Source: a virus
IMG/VR virus record: IMGVR_UViG_3300017934_000005
Span: 1 to 64,000 of that record
Reading direction: 5' to 3' (one strand)
DNA length: 64,000 nt
The notes under the pieces were generated by a model that ran no database searches, had not been told where the DNA came from, and saw only the letters and a list, made by a program, of their open reading frames with translations. Positions 1 through 64,000 of this stretch are shown one piece after another; the first letter of the stretch is position 1; each line of letters opens with the position of its first letter. Both the position numbers and the translations under genes were made by a program.

Positions 1-144
1 ATTGCAACTTTTGTGTTTAGTACCGGGGCGGCATCTGGCATGACTTTTGGAACAGCACTGTCGGCGGCTTGCTTGACTACCGGAGGAACGGCTGGTTCTA
101 CAAGTCCGGTTAGTTCAGTTGTTGTTACCGTTGCGTATGTGTGA
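1..144 (+). CDS. 3' end of a partial ORF (Gly/Ser/Thr-rich, probably virion structural)
   Basis: Frame 1 is open from base 1 to TGA at 142-144 (IATFVFSTGAASG...VVVTVAYV*). Confidence 0.6.
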   Translation: MATFVFSTGAASGMTFGTALSAACLTTGGTAGSTSPVSSVVVTVAYV

Positions 145-150
145 AATTTA

Positions 151-300
151 ATGCCGCTCATTGGTTTGTTAATTCTTGTTGGTCTGAACTTTGTAGTTTA
201 TTTCGGACTGAAGATTTGGCGGTCTTGGGAACGAGCAGAAACGTTATATCAAATCAGAACTACTTACCGAGAAGGTAGGAAGAAGATTTTGGGCGTGTAG
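151..300 (+). CDS. Small membrane protein (49 aa)
   Basis: ATG151, MPLIGLLILVGLNFVVYFGLKIW hydrophobic helix; its TAG stop lies inside the tRNA-Ala 5' end. Confidence 0.5.
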   Translation: MPLIGLLILVGLNFVVYFGLKIWRSWERAETLYQIRTTYREGRKKILGV

Positions 301-366
301 CGCAATTGGAAGAGCGTCTCGTTTGCACCGAGAAGGTCGCAGGTTCGAAGCCTGTCACGTCCACCA
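291..366 (+). tRNA. tRNA-Ala(UGC)
   Basis: Cloverleaf, anticodon loop TT-TGC-AC, encoded CCA. Confidence 0.93.
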
Positions 367-369
367 TAT

Positions 370-443
370 CCCTGCTTAGCACAATGGTAGTGCCCTTGTT
401 TGAAGCACAAGTGATGGCCGTTCGATTCGACCGGTAGGGACCA
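370..443 (+). tRNA. tRNA-Phe(GAA)
   Basis: CTTGT-TTGAAGC-ACAAG anticodon arm, TTCGATT T-loop, CCA. Confidence 0.88.
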
Positions 444-455
444 AGTGAGAATCAA

Positions 456-632
456 ATGGAAAAGAAATTTCCGTCAGTGAAAATTCATCCATATGATGTG
501 GCTACCGCACTGCTGTCGGGTAGACAGGTTCAGTTCTGTCTCTATGGTTGTGTGGCGGTAGACGGCAAGGTTTATCAAATAAGCGAAGTAGTTCCTGCTG
601 AAACTAAGAATTCCGGGGTCAAAGCCCCATAA
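456..632 (+). CDS. Hypothetical protein (58 aa)
   Basis: ATG456-TAA632, MEKKFPSVKIHPYDVATALLSG...; fills the gap between tRNA-Phe and the next gene. Confidence 0.5.
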   Translation: MEKKFPSVKIHPYDVATALLSGRQVQFCLYGCVAVDGKVYQISEVVPAETKNSGVKAP

Positions 633-702
633 TTTGTAGTTCTTTTTAGGTGGCAACTGAATCACCTGACCCCAAACTAGGATTTTTAAGGAGATAGATT
701 TT

Positions 703-1758
703 ATGGCAAGTTTAACGGCTCAGCAGGTATGGCAGACTGTTGCTGGAGTTGATTTTCAGCACTTCATTTCTGCAAATGGTGGACAGGTTGTGGCTTATGT
801 CGATAGTTCCGGCATATTTCATAGTTCTAATTCACTGATTTCCCCTCCAGGAAATTTGTATGTTGTTGGGAATGCCAACGATACTAATTTGGCTTTTCTC
901 CAGAATAAATTTGGCGGCATCACTTATGCAGATGGTAGCACTATGTTTCAATCGACTCTCCAAGGCGCGATTAATGCCTGCGTTGATCTGCGTGGAGACG
1001 TGATTCTCGTCGGCCCTCGAACGTATGTAGTTACCACACCTGTTCTTTTCAATAAGAAAGGTATAACTGTATCGGCTCTCTATAATTTTGGCGGAGGCCA
1101 GGACAACGGTGAACGATTCACAATTAATGCTGACGCAACACCGGGCATCCCTGCTGCAATTATTTCTGAGCCTTGCACGATTAGCGGATTAGGCTTTGAT
1201 AGCGCGAATACTCCTTCGGCTCCTTATCTTGGTGGAACAATTCAAATCGGCCCTGGCAGTGGTTTTGACGGTGGCAACTACGTTACCATCTCCAACTGCC
1301 GATTTGATAATTTCGGACACGCGGTCTATGGCATCGAATCTACCACTAATGACTATCTGAAAATTTTGAATTGTGATTTTGATGGGACTATTAATGGCTT
1401 TGGCAACAGCGCTAACGTCTTCGCTGGCGGAATCGCGCTCACTCAAGGTCATTATGTGACTGTTCAGGGCAACACCTTCCGTGGTTGCACTTATGCCATT
1501 GTGCATGGGACACCAAGTCCAGCAAACGCAGCACATAGTAACACAAATTTCATCTATGACAGCAATTATGTCATTTCTGATACGGCTGCTGCCGTGAAGT
1601 TTCTAAACGCCAACAACTTGGCTACCTACACCACGCAAAATGGTTTGGTATCCAATAATTGGTTCATGACAGCGACAGACACGGGTACGTTCAGTGCTAC
1701 GGTTGCCGCTCTATTGGCTGTTGGAATTGCTTGCTCGGGCAATCACTATCACGAATAA
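703..1758 (+). CDS. Right-handed beta-helix (pectin-lyase-like) virion protein
   Basis: AAGGAG SD; 'STLQGAINAC...GDVILVGPRTY' cap helix followed by Asn/Cys-ladder repeats (VTISNCRF, LKILNCDF, VTVQGNTF). Confidence 0.75.
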   Translation: MASLTAQQVWQTVAGVDFQHFISANGGQVVAYVDSSGIFHSSNSLISPPGNLYVVGNANDTNLAFLQNKFGGITYADGSTMFQSTLQGAINACVDLRGDVILVGPRTYVVTTPVLFNKKGITVSALYNFGGGQDNGERFTINADATPGIPAAIISEPCTISGLGFDSANTPSAPYLGGTIQIGPGSGFDGGNYVTISNCRFDNFGHAVYGIESTTNDYLKILNCDFDGTINGFGNSANVFAGGIALTQGHYVTVQGNTFRGCTYAIVHGTPSPANAAHSNTNFIYDSNYVISDTAAAVKFLNANNLATYTTQNGLVSNNWFMTATDTGTFSATVAALLAVGIACSGNHYHE

Positions 1759-1775
1759 AGTAATTAACCGCTTCA

Positions 1776-1804
1776 GGGGATGAGCGGAAATCATCCCCAT
1801 TTTT
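1776..1804 (+). terminator. Rho-independent terminator
   Basis: GGGGATGA/TCATCCCC stem plus T-tract after the 703-1758 gene. Confidence 0.8.
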
Positions 1805-1808
1805 CTAC

Positions 1809-1837
1809 TTGACAAGTTTCGTTTTGTCTGGTATAGT
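1809..1837 (+). promoter_or_regulatory. Sigma70-type promoter for the tRNA array
   Basis: TTGACA-17 nt-TATAGT with extended -10 TG. Confidence 0.85.
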
Positions 1838-2009
1838 AGGTCTTATACGTCACTTCCTGCCGGCGAGACGCCAAAGCTCGGCCGGGCTAAGTTGGTGGGG
1901 AGTTTCGACCGTTGTCGGCACCTTTTTGGTGTCGGCTATCACAGGTTGGTCACCCGTTCACGCGAAGGCGTCCGGTCTAGAACGTTTGCGTGGATGAATA
2001 CATTTCGAT

Positions 2010-2084
2010 TGCGGGATAGACTTCGGGGAAGTCAGAAGCCTCATAAACTTCTTTAGCCGTGTTCAACTCACGGTCCCGCTACCA
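2010..2084 (+). tRNA. tRNA-Met(CAU), initiator-like 1:72 mismatch
   Basis: CT-CAT-AA loop, U1.U72 mismatch, CCA; lacks the GGG/CCC anticodon stem. Confidence 0.8.
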
Positions 2085-2085
2085 T

Positions 2086-2161
2086 CGCTGGATAGCCAAG
2101 TGGTAAGGCGCGGGCCTCATAAACCCGTTATTCGTAGGTTTGATTCCTGCTCCAGCGACCA
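2086..2161 (+). tRNA. tRNA-Met/Ile2(CAU)
   Basis: CGCTGGA/TCCAGCG acceptor, CT-CAT-AA loop, CCA. Confidence 0.85.
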
Positions 2162-2165
2162 TTTT

Positions 2166-2239
2166 GCGATGCTGGCGTAATGGCAGCGTCCTAGCCTTCC
2201 AAGCCAGGGGTAAGGGTTCGAATCCCTTGCATCGCTCCA
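2166..2239 (+). tRNA. tRNA-Gly(UCC)
   Basis: GCG/CGC acceptor, U73, CT-TCC-AA loop, CCA. Confidence 0.9.
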
Positions 2240-2241
2240 AC

Positions 2242-2307
2242 ATGTAACGGCTGGCGATCTTGATATCGTCCATTGATCAGGAAGGAACGCCTGAGAAGTC
2301 GTTACAT
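2242..2307 (+). ncRNA. Unidentified three-way-junction RNA in the tRNA array
   Basis: ATGTAACGGCT/AGTCGTTACAT closing stem with arms GGCGAT/ATCGTC and TCAGG/CCTGA. Confidence 0.5.
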
Positions 2308-2314
2308 AAATTTT

Positions 2315-2388
2315 GCGGATATAGTTTAGTGGCAGAACTCGATCTTGCCAAGATTGAGGCACGGTTTCGATTACCGTTATCCGCTCCA
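2315..2388 (+). tRNA. tRNA-Gly(GCC)
   Basis: TT-GCC-AA loop, U73, CCA. Confidence 0.9.
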
Positions 2389-2505
2389 GTCGAGAGAACA
2401 GCGCGGCAAACGCTGGAAGCAGTGGGTTCGATTCCCACACCACGAAAGTTGATCCCTTTGCCGGGGGCTTCGAGTAGCTAGGTAAATGGCAGCTTCATCT
2501 CTCAC
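2389..2505 (+). ncRNA. Putative YrlA-like bacterial Y RNA (permuted tRNA mimic)
   Basis: Terminal helix GT[C]GAGAGA/TCTCTCAC with bulged C; GAAGC/GCTTC stem enclosing a T-arm (GTGGG-TTCGATT-CCCAC), a closed acceptor-like hairpin and a D-like arm (GCTA-GGTAAA-TGGC). Confidence 0.55.
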
Positions 2506-2509
2506 ATAT

Positions 2510-2586
2510 TGTGGTGTCGCATAATCTGGTATTGCGCTCGGCTGTTAACCGAGAGTTTGTTGGTTCGAATCCAACCGCCACAGCCA
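2510..2586 (+). tRNA. tRNA-Asn(GUU)
   Basis: CTCGG-CTGTTAA-CCGAG, G73, CCA. Confidence 0.92.
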
Positions 2587-2625
2587 CATGAGTACCGGGT
2601 GCTCGCTCACCCGGTTGGTTTTCTT

Positions 2626-2700
2626 GACCCTATAGCTCAATGCACAGAGCACCTGTCTTCGAAACAGGCTGTCCCGGTTGGAGTCCGGGTAGGGTCTCCA
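2626..2700 (+). tRNA. tRNA-Arg(UCG)
   Basis: CCTGT-CTTCGAA-ACAGG, CCA; atypical T-loop TTGGAGT. Confidence 0.85.
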
Positions 2701-2705
2701 GTTTT

Positions 2706-2783
2706 GGTTTGTTGGAGGAGTCTGGAGTCCTCGCGGTCCTGTCACGACTGAGAACACGGGTTCAAATCCCGTACAAACCGCCA
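2706..2783 (+). tRNA. tRNA-Asp(GUC)
   Basis: CGGTC-CTGTCAC-GACTG, G73, CCA. Confidence 0.92.
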
Positions 2784-2789
2784 CAAGCG

Positions 2790-2876
2790 GTGTCATTCGA
2801 AATTTCTCCGTAAAGGGTGCTCAAGTTGCGCCTGGAGATAAGCCTGATCCTTGACGGATAGGTGGGATGACATCCA
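2790..2876 (+). ncRNA. CCA-ended two-armed tRNA-like RNA
   Basis: TGTCATTC/GGATGACA stem followed by T-CCA, with two internal hairpins and no canonical D/T loops. Confidence 0.45.
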
Positions 2877-2885
2877 ACTTCTTAT

Positions 2886-2961
2886 GGTCCCGTGGTCCAA
2901 TGAACAGGGCACCGCACTTCTAAGGCGGTTGATGTCAGTTTGAGTCTGACCGGGACTACCA
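2886..2961 (+). tRNA. tRNA-Arg(UCU)
   Basis: CT-TCT-AA loop, CCA. Confidence 0.87.
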
Positions 2962-2967
2962 GTTTAT

Positions 2968-3041
2968 GCGGCTTGCATCTTAGGAGATTACTCAATAGGC
3001 CAATTGAGCAAGCGGTTCGAATCCGCCACGAGGCCGCTCCA
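2968..3041 (+). tRNA. Non-canonical tRNA-Gly-like RNA (8-nt anticodon loop TAGGCCAA)
   Basis: GCGGCTT/AGGCCGC acceptor, U73, CCA, TTCGAAT T-loop; aberrant D-arm and anticodon loop. Confidence 0.6.
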
Positions 3042-3095
3042 TTTTGTATCGTCCGAAGGCTCATCTACCTATCGGCTGGTAACGATACAATTTAT

Positions 3096-3187
3096 AGTCG
3101 GGTAGCTTAATGGTAAAGCAGCGGCTTTATACACCGCAAGCGCTAGATTGGCGCGTGATGAGAGTTCAAGTCTCTCCCCGACCACCA
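3096..3187 (+). tRNA. tRNA with UAU anticodon (Ile) and long variable arm
   Basis: TT-TAT-AC loop, V-arm GCGCTA-GAT-TGGCGC, A1.C72, CCA. Confidence 0.8.
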
Positions 3188-3190
3188 GAA

Positions 3191-3265
3191 CGGTCTATAG
3201 CTCAACGGTAGAGTACCTGGCTCTTACCCAGCGGGATGAAGGTTCAAATCCTTCTAGACCGACCA
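3191..3265 (+). tRNA. tRNA-Lys(CUU)
   Basis: CT-CTT-AC loop, CCA. Confidence 0.87.
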
Positions 3266-3268
3266 CAT

Positions 3269-3344
3269 GGCCGCATCGTCTAAGGAAAAGGACACGTCAT
3301 TCTCAGTGACGAGACTATGGGTTAGAGTCCCATTGCGGCTACCA
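3269..3344 (+). tRNA. tRNA-Glu(CUC)
   Basis: CGTCA-TTCTCAG-TGACG, CCA. Confidence 0.87.
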
Positions 3345-3348
3345 TCGT

Positions 3349-3424
3349 GGCATTGTCTTCTAGCGGCCCAGGATGCCAGCCTTTCAAGCTGGCGACGAGC
3401 GTTCAAATCGCTCCAGTGCTACCA
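3349..3424 (+). tRNA. tRNA-Glu(UUC)
   Basis: CCAGC-CTTTCAA-GCTGG, CCA. Confidence 0.9.
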
Positions 3425-3431
3425 TTTTTAT

Positions 3432-3506
3432 AGAGGATTAACTCAGCGGAAGAGTGCCACTCCTACAAAGTGGAAGCCCAGAGTTCGAATCTCTGATCCT
3501 CTACCA
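3432..3506 (+). tRNA. tRNA-Val(UAC)
   Basis: CCACT-CCTACAA-AGTGG (C33), CCA. Confidence 0.88.
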
Positions 3507-3509
3507 AAT

Positions 3510-3585
3510 GCACTCAATGCCGAAGCGAACGAGGCAATCGTCTGCAAAACGATAAAACTTGGTTTGAGTCCAAGTGGGTGCTCCA
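3510..3585 (+). tRNA. tRNA-Cys(GCA)
   Basis: ATCGT-CTGCAAA-ACGAT, U73, CCA. Confidence 0.88.
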
Positions 3586-3589
3586 GCAT

Positions 3590-3665
3590 AGGTCGGTAAG
3601 CTTAACGGTTAAACTGCTCGCCTCCAAACCGAGACTTGGGAGTTCGAATCTCCCCCGGCCTGCCA
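3590..3665 (+). tRNA. tRNA-Trp(CCA)
   Basis: CT-CCA-AA loop, G73, CCA. Confidence 0.9.
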
Positions 3666-3707
3666 ATTTTGAAAATCATTAGTCAACGACTTTAAGGAGT
3701 CACGACG

Positions 3708-4205
3708 GTGAATAAAACAGTAGATGTAAGGAGTGCTCGAATTGCACAGCAACTTGGGATGTCTCACGGGGCCGCTGCAACTCGACTTAGAAAGTTAGTT
3801 CTTTTTCGACAACTTGAGAAACATCAAGAGAATGTTTGTGTTAAATGCAGTGGGCGTATTCTCACGGCCGATGATTTGAGCCTTGAACATATTAAACCTT
3901 GGGAAGGAAGAGACGCCTCGTTATTTTGGGATTTAGAAAATGTTGCTTTTTCGCATGTAGTTTGTAATCTTCCGCACGTTCGTCACGGAGGAACGTTTCG
4001 AAGAATACAAGCTCCAGATGGAATGGCTTGGTGTTACGAACATAAAGCATTTCTTCCTATTGAGAAGTTTAACAAAAAACCAGATCGTTGGAATGGGCTT
4101 CGGTTTGCTTGTTCTGATTGTGAAATAGCATATAAAGAGCGTATGAGAAACAAACGTCAATCTTCATCATCGTCTAGTAGCTGCGATGATAGTATAGAAG
4201 GTTGA
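3708..4205 (+). CDS. HNH homing endonuclease within the tRNA array
   Basis: CxxC...LSLEHIKP...NVAFSHVVCN HNH motif plus C-terminal Zn finger; AAGGAG SD; stop overlaps tRNA-Ser. Confidence 0.8.
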   Translation: MNKTVDVRSARIAQQLGMSHGAAATRLRKLVLFRQLEKHQENVCVKCSGRILTADDLSLEHIKPWEGRDASLFWDLENVAFSHVVCNLPHVRHGGTFRRIQAPDGMAWCYEHKAFLPIEKFNKKPDRWNGLRFACSDCEIAYKERMRNKRQSSSSSSSCDDSIEG

Positions 4206-4287
4206 CGGAGCCCGGTAACGTACTCGATTGCTAATCGAGAGTCTGGTTGTGAAACCAGCGTGAGTTCAAATCTCACACCTTCTGCCA
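4196..4287 (+). tRNA. tRNA-Ser(GCU)
   Basis: CTCGA-TTGCTAA-TCGAG, long V-arm, G73, CCA. Confidence 0.92.
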
Positions 4288-4295
4288 TTTTCTGT

Positions 4296-4381
4296 GGAAG
4301 GTAGTGGGAGACGGTTCCCAACTGGTCCCGAACACCAGACCATCTGAAAGGATGACAGTTCAACTCTGTTGCCTTCCTCCA
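4296..4381 (+). tRNA. tRNA-Ser(CGA) with 8/4 cloverleaf
   Basis: 8-bp acceptor GGAAGGTA/TGCCTTCC, 4-bp T-stem ACAG/CTGT, V-arm, C33, U73, CCA. Confidence 0.78.
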
Positions 4382-4382
4382 A

Positions 4383-4459
4383 GGGTTCGTAGCTTAATAG
4401 CGCAAAGTACCGGTCTTTTAAACCGAGGGATATCAGTTCGAGTCTGATCGGACCCACCA
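4383..4459 (+). tRNA. tRNA-Lys(UUU)
   Basis: CT-TTT-AA loop, CCA. Confidence 0.9.
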
Positions 4460-4551
4460 AATTTTGAGTTTCGCCGTGACCATGGATCGGCGATAGCGCC
4501 CGCACGGAGGCAGTCGCCGTGTTGCCCGAGGCGTAAAAAGTATCGGCTTAT

Positions 4552-4626
4552 TGCCTTGTGATCCAATTGGTAGGATGCGTGGCTTTGAACCACGTCATGA
4601 AGGTTCGAGTCCTTCCGAGGCAACCA
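4552..4626 (+). tRNA. tRNA-Gln(UUG)
   Basis: CGTGG-CTTTGAA-CCACG, U1-A72, CCA. Confidence 0.9.
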
Positions 4627-4630
4627 ATAT

Positions 4631-4705
4631 TGCTCGATGATGCAACTGGTAGCATACGTGGCTCTGAACCACGGAATCTAGGTTCGAATCCTGGTCGAGC
4701 AGCCA
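4631..4705 (+). tRNA. tRNA-Gln(CUG)
   Basis: CGTGG-CTCTGAA-CCACG, U1-A72, G73, CCA. Confidence 0.92.
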
Positions 4706-4731
4706 ACTTCCCCTAACAATTCAGGTGCTCC

Positions 4732-4830
4732 ATGTGGCAGAGAAGATGTCCGCGATGTGGACGTGTGCTCTACAAGCCGCGAAATGGTAATGGCATCGTT
4801 AGATGTGTGTGCGGATGGATATGGCGATGA
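4732..4830 (+). CDS. Zn-ribbon microprotein (32 aa)
   Basis: MWQRRCPRCGRVLYKPRNGNGIVRCVCGWIWR*, AGGT SD-like sequence upstream; below the ORF-track cutoff. Confidence 0.55.
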   Translation: MWQRRCPRCGRVLYKPRNGNGIVRCVCGWIWR

Positions 4831-4915
4831 TACGCCGAGCTATTCGGGCAGTTGTATTCGCGTGTTTGTACGTTTTGATTTTTGTTTTCGGTAAGATTTA
4901 TTCGTGGAGACGAAG

Positions 4916-5311
4916 ATGAAGAAACTTCTGCCGTTAGCTTTATTTGTTGCGGCTCTAGTTTTTGCCGCCGCTCCTCAGTTCTTTGTTTCTGGCTCGACAT
5001 CGTTTGAACAGAATCGAATCGTGCGCTTGGAGCGTTCTTTGAACTTTACCAAGGAACCGATGGTTTCTACGTGGTATGTAACCATTGATCCAGGTGAAGT
5101 TTTTGACGAGAATGTGAAGAAATTGGATTTGGATACCGAATCTGGTTATACTTATCTTGGTTTGAATCAGACTCACATCAACGAAGATTATTTGGTGTGG
5201 CATGATGACAAGGATGTTCGTCATCTTTTGGCTCACGAGGCTGGCCATTTGATTTGTGAATGCAAGTCTGAAGAGAAAGCCAACGATATTGCTTACCAGC
5301 TAGAGAAGTAA
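4916..5311 (+). CDS. Secreted HExxH zinc metallopeptidase-like protein
   Basis: Signal peptide MKKLLPLALFVAALVFAA; LAHEAGH...EEKANDIA (ImmA/IrrE-like pattern). Confidence 0.65.
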   Translation: MKKLLPLALFVAALVFAAAPQFFVSGSTSFEQNRIVRLERSLNFTKEPMVSTWYVTIDPGEVFDENVKKLDLDTESGYTYLGLNQTHINEDYLVWHDDKDVRHLLAHEAGHLICECKSEEKANDIAYQLEK

Positions 5312-5383
5312 AAGAGTAAGCTTTCAGGTAGCTCCTGAAAGTTAGGTTTGGGGTAGCCACTAACTACCCCAAGCCGTCCTTTA

Positions 5384-5815
5384 GTGGAGGAGATGATGAA
5401 ACGATGTTCTAAGTGTAAGGACTGGAAGCCGCGTTCTGAGTTTGGTAAGAATAGACGAGAATCTGACGGTTGTCAGGCTTATTGTAAGCCGTGCTCAAGT
5501 GCTCGCGTTTGTGAATGGCAACGTCAGCGCAGAGGCGAGTTGAGAGAAAAGATTTTCGATTTGTTAGGTCGAGTTTGTTGTAAATGTGGTTTTGCTGATA
5601 TCCGAGCACTTCAGTTTGACCATAGAAATGGCGATGGGTATCTCGATAGAGATTTCTCTCGTCATTGCGGGACCATATTGTATTTCAAAAAGATTCTAGC
5701 GAACATTGAGTCGTTTCAAGTTCTCTGTGCCAATTGTAATTGGATTAAGAGAATTGAGAACGACGAAGGTTACGCCAGAAAATCCAAACAGGCTTTAAGC
5801 CCTAGCGCATCTTAG
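5384..5815 (+). CDS. HNH endonuclease with N-terminal Zn finger
   Basis: CSKC...YCKPC; LQFDHRNG...QVLCANCN. Confidence 0.8.
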   Translation: MEEMMKRCSKCKDWKPRSEFGKNRRESDGCQAYCKPCSSARVCEWQRQRRGELREKIFDLLGRVCCKCGFADIRALQFDHRNGDGYLDRDFSRHCGTILYFKKILANIESFQVLCANCNWIKRIENDEGYARKSKQALSPSAS

Positions 5816-5818
5816 CCT

Positions 5819-6700
5819 GTGATGCGGTCAAAGGTGAATATGACGTACAAGCGTAATTTTGTTGCTGCCATCAAAGTGGGTGGTCAGGTTCTTCGTGAGA
5901 ACGGAGACCAGGTCGAGTTACCATTTGGTTCCGAATTCTCGATTCTTTTGAAGAATCTCAACTCGGTTCGAGCCGAGGCGCAGATAACCATTGATGGTAA
6001 GGTTGCCGGCCCCTGGTACATTCTTGGACCAAATGAGAGCGTGGAAATTGAACGCTTTAATGTTAGTGGTAACTCTGATCGCGGCAATCATTTTAAGTTT
6101 ATTGAACGAACTGCCGCTGTTGAGAAAGGACGAGGAGTTCAACTCGAAGACGGACTGGTCCGAGTCGAGTTCAAGAAAGAAAAAGTGTATGAGGCTCCGA
6201 AAGTAACAGAGCATCATACCTATACCTATCATCATCACTACGATTATTACTGGCCGTATTATCCAAAACCGTATGTTCCGAAGGTTTGGCCCCCATATGA
6301 GCCCTACATCACCTGGAGTGGAACGGCTTTTCAGAGTTCACAGTCCGGTAGTAATCATCAGTTAATGGCGATGAACAATGTCAGTTTGGCATCGAGTTCG
6401 CCGATTCTCAGAAGTTGTAATTTGATGAAGTCGGCCGATATCCCAATGCCGGCGTTTAATGATGCCGGTATCACGGTGCCAGGTAGTGAGAGTAATCAAA
6501 AATTTGTTTCGGTCCAAGGTTTTGAGACTGAATCGCTTTCTGAAGTCATCACAGTGAAGCTTGTTGGTTCGCGTGGTAAGGTTCGAGTCGTGAAAGCTAA
6601 GACAGTAGATCAAAAGCCCCGATGCTCGACATGTCAGAAAGTCAATAAGCCGAACGCCAAATTCTGTATCGAGTGTGGTACAAGCCTTGAATTGATTTAA
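5819..6700 (+). CDS. Hypothetical protein with C-terminal zinc ribbon
   Basis: 293-aa ORF; His/Tyr/Pro-rich linker; CSTC...FCIECG. Confidence 0.75.
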   Translation: MMRSKVNMTYKRNFVAAIKVGGQVLRENGDQVELPFGSEFSILLKNLNSVRAEAQITIDGKVAGPWYILGPNESVEIERFNVSGNSDRGNHFKFIERTAAVEKGRGVQLEDGLVRVEFKKEKVYEAPKVTEHHTYTYHHHYDYYWPYYPKPYVPKVWPPYEPYITWSGTAFQSSQSGSNHQLMAMNNVSLASSSPILRSCNLMKSADIPMPAFNDAGITVPGSESNQKFVSVQGFETESLSEVITVKLVGSRGKVRVVKAKTVDQKPRCSTCQKVNKPNAKFCIECGTSLELI

Positions 6701-6827
6701 AAGAGATTAGAGTGAGTCTCCGTCTTCCGCTCACTCTGTGTCAGCCTAGACCCACTAGAGATTTTTCTCTGGTTCAAGGTTGCGGATACTGGCAGATGTA
6801 GTTCGGGAGACAAAAGGAGATTTATTT

Positions 6828-7520
6828 ATGATTCTAGCAGATTGGGGCGCAAACGGCGTCAATCCTTCGAAGATTGCAACGTCCGGTACAAGCGCAGTTT
6901 ATTTTCCTCGCTTGATTTTTCAGGCTCTTCAGAATGGTCAAGCAGGCGGCCCTACTGGATTCCCTGGATTGCAGGCTCCAGTTACACCGACTTCGGCGAA
7001 TGCTTCCGGTCAGTTGCTTTTGACCGGTTCTCAGTACTTCAATGCTGTGAATGGCCAGGGTTTGCGAATGATTGCGTCCGGTTCTGTTTACACGGCTGCA
7101 TCTCAGACCGTGACTGTATTAGTCCAGATTAACACAGGCAGCGCCGGAACGCCTTCGTATACCACTTTTGCGACCACTGGTGCCCAGACTGTAAACGGTC
7201 GAGCATCTTGGATTCTCAAGGCGGATTTCACCGTTGCTGGTAATCCGTCAAACACGGGTGATGTGGCAACAGCCGGCTATCAGCTTAACTCTGGTTCCCC
7301 TGCTCCAGTTATTCAGGGTCAGTTGAGCGGTTGGTATGGTGCTGCTATCAATGGTACAACTCTAGCTGCAGCCTTGACAGTAATTCCGGCTACGACAAAC
7401 CCTGTTGTTCTAGGTCCCGCACCACTGAACACGAGTGGTTTGGTGGTTAGCGTTGCGTTCGGCACCGGTACAGCCGGTAACGTTGCGACATTGAACCAGT
7501 TTGCAATACTTGGCGACTAA
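6828..7520 (+). CDS. Probable virion structural/decoration protein
   Basis: AAGGAG SD before ATG6828; Gly/Ala/Thr/Ser-rich beta-type composition with few charged residues. Confidence 0.65.
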   Translation: MILADWGANGVNPSKIATSGTSAVYFPRLIFQALQNGQAGGPTGFPGLQAPVTPTSANASGQLLLTGSQYFNAVNGQGLRMIASGSVYTAASQTVTVLVQINTGSAGTPSYTTFATTGAQTVNGRASWILKADFTVAGNPSNTGDVATAGYQLNSGSPAPVIQGQLSGWYGAAINGTTLAAALTVIPATTNPVVLGPAPLNTSGLVVSVAFGTGTAGNVATLNQFAILGD

Positions 7521-7538
7521 TCTCGCCTAAAGAGTTTT

Positions 7539-7572
7539 GGGGCGGTCTCTGAAAATCGCCCCTTTTACTTTT
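7539..7572 (+). terminator. Rho-independent terminator
   Basis: GGGGCGGT/ATCGCCCC stem plus T-tract. Confidence 0.75.
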
Positions 7573-7586
7573 CAAAAGGTCGTCCC

Positions 7587-7889
7587 ATGAGCGCGAGTTT
7601 GAGTTTCATTCCTGAAACCCCTGAACAGTTCCAGTTATGGATGGTTCAGCAAGTGGGGGAAATTCATACGTCTAATGCAGCAATTCTTGGAAAGATAGAC
7701 ACTGCGTTAGCGAATCACGATGCTTTGGAAAAGCGTGTTGGTAATATTGAAGATGATGCTAAGGATGCTCGTAAGTGGGAGAACATCAAATTTGCTGGTG
7801 CAGGTTTTGTTCAGGCCGCAGTGATCTGGTTCAAGCATAGCGCTACGATTAAGGCTCCAGCAATAGCGGCTATGTTCCGGTGGATTTAA
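7587..7889 (+). CDS. Coiled-coil plus TM protein (holin/haemolysin-like)
   Basis: Coiled coil (LEKRVGNIE) followed by a hydrophobic C-terminus. Confidence 0.5.
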   Translation: MSASLSFIPETPEQFQLWMVQQVGEIHTSNAAILGKIDTALANHDALEKRVGNIEDDAKDARKWENIKFAGAGFVQAAVIWFKHSATIKAPAIAAMFRWI

Positions 7890-7890
7890 A

Positions 7891-8115
7891 ATGGCAGAGT
7901 GGAATGCACCCGGTCTTCCGCCTTATTCTCGCTATGGAGAGAAGGTGCCGAAAGGCGGTTCCAATTGTAAAAATTGCGAGTACCTAGCGGATAACAAGAA
8001 GGATTGTACTAACAAAGATTTTATCGCTTGGAATCACGGACCTGAGATTCCAGGTAAGATAGACGAATATTGCAGTATCTGGTGGGAAAATGGCGAAGGA
8101 CGAAAAGAAAGATAA
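7891..8115 (+). CDS. Cys-rich small protein (HiPIP-like spacing)
   Basis: CKNC...C...YCSIW. Confidence 0.55.
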   Translation: MAEWNAPGLPPYSRYGEKVPKGGSNCKNCEYLADNKKDCTNKDFIAWNHGPEIPGKIDEYCSIWWENGEGRKER

Positions 8116-8401
8116 GAAAGAGAAGAAGGAATTGAAACATTCCAAAACCAATGGCTATCATCGCACTGAGATAGAGCATCATGAGGATGGCAGCCATAGC
8201 ATAGCCCATCATCACGAAGACGGTTCAGTGAAGAAATATGCTCGCCCAGACCATGATGCGGCTATGGATGGGTTAATGGAAAATCTTTCGGGACCCGGTC
8301 CCGAGGAGCTAGACGCTCAAGCTGGTAAGCATGGTGTGCCGGCCGACCTTGCCAAGAAAGCTGGATTGCCGGAAGACTCCGGTTCATCTCAGATGGAGTA
8401 A
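8090..8401 (+). CDS. His-rich hypothetical protein
   Basis: Repeated HHEDGS; overlaps the upstream gene. Confidence 0.65.
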   Translation: MAKDEKKDKKEKKELKHSKTNGYHRTEIEHHEDGSHSIAHHHEDGSVKKYARPDHDAAMDGLMENLSGPGPEELDAQAGKHGVPADLAKKAGLPEDSGSSQME

Positions 8402-8403
8402 TT

Positions 8404-8580
8404 ATGGCGTCCAAATATCGAGCCCTGTACGGTCTTCGTAAGGGCCAGTTGCATCAGGCAACCGGAAATAGTGGTGAGATTCCTCAGAAACACATTGATG
8501 CAGCCATGAAGTCTTTGAATGAACATGTCAAGGCCATGGCTGAGCTTGCTAACGAGCATCGAAAGTCACAGACCAAATGA
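8404..8580 (+). CDS. Hypothetical protein (58 aa)
   Basis: GGAG SD, ATG8404-TGA8580, ATGA-coupled to the next ORF. Confidence 0.6.
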   Translation: MASKYRALYGLRKGQLHQATGNSGEIPQKHIDAAMKSLNEHVKAMAELANEHRKSQTK

Positions 8581-8789
8581 GCATAAATTTCCAATCAATT
8601 CTTGATACCTTGATCAACAAGTTTCACATCGTTCTTGGTACAGGCGCTCAGGCAGCAATCTTCATTTACCATTTCAAGACTGGTCACGATATTGGCACAG
8701 GTGTTCAGAACACGGTTTACGCCTACTATGCTTTTCTAGCCGGCCATGCCTACACTTATCAAAAGTGGCCGGATAACCCAACAAGTTAA
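8577..8789 (+). CDS. Small two-helix membrane protein (holin candidate)
   Basis: 70 aa, two hydrophobic segments. Confidence 0.45.
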   Translation: MSINFQSILDTLINKFHIVLGTGAQAAIFIYHFKTGHDIGTGVQNTVYAYYAFLAGHAYTYQKWPDNPTS

Positions 8790-8883
8790 AAAGATTGACG
8801 CTCATAAGGGAGAGAACATCGCAGAAGGCCGATGTCCCGAAACCCCGTGGGTAGCGTCCTAGCCTTCACCCTTCCGAGGAGTT

Positions 8884-9525
8884 ATGAAACACATCGGTAT
8901 GCCTGTCGCATATTTTATTCGTCACGGAGAGACAGAAGGAAACGTAGAGGATGTTTTCCGAGGCGATATAGATTACCCTCTTAATAAAGAAGGTCAGGAA
9001 CAGGCGCAGAAGTTGGTTAAGTTTTTTCGTCGAGACCGATTTAGTAAGATTTATAGCAGTGATCGAAAGCGAGTATTGCAGACTCTTGAGCCCTTGGCCA
9101 AGAGTAAGAGAATGAAGATCACTAAGGTCAATAATCTTGAATCACTGAATACTGGTGATTTTTCAGGTTTGCCTAAATCGGATGAAAATCTAAAACGGAT
9201 AAAGTGGTACAACAAACATCCAGACATTCAAATCCCCGGTGGTGAAAGCGTTCAGGCGTTTCGGGATCGAGTTGATCCTATGCTTGAATCGATTTGTAAA
9301 CAGGGTGAGGAAGCTGGTATTCCGGTCGCTGTTGGTTGTCACGGCTCAATTCTGAAAGAACTTTTTCGTTGGGTGTACGGCAAGATTGAGGCCAAAGCCC
9401 GAGTCGAACCAGGCGGAGTTGTGGCCGTACTGAAGGGTTCTCAGGGATACGAGTGCATTCCGATTCTCGGGGCAAAGGATAAGGAAGATTATCAAGAGAT
9501 GAATTCTGATGAGAACGGGAGCTAA
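8884..9525 (+). CDS. Histidine phosphatase (phosphoglycerate mutase superfamily)
   Basis: RHGET, YSSDRKR, PGGES and GCHG motifs. Confidence 0.9.
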   Translation: MKHIGMPVAYFIRHGETEGNVEDVFRGDIDYPLNKEGQEQAQKLVKFFRRDRFSKIYSSDRKRVLQTLEPLAKSKRMKITKVNNLESLNTGDFSGLPKSDENLKRIKWYNKHPDIQIPGGESVQAFRDRVDPMLESICKQGEEAGIPVAVGCHGSILKELFRWVYGKIEAKARVEPGGVVAVLKGSQGYECIPILGAKDKEDYQEMNSDENGS

Positions 9526-9527
9526 TA

Positions 9528-9746
9528 ATGGCAGATGATATCACAGAAGCAAAACGAGAGGCGGAAGTAGCGCTTCGTCCCGGTAAGACAGCGCCTATTC
9601 CGGTACCTGCTCCGCTTCAGCATGAGTTTTCAAAAGCAAGTTATTCTCTGGCAGCATCGAAGAAAGAGAAAGAAAAGCCGAAGTCAGAGATGGAAAAGTC
9701 TTTGGAATGGACCGCACAGCAGCGAAAGGTTGCTGAGCAACAATAA
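9528..9746 (+). CDS. Hypothetical protein
   Basis: Tightly packed between the phosphatase and terminase genes, GGAG SD. Confidence 0.6.
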   Translation: MADDITEAKREAEVALRPGKTAPIPVPAPLQHEFSKASYSLAASKKEKEKPKSEMEKSLEWTAQQRKVAEQQ

Positions 9747-9752
9747 ATAGTC

Positions 9753-12224
9753 GTGGAGTCCATAATGGTGGACCAGGAAAAGGAATATCCGATAATCAAG
9801 TGCGCGGGCTACGATGAGGAAGATGGCCATCATGACTGCGCTACGATGATTGAGAAGAAAGCCTGGAACACCGAGCGTTGTTCGGATTGCGCTGTTAAAA
9901 ACAAGCGGTTTGAGTCTCGGGAATCCGGGAAAAGAAGACACCAGAGAAAGGCTGAGCAGAGTGTTGATACGTCTGGTCTAAGTAAGAAAAAAGCTTATAG
10001 AGCAATGGAAGACCTTGGTATCAAGACTGAAGTCATCCAGGGTATTCTTTGGAATCAGGCCAATGTTATCGCTTCGCTTTTTAAGTTGGATGAGCCGACA
10101 ATTGCATTTTTTGAGCACGGTCCTCATCTTCTGATGGAGATGCGGCACCGGCTGGAAACCGATGCTAAGACCGCTACAGTTCAAGCGATTAAGTTAAATG
10201 GCATTCGGTCTATAGAAGATTTCTCTCGAAATCATGTTGTGCCTAGAGGAGAGTTGATAACTCTGGTTGAGCTTTACGCGCTCTGGGCATTTTTCACTGG
10301 TTTTTACCAGGTCTACGAAAAGAACATTGTACCAACTATGCAATCGTTTAAGGGCTTTCTTCGACTTCGGCACGATTGCAAAACGGATGTATTAGCGTTA
10401 GGCACTGTTCTAGGCAAAAACTTCCAGCCAACTCCGCATGGAGATTGGGCTAATTTTCTTCCTCATTTCGATCCAGATTCACTTCAGCCAGGATACACAG
10501 AAAAAGATGTTGAGTCCTGGCTCGCTCAGCAAAGTTCCAAAGATAACGGCTTGATTCGTGATTACTTGTTGATGTGTGCAAGAAATCACTACAAGACAAC
10601 TTTTTCTATTGCGTGGTCTCTTACTGCCGTTTTGTGTTGTCCAGACATTCGTATTCTTTTGTGCTCTGTCACGAAAGACATGTCGAAGAAATTCATGACT
10701 CTGTTTCAGTCATATTGGAAGTGGAGTCCAGACCCCGCTCTTGAAAAGTTTCAGCATCTGTTCCCAGAGTACATGATTAAGCCGGGAGACGGACAAGCGG
10801 CTATTTTTATATCGCCTATGAGTCATATGACTCGTGTTGATAAGACTGCTCAGATCACCAGTTTGGAAACCGGTGATACGGGGTCTCGTTTTGACCTGAT
10901 GTTGGGTGATGACGCTATTGATGAGGATGGTTCTAGGAATCCAGATCAGCGCGAAAAGGCGATGGCAAGTTACGATGAAAAATGCCGGTTTCGAGAAGCT
11001 GGTGTTGGATTCGTAATCACTATTGGTACACCTAAACATCCCGACGATTTGTACGCTGAGTTAGTAAAGCGTGCTCAGTTAGGTGATAAGATCGCGGTAC
11101 ACATTTCTCCTGCCTGGACTGTTAAAAGCCCCTGGCGAGAATTGATGGCTCTTCCAAAGAATAGTCCGCATCGTTTGGATATCCATGATTTGAAAGAAGA
11201 GATGGTTGATGTACTTTTTCCTGGTCGGTCTAAAGCCGAGTCAACTTTCTCATGGTTGATGAGTGAATTAGGAAGCACTCCGCGTAAGGAGCGGACATTT
11301 CGGTCTGAGTACTTGATCGAGTGGATTTCCAGTGATGTTGATGAAGTTTTAAACTTCAATGAAAACCGTCTCCGGGAAGCAGTCATACCATTGTCTGCTT
11401 TGCCGGAGATGAGTACTGACACAATCCTTTGTGTTGATACCGCTAGATCGCAATCTCGTTATGCTGATAATTCGGCGATAACAGCTTTGCGATTGGTGAG
11501 AATGAGTGGTTGCTGGGTTCTGATTGTTCTGCACCAGGAAGCAGGCAAGTGGAATGCCGAGGATAAGGCTGGAGTTATTGCCCGATTCTTTTGTGCCTAC
11601 AATCCTCGAATAATTTTGATTGAGGCTCCTGCTGATTTGGATTTCTTGAAGCAGAAGATCGAGCTTCAATTCCTGAAGCAGAATCTTGGTTATCCTCCTG
11701 TTTATTGGTTACCGGTTGATAATACCAAAGACGCCAAGTTTAATCGAGTTAAGGCGTGTGCAGACCTACTTCCCGATCAGTTGAGATTTGTCATTGGTCC
11801 ATATATCGAAGACTTGTTTTCTGAAGCTGCGAAGCTGGATGGCAAGGGAACCAAGATGACTTCCCGAAATGATCGTTGGGACAGCATCAGTTTGGGAGTT
11901 CGTTTCTGGAAAGACTTTCTGATTCAGGTTTCTAAAACTGAGGAACAGATCGAGGCTGAGCGTCAGGCAGAGGAAACCGCTCCTGGACGATCACATTGGT
12001 ATGATCATTTGTTTCGGCGTAACAGTCTTTTTGATTCTGACCAACCCGATAAAAGCAATTGGGAAGGTCGATCCATGCATCAGGAATATTCTCAGACCGG
12101 GCAGATAGTGCGTCCTGGTCCTGAAGCAGAGCCGGAACCTGTTGGGCCGGCTAACCCTCGCGGGGCGGTTATGCAAGAAGCAGTGCGGAAGATATTTGGG
12201 AGTGGTTCTCCATATCGAGTCTAA
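9753..12224 (+). CDS. terL: Terminase large subunit with long N-terminal extension
   Basis: Walker A-like ARNHYKTT, Walker B LMLGDD, motif III ITIGT, RNase H-like CVDTA and DRWDS; immediately upstream of the portal. Confidence 0.88.
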   Translation: MESIMVDQEKEYPIIKCAGYDEEDGHHDCATMIEKKAWNTERCSDCAVKNKRFESRESGKRRHQRKAEQSVDTSGLSKKKAYRAMEDLGIKTEVIQGILWNQANVIASLFKLDEPTIAFFEHGPHLLMEMRHRLETDAKTATVQAIKLNGIRSIEDFSRNHVVPRGELITLVELYALWAFFTGFYQVYEKNIVPTMQSFKGFLRLRHDCKTDVLALGTVLGKNFQPTPHGDWANFLPHFDPDSLQPGYTEKDVESWLAQQSSKDNGLIRDYLLMCARNHYKTTFSIAWSLTAVLCCPDIRILLCSVTKDMSKKFMTLFQSYWKWSPDPALEKFQHLFPEYMIKPGDGQAAIFISPMSHMTRVDKTAQITSLETGDTGSRFDLMLGDDAIDEDGSRNPDQREKAMASYDEKCRFREAGVGFVITIGTPKHPDDLYAELVKRAQLGDKIAVHISPAWTVKSPWRELMALPKNSPHRLDIHDLKEEMVDVLFPGRSKAESTFSWLMSELGSTPRKERTFRSEYLIEWISSDVDEVLNFNENRLREAVIPLSALPEMSTDTILCVDTARSQSRYADNSAITALRLVRMSGCWVLIVLHQEAGKWNAEDKAGVIARFFCAYNPRIILIEAPADLDFLKQKIELQFLKQNLGYPPVYWLPVDNTKDAKFNRVKACADLLPDQLRFVIGPYIEDLFSEAAKLDGKGTKMTSRNDRWDSISLGVRFWKDFLIQVSKTEEQIEAERQAEETAPGRSHWYDHLFRRNSLFDSDQPDKSNWEGRSMHQEYSQTGQIVRPGPEAEPEPVGPANPRGAVMQEAVRKIFGSGSPYRV

Positions 12225-12227
12225 TTT

Positions 12228-14381
12228 ATGGCGGTAAATGAGAGAGCAGTTATAGAGTCAAGTGAGAGCGCAGCCGCCCTTCAAACTGCGATAGCAGACC
12301 TTCACGTAGAGCCAATCGGAACAATTACTCAAGAAAATATACATGAAGATTCTGAGACCGGAACGATTCAGTTTGATGAACGAGCAGCCGTAAAGCTTGT
12401 TCTTGATGATGCATCTCAGGCCGATAATTTCATTAATATCATGCAGTGGGCTTCTGGCTGGACCCTTGCAGATACGCTTTATCAGTCTCCGGCTTCGACT
12501 TCGGCCTTTGATGGTGGTCAAGTAGCTCAGGCCAATGTTCCGAAGTTCATGATTTCGAATCATATTAATTCCATCATACCAAAGATGATGGAAGGTATCT
12601 TTTACGAGAAACCGCCATTTGAACTTCGTCCTCGTCCCGGTACTGACGCTGATATCATCAACGCTAAGAAGGCGTTGTTTACAACCCAGATGGATATCGC
12701 TAATTTCGAAGTTGAGATTGAGCGAATGATGCTTAGTATGTGTTTGTTTGGTACCGGCATCATGAAATGGGGTTATACCGAGAAGATTGTGAAGGAGAAG
12801 CATTATCAGCGTTTGGCTGAGAGACTTCGAATCACCGGTCCTAACGGTGAAGTCAATTACAAAGATACTCCAGAATCAGACAAGTTTAAAGTGATTCATG
12901 AAGATAAGTTAGTTTCTTATCCATGGATCAAGTTCTGCGATCATCGAACTATTTTGATTGATCCAGGATGCCGAACCGGTGATATCCGAGATGCGAAGTG
13001 GATCATTCACCGCGACTATACTGATTATGACGGTTTGGATGAGCTTCGCGGCGTTCCTGGTTACGATATTCCTTCGAAAGAGCAGTTGAAGTTAATCTTT
13101 ATTAGTAACCCCACATCGGTTGGAACCGATAACATCCCGATGACTATTCCCGAAGGGATGTATGGTTATATCCAACATGCTCTGCCTCGAAACTACAAGA
13201 CAAGCGCAGACCCGATGCAGGTTCCGCTTGAGGTTCTTGAGCGGTGGGACGATGATAAGGTCATTACGATTTTGAGTTGTAATGGTCATAACATTCTGCT
13301 TCGAAACGTGCCAAATCCATATCGTAAGAAGCCGTTTTTGTCCGCAAATTGGCGAGACATACCGGATTGCTTCTACGGTCAGGGTTTGGGGATTTTGTTG
13401 GGCTCCGAGCAATTGGTTGAGCAGGGTGTAACAAATCTTGCTCTCGATCTTTTGGCTTACGGTTTGCAGCCAACTGCGGTTCGAAAGAAGGGTTTCAACA
13501 CACTTACTCAAAATATTCGTTGGCGTCAGGGCGGTATCATTGACGTTGATGAAGACGTTGATAAGGCTTTCAAGTTTTTGACAATGCCGCCCGTTCCATC
13601 AGAGGCTTGGGCTGCGATATCTCAGTCTCAAGCTGCAGGAGCGGCAAATTCCGGCGCTAACGATCAGGTTATTCAGGGTATCGGTTCGGCCGGTGTGAAG
13701 ACAACTGGTATGCGATCTGGTACCGGTGCTGCAGCCGTGGTTCAAGCTAACGCATCGAGACTTGATGGTCCGACAAGCAGAATCATCCGTCAGATATTTG
13801 AGCCTTGGCTTGCGATCATGGATGATCTAGATAATGACTTGCTTCCTACACAAGTTTTGCGAGATGTCCTTGGTGATAAACTCGGCCAGGATGTGAAGAA
13901 CAGTATTGACCACATCCAATTCCGAGAAGCGAGAATGGAATATGAAGTCTTGGCCGGCGCAAAGCTCGGTGCCAAGAAGGAAATGGCTCAGTTCTTGCCA
14001 GTCATGATCCAGTTGATGACGGCTCCAGCATTTAACCAAGGTATTTCAGAAGCTGGTTACATGTGGGACCCAGTAGCAATCTTCAACCAGTTCGCAGCAG
14101 CAGCCGGATGGCGTTATGCCCAGAAGTTCCTGCGAAAGATGACGAGGGAGGAGATTGCACGTCGAGATGCTAATTCGCCGGCAGCGATGGCGGGTAGACA
14201 GCAACAGGCGCAACAGCAACAGAACGATCAGAAGTTTAATCAAGATATGGCTAAGATGCAGGCTGAGCAGTTATATCGCGGTAGTAATGAAATTTTGCGG
14301 TCAGCCACTGAAAAATCTCTTGAAGATGAAGTAAGCGGTCAACCCACTACTGAAGGCTTCGGGGCGACCACGGCCCTCTAG
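12228..14381 (+). CDS. Portal protein (podovirus/P22-like)
   Basis: 717 aa after terL; FGTGIMKWG, FYGQGLG and Gln-rich C-terminal barrel. Confidence 0.85.
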   Translation: MAVNERAVIESSESAAALQTAIADLHVEPIGTITQENIHEDSETGTIQFDERAAVKLVLDDASQADNFINIMQWASGWTLADTLYQSPASTSAFDGGQVAQANVPKFMISNHINSIIPKMMEGIFYEKPPFELRPRPGTDADIINAKKALFTTQMDIANFEVEIERMMLSMCLFGTGIMKWGYTEKIVKEKHYQRLAERLRITGPNGEVNYKDTPESDKFKVIHEDKLVSYPWIKFCDHRTILIDPGCRTGDIRDAKWIIHRDYTDYDGLDELRGVPGYDIPSKEQLKLIFISNPTSVGTDNIPMTIPEGMYGYIQHALPRNYKTSADPMQVPLEVLERWDDDKVITILSCNGHNILLRNVPNPYRKKPFLSANWRDIPDCFYGQGLGILLGSEQLVEQGVTNLALDLLAYGLQPTAVRKKGFNTLTQNIRWRQGGIIDVDEDVDKAFKFLTMPPVPSEAWAAISQSQAAGAANSGANDQVIQGIGSAGVKTTGMRSGTGAAAVVQANASRLDGPTSRIIRQIFEPWLAIMDDLDNDLLPTQVLRDVLGDKLGQDVKNSIDHIQFREARMEYEVLAGAKLGAKKEMAQFLPVMIQLMTAPAFNQGISEAGYMWDPVAIFNQFAAAAGWRYAQKFLRKMTREEIARRDANSPAAMAGRQQQAQQQQNDQKFNQDMAKMQAEQLYRGSNEILRSATEKSLEDEVSGQPTTEGFGATTAL

Positions 14382-14409
14382 TATTTAATCTAATATCAAG
14401 GAGTACCCA

Positions 14410-14778
14410 ATGGCATCACCTTTACTGCCGGAGTTGTCTCCGCAGAAGCAAGAACTTTTGAGATTGCTTGCCCATCAACCAGGGTTTCAAGTCTTGGTTG
14501 AGTTGTTTGATGCGGCATGTGCATCGTTGAATCAAAGGTTAGTTAAGCTCAATCCAGAAGATAGGGACTATGAACGAAAACTTCGAGACCATCATCTCGA
14601 ATGTAGAGTAGTTAATGAGTTTTGTTCTGCTGTTCTTAAGGCTATTGATTATCACAGTGCTGCCGTGAATGTACGGGAGACTGAAGATAAAGAGTCTGAA
14701 GATCGTTTGATCGAGGCAGCGACACAACTTCTACGGCCAGGGAACCCATTTGGCCAGAAAGTAATCAAATCGGAGTAA
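14410..14778 (+). CDS. Small helical head-module protein
   Basis: AAGGAG SD; lies between portal and scaffold. Confidence 0.65.
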   Translation: MASPLLPELSPQKQELLRLLAHQPGFQVLVELFDAACASLNQRLVKLNPEDRDYERKLRDHHLECRVVNEFCSAVLKAIDYHSAAVNVRETEDKESEDRLIEAATQLLRPGNPFGQKVIKSE

Positions 14779-14784
14779 AATAAA

Positions 14785-16191
14785 ATGGATTTCAATCCAG
14801 CAATTGTTAAAGGAATTCAGAATCTAGTGCAAGACCCTCGACCTTTTAAGGTTGTGGATGGAGTTATTAAAGTTCGTTTTGGTCTAGATCAGAGCGATCC
14901 GTTTGTGCCTATTCGTACTAAAGAAGATGCTTTGAAACTGAACACACAGACTTTGCGTCGTTTGGTTCAAGACCCCGAAACTCGGGAAATTTTGAATAAA
15001 GCGATGCTGGTTGAGAATGCAGAGGCATTAGTTGCAGCCGAGAAAGCTCAGGCCGATGCAGAAGCTGCTCGTATAGCTGAAGATCAGGCTGCAGCCTTGG
15101 CAGCACAGCAAGCGAGTGTAGATCAGGCAACCGCAGCGTTACAGGCTGAAGAAGAGGCGAAGCAGGCTTTGCTTAGAGCAGCAACAGAGCAGCCGGCAGC
15201 CCCGGTGGTTTCAACCTGGCAAGCTGAAGATGATGCACTTCGGGGTATGGGTGTTACAGCCGTTCGAGACCCTCAAGGTATTATCACTCGACTTGTTACC
15301 GATTATCAAGTCACAGATGAGAACGGCAGTGCTGTTGGTCGGCCTACTCATCTTGAGGCACGAAATTGGCCTGAATTATTGGTGAAGCAGCGTGAGGCTC
15401 ATATTCAGGCAACCCGAGCTTTCCAGAGATTGAAGGCTCAAAAACTGAGTTTCAAGACTCAGCCGCAACAGTCAAAAGTTCCTACAGACAAGGAAATGCT
15501 GGAGTCAATTCTAAAGTCTTCCGATCCAACAATGGCTATTGCGGAAGTCAAGAAAGCAACCGAGATAACGCCAGAGAAAGCTGCTAACAGAGCGATAGAA
15601 GACGCTGAAGCAGCTAAGGTGACTTATCTATTCTTGACTAAGCATATGAACGATTTTAATAACTGTGAGGCAAACACTAAGTTGTTAGGTGAATACTTCC
15701 AGGAAAATAACCTGGTTTGGACTCTAGACAACCTAGAGCTTGCTTTCGAGTTTCTGAGAGATACAAACCAATTGGCCCCAGTGCCAGCACGAGTGGTACC
15801 GTCCGTGGAAAATACGGCTCCGGCACCAGCAGCGGCGTCAGCCGCAACTGCTGCCCCAGCAGCAGCAACAGCCGCTCCAGCGGCAGCAGTACCGGCAGCG
15901 TCCGCTCCTCCTGCGGCGTCTGCAACGCCGGCAACTCCAGCGCAACCCGAGAATAAGACCCCAGTTCGGGTTGAACCGAGACCGGGAGTTAACAGTGGCA
16001 TAGTGCCAGGTTCCTCGAATGCTAACCGCATTGTGGATGTCTTGACACAGACTGCAACTGGTCAACTCACAAAACGAGATGTAGCTCAGTGGGATGCAAA
16101 GACCTTGAGAGAACGAATGAAAGACCCGGCATGGCAATCAAAATTAGAAGCTGCCGGCATCAAGGTAATTAAGCGTTTCGGTCAGGGCTAA
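14785..16191 (+). CDS. Probable capsid scaffolding protein
   Basis: Ala/Glu coiled coil and Ala/Pro low-complexity linker; directly upstream of the MCP. Confidence 0.65.
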   Translation: MDFNPAIVKGIQNLVQDPRPFKVVDGVIKVRFGLDQSDPFVPIRTKEDALKLNTQTLRRLVQDPETREILNKAMLVENAEALVAAEKAQADAEAARIAEDQAAALAAQQASVDQATAALQAEEEAKQALLRAATEQPAAPVVSTWQAEDDALRGMGVTAVRDPQGIITRLVTDYQVTDENGSAVGRPTHLEARNWPELLVKQREAHIQATRAFQRLKAQKLSFKTQPQQSKVPTDKEMLESILKSSDPTMAIAEVKKATEITPEKAANRAIEDAEAAKVTYLFLTKHMNDFNNCEANTKLLGEYFQENNLVWTLDNLELAFEFLRDTNQLAPVPARVVPSVENTAPAPAAASAATAAPAAATAAPAAAVPAASAPPAASATPATPAQPENKTPVRVEPRPGVNSGIVPGSSNANRIVDVLTQTATGQLTKRDVAQWDAKTLRERMKDPAWQSKLEAAGIKVIKRFGQG

Positions 16192-16242
16192 TCTCCTCAC
16201 AGCCTCAAGCTGTGCGAACTTTCAGAGGACTAAGAGGATTCT

Positions 16243-17274
16243 ATGAGTAGCGGTGGACCATCTCCATCGGCCATGAATGTGGGCAACATTCTGACCGCAC
16301 AGGCGATCTTGTTCGATAAGGAACTGATCCCTAACCTAAAGGGAGAAACGGATGCCTTTGTTGCCGTAGCTGAGCGTCGAGTTCAGCCATTGCACATGGG
16401 TATTAACCGAACATTCTTCCAGTACAATACGCTAACTGCTGACACAACGCAGCGAGCGGACGGTGTAATCGGTGCCCCAGAAATGATCACCCAGTTGAGC
16501 AGCCCGGCTCAAATCGGTGAGTGGAACAATTATGCAAACTTCTCCAGTTTCGTAATTGCATCGGCAATCGATGAATTGGTCGGAAACTCGGCTGTTGAAC
16601 TTGGCTATCAGGCCGGTCAGTCGATTTCTGAGTTGTACAGCGCTGTAGCTGACAGCGCAAGCACAGTTGACGGTAACGTCAGCCAGAGTGCGTTACTATC
16701 TGCTCCTTACACTATCGACTTGGGAACAATTCGAACACTTAAGCAGCAGTTGGTGAGCCACAACGTTCTGCCTTGCAAGAAGGGCAAGTTCATGGGAGTC
16801 GCATCCCCGAACGTTATGGGAGACATTTTCAACGGCACACAGGTTAACAACTCAATTGTTGATTTGTGGAAGCTAGGCAATATCGATAAGTTTGACAAGA
16901 TGGCTGGTGCCGACCAGACCCAGGATATTGAACTTCCTGGCACAAACATCGTGTTCAGACAGACACCGTTTGTCACAACAACTGCCAACTACCAGAGTAC
17001 CGGTAAGGTTGGATATCGAACATACGTGTTCGGTAACTACGCTCTAATCGGCGTGTGGTTGGAAGTGCCAGGCGATACGGACATGCAGGAAGGCGATTGG
17101 CGCACTATAGACTGCAAAGTAGTCGATAACGCGCCGGCATCCAGCTTTGACCCAACCGCTACAATCGGGGGATGGGCCAGCTATCGGTTTCACCAGACCG
17201 TGACGTTGCCTCCAGCAACTGGTTTGAATACACAGAGAGAACGTTACATCGACAGCGTTCCTGCTGTGCAATAA
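16243..17274 (+). CDS. Major capsid protein (HK97 fold)
   Basis: 343 aa after scaffold; GAGG SD; strong hairpin downstream; N4-gp56-like sequence pattern. Confidence 0.82.
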   Translation: MSSGGPSPSAMNVGNILTAQAILFDKELIPNLKGETDAFVAVAERRVQPLHMGINRTFFQYNTLTADTTQRADGVIGAPEMITQLSSPAQIGEWNNYANFSSFVIASAIDELVGNSAVELGYQAGQSISELYSAVADSASTVDGNVSQSALLSAPYTIDLGTIRTLKQQLVSHNVLPCKKGKFMGVASPNVMGDIFNGTQVNNSIVDLWKLGNIDKFDKMAGADQTQDIELPGTNIVFRQTPFVTTTANYQSTGKVGYRTYVFGNYALIGVWLEVPGDTDMQEGDWRTIDCKVVDNAPASSFDPTATIGGWASYRFHQTVTLPPATGLNTQRERYIDSVPAVQ

Positions 17275-17290
17275 AGATTCGATGGACAAC

Positions 17291-17323
17291 TGTTTGGGGA
17301 GGGTGTCGATCCCTCCCCGAACA
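17291..17323 (+). terminator. Strong hairpin after the MCP (attenuator or mRNA stabiliser)
   Basis: TGTTTGGGGAGGG/CCCTCCCCGAACA; no + strand U-tract. Confidence 0.55.
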
Positions 17324-17344
17324 AAATATGACGGAGAATATATA

Positions 17345-18022
17345 ATGGAAACGGTAAAAATAGATACGCATAACCCAGTAACAGGTGGTGTTGAATCTAC
17401 TCATGAATATGAGAGATGGACAGTACCGGTTCAAGAAAATCCAATTCGTGGAAGTCACGATTTCAAAGTGACACGTAATACGATCCAGAAGCTTTTGGCA
17501 AACGGAACCCCTAATTGGGTAAAGTGGCCGGAAGACTATAAGGCGTTTGCCAAAGAAGAGATGGCAAGAGAGAAAGAAGTATCTGACATGATGGCCTCGT
17601 CATATAAAATGCCTGACCAGGAAATCCTGACAGATAAGAAAGCTCGACTCGTAAACATTATGCACGGTCGAGATTTTATTCAAAAACTTCGTGATAACGG
17701 CGTGAAGTGTTTCACATTTGACAATGGAATGCCTAGTACTGTCGGATTGTGGGCAGCGAAGCCGGGAACTGACGAAGTTGTGTATATATGCTTTATGCAG
17801 GTTCCGTACATGCCCGAGTGGTCTGTGCTCCGAGTGGACCGCCATGGGGTTCCGTGGGGAGAAGAGTATCGAGGATGGCGAACGGTTTTATGTCAGTTAA
17901 TCTTGAAAGAGATTTTGACTGAGGAACAAGCTCACAAAATCTTTGGCAAGCCAGCATTGAACAGAATATCTCGGGTTTATAGACGTACTTTATGGCAGTT
18001 CAGAAATCAAAACAAGAAGTAA
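17345..18022 (+). CDS. Hypothetical protein (head/tail module)
   Basis: GGAG SD before ATG17345; YRGWRTVL motif. Confidence 0.7.
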   Translation: METVKIDTHNPVTGGVESTHEYERWTVPVQENPIRGSHDFKVTRNTIQKLLANGTPNWVKWPEDYKAFAKEEMAREKEVSDMMASSYKMPDQEILTDKKARLVNIMHGRDFIQKLRDNGVKCFTFDNGMPSTVGLWAAKPGTDEVVYICFMQVPYMPEWSVLRVDRHGVPWGEEYRGWRTVLCQLILKEILTEEQAHKIFGKPALNRISRVYRRTLWQFRNQNKK

Positions 18023-18062
18023 CCGACCGGAAGAAGTAGGTGCCAGGTCGAGGAGAGAAGTT

Positions 18063-18749
18063 ATGGACGCAGCAGAAGTGAGAGCGCAGTTATCAGGTTT
18101 TGCTGGACCTGTAGAAGATCAGGTTGTAGAACCGATCACATCAGCAAAGCAAGTTCCAACAACAGACCCGAATCAGATGATGACTGGCCTGTTTAAATTG
18201 TTGGAGATTTTGACCCAGCGTGAAGCCCGTCTTGAACAGCAGGAACGTGCTGTTATCGAGGCTGCGGCAAAACGAGACGAGCAGATTCGTCGGTCCAATA
18301 AGGACTGGGATCGAAATAGACTTGCGACTCAAGCACGCTGTAATCACCGTAAGGGATACACGAAGACTTTCAAGTCGCCGGCTCCGCTTACCGTTGATTA
18401 CGCCGTGTACATGCACACCTTCATTAACTTGAAGCGTGAAATCAAGTGTCGTATCTGTAAGATGACATGGCGACCTGAGGATACCAAGGAATTCTTGCAT
18501 ATCCAAGGGATGAAGATTCCGAACCATACTGGTATCGGTTGGAACGATTCTGTAACCGGAAAAGTCTCGGCTGTTGCCATGACCGAGCAGTCAACCGATA
18601 AGCCTTCAGCGTCGGAAGCGCCGCTGGTAGGTCAGTTGCCAGAAGAAGTAACAACGTTGCTTCAAGGACGAGAGCCTGAGTGGATTGCGAAGTTGCTGCA
18701 GTCTCCAGAAGCTAAGTCGTTCTTGGAGAGAACGGCAGCAGGTAAGTAA
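18063..18749 (+). CDS. Hypothetical protein with Zn-binding motif
   Basis: GAGGAG SD; CNH...CRIC. Confidence 0.7.
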   Translation: MDAAEVRAQLSGFAGPVEDQVVEPITSAKQVPTTDPNQMMTGLFKLLEILTQREARLEQQERAVIEAAAKRDEQIRRSNKDWDRNRLATQARCNHRKGYTKTFKSPAPLTVDYAVYMHTFINLKREIKCRICKMTWRPEDTKEFLHIQGMKIPNHTGIGWNDSVTGKVSAVAMTEQSTDKPSASEAPLVGQLPEEVTTLLQGREPEWIAKLLQSPEAKSFLERTAAGK

Positions 18750-18761
18750 AGTTCACCCGGT

Positions 18762-18791
18762 GGGGGCAGCGGCTGAAATCTGCCCCCTTTT
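18762..18791 (+). terminator. Rho-independent terminator
   Basis: GGGGGCAG/CTGCCCCC plus TTTT. Confidence 0.75.
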
Positions 18792-18794
18792 AAG

Positions 18795-19958
18795 ATGCCA
18801 AATCTACCGTTCCCAAGTGCTCAACAGCCTCAATCAGTAGCTGTTCCTTCAAGTTTATCTACGATAAAACTTCAGGATATCGTAAACATCGCCTATTCTT
18901 TTGGCGACATTGCTCCGGCCCTGAACGTCCCTCAATCTAGCGCTCAACCAGCCCTTACAATTGCGAATGATGTCATGAACGCGATCTGCGCTACTCCTTT
19001 TCCTTGGAAGTGGAATGAGATTGAGTTGCCGTTTTTCTACACGAATTCCTGGCAGCAGGATTATGCTTTAGTGAATCCAGATAATTCCTCGGTCATGAAC
19101 GTGGCCTGGTTAGAACGCGGAATGTGCCTGGATGTGAATAACACATCGATTCCAAAGCCTTGGAGATTCGTTGAAGTTGGTCGGCAGTTGCCTAAGCAGA
19201 CTGGTACTTTCTTTGCCTCCACAACGGCTATCACATTGTTCCTAGCTAACTGGTTTCCAAATTACAAACTTTACTATGGCACCTGGGGTGTTGGTATCCA
19301 GGGTCCTTCGGCTACGCCATTGCCTCAGAGTCCAGCAAATTATGGGAACAATCCAGTAGCTGGTTCTGTTTACACGAATCCTATTGGTGTTGGCTCGATG
19401 CCGGCGAATCCGATAACTCAGATTCGTGATTCGAACAACAATCTTTTGGTTCTGACAACTTACGGTACAGAGGGTACAAATCCTCCCGTAGCTCCGGTCG
19501 GTTCTCTTCCTGGATTTCAGGTAACCAGTGCTGTTCGTCAGGATAACTCCACAACGGTGTGGACAGTGGTGGACCCGAATGGTGCTGGTATGCGTATCAT
19601 TCCTGCGCCGTCTCAGACAGGTGTGGTATGGCAGTTCCAGATTTGCGGTCAGATGAGACCTGTTCGATTCACATCGTTAAAACAAACCTTAGCTCCTCTT
19701 CCAGATGAAATGGAGCCTCATTTCCGTCAGGGTTTCATCACACAATGTTATCGATACTCGCCTGAGGCCAAGATTAGAGCCAAGTTCACTCAAGAGTGGC
19801 CTCTCTGGTTGAAGGCTTTGAATGATCTTCGAGCCAAGGATGCCCGAGAGCTAGAAGAAAATACCTTCACCCCTGATCGTGGTATTACTGGTTCGGTTCC
19901 AAGTCAGACGAACTTTTTCTACGGTCCGTTTTGGCCATTTCGCTATCCGACTCGTTAA
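18795..19958 (+). CDS. Head-tail adaptor-like protein 1
   Basis: Helical N-terminus, FPWKWN...QQDY, IPAP...; paralogous to 20734-21681. Confidence 0.6.
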   Translation: MPNLPFPSAQQPQSVAVPSSLSTIKLQDIVNIAYSFGDIAPALNVPQSSAQPALTIANDVMNAICATPFPWKWNEIELPFFYTNSWQQDYALVNPDNSSVMNVAWLERGMCLDVNNTSIPKPWRFVEVGRQLPKQTGTFFASTTAITLFLANWFPNYKLYYGTWGVGIQGPSATPLPQSPANYGNNPVAGSVYTNPIGVGSMPANPITQIRDSNNNLLVLTTYGTEGTNPPVAPVGSLPGFQVTSAVRQDNSTTVWTVVDPNGAGMRIIPAPSQTGVVWQFQICGQMRPVRFTSLKQTLAPLPDEMEPHFRQGFITQCYRYSPEAKIRAKFTQEWPLWLKALNDLRAKDARELEENTFTPDRGITGSVPSQTNFFYGPFWPFRYPTR

Positions 19959-19967
19959 AGGTGATCC

Positions 19968-20207
19968 ATGAAAGCAGGAGTAAGCGGTCCAGGAGGATTA
20001 GCAACAGGTTCGTCCGCGTCTGGGTGGTCTTCGGCTAGCGCTGGAACAACGGATCGCGGTAAATCTAATGTTTCTGCCCACTCATATCCTGGGCGACGAA
20101 TCAAGCGTTCTCCTGTCGTTAATGCTGTTTCTAATCATTCGATTCTGAAGTCAGCTAGAAATATTCAGTTAATGGATTCTGGTTTAGAGCATTTTATGGA
20201 GCCTTGA
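19968..20207 (+). CDS. Hypothetical protein
   Basis: AAGGT SD; overlaps the next ORF. Confidence 0.5.
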   Translation: MKAGVSGPGGLATGSSASGWSSASAGTTDRGKSNVSAHSYPGRRIKRSPVVNAVSNHSILKSARNIQLMDSGLEHFMEP

Positions 20208-20734
20208 TGTCAATCGTACCTGTGGTTACTATAAGTTCACAACCATTGGATCAGTCTGTTTCCGTGGGCAGTACGGCGACGTTCAGTGTTGTTTCGACGG
20301 TATCAAGCGATGGTGTTGTTTATTATCAGTGGGTGACGAACAACTCTCGCATCATCGGTTCTGTAACCCCTAATATTCCTGGTTTGAACGGTATTTCCTC
20401 GGGAGTTACATCTGGTCCAGCTAGTGCGTTTCAGGTTGGAGCCCAATATGAATCAGCGTACCCTCTTTCGTTCTTTTTGTTGCAAAGCGGGTATGCTCAA
20501 CCCGGAGCGCTGATTTCTGGTGCTACAAACTCCAGTTATACGACTCCGACTCTTGTAGCTGCTGATAACGGAAGTCGGTTTAGTTGTTATATTGTTCAGA
20601 TCAGAACGATAGCACAGTCTGTTGGTAATCTTCCGAATTTCCAGTTTGGTTCTCCGAACCCAGCCCCTTTCACTAAGCCTATGCAGTTGTTTAGTACTAC
20701 GATTTCTCGGGCTGCTATTTTGACGGTACACTAA
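20204..20734 (+). CDS. Ig-like domain virion protein
   Basis: ISSQPLDQSVSVGSTATFSV...YQW...GATNSSYT...DNGSRFSC I-set pattern with an insertion. Confidence 0.8.
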   Translation: MMSIVPVVTISSQPLDQSVSVGSTATFSVVSTVSSDGVVYYQWVTNNSRIIGSVTPNIPGLNGISSGVTSGPASAFQVGAQYESAYPLSFFLLQSGYAQPGALISGATNSSYTTPTLVAADNGSRFSCYIVQIRTIAQSVGNLPNFQFGSPNPAPFTKPMQLFSTTISRAAILTVH

Positions 20735-21681
20735 TGGCTATTAATACACTTCAGGATTCTGTAAACTGGGCTCAGCCCTTCATAGAGTATGCTCCTCTTA
20801 CTGCGGGTATCAATTTGGAGCCGGCTGTAAGCATAGCCTCGATAGTTCGAAATGTTTTCTTGGCCCCTCCTTTGACGTGGAGTTGGAATCGAAACGAGGA
20901 TAGCTCACAGTTTACTACGGCTGGAACTCAAGATTACATCTATACGAATCTTCCCGATTTTGGGTTTTTGGAAAAAGTTTCTTTGGTTGATTCTCGGGGA
21001 AACATTATTGAAATGAAGGATGTCTTCAATAATGCTGCTCTTGCTGTGGCTAGTCAGCAAGATACTCCTCATGCGGTTTCTGTGATTACAAACACCCCTG
21101 GTGTTAAGTTTAAGATTCGGTTCATGGGTGTTCCCGATGATAAGTATAACATTGTTTTGACTTATCAGAAAATTCCTACCCAGTTTCATGCTTTCTCGAT
21201 TTCGTCTGTGCAAGCAGCATCTGGTGGTCAGACAACTTATATTGGAAATTTCAATCCAGTAAACTTTCCTACAACTCCGGTTGTAGCTGAGGCTCTAGTG
21301 GCAAATCTCACCAATGCTGGGAACAACGGATTGTTTCCTGTGGTTTCTTGCACGCCTACTGCACTGGTTTTGAGTAATGCGGTAGGGGTGATTGAGACTG
21401 CTCCAGCATCGGCTGTGGCGATAAACGTAAACTGGGACCCTATCCCTGATGACTATTCGGATATTTACAACAACCTTTTCTTAGGTGAGTCTTTCACTGC
21501 TTTTGATGATGCTCGTTCTCAGGTTTATCGTCAGCGCGGTATTCTCATGCTTTTGGCTAAGCAAGAAGGTTTGACTGATATGCAGAAGAATATTTTTGCC
21601 CAACAATATCTAGCACAGGGCAAAGAAGATTTGGTATTCGTAATGAAAGGGCAGCAATCAGTGCAGGCACGAGCCGTTTAA
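20734..21681 (+). CDS. Head-tail adaptor-like protein 2
   Basis: LTWSWN...TQDY, PDDKY, PIPDDY. Confidence 0.6.
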   Translation: MAINTLQDSVNWAQPFIEYAPLTAGINLEPAVSIASIVRNVFLAPPLTWSWNRNEDSSQFTTAGTQDYIYTNLPDFGFLEKVSLVDSRGNIIEMKDVFNNAALAVASQQDTPHAVSVITNTPGVKFKIRFMGVPDDKYNIVLTYQKIPTQFHAFSISSVQAASGGQTTYIGNFNPVNFPTTPVVAEALVANLTNAGNNGLFPVVSCTPTALVLSNAVGVIETAPASAVAINVNWDPIPDDYSDIYNNLFLGESFTAFDDARSQVYRQRGILMLLAKQEGLTDMQKNIFAQQYLAQGKEDLVFVMKGQQSVQARAV

Positions 21682-21693
21682 AGGAGAACTACA

Positions 21694-24600
21694 ATTAATC
21701 TGCTTCAACAGCACAGTGCTCAGCCGCAGAAACAGCCTAAGTACGTACCGATCTTCATTGATCGTACTTTTACTGGCTTGTATACACAACGAGCCGTGCT
21801 GCACGATCCTTCCGATATTTATACGGCCAGATATTATGGCGGGCGTCCAGATGCTCTCTGGATGGGACAAAATATTGAATTAACCAACCGGTTGACACTT
21901 CAGCGTCGGCCCGGTCTTACTGCGTTCTCTACCTTCACATATCCTACGGTTCCTCTCCGGGAATTCTCTTTCCAACTTACAGACGGAACAATTCGAGTCA
22001 TTATTGATACCGGCTCTTCGGGAAATTTGTCTGTTGCTTCGGCGGCTAATGCGTCGGGTGGAAACACTGTTTATACCGGCACGTTTCCAAGCGGTGCGGG
22101 AAACGGACTTGTTGGTCTGATCTTTACTATTGTTGGCTTCGTGACAAATGTTGTCAATAACGGTTCTTACACATGTGTGGCTTCCACGGCTACAACTATC
22201 ACTCTAGCTAATCCGAATGGCGTATCTGAGACAATAGCGGCTACGGCCACGACTGCTGGAGGCGTTTATTGGGATCAACAGAATGGTTCGGCAGTTCTGT
22301 TGTTCGGAAAATCTGCAGGGGCCGGCCAAACTTATTTCACTGCTGTTTCTGGCGTTCTGTACATGGGTGATGGCGTCGATATCAGAAAGTATACGCCGCT
22401 TAACTCGAATGCCACTGTAACTGTGAAGACTCCTCCGCAGCCATCCACAACTACGAACACGATTTGGAATTGGAGTGGCGCGGCTCCAACTGTAGCTCCG
22501 GCTGTAACTTTAAAATCGGCTGGTTCCGCTGGCGGAAGCTGGCAAGCAAGTACTTGGTTTTCCACGATGGGCTTGATCGTGGATGCCAATGGAAATATTT
22601 GGCAATTACATGCGATCAAGAATCCATTGGTGACTGTTGGTACCGTTGGTCTCGTGGGTACGTCCAGCGCTGGAGGACCTAGTTGGAATCTGACTCCGGG
22701 TCTGACAACATCTGACAACACTGTGACGTGGAGATGCTTGAGCGCGATTAACGCTCGCGTACCCGGTTCTCAACTGGAGACCGAAACCCAGGCTTATACT
22801 TCGAATCCGGTTCCGTGTGCGTACTACGATCAGATTTCGGGAAACATCTACGTCTGCATCCACGCAACCTCTGGAGGAAATCTATTTAATGGTCCTATTC
22901 AAGGCTTGTCTCTAGCTCCGGGACAATCGTTCCCAGATGGAAATGATGTGATGATGTCCATAGGAAATTCAAACAATATTCCTAATGGTTACTGTCAAGG
23001 TCAATGGAAGCCAAGCCAAGTTATTCCGTCTCAGGCAAATCCACCTACTAGATTGATTATTCCTTTTCAGATTCCTCGCCCTGGGTCTCCGTTAACTCAG
23101 ACTTTGTATTTGTTCGAGCAAACTGTTAGCGGAACAACAAGTGCGAGCGGAGTTATTTTCTCCTCGAATCCTACTCCTGGCGTTACAACAGTGACTGAGC
23201 CGGCATCGGGTGATGCCACGGGCAGCCAGCTTCAATGGGTTAATGTTTACGCAGCGAACAACTCGACTGGCAAGTGGGTAGCCGGGGCATCGTATCCTGT
23301 GTGGCAGTCGCCAACCAGTGTGAATTTCGGTGTGATGGTTGATAATAACGGAAGTTTTTGGGTTGCGGTTCAGCAGCCGCCAAACGGAGCTTTAGTCGGA
23401 GTCTCAGGTTTAACCGATCCGGTTTCTGTTGCTGGATACTATTGGCTCCCTGGTCACGTCTATGCTGGTGGAACTATTGTTATTGACAGCAATAGTAATC
23501 GTCAGCAGGCTCAGGGTACTGGCGGTACGTCTCAGAATCCAGGTCCTCCATCTTGGAATAGAAACCAGGGTGGAACCACAACAGATAACGGTGTAACTTG
23601 GAGAAATCTTGGTTCTGCTTATGGAACCACAATTCCTGATGGTTTGGGTGCGACCGCATTCCAATGGGTTAACGTTGGACGTGATTCGACCTGGACAGCT
23701 AATCAGAAGTTTTATCTTCCTACACAAGGATTTTATACACCAACTAATGGCGCTCTTGGTAGCGTAAATATTAGTGACGGAACTAACTCCGAGTTCGTGG
23801 TCCAAACCGGTTTGTCGGGAAATTCGGCTCCTACATGGAACACAAATACTCAGGTAGGATCAAATGAAACTTACGATCCGTCGCCGGCTGCGGCAGGCGG
23901 AGTCGTATGGTACAACAACGGTCCTTTTTCTCAGGGCTTCATAACTCCGTTTACGAAGTCTCACACTTGGGCGTATTCTTATAAGAATCGAACTCTAGGT
24001 GATTTTTATTCTGCGGTAGTAGCGCCGGCCGTAACTCCTCCAACTCCTCCGGGCTTGGTGTCGCCGCTACCCCCTCCTACTGGAGCGCAGAATAATACGA
24101 TCACAACGGCTTCTCCAGCCACGACCATATCCGGTGCTCAGGCGAGCGCGGTTGCAACAATCTATGGGAATTATTCTAGTGATCCGCAATTCGACACGAT
24201 TGTGATTTGGAGAGACCCGGATGGTGTTGTTACTTCGGCTCAAAATCCTGTTGGAATGTTAGAACTTACTGAGATTCCAAATATACCAAGTCGAGCCGGT
24301 GTTGGAAAGTATAATGTTAACGGTATTTTATACGATTGGGCGTTTCAAGATTTCTTGCCTGATACACCGACAGCAACGTTCCCAGGTTTGAATCCACTTA
24401 TACCTGCGCCGATCAATCATCAGAATGATCCGCCTCCGACAAGTTTCAGACCGATGGTTTACAACTTCACGAGAATCTGGGGATCATATCTACTCCAGGT
24501 TAATTTTAGTGGTGGTCCAGACGTAATAACCGGAAATCCAAATGAGGCATTTTTGGTTCAGTCTGATGAGCTTCCATTTCTAGCTCCGGTACAGAGATTG

Positions 24601-25524
24601 GTTCAGACTCCGCAAGGCTTGGTTGCTTTAACAACTAATTCTGTGGAGTTAGTTGCTGGTGGTCCGCAAACACTTTCGTTCTATAGCGTCAAGTTGTCAG
24701 CAAATATGGGGCTGTTGAGTTTCAACGCTTTGGATGTCTTTGCTGGAGAAATTTTCTTCTTCAGCGCGGATAATCAGTTCTTTGTTTTGAGCCCATCCTT
24801 GAGTGTTTCGAACTTCGGGTTTCCTCTCGGTGATCAGTTCGCTAATCAGCCTTCGTCTGGTATCTCGGATACAACCTGGAATCCGGCTAATGTCTACGTT
24901 GCTGTTCACCAAAGTGGAGTAGATAATTGCATCTTTGTCTCTGATGGTTCCACGGGTTGGTACCGTTTAAATCCTCGTCAGATTCCTGGTGCGGCTCAAG
25001 GTCCTGAACCTATTTGGAGTCCATTTGCGAAGATTACGGGCGGAGCCCAGATGGTTCAGAGTATCGAGTTTGCTCCGGGCAAGAAAATTTTGCTCGTCGG
25101 TGCGGCAGGGCTAGGCACTCTTTCCAAGAGAACATTGGGTGTATATACAGATAACGGAACCCAATATGATGCATTTTTCGTGATGGGTTCCATAGTTTTG
25201 GCTCACCCAGGTCAACTTGGTTTGTTGAAGTTTTTGGAGTGTGATTTTAGCGGCCAAGGTTTCCGACCAACTGTTTCATACCTTCTGAATGAATTTTTTG
25301 GAACCTTTACGCCATTCAAGGCAGCACCAACTTTTGATCCTCCGTCAATTTATGGACAGAGATTTACTCCAGTTTCGTACAGTCCAAATCGCTATTATTT
25401 TGCAAGCAATGCGGTCCTTGCTCGATGCCGTCACCTTCAAATTCGAGTAGATTACGGTCAGACTCCGAACGGCGATGAAATTTATGACATGACGATCTAC
25501 GGTCGCATCGTGGTTGAGCTATAA
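21694..25524 (+). CDS. Tail nozzle/stabilisation protein with inserted repeat modules; probable ATT start
   Basis: N-terminal 'NIELTNRLTLQRRPG' typical of P22 gp10/T7 gp12-like nozzles; AGGAG SD 7 nt before in-frame ATT21694 (ORF track starts at TTG21778). Confidence 0.65.
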   Translation: MNLLQQHSAQPQKQPKYVPIFIDRTFTGLYTQRAVLHDPSDIYTARYYGGRPDALWMGQNIELTNRLTLQRRPGLTAFSTFTYPTVPLREFSFQLTDGTIRVIIDTGSSGNLSVASAANASGGNTVYTGTFPSGAGNGLVGLIFTIVGFVTNVVNNGSYTCVASTATTITLANPNGVSETIAATATTAGGVYWDQQNGSAVLLFGKSAGAGQTYFTAVSGVLYMGDGVDIRKYTPLNSNATVTVKTPPQPSTTTNTIWNWSGAAPTVAPAVTLKSAGSAGGSWQASTWFSTMGLIVDANGNIWQLHAIKNPLVTVGTVGLVGTSSAGGPSWNLTPGLTTSDNTVTWRCLSAINARVPGSQLETETQAYTSNPVPCAYYDQISGNIYVCIHATSGGNLFNGPIQGLSLAPGQSFPDGNDVMMSIGNSNNIPNGYCQGQWKPSQVIPSQANPPTRLIIPFQIPRPGSPLTQTLYLFEQTVSGTTSASGVIFSSNPTPGVTTVTEPASGDATGSQLQWVNVYAANNSTGKWVAGASYPVWQSPTSVNFGVMVDNNGSFWVAVQQPPNGALVGVSGLTDPVSVAGYYWLPGHVYAGGTIVIDSNSNRQQAQGTGGTSQNPGPPSWNRNQGGTTTDNGVTWRNLGSAYGTTIPDGLGATAFQWVNVGRDSTWTANQKFYLPTQGFYTPTNGALGSVNISDGTNSEFVVQTGLSGNSAPTWNTNTQVGSNETYDPSPAAAGGVVWYNNGPFSQGFITPFTKSHTWAYSYKNRTLGDFYSAVVAPAVTPPTPPGLVSPLPPPTGAQNNTITTASPATTISGAQASAVATIYGNYSSDPQFDTIVIWRDPDGVVTSAQNPVGMLELTEIPNIPSRAGVGKYNVNGILYDWAFQDFLPDTPTATFPGLNPLIPAPINHQNDPPPTSFRPMVYNFTRIWGSYLLQVNFSGGPDVITGNPNEAFLVQSDELPFLAPVQRLVQTPQGLVALTTNSVELVAGGPQTLSFYSVKLSANMGLLSFNALDVFAGEIFFFSADNQFFVLSPSLSVSNFGFPLGDQFANQPSSGISDTTWNPANVYVAVHQSGVDNCIFVSDGSTGWYRLNPRQIPGAAQGPEPIWSPFAKITGGAQMVQSIEFAPGKKILLVGAAGLGTLSKRTLGVYTDNGTQYDAFFVMGSIVLAHPGQLGLLKFLECDFSGQGFRPTVSYLLNEFFGTFTPFKAAPTFDPPSIYGQRFTPVSYSPNRYYFASNAVLARCRHLQIRVDYGQTPNGDEIYDMTIYGRIVVEL

Positions 25525-27794
25525 TGGCAAAGAAGAAAAAGAGCGGAAAAAATCAGGAACAGCCAGAACAAGATATTCTCCAGGAAGCAGGTTTGCCTGC
25601 AAACTGGGGAATTGCTGATGTTCCTGTGTTGAATCCAACGGAGCCTCGTCCGGGTGCTGCGCCTCCTTCGCCCAATGACATGCCTCCGCATTTCGTGGGT
25701 GTTTTAAACCCGGATATGCAGCATGACAAGGTGTTCGTAGGCACTCAAATTTATCCTCCGCAGATTGCCTCGACTCCTTTGATGCCGTCTGCCCCTTCGG
25801 GTAACCCACAAACGAACGCGGCTATTCGAAGTATGATTAAGATAAACCAAGTCGCTGCATCGGCTGCAGTTTCGGGAATGGTCTTTCGCGGTACGTGGCA
25901 ATCTTTTATAAGCTACAACATTAACGATGTAGTCTTATTTAATTCATCGGCTTATGTTGCCATCACAGGTAGTGTGAATCTTCAACCAGATTTGAATTCG
26001 ACAAATTGGACTCTGTTGTCAGAAAATTTTGTTTTCAATGCCACGATCACCCCATTTGAAGTAGGGGGTTTCGGTCCGTTTGATACTTCCACTTCAGCAA
26101 CCGGTAATTCCTTAACGGTCATGATAAGTGGGACTGCGTCGGCAACAAATGAAATCGCGTTGTTGACCGTTTGTGCGTCTAATGGTGCGACAGTTTCGAC
26201 TCCTCCGGGTTGGAGTGTTTTTTACCAGACTTCCGCCAGCGAAGTAATTTTTTATAAAATATTGTCTAGTGCCCAGAATATAAACGTCAATGCGTCGTTA
26301 TCAGTTTCGGCTCCGTGGGCTGCAACGCTAGCCTTTTTTAAGTTCGGCGGATTCGCAACTGCAACAATTACATCGATAGCTATAGACGGTTCAGACCATG
26401 TTACAGTCACATGTGCGAATACACTCAAGGCTGGAAATTTAGTTGATTTGGCTGGTCTTACGAATGCCACTTTTCTGAATGGTGCTCAACTAACCGTAGC
26501 AACTGCTTCTCCTACACAATTTACGGCATCATTCACTCATGTTAGTTATGGACCTACGGCAGATACAGGAACGGCTACACGATTGATAATGCAAATAACG
26601 GCCACAAGTTCCGGTGCTGGTGCTTCACCGGAATCTAAAACGTTATCTTCGGCTACAACTGCAGAGAGTATTTTAGCTTTTATATTTTACGCAAATCAGA
26701 CATCGGGTTCAACATTTCCTTTCACGAGTGTCAGCGATACAGATTTAGATTCCTATTCCTTGGTTACTGCATCGATAGGTTCTCCTGGCGGTATAGTCGA
26801 TGGAGCAACAGCCAACGCTGCATTTTCTAATCAAGTTGTTGGTGGTACGACTCCTACATTAACTGAGCACCATACTGGGACCCCAAATAATGCGGCGTGG
26901 TTTGCTATGGAGTTACCGGGTTCGGCATCGCAAAGTTCTCCATATCTCCCTTACGATGTTGAGGAATTCAGAGGGAGTTTCTTTGTTTGTTTAAAGGAGA
27001 CAACTAAGGATGCATTCATTGATCCTACAAGTTGGGGTCAAATAGCTCAAGGAACCGGAAGCCTAGTTTTTTTGTCTGCAGATTATTTAACCGCTGCTAA
27101 CGATTACGGCAGATTGATTATCAATACGGATACTGTTTCTCACACAGTTACTCTTCCGTTGGTTCCTCCGAGCAATAGTTGGTGGGTAGCTATTCAAGGT
27201 TTGAATGCCTCAGTAACGATTAATCCCAATGGCAACCTTTTGAATGGATCAACTTCAAATGAAAGTTTAGGAACAAACCAAGGAGTTATTGTTTGGACTG
27301 ATGGAGCAAGCTATTACACTCTTCACGGAGTAAATAGCTTGACTGTGCCAAATATTTTTACGATTACAGGACCGGATAGTTCAGGTAACGTCATAATTGA
27401 TCTTGCAACCGAGGCTGCTAATACTGGATTCTATGGCCCGACATCGGGATCGCCCGCTAAGCCGACATTTCGTTCTGCGGTTCCTGCTGATCTTCCGCCT
27501 TTGGGTATTGTAGCTGTTTCCTCAATTGGAAACACAACAACTCAAAGCGGGAATTTAAGACCTAACGGGGCGGTTCCTGTAGCTGGTCTTTATAGAGTTT
27601 CCATCTATGCGGTTTTGATAGCGAATCCGTCAGCGGGAAGTTTGACGCCGTCAGTTACTTGGGACGACGGGACTGCTTCCAGAACTACGACAGGAACAGC
27701 GATAGACACATCGGCAACGAATTTCGGAACAGATGAACAGATAATTGAAACAGACGGAATACACGATATTTCGTATGCACTGACCCTTGTATAG
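25524..27794 (+). CDS. Tail fibre/receptor-binding protein
   Basis: FRGTWQSFISYNINDVV carbohydrate-binding-type repeat; Ser/Thr-rich beta domains. Confidence 0.65.
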   Translation: MAKKKKSGKNQEQPEQDILQEAGLPANWGIADVPVLNPTEPRPGAAPPSPNDMPPHFVGVLNPDMQHDKVFVGTQIYPPQIASTPLMPSAPSGNPQTNAAIRSMIKINQVAASAAVSGMVFRGTWQSFISYNINDVVLFNSSAYVAITGSVNLQPDLNSTNWTLLSENFVFNATITPFEVGGFGPFDTSTSATGNSLTVMISGTASATNEIALLTVCASNGATVSTPPGWSVFYQTSASEVIFYKILSSAQNINVNASLSVSAPWAATLAFFKFGGFATATITSIAIDGSDHVTVTCANTLKAGNLVDLAGLTNATFLNGAQLTVATASPTQFTASFTHVSYGPTADTGTATRLIMQITATSSGAGASPESKTLSSATTAESILAFIFYANQTSGSTFPFTSVSDTDLDSYSLVTASIGSPGGIVDGATANAAFSNQVVGGTTPTLTEHHTGTPNNAAWFAMELPGSASQSSPYLPYDVEEFRGSFFVCLKETTKDAFIDPTSWGQIAQGTGSLVFLSADYLTAANDYGRLIINTDTVSHTVTLPLVPPSNSWWVAIQGLNASVTINPNGNLLNGSTSNESLGTNQGVIVWTDGASYYTLHGVNSLTVPNIFTITGPDSSGNVIIDLATEAANTGFYGPTSGSPAKPTFRSAVPADLPPLGIVAVSSIGNTTTQSGNLRPNGAVPVAGLYRVSIYAVLIANPSAGSLTPSVTWDDGTASRTTTGTAIDTSATNFGTDEQIIETDGIHDISYALTLV

Positions 27795-27802
27795 GAGACA
27801 TA

Positions 27803-28285
27803 ATGGCAACAACATTTGAAATGAAGTACGGAACAGAGAAACAAGCTATCACGTGTACGATTACTTCTCTGACAAATACTAGTGCTCGTCAATCCACAGT
27901 AGTGGATAATACTTCCAACCTGTTCCTTGACGCTCTTGTTCAGATACAGACGAAGAGTGCCGCCGCCGCTACTTCAAGCACAGGCTATGTGAACATTTAT
28001 GGTTATGGTACCGTTGATGCTGCCGATAGCTTATATCCAGAAGGCATTACGGGATCGGACGGTGCTGTTACGTTGACGGTTCCTACCAACTTGAAGTTGA
28101 TTGGCACTATCAATGTTGTGGCTAACTCAACGACATACGTCAGCGAGCCATTTTCTGTAGCCGCAGCTTTTGGTGGAGTGCTTCCTGAAAAGTGGGGTAT
28201 CGTGGTTGAAAACCAATCTGGCGCTACACTAGATGCAGCAGTTGGCGCTTGTTATTACCAAGGTATTCTTGCTCAGGGCGTATAA
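27803..28285 (+). CDS. Virion structural protein
   Basis: AGGAG SD; beta-rich, within the tail module. Confidence 0.6.
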   Translation: MATTFEMKYGTEKQAITCTITSLTNTSARQSTVVDNTSNLFLDALVQIQTKSAAAATSSTGYVNIYGYGTVDAADSLYPEGITGSDGAVTLTVPTNLKLIGTINVVANSTTYVSEPFSVAAAFGGVLPEKWGIVVENQSGATLDAAVGACYYQGILAQGV

Positions 28286-29155
28286 ATGTCAATCTTCATC
28301 AACCCCAAGAAATGGACAGATCAACCGCCTGCGGGGGCTCAAATTAATTTTGGGCATCCACTGGCCCGTGGTTTGACTTTTTATATCTTGTTTAATACTG
28401 GGGCAGGATTGCAGCATCCGATGTTGCCTACTAACTTGGTTCCGACAATCGTAACTGGTGGTACGGAGCCAGCAGCTAGTTGGATTTCTAAACAAGGCGG
28501 AAAATCCCACACGTGGGATGGAAACTGGGGTCTTTGGTACGAGAGAGGAGCCTGGGTTGAGCCTAATTGGGTTACAGGTGTGTGTCGGGCACAGAGAACT
28601 TCAGGTTCTGAAACTGGAGATGCTTCTCTGTATAGAAAAGCATATCAAAATGCCGGTGCTCCTCCATTCGTTAGTCACGGGTTAGACTGGAACCCTGGTG
28701 GAGCCGGTCAGGATGTTCTCGGTGCTTATATTGCCGATCAAGGCGGAACACTACATGCTCCGACTTTTTCTTCGCCGGCTGGCACCCTTGCGAATGTGCA
28801 TACGGCAGGCATTACAGCAGGCCCATCTGGTGGTAATGGCCTTTTGAATTTGTATCTAAATGGGCATCAGGTAGCTACCCAAACAGTCGTCGGAATGACT
28901 GGCATACAGTACGACACAACATCTACCGGTCGCTTGATCGTCAGCGGAGCCGAATCGGGAGCTAATGTGGTTCCGATTATTGGAAATATTTACTATCTTG
29001 GGATTTGGAATCGTCCACTTCAGGCTTCTGAAATGGAGTGGTTGCATGTCGAGCCGTATGCGATGCTTGTCCCTATGAGAAAAAGAACATACTTTTTTAC
29101 CCCTCCTCCTGTTAGAACATATTCGTATTTTATCACTTTGGAGCGCTTAAGTTAA
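28286..29155 (+). CDS. LamG/concanavalin-A-like domain protein
   Basis: INFGHPLARGL; LNLYLNG; GNIYYLGIWNRPLQASE. Confidence 0.75.
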   Translation: MSIFINPKKWTDQPPAGAQINFGHPLARGLTFYILFNTGAGLQHPMLPTNLVPTIVTGGTEPAASWISKQGGKSHTWDGNWGLWYERGAWVEPNWVTGVCRAQRTSGSETGDASLYRKAYQNAGAPPFVSHGLDWNPGGAGQDVLGAYIADQGGTLHAPTFSSPAGTLANVHTAGITAGPSGGNGLLNLYLNGHQVATQTVVGMTGIQYDTTSTGRLIVSGAESGANVVPIIGNIYYLGIWNRPLQASEMEWLHVEPYAMLVPMRKRTYFFTPPPVRTYSYFITLERLS

Positions 29156-29159
29156 ACCA

Positions 29160-29576
29160 ATGCTCAAATTAGAATTGACTACTCAAGAAGACCTTTCACA
29201 GATTTCAGAGTGGACTCAAGCCGATGAATATCACCGAGAAAACAATCTGCCTGAGTGGTGGTTAACTGGACAAGGTAATTTGTCTTTCCGTCTTGATGAC
29301 GATGGGGGTCCTGTTATCTATATCCGTTTAGACGAAGGTGAATTCTATCGCCTCCATTGTCAATTCGCCTCTTATGAAATTGTATCTAAGAGACGATTGG
29401 TTGCGGGAATTTTTGGCGTTTTTCCCTGGCTCGTATATTATGCCAAGAGCAAAGGTGCCAAGGGTTTGATTTTTAGTTCAGTTAGTCCATCCCTGGTAAA
29501 GTTTATGAAAAAGTTGGGCTTCGAACCATCGTGGGAACACTTTGGCGAGCACGTCCTGAAATTTGAGGAGAAATAA
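29160..29576 (+). CDS. GNAT-fold-like protein before the ejection genes
   Basis: SLVKFMKKLGF C-terminal GNAT motif; position typical of podoviruses. Confidence 0.5.
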   Translation: MLKLELTTQEDLSQISEWTQADEYHRENNLPEWWLTGQGNLSFRLDDDGGPVIYIRLDEGEFYRLHCQFASYEIVSKRRLVAGIFGVFPWLVYYAKSKGAKGLIFSSVSPSLVKFMKKLGFEPSWEHFGEHVLKFEEK

Positions 29577-29577
29577 T

Positions 29578-30390
29578 ATGGCTGCATTCATTGCTCCCGC
29601 TATAGGCGGTATCGTAAGTGCATTCACAGGCGGCTGCGGCCCCAGTGCGGAAGAGAAACAGCAGATGACAATGCAGACCGGCATGGAATCTGATCTGATG
29701 TCTGCTTTTAACCAGCGTCTAGGCGAACAGAAGGATACGATCAATCAGTTAAGCACAGCGCTGTCGAACGCGGCTGCAGGCAAGTTCCCTCCTGGGATGG
29801 ACCCCACAACTTTGGCTTCGTTCACGTCGAAAGCTATGGTCACAACATCGCGGGCCTATCAGAACGCAGCGCAAGCTGCTGGTAATGCGATTGCCGCACG
29901 CGGAGACGGTACTGCAGACCCATCAGGTGTGTTAAGCGGACCCGAGGCTCAAATCTTCGGTGATATTGCAGCTAAGGGTGCGGCTCAAGAATCTGATCTT
30001 CTAATGCAGGTTCAATACGAAGACTGGCAAGCCGGCCGTGAAGATTACATGGGTTATATCAAGGGATTGGAAACCATGGCTGAACTTCAGGACCCGGCAA
30101 AAATGGCTGGAGCCATGATTGAGTCTACAAAGTCTCCAACTCAGTTGAGTGAAGAGATGACGAAGCAACAATCTCAGGCTGCTTCTGATATTGGTGTTGC
30201 GGCCACAAATGTTGCGGCTGGATTAGGTGCCATGATTAGTCAGCAACAGGCGAAAGGCCAGATGCAGAAACAGATTACCGGTGTTTTGGATTGGAGTCAG
30301 CAGCAGACCAACAAGTTGATGACTACGCCGTTGATGACTATGCCGATACCTCCGGTTCCTCCATCAGATGAATATGCAAGTATTGGATAA
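29578..30390 (+). CDS. Internal virion/DNA ejection protein 1
   Basis: GAGGAG SD; Ala/Gln/Met-rich helical sequence. Confidence 0.65.
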   Translation: MAAFIAPAIGGIVSAFTGGCGPSAEEKQQMTMQTGMESDLMSAFNQRLGEQKDTINQLSTALSNAAAGKFPPGMDPTTLASFTSKAMVTTSRAYQNAAQAAGNAIAARGDGTADPSGVLSGPEAQIFGDIAAKGAAQESDLLMQVQYEDWQAGREDYMGYIKGLETMAELQDPAKMAGAMIESTKSPTQLSEEMTKQQSQAASDIGVAATNVAAGLGAMISQQQAKGQMQKQITGVLDWSQQQTNKLMTTPLMTMPIPPVPPSDEYASIG

Positions 30391-30405
30391 TTTAGGAGAA
30401 CGAAG

Positions 30406-32454
30406 ATGCCAAATGGCGTTCAGGCAGGATTAGCAGCATTTCAACCTCAAGGGGCAGATGTTGCCACACTTCAGACGATGCAACAGCCACAAGGACCGGC
30501 TGCGGCTGGTGTCTCGGCTATGGCTACTGCGGCAGCACCGCTGCCTGAAGCTCCTAGTGCGGCGGCTGCGCCGGCTCCGGGAAGTTTTGGTTGGAAACTT
30601 GCCAGAGTTCTTGGCGGCACGATGCAGGCTCTTTCAGGTCTTGGTGGACCAGCAGTGGCGGCACCAGTACCGGCTCCGGCCGGCGCGGGCGGTTTATTTG
30701 GCGCTCAGACTGCTGCGGCTGAGATGCAGAAAGAGAATGCGGCCCGAGATGTTCAGCGTCGAGAGCAAGCTCGTCTTGATGAGAACCAACAGATTGAGGC
30801 TCAGAAAGCCAAGGCTTATATCGCACACGAGAACATTGCTACTTACCATGATCAGATGCTGGTTTGGCAGCAAGGCGACGAGGCCACAGTTAAATCGGCT
30901 GATAGTGGCAATATGCTCATGAAGGCTTATACTGAACCACCTTCAGGTGTCAAGGGTGCTGAGAAGTTCAAGGATAATGTGGACGGTACTGAGTTGCAGA
31001 CTATGCTTCAGCAAGCGAATCAGGATCAGTTCAAGAGAACAGGTAAGTATCTGGACCCAACTCAACAGCATATTTTCCCGACAGGCGCGAAGGATGTCGT
31101 TGTGGGTTATGATGCTCAGGGCCAGGCAATGCTTCGAAAGCGACAGACCTATACTGTTGTGGAAGACATGCCGGAAGTTCAGATTAACGCTGCTCAGGCC
31201 GCTTACATTTCTAGATTTACTGATCAGAAGGCCACTGAAGGTCAGAAGCTTCCAGGATATCTATACGGTACCTTGGCTCAGCAAGCCAAGTCAGCCGAGA
31301 CTGCTCAGATCGCGGTAGATGATATGCGGGCTCAGCTTGGTATTAAGGCACTCTCGACAGAAGATAAGTTGAAGATGATTAAGAATTATCCGGCTATCGG
31401 CAAGGCATTAGCTCAAGGTGGTGGCGATCCTTTCAAGACCATGGCTACTCTTGAGAACGCTCAGTCCGGTCTGGGACAATCGTTCATTAGATTCGCGTTC
31501 GGCGATGAGAAGGACCCAACCGGATATTTGAATGCGTTTAAGCTCGAAGCCGAGTTTAGAAAAGAATCCTTCGATATGTGGGCTAAGACTCTTAACCTGC
31601 AGCAGAAGCTCCCGTGGGGTAATCCCGAATTAGCCGACAATCCTAAGGCGTTCTACGGTTCCCTGAGCAAAGAGCAGAAGATTGAAGTCGATTCTTTGTA
31701 CGATGGTTCGGCTGGTATCGAGAAGATGTCGTACTTCTTGACTCGACGTTTGCAGGGTGATACAGACGTGTTCACGGCAGTCAAGGCTTCTCATCCAGAT
31801 TTTAATGCGGAAGCCGTGGAGAACTTTGTGCCGCTTGCCAAGGGATACAAAACAGTTCAACCGGGTAAGGAAGGATTTGCTTTGAATGCTATGGACACAA
31901 CCATGAAGCATTTGCACTCCTTCTACGATAACACCAAGGCAAGTATTCTTCAGCCTACGAGCGCTGCGGCTGCTAAGCGTAATGCGGACCTAGCATTCAT
32001 CCCTGGTGAGTTGGATAAGTCGGTAAACGCAAGTTCAACTATTGAAGGTCGAAGAGCAATTCAAGATGCTCTAACTCCTGCTACACCGTGGTTGAGAGCT
32101 ACAGCCGTGGAGGAAGCCGCAAAGAAAGTTATGGATAAGTACGATAGTTACAAGAATACTTGGCAGAGCGTGGCTCCGAATACAAGATGGGCAAACCAGA
32201 TGCCGAATCCATTTAGTCCAGAGTCGTTGCTCAGCTACGTCTATATCACAAATAAGGGTAAAATTCCGGTAGCTCCTACAATCACACCAGCCGGCGTCGT
32301 TGGTCCTGGTATTGATGGACGTGGTGTTGCAGCCGTAGGTGCGAATGAAGAAGAGATTGGAACCAAGAGAAATCCTAAGGACGGAAAGCTCCACTGGGTT
32401 TGGTCTAAGGATGGCGGTAAGACTGTTTTGAGAGATTTAGGATACGCGGAGTAA
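30406..32454 (+). CDS. Internal virion/DNA ejection protein 2
   Basis: AGGAG SD; 682 aa, Ala/Gln-rich. Confidence 0.65.
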   Translation: MPNGVQAGLAAFQPQGADVATLQTMQQPQGPAAAGVSAMATAAAPLPEAPSAAAAPAPGSFGWKLARVLGGTMQALSGLGGPAVAAPVPAPAGAGGLFGAQTAAAEMQKENAARDVQRREQARLDENQQIEAQKAKAYIAHENIATYHDQMLVWQQGDEATVKSADSGNMLMKAYTEPPSGVKGAEKFKDNVDGTELQTMLQQANQDQFKRTGKYLDPTQQHIFPTGAKDVVVGYDAQGQAMLRKRQTYTVVEDMPEVQINAAQAAYISRFTDQKATEGQKLPGYLYGTLAQQAKSAETAQIAVDDMRAQLGIKALSTEDKLKMIKNYPAIGKALAQGGGDPFKTMATLENAQSGLGQSFIRFAFGDEKDPTGYLNAFKLEAEFRKESFDMWAKTLNLQQKLPWGNPELADNPKAFYGSLSKEQKIEVDSLYDGSAGIEKMSYFLTRRLQGDTDVFTAVKASHPDFNAEAVENFVPLAKGYKTVQPGKEGFALNAMDTTMKHLHSFYDNTKASILQPTSAAAAKRNADLAFIPGELDKSVNASSTIEGRRAIQDALTPATPWLRATAVEEAAKKVMDKYDSYKNTWQSVAPNTRWANQMPNPFSPESLLSYVYITNKGKIPVAPTITPAGVVGPGIDGRGVAAVGANEEEIGTKRNPKDGKLHWVWSKDGGKTVLRDLGYAE

Positions 32455-32457
32455 ATC

Positions 32458-34569
32458 ATGGCAGATAATCAGCAACAAGGACAGCCACAACCCGAGAATT
32501 GGGGCGATACAGGTTTTACGCCTTTAAAGCCCAGCACTGTTCCTGTGTCCGGTACTACTCCTGCGCCGGAACGACCTGAACAGGCTGCTCAACAAGCTAC
32601 AACTGCTAAGATGCCTACCATGGTTCCAGGAGGCGAATCCTGGGGTGATACTCCTTTCACACCGATTACAACGGCCGGCCAAGCCGATTTTTTACAGCGT
32701 AAGGAGCAAGAACAGAGAGCCAATATTCCTGTTGAACCTAGTGCGGCGAAACGATATATGAGCGGTTTGTACGCAACCACACTCGGCCCAATGGCAGGTA
32801 TTGGTCGAGAACTGATGGAAAAGAATGGTGATCTAATTGCTCAGGCTGCGTCTGATTATCGAGCCGGCAATCATTTGCGGGCCTTCACTAAGCTCGCTTC
32901 TCTTGCGGCACCTATTTCGCCGGAAAATCCAGAAATTCAGACTGCTTCAGGTGTCGTTCAGGGCGCGATAAAGTCTATGAACGATGAGTGGGGTAGAGGC
33001 ATTGCACTTGGTCACCAGGGACGATATTCAGAAGCCGCTGGTCATTTGCTTGCCAGCGTGATCCCGTTTATGGGTCCTGCTGCGGCTCATGCCGGCGAGA
33101 GAATGGGCGAAGGTGATATTGCTGGTGGTTTGGGAGAGGCAACTGGATTGGTTTCAACCGCAGTGAGCCCGGAAGCAGCAGCTAGGGTTGTGCCAACTGT
33201 GGCTCGGGCTGCAGCTAGAGTTACGCCTGGGGCCGTTTCTGAGGCTTTAGAGCGTTCGGCTGAAGCACGCGAGGCTGCTCGGGCTGCAGAGGCTGTGGAG
33301 GAGAAACCCGCTGTTGCAGGCAAGATTATCCAGGAAACCGATCCGAAGAGACTTACGGCCACAACGCGAGCCTTGGGTGCTGTGGATACAACCGGTGTTA
33401 AGACTTACTCAGATTTGGCAGATACATTGGATGCCAAGATCAAGGAGAATGTGGCTAAGGTTGACGCGGCTCTTGAGCCTAAAACTGGTGCGCCGCTTCC
33501 TGTCTTCAAGGGCACCGATCTAGATCGTACAATTCCAGTGGAAGGAGCCACGCCGCGAGTTGTAAATCCAGTCCGAGATGCTTTGACTCAGATGCGGGAT
33601 TTTTATGAAAAGACCAATGATGACGCTGAAGCCGCTCGCGTTGAAGGTTTGCAGAATAAGTTTGAGAGAACCGGACTTTCACTCAAGGAAATTAACGATG
33701 TCGCCAGAGAGCATGGTTCGGAGCTTAGTGCTTTTAGTCCTGTGACCGGAGAATTAGCATCCGGCTTAGGCAGACAGGCTGCAGAGAACACTCGCGCTGG
33801 TGTCAAGGATGTTATCCATAGATTTACTGATGATAAGACACGAGCCCTGGATGCTCAGACAAGTGATTTGATCACAGCTAAAGACTTGACTCGGGATATG
33901 GAGCAACAGGTTCTTAAGTTGGAACAGAAAATTCAAGAAGCCGGCTGGGGTCAAAGATTAGCTAAATTTGTAAAGAGAACCGGTCCCGGTATGGCGGGTG
34001 GTCTACTTGCCGGTCCAATTTTAGGTATGGGCCATGTGGCTGGAGCGCTTACAGGCGGTATCTTGAATATGGTTATCGAAGGTATGCTGGATAAGACTGG
34101 TAATCTGAATGCGGTTAAGTTACAAGCTAGATTACCAAAACTCTTGGGAGAGTTTCGGCGATTGAATGCATTGTCGCCTGAAAAGGCTCTGAGAGAATTA
34201 CCGAAGGTTATTCAGGGTCCTAGTCCAGAGCCTCCTAAGGGTCCTACTCCAACCCCAACACCCGGAGGCGGCGCTGCTCCTGCCGCTCCTGCGGCCGAAG
34301 AAGAACCTGAAATTGAAATAGTTGAACCGGGAAGAGTAACGCTTGGTGGTAGTGGCGAGAGTGCTGCGTCTCAAGAAGCTATCAGTAGGCTCCGGGCTGA
34401 AGCAGGCAGGGGTATTAAGCGTTTCCGAGTCGATACGCGGTCGGGAAATCGGGTTCCACTGATTGGTGTGGATGCTATCGACGCTAAGCCCGGACCCTAC
34501 GATAGAATCATAATGCGTGATGCCGAAGGACGCGAAGTCACTTTGGATCGTGGTCAGAAAGCTGCTTAA
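32458..34569 (+). CDS. Internal virion/DNA ejection protein 3
   Basis: 703 aa with Gly/Ala hydrophobic segments; last gene before the strand switch. Confidence 0.65.
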   Translation: MADNQQQGQPQPENWGDTGFTPLKPSTVPVSGTTPAPERPEQAAQQATTAKMPTMVPGGESWGDTPFTPITTAGQADFLQRKEQEQRANIPVEPSAAKRYMSGLYATTLGPMAGIGRELMEKNGDLIAQAASDYRAGNHLRAFTKLASLAAPISPENPEIQTASGVVQGAIKSMNDEWGRGIALGHQGRYSEAAGHLLASVIPFMGPAAAHAGERMGEGDIAGGLGEATGLVSTAVSPEAAARVVPTVARAAARVTPGAVSEALERSAEAREAARAAEAVEEKPAVAGKIIQETDPKRLTATTRALGAVDTTGVKTYSDLADTLDAKIKENVAKVDAALEPKTGAPLPVFKGTDLDRTIPVEGATPRVVNPVRDALTQMRDFYEKTNDDAEAARVEGLQNKFERTGLSLKEINDVAREHGSELSAFSPVTGELASGLGRQAAENTRAGVKDVIHRFTDDKTRALDAQTSDLITAKDLTRDMEQQVLKLEQKIQEAGWGQRLAKFVKRTGPGMAGGLLAGPILGMGHVAGALTGGILNMVIEGMLDKTGNLNAVKLQARLPKLLGEFRRLNALSPEKALRELPKVIQGPSPEPPKGPTPTPTPGGGAAPAAPAAEEEPEIEIVEPGRVTLGGSGESAASQEAISRLRAEAGRGIKRFRVDTRSGNRVPLIGVDAIDAKPGPYDRIIMRDAEGREVTLDRGQKAA

Positions 34570-34575
34570 TGATTG

Positions 34576-37500
34576 TCATAAGTTGTGTGCAGCGGCGGTT
34601 CCTAGACCAAGAATTTTTCCTGCTACACACATCTTGTTAAATAATTCTTTGCACTCTTTTTCGGCGAGTGAAAAAATCGCACCGGAGGAGAGATAGATTG
34701 TATGGTCAGTGTCATTGATGGCTACAAGATTTTCCAAGTTAAAATAGAAGAGTTGGCCATCCGAGTTTCGTGTTTGGATAAACATTAGCGAGTGACACCG
34801 ACAGTGACGGTTTCTTTTTCTCCGGTCCCGCCTTCGACAGGTTTGTTCTCTTTGGAGGCTTCGGGATTATATCCTTCCCACATCGCGTCCCATTTTTCTT
34901 GACTCACGGCTTCGCCCATCGGCCTGAACTGAGCCCGACTCGCACCAGACGCTAATCGATCACCGCCGCCGTTCTGTAATTGCATTTTAATCCTCCCTTA
35001 TTGTGTCAAGACTTACTTCTGCGATCTGATCCCCATCAAACCAGGTCAAGTATCCACAATCCACAGCCCAGAATCCGTTTCTTTTCATAGCTGCGATATC
35101 ACTAGTTGCGTGATCCACGCTTACCTGCGTTCTTACCAGGCGAGGCATACAACCAGGTGGACACTTGAGCATCACATAGGCTCGAATTGGAAGTTCGTGT
35201 AACCCCAATTGTCTGCGAAGTCGAGCCTCCATCATCATCGGAGACTGAAGGAACCTATCGAAGTTTTTACGGTAAATTTCTTCGCAGGCTATGCACTGCT
35301 CCTGAAGGATGTTATGTGGACATAGGGTCCGCTGGCGTTCCTCTTCCAGCAGACGATCTAGTAGCTTCTCCTCGTGTTCCTTCCTGATTTTCTGCTGCAG
35401 CAACTTGCGTCTGTGTCTTGCGGCGTTCATGGGCCTCTTTTGCGATTCGAAGTGTCATGTTTTCGGTCCTACTTTCAAAGCTTCCAAATCAAAATGTGAG
35501 ACATATTCCTCGATGAATTTTTCTGCGCCTCCGCCTCGCCTTTCCGGGATGACCCACTCGTAAGCAACGAATTCTTTGTTATCGAGAGTGATTACTTCCG
35601 CCTTAGTAATAAGTACACATTCACCAGCAAATTGGTTCCAAGGCCACTCTGTAATTCGAACCATATCACCGGGTTTGTACAATGGTGTCAATTGGTCCAC
35701 CAACTCAGTGCTTTCTGTGTTGCGAGTTTGATTTCAGCCGGCGTAGCTGTTCGAGGAGCAGCATCAACCCAGTCTCCGTCGCCGCGCCAGAAAATGCGGG
35801 CATGTTCGCGGTCGGGAGTGAAAGTACGGGTCACGATTGTGATGGTGCCGTCGAGCGGAAAACTTTCGTGAATTTCATCCTTGTACTGCATGTAATTGCT
35901 TCCGGCTCTGTATTCTTCTTCAACGGCGCATTCTACACAAACTTTTTTAGAGTCCTCTGTTTTGAAAGCGCCTTCTCCGCATTTAATTGTGGCGGTATTG
36001 AATAATTCGATCAGGCCAGCATCTCGGCCGGCTCGAAAGGTTGAATTATCTTCCGTAATTGGTTGACCGAAGAAATCCTTATCCAAGATTGTATAGCGTC
36101 TTTGCCTGTAGACGCCGGCAATGACTTGGGAATAGAGATGCCAGGGATGATCATGGATTGGCGATACACCAGGAATCTTGAAATCGGAAATCCAGATGTG
36201 GAGTCGAACTGCGTCATTTAGATAGGTTCGAATCATGCCGAGTCCCTGTACGGACCACTTCAGATCGTAAGGGCTCTTGAGAACGGTTTCGACCAAGAGT
36301 CGAATCAGGTCAAACTCTTTGGTGAAGTTAGGTCTACTGACATTTGTGATGATTCGAGGACAACTTAACTCTAGGGGTTCTGTACTCACTCTTCCTCCGA
36401 GATGTAAGACTCTACCGAAACGGTCTCCGGCACTTGCCCGAGTTGTTCTTTCTTCCTGGCATTGATATGTTGTAACTTCTCCTTGGCTTCGGTCGAGATT
36501 GCCTTGCCAGGAATGACGGCAATCCGGTAATACTTCTCGATGAGTCGTCCTTTGTCAATCCAGTCCGTGATCAACTTGATGGCTTCGTGCTTGTTGTATT
36601 CTCCGAACGGGGCTTCATTGTTAGCCTGTATGCGAGCCCCATGACGATACGCCGGCCAGTTATCTAGAGTCTTGACCCAACCTTCGGGCTTACGTTCCCA
36701 GACTATTCCCTCTGTGATCATTTAACTAGTGGCAAGGGAATCAGAGTCCCGACTAAACTGCCGCCTGCAAATGCGATAACGAATCCTATATAAGAATGAA
36801 ATGACGAGGCTGTGGTTAGGAATAATATCGCCGCAAATGCAGCGGATAGTCGAATAAGTTTGTTTTTCATTGCTTTTCTAACTCCTCTTTCCCCTTCACA
36901 GCCCATTGAGTGGGCGCAAAGGTGACTTTGCGGTTCTGGGTATCCTTCGTGGCTCTATCCACAGCATCTGCGGCGCTATCGGCCGGCACCGTGATTTTCT
37001 CTTTGTGAACGAGTGTGACTTCGTATAGATTCGGCATGGTTCTCCTTTTTTAGACTAACATTCCAACCAAAATACCGCCTATCACAGCTAAAACGGTTGC
37101 TGCTACCTTATCGTGAGTTATCCCCGCCACAGTTAAACAGGGTATTGATGTAAGAGCTACAAATATCCTTATGGTTTTAGAACGGATCATTTGATCACCT
37201 TGATGGCGGTGATTTCGAATTCGAACAAACGGCTTTTAATGTCTTCTGTTAGGGGCTGAACTTTGCCCATGATATCGTTAATCAAAGCTTCTGGTGTCGG
37301 TCTAGCGCCGTTGTTTGGATGGAAATCTCGTTCGAGTTCGATTGTGACCTTCATTTTTTCCTCCCGAGTGCGTTTGCGATCTGAATTGCTTTAGCGTAAA
37401 CTTGTACAGCGTAGCGTGCATCCGATATACCGGGTTGTCGGTATATCATGATCGGAGGAGTCATTAGTACGTTAAAAATTTTCCGGGTTTTTGCCATGTG

Positions 37501-37793
37501 TTTGTTGACACGTTTTTCTATTTCAGACCCGCTTCCGATGCCTCCGCGTTCTCTGCTCACGTTCCTACCCCATTCAGCCAGGCGATGGCGGTTTCAGTTT
37601 CGTATTCCCAATCCTTGTAACGCTCTAGGGCATCTCGGGTGTCGTGATCGAACGGCATCCGGCGAAGTTGTTGCTCCGCCCTAGCGATAGCGTCTCTGGC
37701 ATTACTCAAGCTGGTATCCAAGAGCTTGCGGATTACGTCTCGTGGATTTTTCATACTGGTAACTCGAATCCCAGGCCGGCTTTCTCGGCCCAT
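34576..37793 (-). other. Run of short, tightly coupled accessory ORFs (e.g. 34576-34785, 34785-34985, 34987-35430, 35455-35703, 36386-36721, 36718-36906, 37351-37560, 37557-37793)
   Basis: Abutting or overlapping start/stop codons on the - strand. Confidence 0.6.
35688..36389 (-). CDS. Cupin-fold (cysteine-dioxygenase-like) protein
   Basis: RLHIW...IHDHPW...S.VIAG.Y; EIHES. Confidence 0.6.
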   Translation of the reverse strand: MSTEPLELSCPRIITNVSRPNFTKEFDLIRLLVETVLKSPYDLKWSVQGLGMIRTYLNDAVRLHIWISDFKIPGVSPIHDHPWHLYSQVIAGVYRQRRYTILDKDFFGQPITEDNSTFRAGRDAGLIELFNTATIKCGEGAFKTEDSKKVCVECAVEEEYRAGSNYMQYKDEIHESFPLDGTITIVTRTFTPDREHARIFWRGDGDWVDAAPRTATPAEIKLATQKALSWWTN

Positions 37794-38647
37794 TGTTTAC
37801 GAGCGATCAGGTTGTTTTCAAACTTCACATATCGGCCGGCGACTCCGGGGATCGAGTGGCCGAGCCAATAAGAGCTTAGACCCTGGGGTACATTCTGGGA
37901 CTCCAGGTGCGTGCGGCGAAAGCGACGGAATGCATGGAACCCGGTATTAAGCCCGGCACGATCCTGGAGATGGTTGTAGGCAGTGCGTTCGTCTACCGGG
38001 AAGAGTCGCCCTTCGCGCCAGATCACTTCTTTGTTCAGGTAGGCGTTCAGAACCGGGTCTAGGTCCACTTGCCGGTAGCCGGCTTCAGTCTTGGGGCTAT
38101 CCTGAATCTTGCCGTCCACCAGGGTAGAATTTACACGGATAATAGCCTGGTCTCGATCCCAGTCCTGGGCTTGGAGCGCCAAGGCTTCTCCGACGCGGAG
38201 CCCGGAGCCGGCCAGGAGTGCCAGGAAGCCGTGGATATAGCTCCCGAAGTGCTGAGCCCGGCTAATAGCCTCTTGGAGCCCTTCCCGGCCTATTGTAGGG
38301 GCGTTGACATCCTCATCCCGGACCACAGGAAGGTCGATAAATTCATTGTTCCAGGTCCGGGGATATAGTTGGTTCCCGTTGGGGTCTACGGCCGAGGCCA
38401 CAATCTTCTTCACGAGTCCCACCACAGCCGTGACCGTGGTGGGTGCCAGGCGCGGATGAATCTGGGCCACGAATGCTTTCAAGGTGCCGTTTTCGACATC
38501 CTTGAGATTCGCTTTACCCAGGTACGGCAGAACCCAGTTGTCCAGATAGCTCCGATAGGCTTTGATCGTCTTGGCCTTGGCGGGCTCACGGCGACGGGTC
38601 TGAATCTGGTCCATGAAGACCTGAGCTTGTTCACTCATCCGTATCAT
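37751..38647 (-). CDS. int: Tyrosine recombinase/integrase
   Basis: Catalytic R (GLRVGE), K (PKT), HxxR (HAFRR), H (LGHS), Y (GRY); N-terminal core-binding domain. Confidence 0.92.
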   Translation of the reverse strand: MIRMSEQAQVFMDQIQTRRREPAKAKTIKAYRSYLDNWVLPYLGKANLKDVENGTLKAFVAQIHPRLAPTTVTAVVGLVKKIVASAVDPNGNQLYPRTWNNEFIDLPVVRDEDVNAPTIGREGLQEAISRAQHFGSYIHGFLALLAGSGLRVGEALALQAQDWDRDQAIIRVNSTLVDGKIQDSPKTEAGYRQVDLDPVLNAYLNKEVIWREGRLFPVDERTAYNHLQDRAGLNTGFHAFRRFRRTHLESQNVPQGLSSYWLGHSIPGVAGRYVKFENNLIARKQWAEKAGLGFELPV

Positions 38648-38653
38648 GGCTAT

Positions 38654-38682
38654 AAATTACCAGATTCGCTGGACGTTGTCAA
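38654..38682 (-). promoter_or_regulatory. Sigma70-type promoter of the integrase
   Basis: - strand TTGACA-17-TAATTT with TGG before -10. Confidence 0.7.
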
Positions 38683-39029
38683 GAACTTTTTTTCCAAGTC
38701 AGCGTTGTTGGACAGGGAACGAATAGATACTGTGCAAGCATTGTTCGCGCTCGGCTTCGAGGCTTCGGCCAGTAGGATTTAACTTGAACGACAGCGAGAA
38801 CGTATTTTTTCTTTGCAGTACGTTGAAATTTTTCCGCATCCGGCCGTGTAGAGAAGAATTGAAATCCAGCACGATATCGTCGCTGATTTGAGGCTCCTGG
38901 ATTATGAACCCAGCGCATCTTTGCTTTGAGCCAAGTATTTCGTGGCACAAGTGTACTACCTTCGTGGGCATGATAGAGAAATTGAAGAGAGCCCCTTTGA
39001 TGAATGCGAAAAAGTTTATAAGCAGTCAC
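38679..39029 (-). CDS. Hypothetical basic protein
   Basis: 116-aa ORF coupled to the upstream gene. Confidence 0.6.
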   Translation of the reverse strand: MTAYKLFRIHQRGSLQFLYHAHEGSTLVPRNTWLKAKMRWVHNPGASNQRRYRAGFQFFSTRPDAEKFQRTAKKKYVLAVVQVKSYWPKPRSRARTMLAQYLFVPCPTTLTWKKSS

Positions 39030-39031
39030 GT

Positions 39032-39424
39032 TTAATTTCCGGTCGCATCCGGCTCGGGCTCAATAAAGTAGGTGTCATGAATCTTGAGTCCAATCGGCCG
39101 ATTGATGTTCTCGACTTGGCCGAGTCTTTGGGAACGATCCAGGTATTTTGCCATCTTGCGCCGTTTCGCGTTCTTGGCCTCCAGAAGTTCCCAGGGACTG
39201 ATTTCAGGAAGTTCACCAATGTCTGTGAGAACGTCTAGGACTCCGAGCAAGTCATTGACTTCGGCTCGAAGTTTTTCTGCGTTACTCGGAGCTTCGAAGT
39301 TTTCTCCTGCGCCTTTTAGCCAGCGGCAGTCCTTGCCAAACTGCATCTGTTTCGAAATTACCTGAGAAATTTCAGCGCATTCTTCCGCGAGCTTGTTCAA
39401 GTAATACTGACGAATTGTCATCAT
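39032..39424 (-). CDS. MazG-like NTP pyrophosphohydrolase
   Basis: LAEECAEI...AEVNDLL (EExxE...ExxD). Confidence 0.75.
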   Translation of the reverse strand: MMTIRQYYLNKLAEECAEISQVISKQMQFGKDCRWLKGAGENFEAPSNAEKLRAEVNDLLGVLDVLTDIGELPEISPWELLEAKNAKRRKMAKYLDRSQRLGQVENINRPIGLKIHDTYFIEPEPDATGN

Positions 39425-40173
39425 GATACTCTCACCAGGATCGCGGTCGCGTTGTCGTTAGTAGGAGTTCGTGTGGCACGAGTCACGAGTTCAGGAGCTT
39501 CGGCTCCGGCATCGATGAGGCCGGCGATTACGTCTCCCTCGCTAATGTTGTGATGGCTCGGATCAAGGACTCCATCCGAGGCCACTAGCGCCCAATCTCC
39601 GTACTCACCGAACGGAAGGGAACGAATCTCAGGCTCGTGGCTGAGAAATTTTAGGTTAGTGTCGCCTAAGGCTCTAGTCATTTGCAGACCAGGACTATAG
39701 TCATCGGGATACATGCCAGTATGGAGGGGTTGACAAACGTAGCCGCCTTGATAGATTGCACCACGCATGACCGCATCTTCGCGTTCCTCCGGGTTAGAAC
39801 GTGCGTTATGATCGGGTCCGATGAAAATCTCGTTGCCCGACTTCACGATCACAGGACTGTCGCCCAAGACCGCGACGAAGATCAATGGCGCAGATTTGGG
39901 CAAATAGATCAGGGAGAGAGTGGTTCCGGCCTCCATCTCACAGGTCTGCAGATCGAGGCTGTGGTAGAGTTCTCTGATCTGGGTCTCCGGGTTCGGGTTG
40001 TCATGGAGAATCCATTTTTGGTGAATCCAGTTCTTAATCTCTTTACTGGCAGCGTCACCGCCGTGGCCGTCTGCAACCCACACAAGCGTGCCGGTATAGA
40101 ATTCTTCGATCCCAAATGTGTCTTCTTGATATTCCCGATGACCCTGGGCTTGAGCTTGACTATAGATTTTCAC
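39421..40173 (-). CDS. PP2C-family Ser/Thr phosphatase
   Basis: QED, VADGHGG, GTT, LGDS, DH, TRALGD, ASDG, DNAT. Confidence 0.92.
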   Translation of the reverse strand: MKIYSQAQAQGHREYQEDTFGIEEFYTGTLVWVADGHGGDAASKEIKNWIHQKWILHDNPNPETQIRELYHSLDLQTCEMEAGTTLSLIYLPKSAPLIFVAVLGDSPVIVKSGNEIFIGPDHNARSNPEEREDAVMRGAIYQGGYVCQPLHTGMYPDDYSPGLQMTRALGDTNLKFLSHEPEIRSLPFGEYGDWALVASDGVLDPSHHNISEGDVIAGLIDAGAEAPELVTRATRTPTNDNATAILVRVS

Positions 40174-41395
40174 GGGGTTCTGCCTTGTCTAGGTTAAAAC
40201 GGTCATTATCGATTTCGACTATTTGTCCGATTCGTGCCATGTATTTTCCAGTAGGAAGCAGGGCTCCGTTCATTTTTCGAAACATTATTTTGTAGATGGG
40301 TCCTCGCTTCCTCAGAATCATTTTGATGTCAATCACTTCGGGGTTCTTCTTGTCCTTCTCTTCTTGGTAACGATTCGCGCAAGGTTTGCCCTCGTTGCGG
40401 CCGAAGAAACCATCGCCACATCCGCAATAGATACACAGATCATACATGCCTCCGAAGGCGTGGGGATACTTTTTGCGTTCCTCGGCCTCGCAGTTAGCAG
40501 CCAGGATCGCTTCTCTGGTAGCTACCCAAGTCTTGAATTCCTTATATTCATTGTGATCCAGGTTCATGATAACCTTGGCGAAGAAACCGAATTCTGTTGC
40601 TATACTTCCGTCATAGTGATAGGTGTGAAAATTTGTAATTCCATCATGTTGTTGCGATGCCATAACTCTCCTTTACTTTCTTCATGATTTCGATAGAGAC
40701 GTACTCAGGAAGCAAGGCTTCCTCGTTAATCTCATGCTCCTCAAATTTGCCAAAGTCGCCAGCAACCTTGAGTTGATTCTTGACTTCCTGGACGAAGTCA
40801 TCGAGCCACTCATTCACGACTCGAACTTGAGCTTCCAGGCTTCCGTTTGTGACGTGACCGTCATACTTAATGCCGGCTCTATGAAGTTCTTCGCTCAGGT
40901 TCATTTTTCATACCCAGTAGTTCTCGGGCAATCCCACACCAACAATTACAGTATGGATCGTTGGTTCCAAAATAGCCTTCTGCCATCGGACATGAATAGA
41001 ATCCGTCTTCGCAGTCACTGTGATGTTCTGCAATTCGTTGGACGAAAGCAACTAAGTTGTCAAAATTCTCTCGGGTGAATTCCATTATTTTGTCAAGTTC
41101 TTCAACGGAACGAAGTCCGGGCAGTTCCGAGCACTGGTAAGCATTTTTCCAAATTCTTCCTGACTCGTGTGGTAGGCGCTAAATTCCCAATGATTTTTTG
41201 AACAATCTATGTAGAAGTTTGAACCAGGTGTCCATTCGCTATAGCCTGGCGAGGCTTCTCTATAGTAAAAGTGCTGACAAAACCAGCATAGCTTGTTTTC
41301 AGGTTTGATTTCGACTATTTCATTATTGGTTTTGCAATCTGGACAGATTTTCCCCGGCCACATCCTTCCGCAGTGTGTACATCTTTTGTGTTCGC

Positions 41396-41680
41396 TCATT
41401 TTTTGTTTCCCCAGACCACGATCTTTTCTCCGAAGTAGAGCATCATGGCGAAGTAGGCTGCGTTTGCTACCATACGGGGAATCTCACCTACCAGGGATAC
41501 ATTCTGGTTCAAGTGGATGTAGAAATAAATTCGCCACACAGACAGGAAGAGCCAGAAGAAATTCGTGATCAGGGACTCTCCGTAGTAGCCCCGAGCTTTC
41601 CAGAGTACACGGACGTTATACCAGACTGCGAGTCCAGTCAAAGATTCCAGAATGCCATTGGCGATGTCTTGCCAATTCAT
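41396..41680 (-). CDS. Three-TM PQ-loop/SemiSWEET-like membrane protein
   Basis: 94 aa, three hydrophobic helices, GES motif after TM1. Confidence 0.5.
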   Translation of the reverse strand: MNWQDIANGILESLTGLAVWYNVRVLWKARGYYGESLITNFFWLFLSVWRIYFYIHLNQNVSLVGEIPRMVANAAYFAMMLYFGEKIVVWGNKK

Positions 41681-41885
41681 AATTTTTCCAAAAACTCCTG
41701 GACTATCTGGTCGATGCTGTGGGGTCCGTTACCAAAGTCCAAAGCCGCTAGAGTCCGAGCGGAAGCAGCATGGTATTTAGCTTTTTCTTCATCATTGCGA
41801 GCTAATTCATAACCAGCCAACACAACATGGTGAAACACAAAGTGTGGTTGGTCTCGCATTGCTTTTTCCACGAGTGCAACTGGTG

Positions 41886-42389
41886 TCAGCATTTCAAATC
41901 ACGAATGTCACTTGCAATCTCTTCGATTTCACAACCCAGTTTAATATTAAGTAGAGAACCGCAACGTCTGGAATGCAGTCCTTTTTTCTCAACAATCAGT
42001 GCTGCCGTTTCTAATTTTTGGTTGGAGGAGCAGGACTGCGGGAACCCGCTTCCTCCAACCCCCGCAGGTGGTTCCGGCCGGAGTTGAGAGACCCACTTTT
42101 GTCCGGGTAGGACGTAAAGCGGCGTGCTCCAGTGAAGAGACAGCGCCAGAATTACGTAATCAGGATGCAGAACGTGCTGTAATGCGTGGTCAATTTCGCC
42201 GAGTATGTAGGTTATCCTAGCATACTGGAACCGGCCGGAATATTGTTCTGTCTGCGGATCATACTCACGCAAGAACAGGAAGTCGCCGAGCTTGAAGTCG
42301 CGGTCATTCACGCGAAGCTCGAAGGTCTTTTCACCACTGATGACTCGGGTGAAGAACTGAGGCCAGCTTTTAAGTTCGTGTATTTTCAT
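41886..42389 (-). CDS. ASCH/DUF3850 domain protein
   Basis: HELKSWPQFF...SGEKTFELRVNDRDFKLGD. Confidence 0.85.
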   Translation of the reverse strand: MKIHELKSWPQFFTRVISGEKTFELRVNDRDFKLGDFLFLREYDPQTEQYSGRFQYARITYILGEIDHALQHVLHPDYVILALSLHWSTPLYVLPGQKWVSQLRPEPPAGVGGSGFPQSCSSNQKLETAALIVEKKGLHSRRCGSLLNIKLGCEIEEIASDIRDLKC

Positions 42390-43669
42390 TTAGATGTCCT
42401 CAGCAATGCGTTCTTCGCATTCGTCACAGACAAAGATTTCAATTTCTTCTCCATCTACATCTTGAGCGTAAGGGTCTAATCTCCAACGAGTGCTGTCTTT
42501 TTCTTCGTGACAGTAATCACAAACGCTCATTGAGGCGGCTCCGGTACCGTCCTGTTCAGAGTGGCGAGACTGATACTGTCTTGTCTTGCTCTATACTCTT
42601 CATGGTCTTTCCGAATCTTTTGGTCTTGTAACTCCATCCTGGCATCTCTTAACCCGAGTTCGAAGTAGTAGTCCAACCAAGCCAGATAGGATTTTCTCAC
42701 GACTCGATCCGGTAGTGTCTTAGCCCAGGCTCGAATTGTGTCTATTTTTGCCTGCTCCGCATCCAGAATTGGATTCCAGTGGTCTGGGTTGTAGTTATGA
42801 CTGAGCCAAATCTCCAGATCGTTGATATGCCGTAGTCGGGACTGCAGGGCGTGCAGCACTTTCCGGTCTAGGGCTTCGTACTCGATGCTGCCCTCTTTGA
42901 GTTCTTTAACTTCTTTCTCAAGACGAGCCGCTACCTTCTCCATTCGAACTGGTTTCTTCCACCAATTCTTGAAACGTTTGATGAATGTCATTACTTTATA
43001 TCCATTTTACAAACAGCGGCCCATCCTAGCAATCCAAGAAAGAAACAAATGAGTTCGATGTAGGACTTCTGGGTTCCAACCGCGAGCCCCCAGCCGGCTC
43101 CGATGAAGATTGCGTATCCATAAACAACCTTCATATTACAAATCTCCAGTAGAGATAGGCGTCAAAGACAAAAAGCGCCAGATCAAGAAGAACCATGCCT
43201 GTGATCGTGACTCTCATCCTCGTAATGATGCTCTCCATGCATTTGTCTCTTGCGTTAGGAAAGCTTGAATGAGTTGTAAACAAGACGAATCCCACAGTGT
43301 TGTGTCGGCCGGGAAGAACACATATTTTCTCCATCCCGGCCAAAAACGTATTTCGCCGAGACGTTCTTGACTCTCTCGATGCCGTATAGTCCAGGTCCTG
43401 GTTTTACGCGACGGATCGTGTGACTCCACGAATTCAATATAGGTCTTAGTGTCCACGTCTCCCCCAAGTGAATGTGATTCCCATGGCGATGTTTTTATTC
43501 TTGGCCCCAGCCGTTGGAATCAAGTTTAGCCAGATCGCCTCTGGTGCGATCCTGGGCACGTCGAGTTGATGACCACCCCGATCTGGCAACCTGAGGGTTG
43601 CAACCTGGGGAGGAAACACGGCTCCCAACGGAGTCGCAAAACTGAAAGACAGCACGAGTGAGGCTAAGA

Positions 43670-44050
43670 TCATTCGCTCACCTTAATATCAAAGGTTCCG
43701 AACGGCAACCAGATCGCTCCGGGCATGATGTCTTGCAAATTCTTGGCTCCGCTTGGATTCAGAGAGTGGATTACGACTCGTTTCCCCACATTCGGGTCTC
43801 GTTCTACCAGATACTTCGCCACGTCCGTGCTGAAAGGCGGCATATAAGGTGCGCCTCCCAGATCGTGATCGAAGAAAAACAGATCGAAATAACCAGTACC
43901 AAGAGATTTGAAAGTCTGAATCGCCTGTTCTGGCGAATCGGTGTGACCCAACAGCCTGATTCCAAGTCGATCCTGAAACCACCTGATCCGTTCCGGGTTA
44001 TCCTCAATCAGGAAAACAGTCGCGTTCTTAGGGACAGTAATAAGTGCCAA
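43670..44050 (-). CDS. Cyclic-phosphate-processing receiver-like domain protein
   Basis: LIEDN, FDHDLG and VIHSLNPSGA motifs. Confidence 0.78.
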   Translation of the reverse strand: MALITVPKNATVFLIEDNPERIRWFQDRLGIRLLGHTDSPEQAIQTFKSLGTGYFDLFFFDHDLGGAPYMPPFSTDVAKYLVERDPNVGKRVVIHSLNPSGAKNLQDIMPGAIWLPFGTFDIKVSE

Positions 44051-45890
44051 GTTTGCCTCATATAGATCGGGCCGGCCTGGATCACTGCCAGGAGCGGAGC
44101 CCAGTTATCCGGCCGCAGGATGCCATGTTGCGGGCAGAGAAAAAATTCATAGAGAGAGTTCATCCCACAAACTCAACCTGGATGTCGTGTCGAGCAAAAA
44201 TTTCCGAGATTTTCTGTTCTCGATCCAGATCAGAAATATTCTCGTCATCATTGGTCCGATATGCCAAATCAACGTCTGCAGTTGCACAGCCTGGTTCGAG
44301 AAGCCAACCTGGGAGAGTAACATCGTTTTCTAGATGAAGTTCGTCCGCATCCTTGGCACCTGTAAGATAGTTTTCAGGTACTGGCAAGGCACTGCAGAGA
44401 ATTCCTATACAACACTGTTTTCCATCGGCTTTGCGACGGAGATAAGAAACTTCGCTGCCTTCGCCCCGAAGCCAAATTTTTCGATCAATTATGAGCTTCA
44501 TCTTTCCTCCTTGACACCAAGCACATTTGCCGCAAGTACATTTCATCAGATGCTTTCATTCACAGTTTCTGGGTTATACTCGACTTCAAACTCGATGGGG
44601 TTAACCGGATCGTCGTGATCATAATCTCGAATAAAATTGGATGCCACAGTTGGTAACGGCTGTCGTGCCCAGAAAGGTGAGTTGCTTCTATCAAGGTGTG
44701 TAGTCCAATCTAAACTAAACACCCAGGTAACCGGGATGCCGGCATCTCGCATCGCCAAAAAGACCGGGCAGTTTCCGCCATTCGCTCGGCATCCCTGGCG
44801 AATGTGCTCTTCTGTAACTTGAATTCTGATCATTGTTTGTACCTGTAAATATATTGATTCAATCCAACCCTGAGCGTGAACAAGCCTCTCCAATCCTCGG
44901 TCTGGTCCTCATCAACCTTGAGCATCTCGATCTGGACATCAGAGATGAGCCCATATGCTTTCTCCAGTTGTTTGATCTGCTCAGGTGTCGGTTTCATCTC
45001 TTGGGCTCGTCTATTCGAATTGAGTTTCCACTCACCGGCTGAAATCTCAAAGACCCGAAGCCGGCGCTCACGTCCAAGTAATAGAGTCCAAGTTCTTCGT
45101 GGAGCGTCACGTAGACTTCGCGCTCCTGGTTAGGCTTACCGACCAGGAAAGTTATACTTCTGGCCGGTACGTAGCGCCTCTTCGTGACCGGACAATTAGT
45201 TCCGGCCACTTCTCCCGTACAGGCGCGCTCTTCGTAGAACACCTTGGAAGGCGTCTGGGAGTCCTGGAATTCATTCAGGATCGTGACCGCGTTCTCACGT
45301 TCGCGGATCAAATCCTTGATGTAGTCCTGAGCCCACTTAGGAAGTTTTTCGACGTTGCCGTGTAGCTTTGCCACTGTCGGCCTTTCTGGGCTGGAGAGCC
45401 CACCGCTTCAGGATCGCGGCTGCTTTGGGTTCGAAGTAGACGCAACCAATCAGAAGACCTGGTTTGCTATAAATTGGCAGTGAGTCCGCAAGACCCCACA
45501 TAGTTTTTTCCCAAGACTCACCAGGATAATGGCCGTCAAGAGTTATGTATTTTTCTCCTCGGAAATACCTGGCAATTTGGGTCCGTTTCACGCTACGCCG
45601 AATCTTTTCGCCCGCGCCCACGAGTTGATGCAGGTAGAGAGACGTGAGACGGAAAAAATTATTGCCTGAACTAAAGTTTCTCGGAAGTTTCATTTTTTCT
45701 CCTTTTTATTCCTTGCCATCTCGTATGGCTTGAAGGTGCTCCCATTCGTACTTGGCATCTTCGAGCCATGAAACTGCCAGGTCCAGTAATTCTCTCTGGA
45801 GAGCACTGTCTACCTGCTTCATCGCTTTGATAAAGTATTTCCAGTGCGGGCTGAGCAGGTACCGAACATGACGAATTACAGGCCAGAATT

Positions 45891-46442
45891 TCATTTGCCC
45901 GCCAATACCTGAACCTTGAGAGCGTAAGCATCCGCATCAGGACCTATGCCATCGTAGTGACTGACCCAAGATCGACCGTAAGTCTTAATCATAGACGCCA
46001 TGATCTTAGTCCCAGTGTCCATGTTCTGCTCAGGATTGAAAAGATTAACCTGGGCGAAATCATACGCGGAAGCCTGAACCTTGACATTGATCTGTGTGAG
46101 TCCAACGGCACCCTTGCCGGAAATCGCCAGTGGATTGCAACTAGATTCCACGGAAACGATGGCCGCTATCATATTGGCCGGAACCTGATTGCGAATCGAG
46201 TTCTCAGCGGTCATCTCTGCAAGTTTCATATCGCCACAGCCAGATTTGCCATAGATTCGAGCCGCGTCAAAGAATGCCTTGCGAAATGTGACATTCTGAT
46301 ACGGGTCTATTACTGGAGTAACAGCAGCTTTCACACTTGATTGTGTCGTAAACGGAAACACCATCGTCTCCGCTTTTGGCTGAATTGGTGCCAAAGTTGC
46401 CGCCAGCAAAACCAAGGCTTGGAAAGTGTTGATAAGCTTCAC
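45891..46442 (-). CDS. Lytic transglycosylase (SLT) with signal peptide
   Basis: VESS, GAVGLTQI, NLFNPEQN; AGGAGG SD before GTG46442. Confidence 0.88.
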   Translation of the reverse strand: MKLINTFQALVLLAATLAPIQPKAETMVFPFTTQSSVKAAVTPVIDPYQNVTFRKAFFDAARIYGKSGCGDMKLAEMTAENSIRNQVPANMIAAIVSVESSCNPLAISGKGAVGLTQINVKVQASAYDFAQVNLFNPEQNMDTGTKIMASMIKTYGRSWVSHYDGIGPDADAYALKVQVLAGK

Positions 46443-46508
46443 GCTATCCTCCTTTGAAAAGTTAGAGCCGGTACTCCCATTAGCTTCTTCCACTTATACG
46501 GGTGCTTA

Positions 46509-46800
46509 TGGTGGATGTCGGCCGCTTCGTCGGGTCTTCCCCTCCACGGTCACGCTTCCCGGCTCCAGATGGGCTCACGTGAGCCCAGGTGCACCACATC
46601 TATTTATACAGCGACTCATCAGGAGTCAACTGTGTTCGGCACCATTCTGGCCGGCCTGATGCCCGGCTAGATGCCGCCTTTTGCCGACTATTGACCCCAC
46701 GTCTGGTCCATTCGGTCGGCATAGATTTTAGAGCCGAATCATCGTTCGGCTCAACTCAAGAATGGCGGCGAGGGGCGTCTCCGTTGGACCCCTACTTTAA
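46509..46800 (-). ncRNA. Large multi-hairpin ncRNA region ending in ...ACATCCACCA
   Basis: At least 6 GC-rich stems and no convincing ORF. Confidence 0.5.
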
Positions 46801-46840
46801 TCCGTGACGAACAATAACGAACACAGAACCACGTTAATAG

Positions 46841-46969
46841 CGCCGATGCTGGGAGTCGAACCCAGATTCCCGCTTTACAGGAGCGGTGTCTTTCCAGAGA
46901 GCCTTTTATAAGCGCCGTCTACACGGCTTACCCTTCGCTTTGCGCAGGCTCTACTTAGACCACATCGAT
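46841..46969 (-). tRNA. tRNA-like RNA, anticodon UGU (Thr), with 55-nt D-loop insert
   Basis: Intact D stem GTCT/AGAC, CCGCT-CCTGTAA-AGCGG, CTGGG-TTCGACT-CCCAG; insert at 46898-46952; 3' end G-CTA. Confidence 0.8.
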
Positions 46970-46975
46970 TACCGG

Positions 46976-47117
46976 TAGGAGCCGAGGCACATTATGTGTC
47001 CTCTTTGGCGACGATCCCAGGTGCCAAGGCCGGCAGCACCGACTCTTCACGTCACCCGGACGATTATTCCTCAGCTTGGTCGGCTTCGGCTTATCGTCCC
47101 ATCCTATATAGCTCCTA
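46976..47117 (-). ncRNA. 142-nt four-way-junction RNA
   Basis: Closing stem TAGGAGC/GCTCCTA; arms GGACGAT/ATCGTCC, GGTGACG/CGTCGCC, GAGG-CACA/TGTG-CCTC. Confidence 0.55.
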
Positions 47118-47123
47118 AATCGC

Positions 47124-47293
47124 GTCCTGGTCGGGGGTTCAACCCGCATCTCCGGTACTAGTATGCTGATTTAGAAGTTCAGCGTCTATGACCAGAATCT
47201 TTTTGTTGAGATGAATTGTTCGCGGCCCTCTACAGGGCTTACCCTTCCGCTTTTCATCTCTCAAGAGCGCAAGGCTCTTTAGACGACAGGAAT
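47124..47293 (-). ncRNA. Degenerate tRNA-like RNA with inserts in the D-loop and anticodon loop
   Basis: TCCTG/CAGGA acceptor, GTCT/AGAT D stem, CTGGT/ACCGG stem, GCGGG-TTGAACC-CCCG T-arm; carries the same insert module as 46841-46969. Confidence 0.6.
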
Positions 47294-47298
47294 ATCGT

Positions 47299-47547
47299 TT
47301 ACAGCGTAAACTTTGGCGTAGCCTTGGCTTGCTGCGGCTTCAGAGCCATCTCAAGAGCATCGATTTCCTCGCGCAGACGAGCCACGATCTTTTCCACGTG
47401 TTCTGAAAGCGGTTTGTGATGCGCAAGCTTGCCAATAAGTTGAATACTGGCAATAGCACGAGACGTGCGAGCCTGAGCCAACTGAATGAATTTTTGTTGT
47501 TTTTCGCTGATAGCGATTTCAGTAGGTGATGCGTTTCCTGGTTTCAT
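47299..47547 (-). CDS. Small basic helical protein heading the ncRNA operon
   Basis: GGAGG SD, 82 aa, directly after the promoter. Confidence 0.75.
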   Translation of the reverse strand: MKPGNASPTEIAISEKQQKFIQLAQARTSRAIASIQLIGKLAHHKPLSEHVEKIVARLREEIDALEMALKPQQAKATPKFTL

Positions 47548-47564
47548 CTATCCTCCACATAAAC

Positions 47565-47593
47565 AAAATACCAAATCTCTCGCAGGTTGTCAA
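47565..47593 (-). promoter_or_regulatory. Sigma70-type promoter
   Basis: - strand TTGACA-17-TATTTT with TGG before -10. Confidence 0.78.
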
Positions 47594-47609
47594 CACTTAT
47601 TTTCGGGAA

Positions 47610-47834
47610 TTATAGAGTTAACTCCCCTGAAATTTCCTCAGTTGTTAAAGATCGCAGTCCAGCCTCTGTCCAATAAGATCGATCAGTTGGACAGGGTGAT
47701 TGAAGAACCAGATATTGCCATTCTCCTTCCTCAAAATCTAACACTTCCATGATTCGTCCGTAAAAACCAAGATCATCGATGAACACAACTTGGTTCTTCT
47801 TAAACTTTGGTTTCGGCTGTTTTATTTTTGGCAT
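47610..47834 (-). CDS. Small SH3/KOW-like protein
   Basis: PKFKKNQVV...GRI...WQYLV pattern. Confidence 0.5.
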   Translation of the reverse strand: MPKIKQPKPKFKKNQVVFIDDLGFYGRIMEVLDFEEGEWQYLVLQSPCPTDRSYWTEAGLRSLTTEEISGELTL

Positions 47835-47900
47835 TGCAATCCCTTTCTTTTCTTGTGGGAGTCATCTATATAATTCCCTTATTTTCAACTATTTTTGGGG

Positions 47901-48275
47901 TTACCAGAGTTTACGGAAGGCTCCACGGAGGGCGAGCCGACGCATACCGGCCTCGAAGACCTTGCTAGTCTTGCATTTCTTGACTCGCGGGTGTTCCATA
48001 TGAACCATTTCGTGGAGTAGAGTCGGGAGTGCAACGCGAAGATCGCGTTTATAACGAGCATTGATGATAATCTTGGCCTCTACATTGGCTTTTACCGTGC
48101 GGCCCTTGGGGTCCACAAGATCGAAAGTAAAAGTGCGGCCCATGATATCATGCATGAGCTTGTGGTGATTGGGAACAAATCGAATACTATGGAGATGAAG
48201 TTTTCCTCCAAAGTATTTTCGATTGTATTTGTTGAAGTAAATCTTAAGACTTCTATCCGTGAGTGTTCGGATCAC
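47901..48275 (-). CDS. SprT-like HExxH metalloprotease
   Basis: FNKYNRKYFGGKL...TLLHEMVH. Confidence 0.75.
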   Translation of the reverse strand: MIRTLTDRSLKIYFNKYNRKYFGGKLHLHSIRFVPNHHKLMHDIMGRTFTFDLVDPKGRTVKANVEAKIIINARYKRDLRVALPTLLHEMVHMEHPRVKKCKTSKVFEAGMRRLALRGAFRKLW

Positions 48276-48502
48276 GCCGTCCTCCTAATTATTTGCGGTA
48301 GAAGCGTACTGAAAAAAGTAGCGAAACTTTCCCACATGGAAAGGAAGCACTGGTTTCTCAAATCCATCGATGTGGAGTATGCGCCAGATCGAACGGTATC
48401 CGATCAAGACTCAGAGCAAGGATAGTTCCTGTTTAATCTGATCTAAAATCTCTTTGTCAAAATAGACCGAATCAGAACCACAAATGTAGGTTCGATAGGG
48501 TT

Positions 48503-49027
48503 TCAACTGTTGATCCTTGTGATCCATCCTGCCAAATCCTTTCGCTCCGCTGGCCTCGCGTTGGCGATCCCGATAGCATGGCTAACCAGGACAGCCTTGA
48601 ACGCGGACAAGAACGTGTAGACATCGGCGTCGTTAAGAGCCGCGAGTGTATGAGGACCGAAGACGCCATCCTCGGCAAGCTTGAGTAAACCCTGAGCGTA
48701 TTTGATCACGGTACCGGGTCCGAACAAGAAACCTAGATCGAAAATCTTATTGGCTTCGACCTGGTTTACAATTTGCGAATATAGCGGATGCCAATACGGA
48801 GGAACTTGCGGAGGCCGGCCATGAATATAGGCTTGGATAGCCTGGTCCTCGGTCAGGTTCTTGATATCCAGGTCGGGAAATTCATGCGCACTGATACCGA
48901 ACTTCGTGCCTTTTAATTCACCGGAACCCTTGACACCACCCGTCCAGTTTCCGGGATCGTCAACGTCGTCTTGGAAACCCCCTTCATGCTGTAGGGTTAT
49001 TGCTATTGCTATCTTCGGATCGGCCAT
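48503..49027 (-). CDS. Endolysin, glycoside hydrolase family 108
   Basis: HEGG, DPGNWTGG, TKFGISA, DGVFGPHT, GWITR. Confidence 0.9.
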   Translation of the reverse strand: MADPKIAIAITLQHEGGFQDDVDDPGNWTGGVKGSGELKGTKFGISAHEFPDLDIKNLTEDQAIQAYIHGRPPQVPPYWHPLYSQIVNQVEANKIFDLGFLFGPGTVIKYAQGLLKLAEDGVFGPHTLAALNDADVYTFLSAFKAVLVSHAIGIANARPAERKDLAGWITRINS

Positions 49028-50162
49028 ACAATCTTCGCTGAATCTCCTTCAGCGCCTCCTCGTGTGGATAGTTCTGAAAACAATAAGTTCGAAGCTCGGC
49101 CTCGGCGCGAGTTAAATTATTGACTTTACAAAATTTCTTGAGGCTGGTGCAGACATCGCAGAAATCGCTACCATCTTGATCTTCTTGGTTTGAAGGAATA
49201 TAGACGCCATGAATGCATTTGCCTCCAGGTTCCGTGACGCTAAAATTGTTAAGTCCCACTGGGACGAAGTCGATGCCGGCTGCTGGTACCACCACATCTG
49301 AACGTAGACTTGGAAACATTAGAGATTAGCCTCGGGTTGGAATTTACGCCACACTTCTATTTCTGACTTCACGAACTCGGCGATGCGTTCCCGCAACATT
49401 TCACGGATCACACGAACAACTGCTGAAACTTAGAAAAAATTTTATAGGTTCTTTCATTTTATTCACCGTGGCAGATGCATTGACATCCTCGACGCCGGCT
49501 CTTATTTAACAAACATCCACAGGTTGGACAAACCTGATTTGCTAAGGCTACGGATGTGCTCGACTTCTGCACTGGTTTCTCTCGGAAAACGTAAGGACAC
49601 TCACACTCGTCCAGTGGCTTTTCACACTGAGAGCAAAGCTGTTCAAAGTCGTGTAATCTCATTTTTTGGGATAAATCCCCCCATTTTGGTATAATCAACG
49701 TTCGGGTGAGTACCCTTAGATGCAACCATAGCATCAATGAAAAGATTTAACTCATCACCGTCAGCTTGGAAAGTTACAACTCGGTCAAGTTCAGGGAAAG
49801 CTTCTCCAATGTGCCACTGATACCAATAGTCGTGTCCGGGCATGGACCTACTCTTCATTTTTATTGCAAGCATCTATAAGCTCCTGTCGTTTCACTCGGG
49901 CTCGAACCCGGTGACCGTGAATGTCCTTGGGATAAGCTAGATAAAAAACCGAAGCATAGACCCTTCGACCTTTCTCGTCTAGTAAAGGCATCGTGGTGCC
50001 AGATACAAACAGGGGTTTGACATCAGACCATTTTACAACCTGACGTTCATTCGGAAAATTAAAACTAGAGTTTCGTAAGTTTCGTAGGTTGTAAAAGCTT
50101 TCATCGCGTTTGTATTTATTCGTGAAAGATATGATTTCAAATCCTTCCATTAGCCCTCCCTA

Positions 50163-50765
50163 TCATTCACCTTTTCCTTCCGCATCTTTCTCGAAAGTCT
50201 TCTTGAACAGAGTTTTCGTAGCTTGGTGATAAACTACAATTCCTTCGGGCTGCATAAACCCTGGAGCAGTCACACTCCCTCCCAGGCGTAATCCATTCAT
50301 CGCGGCTTCAATAGCCGAGGTTTCGAATAAACCTTCATAAAGAATGGGCACGACTCCACAGTAGGCTGGTCGTTGGTCTCGACCATCCCGCCAGCGATTC
50401 ACGTTGAAGAGACTGAATCTCTTTTCGCTGAGACCATACCGACGCTGAATTCCGAGACCCCACCACTCCCCGAAATGATGCCCAGGTCCGAGTTGGAGAA
50501 GTTCGTCTCGATGTTCGTGAGCCCACTTGGAAAAACCATAGTTGTCATCGGAAGGAGTAATCCAGCGGGTCCGTGAGCCTGTGAGAAAGAGACCTGCATC
50601 CCCGTTTTCCTCGCTGCCAATATAGATGCTCGCATTGGTTCCATCGATCTTCTTCGTGATCGTACAGCCGCGACTTAGCCTCCCGATCTTCGGCATTGGC
50701 TTAAACTCCGGTAGTGGCGGAGTACCAGAATTACACTCTGGAGTACCACAAAAATATGTCGTCAT
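50163..50765 (-). CDS. ATP-dependent RNA ligase (Rnl2-like adenylation domain)
   Basis: KIDGTN motif I, FGEW, FSLFN, PEGIVV, FKK. Confidence 0.82.
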   Translation of the reverse strand: MTTYFCGTPECNSGTPPLPEFKPMPKIGRLSRGCTITKKIDGTNASIYIGSEENGDAGLFLTGSRTRWITPSDDNYGFSKWAHEHRDELLQLGPGHHFGEWWGLGIQRRYGLSEKRFSLFNVNRWRDGRDQRPAYCGVVPILYEGLFETSAIEAAMNGLRLGGSVTAPGFMQPEGIVVYHQATKTLFKKTFEKDAEGKGE

Positions 50766-50766
50766 G

Positions 50767-51492
50767 TTAGTCTAAGCTCCCGTCTGCAGTTCCTAGCTGC
50801 TTGTAAGACTCGATTCCCAACGCTTTCGGACAACGACAATTTGGCCCACAAATGTGATTTAACAACCGGAGCCGACGACGTTCAGCTTTTTCGACTTCTA
50901 AAGCAAGTTCTTCTTGGAACGCAAGTCTCGCCGCGACTGGACCGCGTGCCTGGTACTTATCTGGATCGGCAATGAACTCCTCCAATTCGACCGGCTTGTA
51001 ATCGGTGTACTCCACAGCAAACAAACGTTGCCACGGATTATAAAGCTTGCCGGTTCGAGTAAACCGCTCGGTTTCTGGTTCGTTCTTATGGAAACCGTGC
51101 CAGATGTTGTGAAGGTGACCGTGAATATTCAGATCACATCCGCCTGGTAGTGACTTCGCCGGCTTGTGCGTGAACCAAATGTGCCGGAAGATCATGGCAT
51201 CGCAAGCGAAGTCAAATCCGTTCTGCATCCACCAGGTACAGTTATGGTGCCAATCATGGTTGCCACGAATCAACATCTTCCGGCCTGGAAGCGAAGGATA
51301 GATCGCCTTCCATCCCGCTGGCGGGCCAATAAAAACGTCGCCGGCACAGATAACTAAGTCTTGAGGCTGAACCACGGTCTGCCAATTGTGAACGATCAGG
51401 TCCGTAAAATTCCGGGGCCGATCACAATAGGTCTCGATCTTGCTGTGATTCAGGTGTGGATCGCTAATTATCCAAGTTTTCGGTGCGCTCAT
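50767..51492 (-). CDS. Calcineurin-like metallophosphoesterase
   Basis: SDPH, GD, GNHD, TH, HGHLH. Confidence 0.9.
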   Translation of the reverse strand: MSAPKTWIISDPHLNHSKIETYCDRPRNFTDLIVHNWQTVVQPQDLVICAGDVFIGPPAGWKAIYPSLPGRKMLIRGNHDWHHNCTWWMQNGFDFACDAMIFRHIWFTHKPAKSLPGGCDLNIHGHLHNIWHGFHKNEPETERFTRTGKLYNPWQRLFAVEYTDYKPVELEEFIADPDKYQARGPVAARLAFQEELALEVEKAERRRLRLLNHICGPNCRCPKALGIESYKQLGTADGSLD

Positions 51493-51996
51493 TAGTATCC
51501 TATCGGTGACCGGTCTCCATACTCCAAATTCTCGCTTAGGTATCCTCTCCAGACCGTAAGTTTGTCGCCGGGTTGTGGGGTTGCAGATGCCAGAAACCAG
51601 GTCTTAGCAGCTTCCACGACATCTTTCTGAGACAAAAATCGCGTGGTCTCATAACCCCAATCTGAGTTGAAGTAAGTAAGTTCAACGAAATCTGATTGAC
51701 CGGGACCCACGCGCTCAGGAGGAATTTTAATCGTAGCGTAGTAATGTTCGGCAATATAAATGCCAACATAGGTTGTGATGCGAAGTTGAAATTTGCTCAT
51801 GCATTTCGCTTCTTCAATGTAACTTGAACGATTGAGTGCCAGGGAAATCCTGCTTTGTCTTCTTCGTGCCAATACATGCCCTGTGACTGAACGTCCCGGA
51901 GCCAATCCATCACGATAGTTGCATCTGGTCGAGTATCGTGTTCACCGATTTCAACTTCAAAATTGTAAGCGCCCTCTGTTTCAACGTAGAGATGTC

Positions 51997-52227
51997 TCAC
52001 CAGGATATTCCCTCTCGATACCACTTCCAGAAATTACGTCCTTGGACCACAAATAAAACCGATCCTATGACAATAATAGACCAAGTCTTGTGTTGAATCC
52101 CAACTATCGTGGTGAAAAATTCAGCCAGGAAAGCCAGGAACGGACCAAGCAATCGCTTGTTACCCATGAGCCAGAGGCCGGCAAGCAGTAAAACTGTCGC
52201 CGAAAGTTGAACGACAAAATCAATCAT
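51997..52227 (-). CDS. Small three-TM membrane protein (PnuC-half-like)
   Basis: Hydrophobic helices ending NFWKW. Confidence 0.5.
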   Translation of the reverse strand: MIDFVVQLSATVLLLAGLWLMGNKRLLGPFLAFLAEFFTTIVGIQHKTWSIIVIGSVLFVVQGRNFWKWYREGISW

Positions 52228-53149
52228 GCGCCCTTCTTCAAAACTTTGACTACATCGATAAGAATACCACCAATGATAAGAAGTAATATGACCGTAAGAA
52301 TCGGATGATTTGATGCGAAATTAAGTATAGTGCTCATGCGCCCTCCGCGACCGAATGTGTGTTGTGGTGACCGAAATCAACCAGGTGATGTGAGTCCTCC
52401 TCCCGGGCCGGAATCTCGGCCATGACTACGCCTGGACAAAGTGGTTCAATCATTTGTTCAATGATTGTACCTGGTGTAGTTTTTTCCATTAAAGCGTTGT
52501 ATGCCTGTTGCCCATAGTCAAGAGTATCTTCAAGATTTTTGATTTTTAACTCCATTTCCCTCATAGCAATATCGTCTGCTTGTTTAAGAACGCCCAATGC
52601 TTCGATTTGAGCGTCGTAGGCACCCAGAAGAACCCTGATGCGATCCGGCGTCACGTAGAGACCGGCCGCAAGATTGAGACGAAGTTGGCGAATGCTCTCC
52701 TCAGGAGTCTCGACACGGACTTCCTTGACTTCTCTGACCTGACTCGCTCTCGCTGTTTTGCTTAACTCAGCCATTGGTTCATGTTCCTTTCCAGGATTTG
52801 AATCCATTCCTCTCGAATCTCGTCTTGAATCACTGGGTCAATACCATCCCACTCATCACCTATACCACCGCGATCACTCAGGTCCGCGATGATTTCATCC
52901 ACTGCAGCTTCATATCGCTCTCTCATATCTTTGTCATGTCTTCGGTCTTGGATTTTTCCTCGGCAATCTCAAAGACTTTGTGAGTGAATTCAGCCAGGGA
53001 GTCATCAATTTCTTCCTGATATTGTTGATAGTACACAGTCCACCAGTGTAACCAGATATTCTTCATGATTTTCTCCCAATCAGCTTGAGAGATAGTGTCA
53101 AATTCAGCCGGTTTATCCGGTACATTGATTGCAGCTTCAATCGCTATCT

Positions 53150-53490
53150 TCATTTGGGACCCCACGTGAAACAACGTTTGTAAACTTCTCTGGCTTTTTG
53201 ACTTCGGCGCTTTCCAAAATAAGGCATTAGCAGAGTTAAAACCTTCACAATGTCAGATTTTTTCTTTGTACGCCAGCGAAGTGACGGGCTGTGTTTACGA
53301 TTCTTGGGTTTCCATAAACGAAGATGCCCGACTTTCACAATCCTTAAAAACCGTCTGACCACATCGCGGTCTTTCATTCCTAATGCGAGCCCGGAGTCTT
53401 GCATTTGCCAGCTATGAAAATACAACCTTCACCCTCGAACAGGCCAGCAGCCCAAGCAATTTCTCTTGTTCTAATCTTTGTACGGATCAT
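53150..53490 (-). pseudogene. Frameshifted LAGLIDADG homing endonuclease
   Basis: ATG53490 frame gives EIAWAAGLFEGEGCI and stops at 53380; the rest (LALGMKDRDVVRRF...LMPYFGKRR) continues in the -1 frame. Confidence 0.75.
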
Positions 53491-54658
53491 ACTCCTCACT
53501 ACCGGCCATTGCCACACCTAAGGGTTTCAAGGTATGGAGAATTCTGATCGTGGGTCCCATTTCACGGAGTACATCAGGCAATCGCTTGTAGCAATCTGGG
53601 CTTTCATCCAGACCGGAACCGCGAAGCTCAATACCGGATTGGGTCAGCCAAGAATTCATCATAGCATTCGTTACTCTGCCCGGCCTGGTTATCTCTCCAG
53701 TTTTCCGATTTCGTTTGCCCGCCGCTTCCATTCGACCCATCACCCTCCCTGCACCATGGACGGTAGAGTAAAAAGTGCGTTCGGACTCAAAACCGGCTTC
53801 GGCTCCTTCGATGATAACTGCCGACTCAGCCATAGTGCCTCCAACAAATCCTCTCTGTCCGGGAAACGCAGGAGTCGCACCTTTTCGTACAACATACAGG
53901 TCTTTGCCATTGTGTTTTTCGAGCCAGGAAAAATTGTGATGGTTGTGGACCTGTTCAAGAATCTGTCCTCCTATGATATTAGCCACTTTCTGGCAGACCC
54001 AATCACGGCCAGCGTAGGCGTACCATCCCGCCAACTGCATAGCTTCCTGATACTGCACCCCCAGATCAGAGCAAGCATCCAAAACCAAGGGCTCGACATC
54101 CATACCGTCTTTCGCGCCTCCAGCCTTCAGAAACCAAGTCGCGGTCTTGTGTCCAAGTCCACGGGAACCAAAGTGAACACCTACCCAGATGCGCTCAAGT
54201 TCATCCTCGAAGATGTCAACGTAGTGATTCCCCGAGCCCACGGTACCAAGCTGGTCCTGGGCTAAGTCCTTCAGGTCTTTGTTGGCTTCAAGATGCCAAA
54301 GATTCGCGTCATCGAACATAGGGTGATCAATGACACTAGCATTTTTCCGGCCAATGCCGAAACTGATTTCTTTCCAAACAGAATCCATAAGCCGGCTAAT
54401 ATTTTCACGCACGTACTGAACAGGAACATCGAGACGAACAGCTTTGTTACCGCAGCCGATGTCATACCCGACGCCAGATGGAGAGATAGCATTTTCATAA
54501 GCTAGAACGCCTCCTATTGGAACCGCATAGCCTTTGTGGTGATCGGCCATCAGTGCTGCGCCCACGACTCGAGGATCACGGGCGCATGTTATGATCTGAA
54601 CCAGTGCGCCGTGATCCATAGGCCAACCATAGACCGGGATGTTCTCAACGATGTGCAT
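53471..54658 (-). CDS. rtcB: RNA-splicing/repair ligase RtcB
   Basis: MADHHKGY, VGYDIGCG, GSGNHY, HFGSRG, HNHHN, RKGA, HGAGR, DESPDCYK. Confidence 0.95.
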   Translation of the reverse strand: MHIVENIPVYGWPMDHGALVQIITCARDPRVVGAALMADHHKGYAVPIGGVLAYENAISPSGVGYDIGCGNKAVRLDVPVQYVRENISRLMDSVWKEISFGIGRKNASVIDHPMFDDANLWHLEANKDLKDLAQDQLGTVGSGNHYVDIFEDELERIWVGVHFGSRGLGHKTATWFLKAGGAKDGMDVEPLVLDACSDLGVQYQEAMQLAGWYAYAGRDWVCQKVANIIGGQILEQVHNHHNFSWLEKHNGKDLYVVRKGATPAFPGQRGFVGGTMAESAVIIEGAEAGFESERTFYSTVHGAGRVMGRMEAAGKRNRKTGEITRPGRVTNAMMNSWLTQSGIELRGSGLDESPDCYKRLPDVLREMGPTIRILHTLKPLGVAMAGSEEYDPYKD

Positions 54659-54892
54659 TTTTCTTTTTCTTTTTCTTTCGTTTTGGTTCTAAATACCCGC
54701 TTGGGATGTTGTTGCAGTCCTTCGGACCCTTCTCACAGAATTCACATCGCTCATAGGATCGAGCGAAGATCGAGGGTTCATTTTCGTAATTCTTTTCCAG
54801 ACACGGATTGCAAATAAACATGTTATCCCCTCAAAAGAAGTGCGACAAAGATCAGGAGTCCGACCACGATAGCAATTGCCACGGTACCCGAG

Positions 54893-56253
54893 TTAACGAA
54901 TCCATCTCCCGCTCTGGACTTCATAAGCCACTACTCCTGTCTCAGGATCGGTCACTGGAACCAAGTTAGGATCAAATATTTGGGGCGGTCGAGCCGCGTT
55001 CCGGGCTCGCTTGCGCTCTACGTAGGCCGCATGGCCTCCCCAACTCTTTTTCTCCCTATGACTCTTCTCTTGCTTTTTGCCTCGACCGTCCTCATTCCTC
55101 ATTTCGACTCCTCAAGCGCATTAGCTTTAGCCAACAATTCCTTCGCTTCAGCTAATTGGTCTGTCAGGCGAACAACATCTTTTGAGTATTCTTCAATGAG
55201 ACTTAGTTTTGCAGTTTGAAAAGTCGGATAATAAGACTCGTGCCAACCACCTACCTTGGCAGTTCGGATTTCACGGTTGTAGAATTTGTCTTTCAAAACC
55301 ACGAAAGCTTTGGTTTCGCGGACAACTTCAACGGTTTCAATTTTTCCGTATTTCACCCGATACCAAGTCATATATTTGTCCTCATGACTTCGGTCTCACC
55401 ACTGAACATCAGGACTACGGAGCCTTGAATTCTAAATGCCTTCATCTGAGCCAGAATAAGTTCGTACCACTTCTCGGCGGTCTCAAGCTCTTTCAGATCG
55501 TAGCCACGAGACCGGGCTCCACTGGGCATCTCGGTTGCGATCAAAATATCGGTCGGCATTAGTCGCCTTTCGGAAATCCGTTTTTCTGAATGGAAAGCAC
55601 GAAATTAAACTTCGTCACAGTCGTATCTCCTGGAATCTGTGAAAGTACCCGAGCTAGAATCCGACGAACATCACTGACGGTTTTTATTTTCAGGTCCGAC
55701 TTGATCTTCATTCAGTCTCCATACTGAAAACCAATCCCTCTTCATTGGTCTTCAAAGCGTCAAGAATCAGGTCAGCCTCGGTGTAGCCGGCATCCTTGAG
55801 ACCCTGGAAATAAGGAGCCCAGTCTTTGGTGATCAGGACCGGGACTGAAAACTTTTCTTCCGGCCAAAGGCGAGCAACCAGGACCTTGCGAAGATTGTAA
55901 CTGACCGGCACGGATCGAACCTGCGGCCGATAAGCTAATGGCATTGCCATCTATTTCTCCTTGAACCCAATTTGCGTGTAAGCATCACACAATCGTTCAG
56001 CAGCTTTTTCAGAAACCCCAATTGCCACGGTTTGTCTCCAGATGGCAGTCCAATGCTTGGTTTTGGAATTGAACCTATCTTCATGAAATTCTACTCTCCA
56101 ATTACTTTCGTTTTCCGATCCGTCCCAGTGACATGAGGGATATAAATCTGCACTCATGTGTGGGGGCTCATTAACCGGCTTAGGCATCAGAATAAACATG
56201 CTCAACGCTAGAAGCCCCAAACCGGACAAAACGAACAGAAACTTTTTCATCAC
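54893..56253 (-). other. Short accessory ORFs (54893-55102, 55099-55371, 55368-55559, 55708-55950, 55951-56253)
   Basis: Coupled - strand ORFs. Confidence 0.55.
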
Positions 56254-56588
56254 CAGATTCCTTTCAATGCGCCAATTTGAGCCAGGCCCAGCATGACGGC
56301 GTTGTGAGCTTTGTTCCTACTACCGCAATTCGGAGTACTGTACATATGAGCCATTTCGTGCAAGAGAAAGAAACAACAGAGTCGGCGAAAATATCTGAAC
56401 TGCTTTCCTATCGTGATCGTATCCTCGCCATCCCACATCGCCATATTGCCGCGAAACGGTTTGTCTGAGAATCTGACCCTAACATCCTCGTTCAACTCGT
56501 TGTTGAAGTAGGCCCGGTTATAGGCTTTGTAAAGCTTTGTAAGCGACCAGGCCGTGCCATCAAGACCAACTGTGATCATTCGAGACAT
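56250..56588 (-). CDS. SprT-like HExxH metalloprotease (paralogue of 47901-48275)
   Basis: YNRAYFNNEL...LLHEMAH...GALKGIW. Confidence 0.72.
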   Translation of the reverse strand: MSRMITVGLDGTAWSLTKLYKAYNRAYFNNELNEDVRVRFSDKPFRGNMAMWDGEDTITIGKQFRYFRRLCCFFLLHEMAHMYSTPNCGSRNKAHNAVMLGLAQIGALKGIW

Positions 56589-58144
56589 TACTGCTGCTCC
56601 GTGTTCTCCCCTCCGTATTGACCAACCGACTCTTTAGGAGTGTTTATGGTTCGACGCTTGTCGTAGATATCGCTACCTTCCGATTTCTCGATCCAGTAGC
56701 GCTTACCTCCCTCTGTAAAAGCCTTTGCATACGGCTTGTCCTCGATGAACTTGTTTTCGCCGGTTGTAATGAACCCAGTTATTTCCGAGCCGTCTGGGAA
56801 GATGAAATCCACTTTCTTGGTGTCATCGTTGTAGAGTACTTGAGCTTTGACGAGACCAGCAAAGTCTCCTTTCGGTCTATAATACTCGGTGACAGCACCC
56901 TGACTAGCATCATAACGTTGGCCGGCAATGGTATACTCTTTTTCGACGTACTCGATCTTCAAGTACTCCATGTTCTGGTGTGCGGCATCGGGATTGGCCG
57001 GATCAATGACCGGCTTCTTGAAATGGATACGCACATTGAAATTGTCGCCGCGAGTGGTCTGATACTTGAACGGCACGATCCAGCCATTTGCGTCCGTACT
57101 CTTCTCCCACAGATCGACGGGTTGACCTACTTTAGCAATCTCAATCTTGAAGAGTTGAGTCGGAGGATATCCGATCCGCTCCTCTTTTGGTTTTGGCTTG
57201 AAGAGAGCATCGAGTAAGGAACCCTGACGAATCACATCCTGGACCGATGTGACGCCCGAAATTTGTTCCAGGATATCCGGGATGCCAAAACCAGGGTCTC
57301 CTTCTTTATCGTTGTCTATGAGAACCAGAGCCATGCCTCCCGAGGGAGGAAAGAAAATTTTCAGCCGTGGCTTAGACTCAAGGGTATTGTCATGGACAAC
57401 AGTTCCCTCGATGTAGTCTCCATTGTTGTTATCCGGTTTCTCCTGGTTGATGATCTTATAATTCACCAATAAGATCGCTTGCTTCGCCGGCTTCCATACA
57501 AACTCGTTGGGATCGTCCATGTGAAGCGGATCGACTTCTTTGCGATCATAGGTACGATTCACGCTGATTTGAGCCGTCTCAATGATTTTTAGAGTCCCGT
57601 CCTTCTTTGCACCCTCGATCTGCTCACTGGTGAACGGAAACGCTTCGGTTACGTCTTGCTCCAAGAAAATCTTTCGTGGATTGTAACCCCCGACAAGCTC
57701 GGCCTCGGGACCGTAACTCGGCACCTGGCCCATCTGTTGTTTAAACTGGGCATCAAGTTCAGCGGCTCGGATACGAGCGTAAGTAGCTTCGGTAACTTCC
57801 TCTTCGTGTTCCAGGTCCGAGCGGAGATTGAAAGTCTCGATATACTTACGATTGTCTTCAGACTTCGGATCAAGAATTTGTTTCAGGTCTTCAAGGACCT
57901 TGTCCAATTGTTCCCGAACCTTGGCAACCGGGACGCGGCCATACACGATCACGAATTGACTCTCGCCTTTTTGCTGAGCCCAGAAGATACGGTCTGCGTA
58001 GGCAAAAGCCGCAAGTTTCTGCTTCTCAGTCCAGCCTTTGGCATTGCCCTCGTCCCAAAAACGTTGTCTGTATGGAGGCGCACAGCCGGCCATTGCAAAA
58101 AGTGAAGCTAAGACTGCGAATTTTACGATCTTGTTCAATTTCAT
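56588..58144 (-). CDS. Large lipoprotein
   Basis: Signal peptide with lipobox MAGC; 518 aa. Confidence 0.75.
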   Translation of the reverse strand: MKLNKIVKFAVLASLFAMAGCAPPYRQRFWDEGNAKGWTEKQKLAAFAYADRIFWAQQKGESQFVIVYGRVPVAKVREQLDKVLEDLKQILDPKSEDNRKYIETFNLRSDLEHEEEVTEATYARIRAAELDAQFKQQMGQVPSYGPEAELVGGYNPRKIFLEQDVTEAFPFTSEQIEGAKKDGTLKIIETAQISVNRTYDRKEVDPLHMDDPNEFVWKPAKQAILLVNYKIINQEKPDNNNGDYIEGTVVHDNTLESKPRLKIFFPPSGGMALVLIDNDKEGDPGFGIPDILEQISGVTSVQDVIRQGSLLDALFKPKPKEERIGYPPTQLFKIEIAKVGQPVDLWEKSTDANGWIVPFKYQTTRGDNFNVRIHFKKPVIDPANPDAAHQNMEYLKIEYVEKEYTIAGQRYDASQGAVTEYYRPKGDFAGLVKAQVLYNDDTKKVDFIFPDGSEITGFITTGENKFIEDKPYAKAFTEGGKRYWIEKSEGSDIYDKRRTINTPKESVGQYGGENTEQQ

Positions 58145-59610
58145 TGGACACTAACTCCTGTTATAATTTTGTTCAGATACTCCAACGTTTGAGCTGGCTC
58201 CATCTTGCGAAGATTTTGTAATTCTTTTGGATGTGCTCGAAAATAAGACTCCAGAGTTGCTCGATCCTTAGCACTAAACATTCGCTGGTACATCTCGATC
58301 AGATAATGCGGGACTCGGTCAGATTCCATACTTACGTTATCTTGACCGCCGAGGCCGGCCCGGAAAGCTTCTTTAGCGATATCCACAATTTCATCATGAT
58401 GTGATTCCAACCACTCCATCGTTTTCTGGCGACCGCCCAGGAGTGTAGGATCGTAATGAAGAGCCATGACCATGCGGAAAACCGAATTATTGTCTCCGCG
58501 AATGTTGTTGACAGCACCCCACCAGAGTGGATCGGAATAAAATTCCGGGATTACCACGCTCTGGAAAAAGTCTAGGTTCTCTTTCTGAACCAGTTGCAAC
58601 TGATCGTAGTAATATTTGTATCTGGCTTCATCATACACGATGTTGCCGGCTAGATCGAATTTGAACACGTCTTTTTCCATCTGTTTGAAATCAAAACTGA
58701 AGTAGATTTCATCGATTTCTCGCAGATCGCTGAAGTAACCGTGTTCAGCCAAATCCATGCGATTCTCAGCCCAGAGACCTTCCGGGATTGAGGCTTCCAT
58801 CTCAACATCAAAAGCCTCCTCCATCGGGAATTTCTGAAAGTTGATATTGCCGTGAACCATTTCGTGAGCCATCACCTTAGGCTTGCCGGTGATGTAATCC
58901 AACATGCGGGCTTCAGGATTGTAATAGATCAAACCCGTGTTGATCCAGGTCACGCCCAGGATTCCGTTTGGAATCTCGGTAGGATAGCCGAGATGCAGTT
59001 CTCGCGGCACAAAATCGGATACCCTGGATGGCTTCGGAAGATGATGAAGCTCACGGAAGGTAATGTTGTAACCGGGAACTTTTTCGTCAAGTTGTGCGCT
59101 TAAGTCCTTGACACTGATGCCCAGCTTTTCGGCCCGAGCCTTAATTGCAAGATCGTAAATGACCTTGTAATAATCAAAATCCAGTTTGGCTGCTTCCTGA
59201 ACGACCGATTTCAGATCATCAACATCTGCGAAAGCTTGTTCTTTGGTGATGATCTTCTGACCACAAAGGCTTGTGACCTGGACATTGCCATCCGGTCGAA
59301 TGACATAGTTATCCAGGACAATCTTCATACTGGCTGGATTCGCGGTCACGGAATCCGTCGAGACCACATCGGTCTGGACTGAAATGCTTTGACTCTGAGA
59401 AAAATGTAGTCGTTGCGTGTCCGTGGAAGTCTGGTTACATTGCCAATTCCCCATTAGGGTACGCATGACTTCTTCGCGTTGATGCAGAGCATCCGTGGTC
59501 TGAGCGATGCCGGGCGGAAAATACGAGGGAAGCGACTTCGCTGTCTGGGCTGAAGCCATGACTGAGGACAAAAGCAAGAACACAACTGCGAATAAATTTC
59601 GAACCTTCAT
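58141..59610 (-). CDS. Secreted HExxH zinc-metalloprotease-like protein
   Basis: Signal peptide ending ASA; MAHEMVH...E.EA; GGAGG SD. Confidence 0.7.
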   Translation of the reverse strand: MKVRNLFAVVFLLLSSVMASAQTAKSLPSYFPPGIAQTTDALHQREEVMRTLMGNWQCNQTSTDTQRLHFSQSQSISVQTDVVSTDSVTANPASMKIVLDNYVIRPDGNVQVTSLCGQKIITKEQAFADVDDLKSVVQEAAKLDFDYYKVIYDLAIKARAEKLGISVKDLSAQLDEKVPGYNITFRELHHLPKPSRVSDFVPRELHLGYPTEIPNGILGVTWINTGLIYYNPEARMLDYITGKPKVMAHEMVHGNINFQKFPMEEAFDVEMEASIPEGLWAENRMDLAEHGYFSDLREIDEIYFSFDFKQMEKDVFKFDLAGNIVYDEARYKYYYDQLQLVQKENLDFFQSVVIPEFYSDPLWWGAVNNIRGDNNSVFRMVMALHYDPTLLGGRQKTMEWLESHHDEIVDIAKEAFRAGLGGQDNVSMESDRVPHYLIEMYQRMFSAKDRATLESYFRAHPKELQNLRKMEPAQTLEYLNKIITGVSVQ

Positions 59611-59677
59611 TCTTCCTCCAACGGGTTTTTACTACGAATTACCTAAGAAAACTACGAATGTTCTGACCCACAATTAC

Positions 59678-59706
59678 AAAATACCAGAATCACTCCGCAT
59701 TGTCAA
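59678..59706 (-). promoter_or_regulatory. Sigma70-type promoter
   Basis: - strand TTGACA-17-TATTTT with TGG before -10. Confidence 0.78.
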
Positions 59707-60073
59707 GAGAATTTTTCGGGAATTATCCCTTTAACTCTCTCAAAGTTTGATATTATTGATCCATTCGGCGTCATAAAACATTGATGACGCGGGCGTTATT
59801 TTAGACCGTTTTTCAACATACTTTTCATGCAGCCAAAACATAAGCCAAATTAAAGGCACTCCTATATCCCAAATTAACAAACACATTCGAGTTATTGTCA
59901 TTTTCTTTCTCCTTCAGTTAAGGTAGTTAAAGGGATAATTCCCATTTTTCAATCCAAATCGTGTTGTTTGGAAAGACAGGTTGCACACCATTCTTCGCAC
60001 ATAGCAAACCGATGACGCCAGTACATAATTCTTGCACGAAGCAGAGACCAGACTGCGGATAAGATTTGCTTGA

Positions 60074-61000
60074 TCATTTGGGAAAGAGTTTATAAAATTT
60101 CGGGAAAGACTCTCCGCGACCAAGGATGGAATCCACTAGATTTCGACCGTCGAAAACACTCACTTGGAATCCAGCGGCATTCTTGTGACCACCCCCGCCG
60201 AGTTCTTTGGCAATTGCGGAGACATCCACATCATTTCGAGACCGCAAGCTGAATTGCATGACGCCGTCACCACGTTCAAAATAACCGATACCAATTCCAT
60301 CACAAAGTTTAGCGAGTTCGCCGGCAACTTCGGAGATGTTCATGTAAAGAGCGTTGATGATCAGGACCGGATACCCACTCAGAGTTCCTTTCTGACCGTG
60401 GGGAAGGGCTTCGCGCACGTAATGCTTAATGTGAGCTAGGGCTCCCTGACCTTTGAAAGCAGCCTCTTCGTGGGTCTTCATGGACGTCAGTCCTTCCCAG
60501 GCTTGAATCTCGTAGGGTAGCGTCATAATGTAGGCGTTGACTTCATCAGTCTGTGGAAGTTGTTTACGCCACAGATCACGATCCTCAACGTAATCCACGT
60601 ACCACGGTCGAGGCAAATTAATTGGTTTCGGGAGAACCCAAGTAGTGGGATTCTGCGGCATTTGATAGGCATCTTTGCCAAAAAGATAGTCCCAGGTCAG
60701 ACCGGCACCGCTTCGTCCCATATCAAATGTGGCAAAATCCAATCCCTGTAATGTTTCTTGCGCCGTTTTGTGGTGGTCCAGGATTCGAAATGATCTAGTA
60801 CACGACGCCATTTCAATATTCTGTTCTCGGGTTCGCCAACTAAAGTCAACGACTAGGACATCTTTGCTCTTCACTTCGGCATAGGGCGGCTCTAGACCAT
60901 AGTCACGGGCAAGAAGTTTTGCTTCAGGATAGCGTTGGTGCGCGATGAACGCAGCGCAGAAACCATCGGGGCAATTGTTATGATAGATTATCAGGTCCAT
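60074..61000 (-). CDS. DHH/DHHA1 phosphoesterase (nanoRNase-like)
   Basis: HNNCPDG, VDF, LDHH, DRDLW, SLRS, GGGGHKNAAG. Confidence 0.9.
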   Translation of the reverse strand: MDLIIYHNNCPDGFCAAFIAHQRYPEAKLLARDYGLEPPYAEVKSKDVLVVDFSWRTREQNIEMASCTRSFRILDHHKTAQETLQGLDFATFDMGRSGAGLTWDYLFGKDAYQMPQNPTTWVLPKPINLPRPWYVDYVEDRDLWRKQLPQTDEVNAYIMTLPYEIQAWEGLTSMKTHEEAAFKGQGALAHIKHYVREALPHGQKGTLSGYPVLIINALYMNISEVAGELAKLCDGIGIGYFERGDGVMQFSLRSRNDVDVSAIAKELGGGGHKNAAGFQVSVFDGRNLVDSILGRGESFPKFYKLFPK

Positions 61001-62106
61001 TTTTTATTTGACTCCAAGTTGGATTGTCGCCTGGTTGATAGTCTTCGTCAGTGGGATTAACAGGCGGGTAAATCATTGGCTCTTCAATCTTCTTTCCGAT
61101 GTACTCTAGTGCATCGAGGGGTTTTAGGCAGGCAGGAATATTTATGGTCTGAGTATGGTGCTCTGGATAGCAGGCTTCACCATGTCGAATGTAGTCACGG
61201 TAGATACGAACCTTACGCTCAAGTTCGATGACTTTGTTATGGAGAGCATCAATGACCTGATTCTCGGCCTGACTCGTGATACTCGTCATTATCTTGGACA
61301 CACTGAGTTGAGTCTTCAGAATGCGATTTTCATGCTGAAGTTGAGAGTAAGCCACAGCATTATTCTTTTTCTCTTCAAGATAAAGTGCTGCGTCATTCTC
61401 AGCCACGTTATGCGCTTTGGCTAATTCAACCTTGAGCTTTTCAACTTCTTTCTTTCGATTCTGGTAGGATTTAACAGATGGCACGGTTTGTTGTCCTCGA
61501 TTGTTTCTGTGTATCACGATAGATTTTGGCTTGGTTCTTCCATCCACGTTTTAAAGTTTGAAACATCAGGGCTCGAACTTCGGTAGCAAAGGCTTCGGCT
61601 TCGGGCATGGCCTCAATGAATTCTTTCACACGTTGAACCAGGATAAGCCGGCGCTTACTGAAGTGAGGCTTGATTCGCTTCTTGGGGCCGATACCCAGGC
61701 GAGGCTTTGGATTCACAGGCTCAGTCTGACGAAACTGATCTGGGATGATCAGGTTGTATTTCTTCGCCAGTTCTCGTATTTCTTTGTGACCGATTCGAAC
61801 CTTGGCGAAACGTTGTTCACAGACCACGGAGCTACGATGACGCCAGCCACAAACACCACAATTAATCATCTTTCCCAGGTCAGGGTTGCGGCCGGAAAAA
61901 CTCCGTTCCCTAAAACTTTGTTGGAAGGACTCGACGGCTTTTAACAAGTCCGCAGAAGCAGCATTTGCTTGTTCTGACACGACATCATCTGCTTGCGCTG
62001 GCACGGTCTGAGAAAAAGTGTTTACGTCGATTGGAGGATACTTCTCGTTAGTGTCCACCTTTAGTCCTTTCATGTGGGCAAATTCCGCCATTGCGATATC
62101 TTCCAC
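60978..62106 (-). other. Two hypothetical ORFs (60978-61547, 61471-62106)
   Basis: Long open frames; starts uncertain. Confidence 0.55.
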
Positions 62107-62470
62107 AATTGCAGTTATAGCAAAGTAGTCTTAAACTTTTTGGATATCGGTGTTTGACAACCCAAAGATAAAAAGCCCATGATTTTCCTACTCTTCGCTT
62201 GTGAGCAGCGCCGTCATTTTTAACATGATCCAGAGTTAGGAATAAAGATTCTAGTTCACCACAACATGAACATTTATTGCCATAATAGGCATAAATTTTA
62301 AACAGAAGAGCAGCATATTTTTGTTGTCTACGCTCTTTGCTTCTCAAGTAATACTGATGGTGCCAACGACTATACAGCGCCTTGTTTTCAAGATAATGTT
62401 GCCGCTGATACTGTCTCAGGTGCTCTCTATTTCTTCTTCTCCATTTTTGTTGAGGGGTTTCTTTTCTCAT
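62048..62470 (-). CDS. HNH endonuclease
   Basis: CSCCG...LTLDHVKNDG...LLCYNCN; related to 5384-5815. Confidence 0.82.
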   Translation of the reverse strand: MRKETPQQKWRRRNREHLRQYQRQHYLENKALYSRWHHQYYLRSKERRQQKYAALLFKIYAYYGNKCSCCGELESLFLTLDHVKNDGAAHKRRVGKSWAFYLWVVKHRYPKSLRLLCYNCNCGRYRNGGICPHERTKGGH

Positions 62471-63082
62471 TTAATGACCACCCGGAGTTCGATCATCGGG
62501 TGGAAAGGGGAATAACAGTCTTCCTTCTGTCGGATCGTCCCGGAAAGGCACGATGAGTTTTGCTCGATTTCCCATAAAAAGTTTGTGACACTCTTCAATA
62601 TAACGTATAAAAGTAGGATTCAGATCAATGTAAGCCCGCTCGATGTCGGCTTGAGAAACCAGATCAATTCTGGGCACTTTGGTCTGCTGGGCTCGCCATA
62701 TGTGTGTCTCGATGACGGTTGCGCCTGTTGGATTGCCATCTCGATCTTTGATAGACTTTTCTCGTTGGTACAACTCCATTCGTTCATGTTTTTTGTTTAG
62801 CTCCCATATAGCTTTAGCGTTGCCATTCTGGAGCAAATCCATGGCTTCTGCGTAGCCAATTAGTTGTCTGCAACTGCAGCGCTGGATATCGCCGTGTTTG
62901 GTTGATTTGAGTTTGAGGGCAAAGTATTGATGACCCTCGGTGATTTGGAGAGGCCGAAATAGGTCTTCAGGATCGGGACCGTCTAAAACGTACCTGAAGC
63001 CGTCCACCAGAGTACCCTTTAGACTTACAACGGGTTCTGTTGGACATGAATGGACGAGGACTGAATAAATTAGGTTTCGCAT
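62471..63082 (-). CDS. Hypothetical protein
   Basis: 203-aa ORF abutting the HNH gene. Confidence 0.65.
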   Translation of the reverse strand: MRNLIYSVLVHSCPTEPVVSLKGTLVDGFRYVLDGPDPEDLFRPLQITEGHQYFALKLKSTKHGDIQRCSCRQLIGYAEAMDLLQNGNAKAIWELNKKHERMELYQREKSIKDRDGNPTGATVIETHIWRAQQTKVPRIDLVSQADIERAYIDLNPTFIRYIEECHKLFMGNRAKLIVPFRDDPTEGRLLFPFPPDDRTPGGH

Positions 63083-63515
63083 CTTCCGCTAATATAGGTT
63101 CCGATAGGAACGCGATTTTCTTCGGCCGTCCTCGGGGCCGCTTATGCCCATTCTTATGATGAACAGTTTCTCCTCGTCCTACTTGCAGCAAGCCCTGAAC
63201 TATCCCCTTGATAACGATAGGAGATACACTCAATTCAGCAGCAACCTGACCCCTGGTCATGCCCATCCGAAAGTAAAGATGAATGACTCGAATCCAGCGG
63301 GCTGCGCCTTTGCGTTGACGAGCGTCGGTACTAAATTTCGGGAAGGACCGGAGAATGATTTCCCTTACTTTTTTATCGTCCAGGACCCATTCGGGCACAC
63401 TTTTCTTATCATCAGATCGAGGCTTGATGATCTGATGCCCGTGTGTCATGAACGGGTCCTTGGCGTCGATTTTTCGGCTAAGCTGCTTATTTATGTACCG
63501 AAGGTCTTCCATCAA
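62967..63515 (-). CDS. HTH (sigma region 4-like) plus AT-hook DNA-binding protein
   Basis: LYFRMGMTRGQVAAELSVS; KRPRGRPKK. Confidence 0.65.
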   Translation of the reverse strand: MMEDLRYINKQLSRKIDAKDPFMTHGHQIIKPRSDDKKSVPEWVLDDKKVREIILRSFPKFSTDARQRKGAARWIRVIHLYFRMGMTRGQVAAELSVSPIVIKGIVQGLLQVGRGETVHHKNGHKRPRGRPKKIAFLSEPILAEDAKPNLFSPRPFMSNRTRCKSKGYSGGRLQVRFRRSRS

Positions 63516-63978
63516 CGACTCTTTTCAGGGTCTGGGTTGCCTCCTTTAGCCATGCTCTTGTCGAACTGCTTGCCCGCGAAAGTGTTCGGCGGAGGCGGGG
63601 CTACTGGGGAGCAGCGCCTACAAAGATATCTAAAATTCAGTGAAGGATTCTCTACTTCAATGAATTCTCTACAATCTTCCGTAGAACGTCCCTTGCTTGA
63701 ATTAGGGTGTTTCTTGCCGCTACACTGAACCTTTACACTCATTCTTCTTCCTCGTCATCGTCCAATAGATCATTGAACGATTCCTCTTGGGTTTTTTCAA
63801 AATGCTGTTGCTTGAAGGTTTCGTCGCCTAGGATAAACGCGCGGAAATACGGATCATTCCTATCATCTCGGGGATATCTTATACCGAAAGTGTTAGGCCA
63901 GGACTTGGTCTTCCAGGAGTTGACGATCTGGACTATCTGCCGGCCGGCCTCGACGCCAGCTTCAGCCCCTGATTCCAA
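63512..63978 (-). other. Two short ORFs (63512-63742 Zn-finger-like; 63739-63978)
   Basis: ATGA coupling. Confidence 0.5.
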
Positions 63979-64000
63979 ACTAACATATCCTGAGATAAAT

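Follow-up and report, generated by a model that had tools for sequence, protein, structure and literature searches.

Results

A gene-free island behind a promoter-like site

The IMG/VR virus record studied here, a soil phage (G000), is 96.7 kb long and estimated to be 94% complete; the window takes in its first 64 kb. On the minus strand of the window, a non-coding stretch of ~855 nt (47298 to 46443) lies between an 82-aa ORF (p82; 47299..47547), which has GGAGG five bases before its ATG, and the gene for an SLT-domain lytic transglycosylase (45891..46442; PF01464, E 2e-16) with a signal peptide-like N-terminus, for which 39 homologues were found. The original prediction, made from the sequence alone, had placed ~790 nt without a credible ORF here. 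The gap proved even longer and extends beyond the predicted limit at 46509: the most plausible start of the SLT ORF is GTG 46442, behind AAGGAGG. The longest minus-strand ORF within the gap encodes 64 aa, none of the seven internal ORFs matched PHROGs, and tblastx of the gap against relatives revealed no remnant of a hidden gene. The neighboring minus-strand ORFs are nearly contiguous, in agreement with the description of this arm as otherwise almost gap-free coding DNA.

The predicted TTGACA-17-TATTTT promoter was borne out as a sigma-70-type promoter-like site (47565..47593, minus strand) with 10 of 12 positions matching and a TG extension before the -10 element. It is the top-scoring site within 45800-48400, a region with 8 promoter-like sites where 2.9 would be expected. 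No intrinsic terminator was found on the minus strand inside the region. An 801-nt stretch was more stable on the minus strand than all 20 of its dinucleotide-shuffled controls (folding z = -3.6). The plus strand of this stretch gave z = -4.2, and in 150-nt windows only 46550-46800 and 47150-47300 stood out; folding energy on its own would be thin evidence. Taken together, the data support a dedicated non-coding RNA locus behind the promoter-like site.

Two tRNA bodies with inserted hairpins flank a predicted multi-way junction RNA

Both tRNA-like elements of the original prediction are real, and we refer to them as units A and B. Unit B (46839..46970, minus strand) is a near-canonical tRNA cloverleaf with a 55-nt insert in its D-loop (46952-46898) and no encoded CCA. 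Its acceptor has seven positions, with six pairs and A1xC72, and is followed by U8 and a D-stem GUCU/AGAC. The D-loop reads AAGU-(55-nt hairpin)-CUGGAA with G18G19 kept, the anticodon arm CCGCU-CCUGUAA-AGCGG (UGU, with C33) and the T-arm CUGGG-UUCGACU-CCCAG. The MFE fold is the cloverleaf, with 7/7 helices paired. ARAGORN called no tRNA and no tmRNA over the region, and once the insert of unit B was deleted in silico, its default settings returned tRNA-Thr(UGU). The intact unit scored 18.2 bits (E 1.3) against the tRNA model RF00005, below the gathering score of 29 bits. We found no close parent of unit B among the phage's own tRNAs, and a pattern search with the T-arm plus GGCGCT returned almost only ordinary tRNAs.

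Unit A (47123..47293, minus strand) is a degenerate tRNA-like RNA with UCU at the center of its anticodon loop and an 85-nt D-loop insert (47278-47194). It has a 5-bp acceptor, a T-stem with a G.A pair, a 9-nt anticodon loop, the T-loop UUGAACC and a long variable region, and ARAGORN made no tRNA call on it even when the insert was deleted. Nevertheless, unit A is a paralogue of unit B: GUCUAA..AGAGCC and UCUGG..AGAC are common to both, and the B-like model R1 scored unit A at 45.7 bits over its full length, compared with 31-44 bits for ordinary tRNAs. Units A and B are tRNA bodies in which a hairpin is inserted between D-loop positions 17 and 18.

Between them lies unit M (46974..47118, minus strand), whose MFE fold is a predicted four-way junction closed by an 8-bp stem that is followed by CCGGU. 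The multibranched character foreseen for this RNA was retained, while its length changed from 142 to 145 nt.

A 23-nt hairpin module recurs in unrelated contexts

The inserts of units A and B carry the same exact 23-mer, GAAGGGTAAGCC-N-TGTAGA-N'-GGC, at 47247-47225 and 46936-46914, respectively, with 0 such repeats expected by chance. As RNA, this module reads GAAGGGUAAGCC-N-UGUAGA-N'-GGC and folds into a 5-bp stem (GCC-N-U / A-N'-GGC) with a GUAG loop and a 9-nt bulge (GAAGGGUAA). Scans with the 23-mer located it at 6 loci in viral sequences, 12 in metagenomes and 1 in a genome, and a second MAG, from the same order as that genome, had an extra copy with one wobble change. Beyond this phage, the module is present in 12 other phage, metagenome or bacterial contigs. 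Fourteen independent copies could be aligned without gaps. In this alignment, 87.9% of cells were paired, compared with 63% in shuffles, and the covariation was 0.61 versus 0.16 (0/500 shuffles), with slid controls at <=0.12. The outer pairs changed on both sides in 8/8 cases, and the inner N-N' pair was G-C, U-A or C-G, and in a single copy a G.U wobble. Throughout the 14 copies, no variation was seen in the 9-nt bulge, the GUAG loop, the closing U-A pair or two of the G-C pairs beside the bulge; the third such pair is replaced by a G.U wobble once. Such invariance suggests specific recognition or a fixed tertiary fold rather than a mere stable hairpin.

The module occurs in four tRNA D-loops. 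Elsewhere, it forms a junction with a stem and a T-arm within a genuine tRNA array (L126), belongs to a long-stem RNA of ~170 nt that immediately precedes a terminase gene (L002), caps terminator-like hairpins that are followed by U-runs after genes (L003, L130 and L136) and sits on similar intergenic hairpins (L004, L009, L134 and L137). The carriers include unrelated soil phages and two bacterial MAGs, one of them titled Candidatus Acidoferrum, which we take to be a genus of Acidobacteriota. The copy in that MAG is probably in a prophage, because the neighboring gene has a homologue in phage G306. No protein family was common to the module-bearing contigs except for Endonuclease VII, which appeared sporadically (in 4 of about 10), and RtcB was absent from the complete module-bearing phages G306 and G307. 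Therefore, a partner, if any, is more likely to be a host factor. The genes flanking stand-alone modules were uninformative. A looser module pattern gave chance matches only, and a full-text literature search for the module sequence gave primer coincidences only; with no Rfam model and no full-text match, the module is apparently undescribed so far.

We also considered whether the module mimics a CRISPR repeat, acting as an RNA anti-CRISPR, or another segment of host RNA. The module hairpin GCCGUGUAGACGGC presumably has GCCGUGUAG in common with type I-F repeats. However, no tandem arrays of the hairpin appeared among 41 candidate stretches from 185,579 species' genomes, and with up to 2 mismatches allowed the module was present in only 2 of the 301 genomes of the order of G001, each time as a single copy. 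The module covariance model detected no conserved host copy in five of those genomes, and we regard mimicry of this kind as extremely unlikely. A mimicked host housekeeping RNA was likewise rejected for lack of a conserved host copy, the one borderline match being coding sequence. The same model detected no module in the related phages G302-G305.

A conserved cassette of M-like and B-like units

Two metagenomic phage contigs, L127 and L135, contain a B-like unit with an insert at the same D-loop site as that of unit B. L127 is a true relative of this phage, with 45-72% protein identity and synteny with G000 at 77-83 kb, and carries its cassette at a different genomic place from the array in the window. 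When the insert was deleted in silico, ARAGORN called the L127 unit tRNA-Gln(UUG). Unit B and both homologues show the four-helix cloverleaf, the D-loop GG and the T-loop UUCRA, which unit A shows in part. The anticodons differ among the B-like homologues (UGU, CGU and UUG), C33 is found in two of the three (unit B and L135), and the B-like units lack CCA and have mismatched or wobble pairs at positions 1-3.

In both contigs, a larger multi-way junction RNA ('unit 1') precedes the B-like unit and ends in a 7-8-bp stem plus A-CC-GGU. Unit M occupies the same place, between units A and B, and has the same 3' end, a stem plus A-CC-GGU. Therefore, the conserved cassette is an M-like RNA followed by a B-like unit. 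A hairpin of the M-like RNAs covaries, with GGGACGAU/AUCGUCC, GGGAUGA/UCAUCUC and GGAACGA/UCGUUUC as its three versions. A scan of viral sequences for the 3' end of the M-like 'unit 1' returned 0 matches. The cassettes in L127 and L135 lie between protein genes, have no promoter or terminator of their own, and occur without unit A and without the 3' part of the array.

The comparison covered three B-like and three M-like sequences, one of the latter truncated. In unit B, L127 and L135, the acceptor, D-stem, insert base, module outer, module inner, anticodon and T-stem helices all pair. Most of them (the acceptor, insert-base, module-outer, anticodon and T stems) contain compensatory changes, and such changes in tRNA helices and insert stems indicate selection on the fold.

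These data bear on the possibility that the units are decayed tRNA genes, pseudogenes lacking any RNA function, in which a small mobile hairpin element inserted into D-loops, as it would have into other hairpin loops. The module does turn up in numerous settings that are unrelated to one another, in each case on the tip of a helix that already existed; unit A is degenerate, and the array is absent from the relatives G302-G305. On the other hand, the same D-loop site is used in three phages, in which the tRNA helices and the insert stems have since changed by compensatory substitutions, and in the 14 copies the 23-nt core stays constant, whereas the sequence around it is free to vary. Neither target-site duplications nor a common transposase were found. 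We therefore consider decay after insertion of a mobile element improbable.

Ordinary tRNAs, RNA-repair genes and the question of decoding

All 20 ordinary tRNA genes of the phage lie at 291-4705. Every one of them ends in an encoded NCCA and has a fully paired acceptor stem, whereas units A, B and M have no encoded CCA and an acceptor that is not fully paired. No tRNA-Thr is present in the 20-tRNA set, and ACA accounts for 25% of Thr codons. Genes for RtcB, an RNA ligase (PF09414), a metallophosphoesterase and a cREC domain are present on the arm that carries the island, those for RtcB and the RNA ligase 3-7 kb away from it.

Unit B, and perhaps unit A, might be decoding tRNAs (Thr-UGU and Arg-UCU) whose insert is either tolerated or intron-like, excised by some nuclease and with the ends sealed by RtcB or the RNA ligase of the phage. 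Unit B keeps almost every universal tRNA position, with U8, A14, G18G19, the T-loop UUCGA and A37, and the default ARAGORN call on its insert-free form points the same way. We keep a decoding role in consideration because the phage has no other tRNA-Thr for its ACA codons. The proximity of the two repair genes would suit splicing, and the tRNAs of Lak megaphages carry unexplained introns (PMC6784885).

However, several features do not fit decoding. Unit B lacks U33, a paired 1-72 and an encoded CCA (its 3' end reads ...GGC-G-CU): C33 replaces the near-universal U33 in both unit B and L135, positions 1-72 are mismatched or wobble-paired, and the other 20/20 tRNAs of the phage encode the CCA that is missing here. 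The anticodon also varies among the homologues, and unit A is too degenerate for a tRNA call. As for splicing, G000 encodes neither the EndA splicing endonuclease (PF01974) nor a CCA-adding enzyme. By inspection, there is no bulge-helix-bulge motif at the insert junctions, the insert being a plain hairpin that rises from the loop. Moreover, the module is also found on the tips of terminator-like hairpins, where splicing would be meaningless. Overall, we consider decoding rather unlikely.

The 3' segment, the terminal hairpin and p82

Downstream of unit B, a structured segment of ~270 nt (46567..46838, minus strand; MFE fold) has local z values of -3 to -4.5 and contains a predicted three-way junction (46769-46673) and a perfect hairpin (46587-46570). 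No homologue of this segment was found in anything searched, and for the ~200-nt multi-stem domain that had been predicted here the support is thermodynamic. The array closes with a long hairpin and tail (46456..46566, minus strand). The hairpin itself (46566-46465) has the arms GAGCCGG / CCGGCUC, and its U-rich tail, UAACUUUUC, directly precedes the ribosome-binding site of the SLT gene. The ACCA that had been read as the end of a further tRNA-like unit falls inside this hairpin. It was rejected as a tRNA terminus, since no matching 5' strand or T-arm was seen by inspection.

The basic 82-aa ORF of the original prediction is present, and its product is mildly basic, because it contains 13 K/R and 8 D/E residues. 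p82 belongs to no Pfam or PHROG family, and its own family is small (6 clusters). Single-protein searches of viral contigs with p82 and with the SLT protein gave no close relatives, and a search with an SLT profile led to L190 and L191, at 59% identity; closer homologues exist (65-77% identity for SLT and 70-90% for p82). In L190 and L191, p82 homologues (34% identity) lie upstream of SLT, with coding DNA in the interval where the window has the array and no similarity to the array elsewhere in their genomes. There, the p82 stop codon is directly followed by a hairpin with arms, a U-rich tail and a Shine-Dalgarno sequence like those at 46566-46465 in the window. By BLAST the likeness is weak, consisting of a common 9-mer (E 0.04) and collinear 6-7-mers. 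From these sequences, the terminal hairpin of the window probably corresponds to the hairpin after p82 in L190 and L191, although this correspondence is probable rather than proven. On that reading, the array would probably be a ~730-nt insertion into the p82 3' untranslated region, which fits its co-transcription from the promoter at 47593.

The suggestion that the 82-aa protein is the partner of the RNA was not supported, because p82 occurs without the array in L190 and L191 and the cassettes of L127 and L135 have no p82-like protein beside them. The protein family and the RNA are each found without the other.

Comparison with known RNA families

At gathering threshold, Rfam 15 detected only ordinary tRNAs in the whole window and nothing from the island. 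With E values up to 10 admitted, the sole match within 46300-47700 was the sub-threshold tRNA hit on unit B. Since no covariance model matched, GOLLD, ROOL, OLE, HEARO, tmRNA and RNase P, the families for which a cmscan search had been proposed, are excluded within the reach of their models. Likewise, blastn of the region against GenBank phages gave no match. A group I intron would be expected to place at least 200 nt with a group I core in the anticodon loop; the inserts measure 48-85 nt and lie in the D-loop, and no Intron_gpI match was obtained over 46300-47700 at E up to 10. For Y RNAs of the YrlA type, there was no Rfam match, and the units keep the normal cloverleaf order instead of a permuted tRNA-like domain. 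The Ro60/TROVE gene (PF05731) is absent from G000, while control genomes were positive. The island is a row of tRNA-derived RNA genes, separately closed, that matches no described RNA family.

The original prediction left a choice between one giant RNA and a processed polycistron. A single GOLLD/ROOL-like RNA particle with the 82-aa protein as its partner would agree with the continuity of the structured sequence, which has no internal minus-strand intrinsic terminator, and with the z value of the whole region (-3.6). Nevertheless, there is no Rfam match, the units close separately and reappear elsewhere in different combinations, and p82 homologues exist without the RNA as do cassettes without p82. 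We consider a giant RNA very improbable; the separately closed units make a processed polycistron the most likely form of the transcript.

Discussion

Overall, we favor, with moderate confidence, a reading in which the island produces processed tRNA mimics that retain their inserts, display the module and do not decode. The cluster and the 82-aa ORF would most likely share a transcript that starts at the promoter at 47593, and host tRNA-processing enzymes would probably cut this transcript into units A, M and B, and perhaps also release one RNA or several from the 3' segment. We infer separate processed RNAs because every unit has a closing helix of its own and the units turn up elsewhere in different combinations. 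The insert would stay in the mature RNA and project from the tRNA elbow, with the tRNA body providing stability and processing and the module serving as a transferable element that is recognized by an RNA-binding factor of the host or the phage. Such RNAs may mimic tRNAs without decoding and work as decoys, sponges or tags, possibly in a conflict over RNA damage and repair of the kind suggested by the RtcB, RNA ligase, phosphoesterase and cREC genes on the same arm.

Going further, we tentatively raise the possibility that the module is a portable RNA tag for one specific factor, of host or phage, in soil bacteria, which phages graft onto tRNA bodies, T-arm junctions and terminators; Acidobacteriota are a candidate host phylum. 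If this speculation were true, the RNAs might be stable decoys against tRNA- or RNA-targeting defence, or the tag might mark the phage's own RNAs for protection or repair, and the locus would represent a natural 'aptamer on a tRNA scaffold' system.

Several known systems resemble the locus in part. The tRNA cluster of phage T4 contains interspersed small stable RNAs, species 1 and 2 (rnaC and rnaD). As in such clusters, where non-tRNA or tRNA-like RNAs are co-transcribed with tRNAs and processed like them, a 20-tRNA array exists in the genome studied here. In contrast to the T4 type, the present cluster stands apart from the tRNA array and comprises enlarged cloverleaves, two of which carry a conserved inserted module. 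We know of no sequence relation between the T4 stable RNAs and these units. GOLLD and ROOL are likewise large structured non-coding regions in tRNA-carrying phages, although they differ from the island, which has no covariance-model match and is modular rather than one fold. D-loop positions are also among the sites of the non-canonical tRNA introns of archaea and red algae, but those introns need a bulge-helix-bulge motif and EndA; here no such motif is visible and EndA is absent.

In Lak megaphages, 'enigmatic introns' in tRNA genes were predicted with tRNAscan in eukaryote mode (PMC6784885). Both cases concern phage tRNA genes interrupted by conserved insertions of unexplained fate. However, the insertion described here is a plain D-loop hairpin, and its module is common to unrelated phages and also present outside tRNAs. 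The Ro/TROVE platform works with a tRNA-like partner (PMC7824862), and YrlA-type Y RNAs, encoded in Ro60/Rsr and rtcB-linked operons, are tRNA-mimicking non-coding RNAs in an RNA-repair neighborhood, as the units may be. The L126 copy, with its stem, T-arm and module hairpin, additionally resembles a Y-like three-way junction. Unlike YrlA, the present units have no TROVE/Ro60 gene, no Rfam match and no bulged Ro-binding stem, and they keep the normal cloverleaf order. By the tests made here, the cluster belongs neither to the T4-type stable RNAs, nor to the Lak introns, nor to the YrlA mimics.

The tRNA genes of phages have come to be regarded as weapons against host defences that cleave tRNAs (PMC10264068, PMC11555353). 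This locus may be a further step, in which tRNA bodies become carriers of a small invariant RNA module, and it adds soil phages to the increasing number of phages whose tRNA genes contain unexplained insertions. As the module comprises only 23 nt, it is short enough for synthesis, and its partner could be searched for directly by pull-down.

In engineered tRNA-aptamer fusions, a folded module is also displayed on a tRNA body, in one construct at the same D-loop site. That Spinach-tRNA insertion (C16/G18) made E. coli tRNA-Tyr undetectable (PMC5397188), and because the engineered fusion destabilised its tRNA, a natural, conserved one deserves attention. The failure of the Spinach construct would fit either removal of the insert from the phage RNAs or a special stability of this module. 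The natural D-loop case may show how stable tRNA fusions can be built, since, in contrast to the engineered construct, the fusion described here is conserved in three phages.

3′ ends of the tRNA-derived units

Unit M, the predicted four-way junction that precedes unit B in the non-coding RNA island, and its counterparts, unit 1 of the metagenome contigs L127 and L135, share a 3′ end in which a 7-8-bp stem is followed by A-CC-GGU (window 46974-46981 in unit M). This A-CC-GGU is a near-CCA tail, with trimming and completion to ACCA being conceivable. At the acceptor end of unit B, a tRNA cloverleaf with a D-loop insert, the 3′ strand reads ...GGCGCU (window 46839-46848) and is conserved in all three B-like units (unit B and its homologues in L127 and L135), and their 5′ positions 1-3 carry U or A, resulting in mismatches or G.U pairs against this strand. 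An alternative pairing partner for the GGCGCU could be CGCC or GUGCC, located in the upstream unit's T-like hairpin. Unit B is immediately followed by a short direct repeat, UGUUCGU-UAU-UGUUCGU (window 46800-46830, minus strand), which sits within a CGUG/CACG hairpin.

RNA-repair, tRNA and endonuclease genes

The island is flanked by RNA-repair genes (window 41886-54658), all on the minus strand, which encode RtcB (53471-54658), a metallophosphoesterase (50767-51492), an RNA ligase (PF09414; 50163-50765), a cREC_REC cyclic-phosphate receiver domain (43670-44050) and DUF3850/ASCH (41886-42389). Ro60, EndA and a CCA-adding enzyme are absent from the whole phage record. CCA is encoded in all 20 ordinary tRNAs at window 291-4705, among which Thr, Leu, Pro, His, Tyr and Cys tRNAs are missing. 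Outside the window, the phage record encodes three paralogous proteins of an Endonuclease VII (PF02945) family (75347-75892, 82460-82858 and 91125-91589 of the record); homologues are present in the contigs L127 and L134 and in the genome G308 and are absent from the two complete module-bearing phages, G306 and G307.

The module on other scaffolds

In the metagenomic contig L126, the identical 23-nt module occurs in a 101-nt unit within a genuine tRNA array (on the reverse strand, at about 1364-1464 when the locus is reversed). This unit, which starts 7 nt after a tRNA CCA, resembles a Y-RNA-like three-way junction and combines the module with a T-arm hairpin (GUCGG-UUCGACU-CCGAC) and a long stem. 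At another locus (L002:3040-3300), the module lies within an RNA of ~170 nt with a long closing stem (GGCAACACGGCG.../...CGCCGUGUUGCC), a short way upstream of a terminase large-subunit gene; identical sequence is found in L005, L006, L129 and L132.
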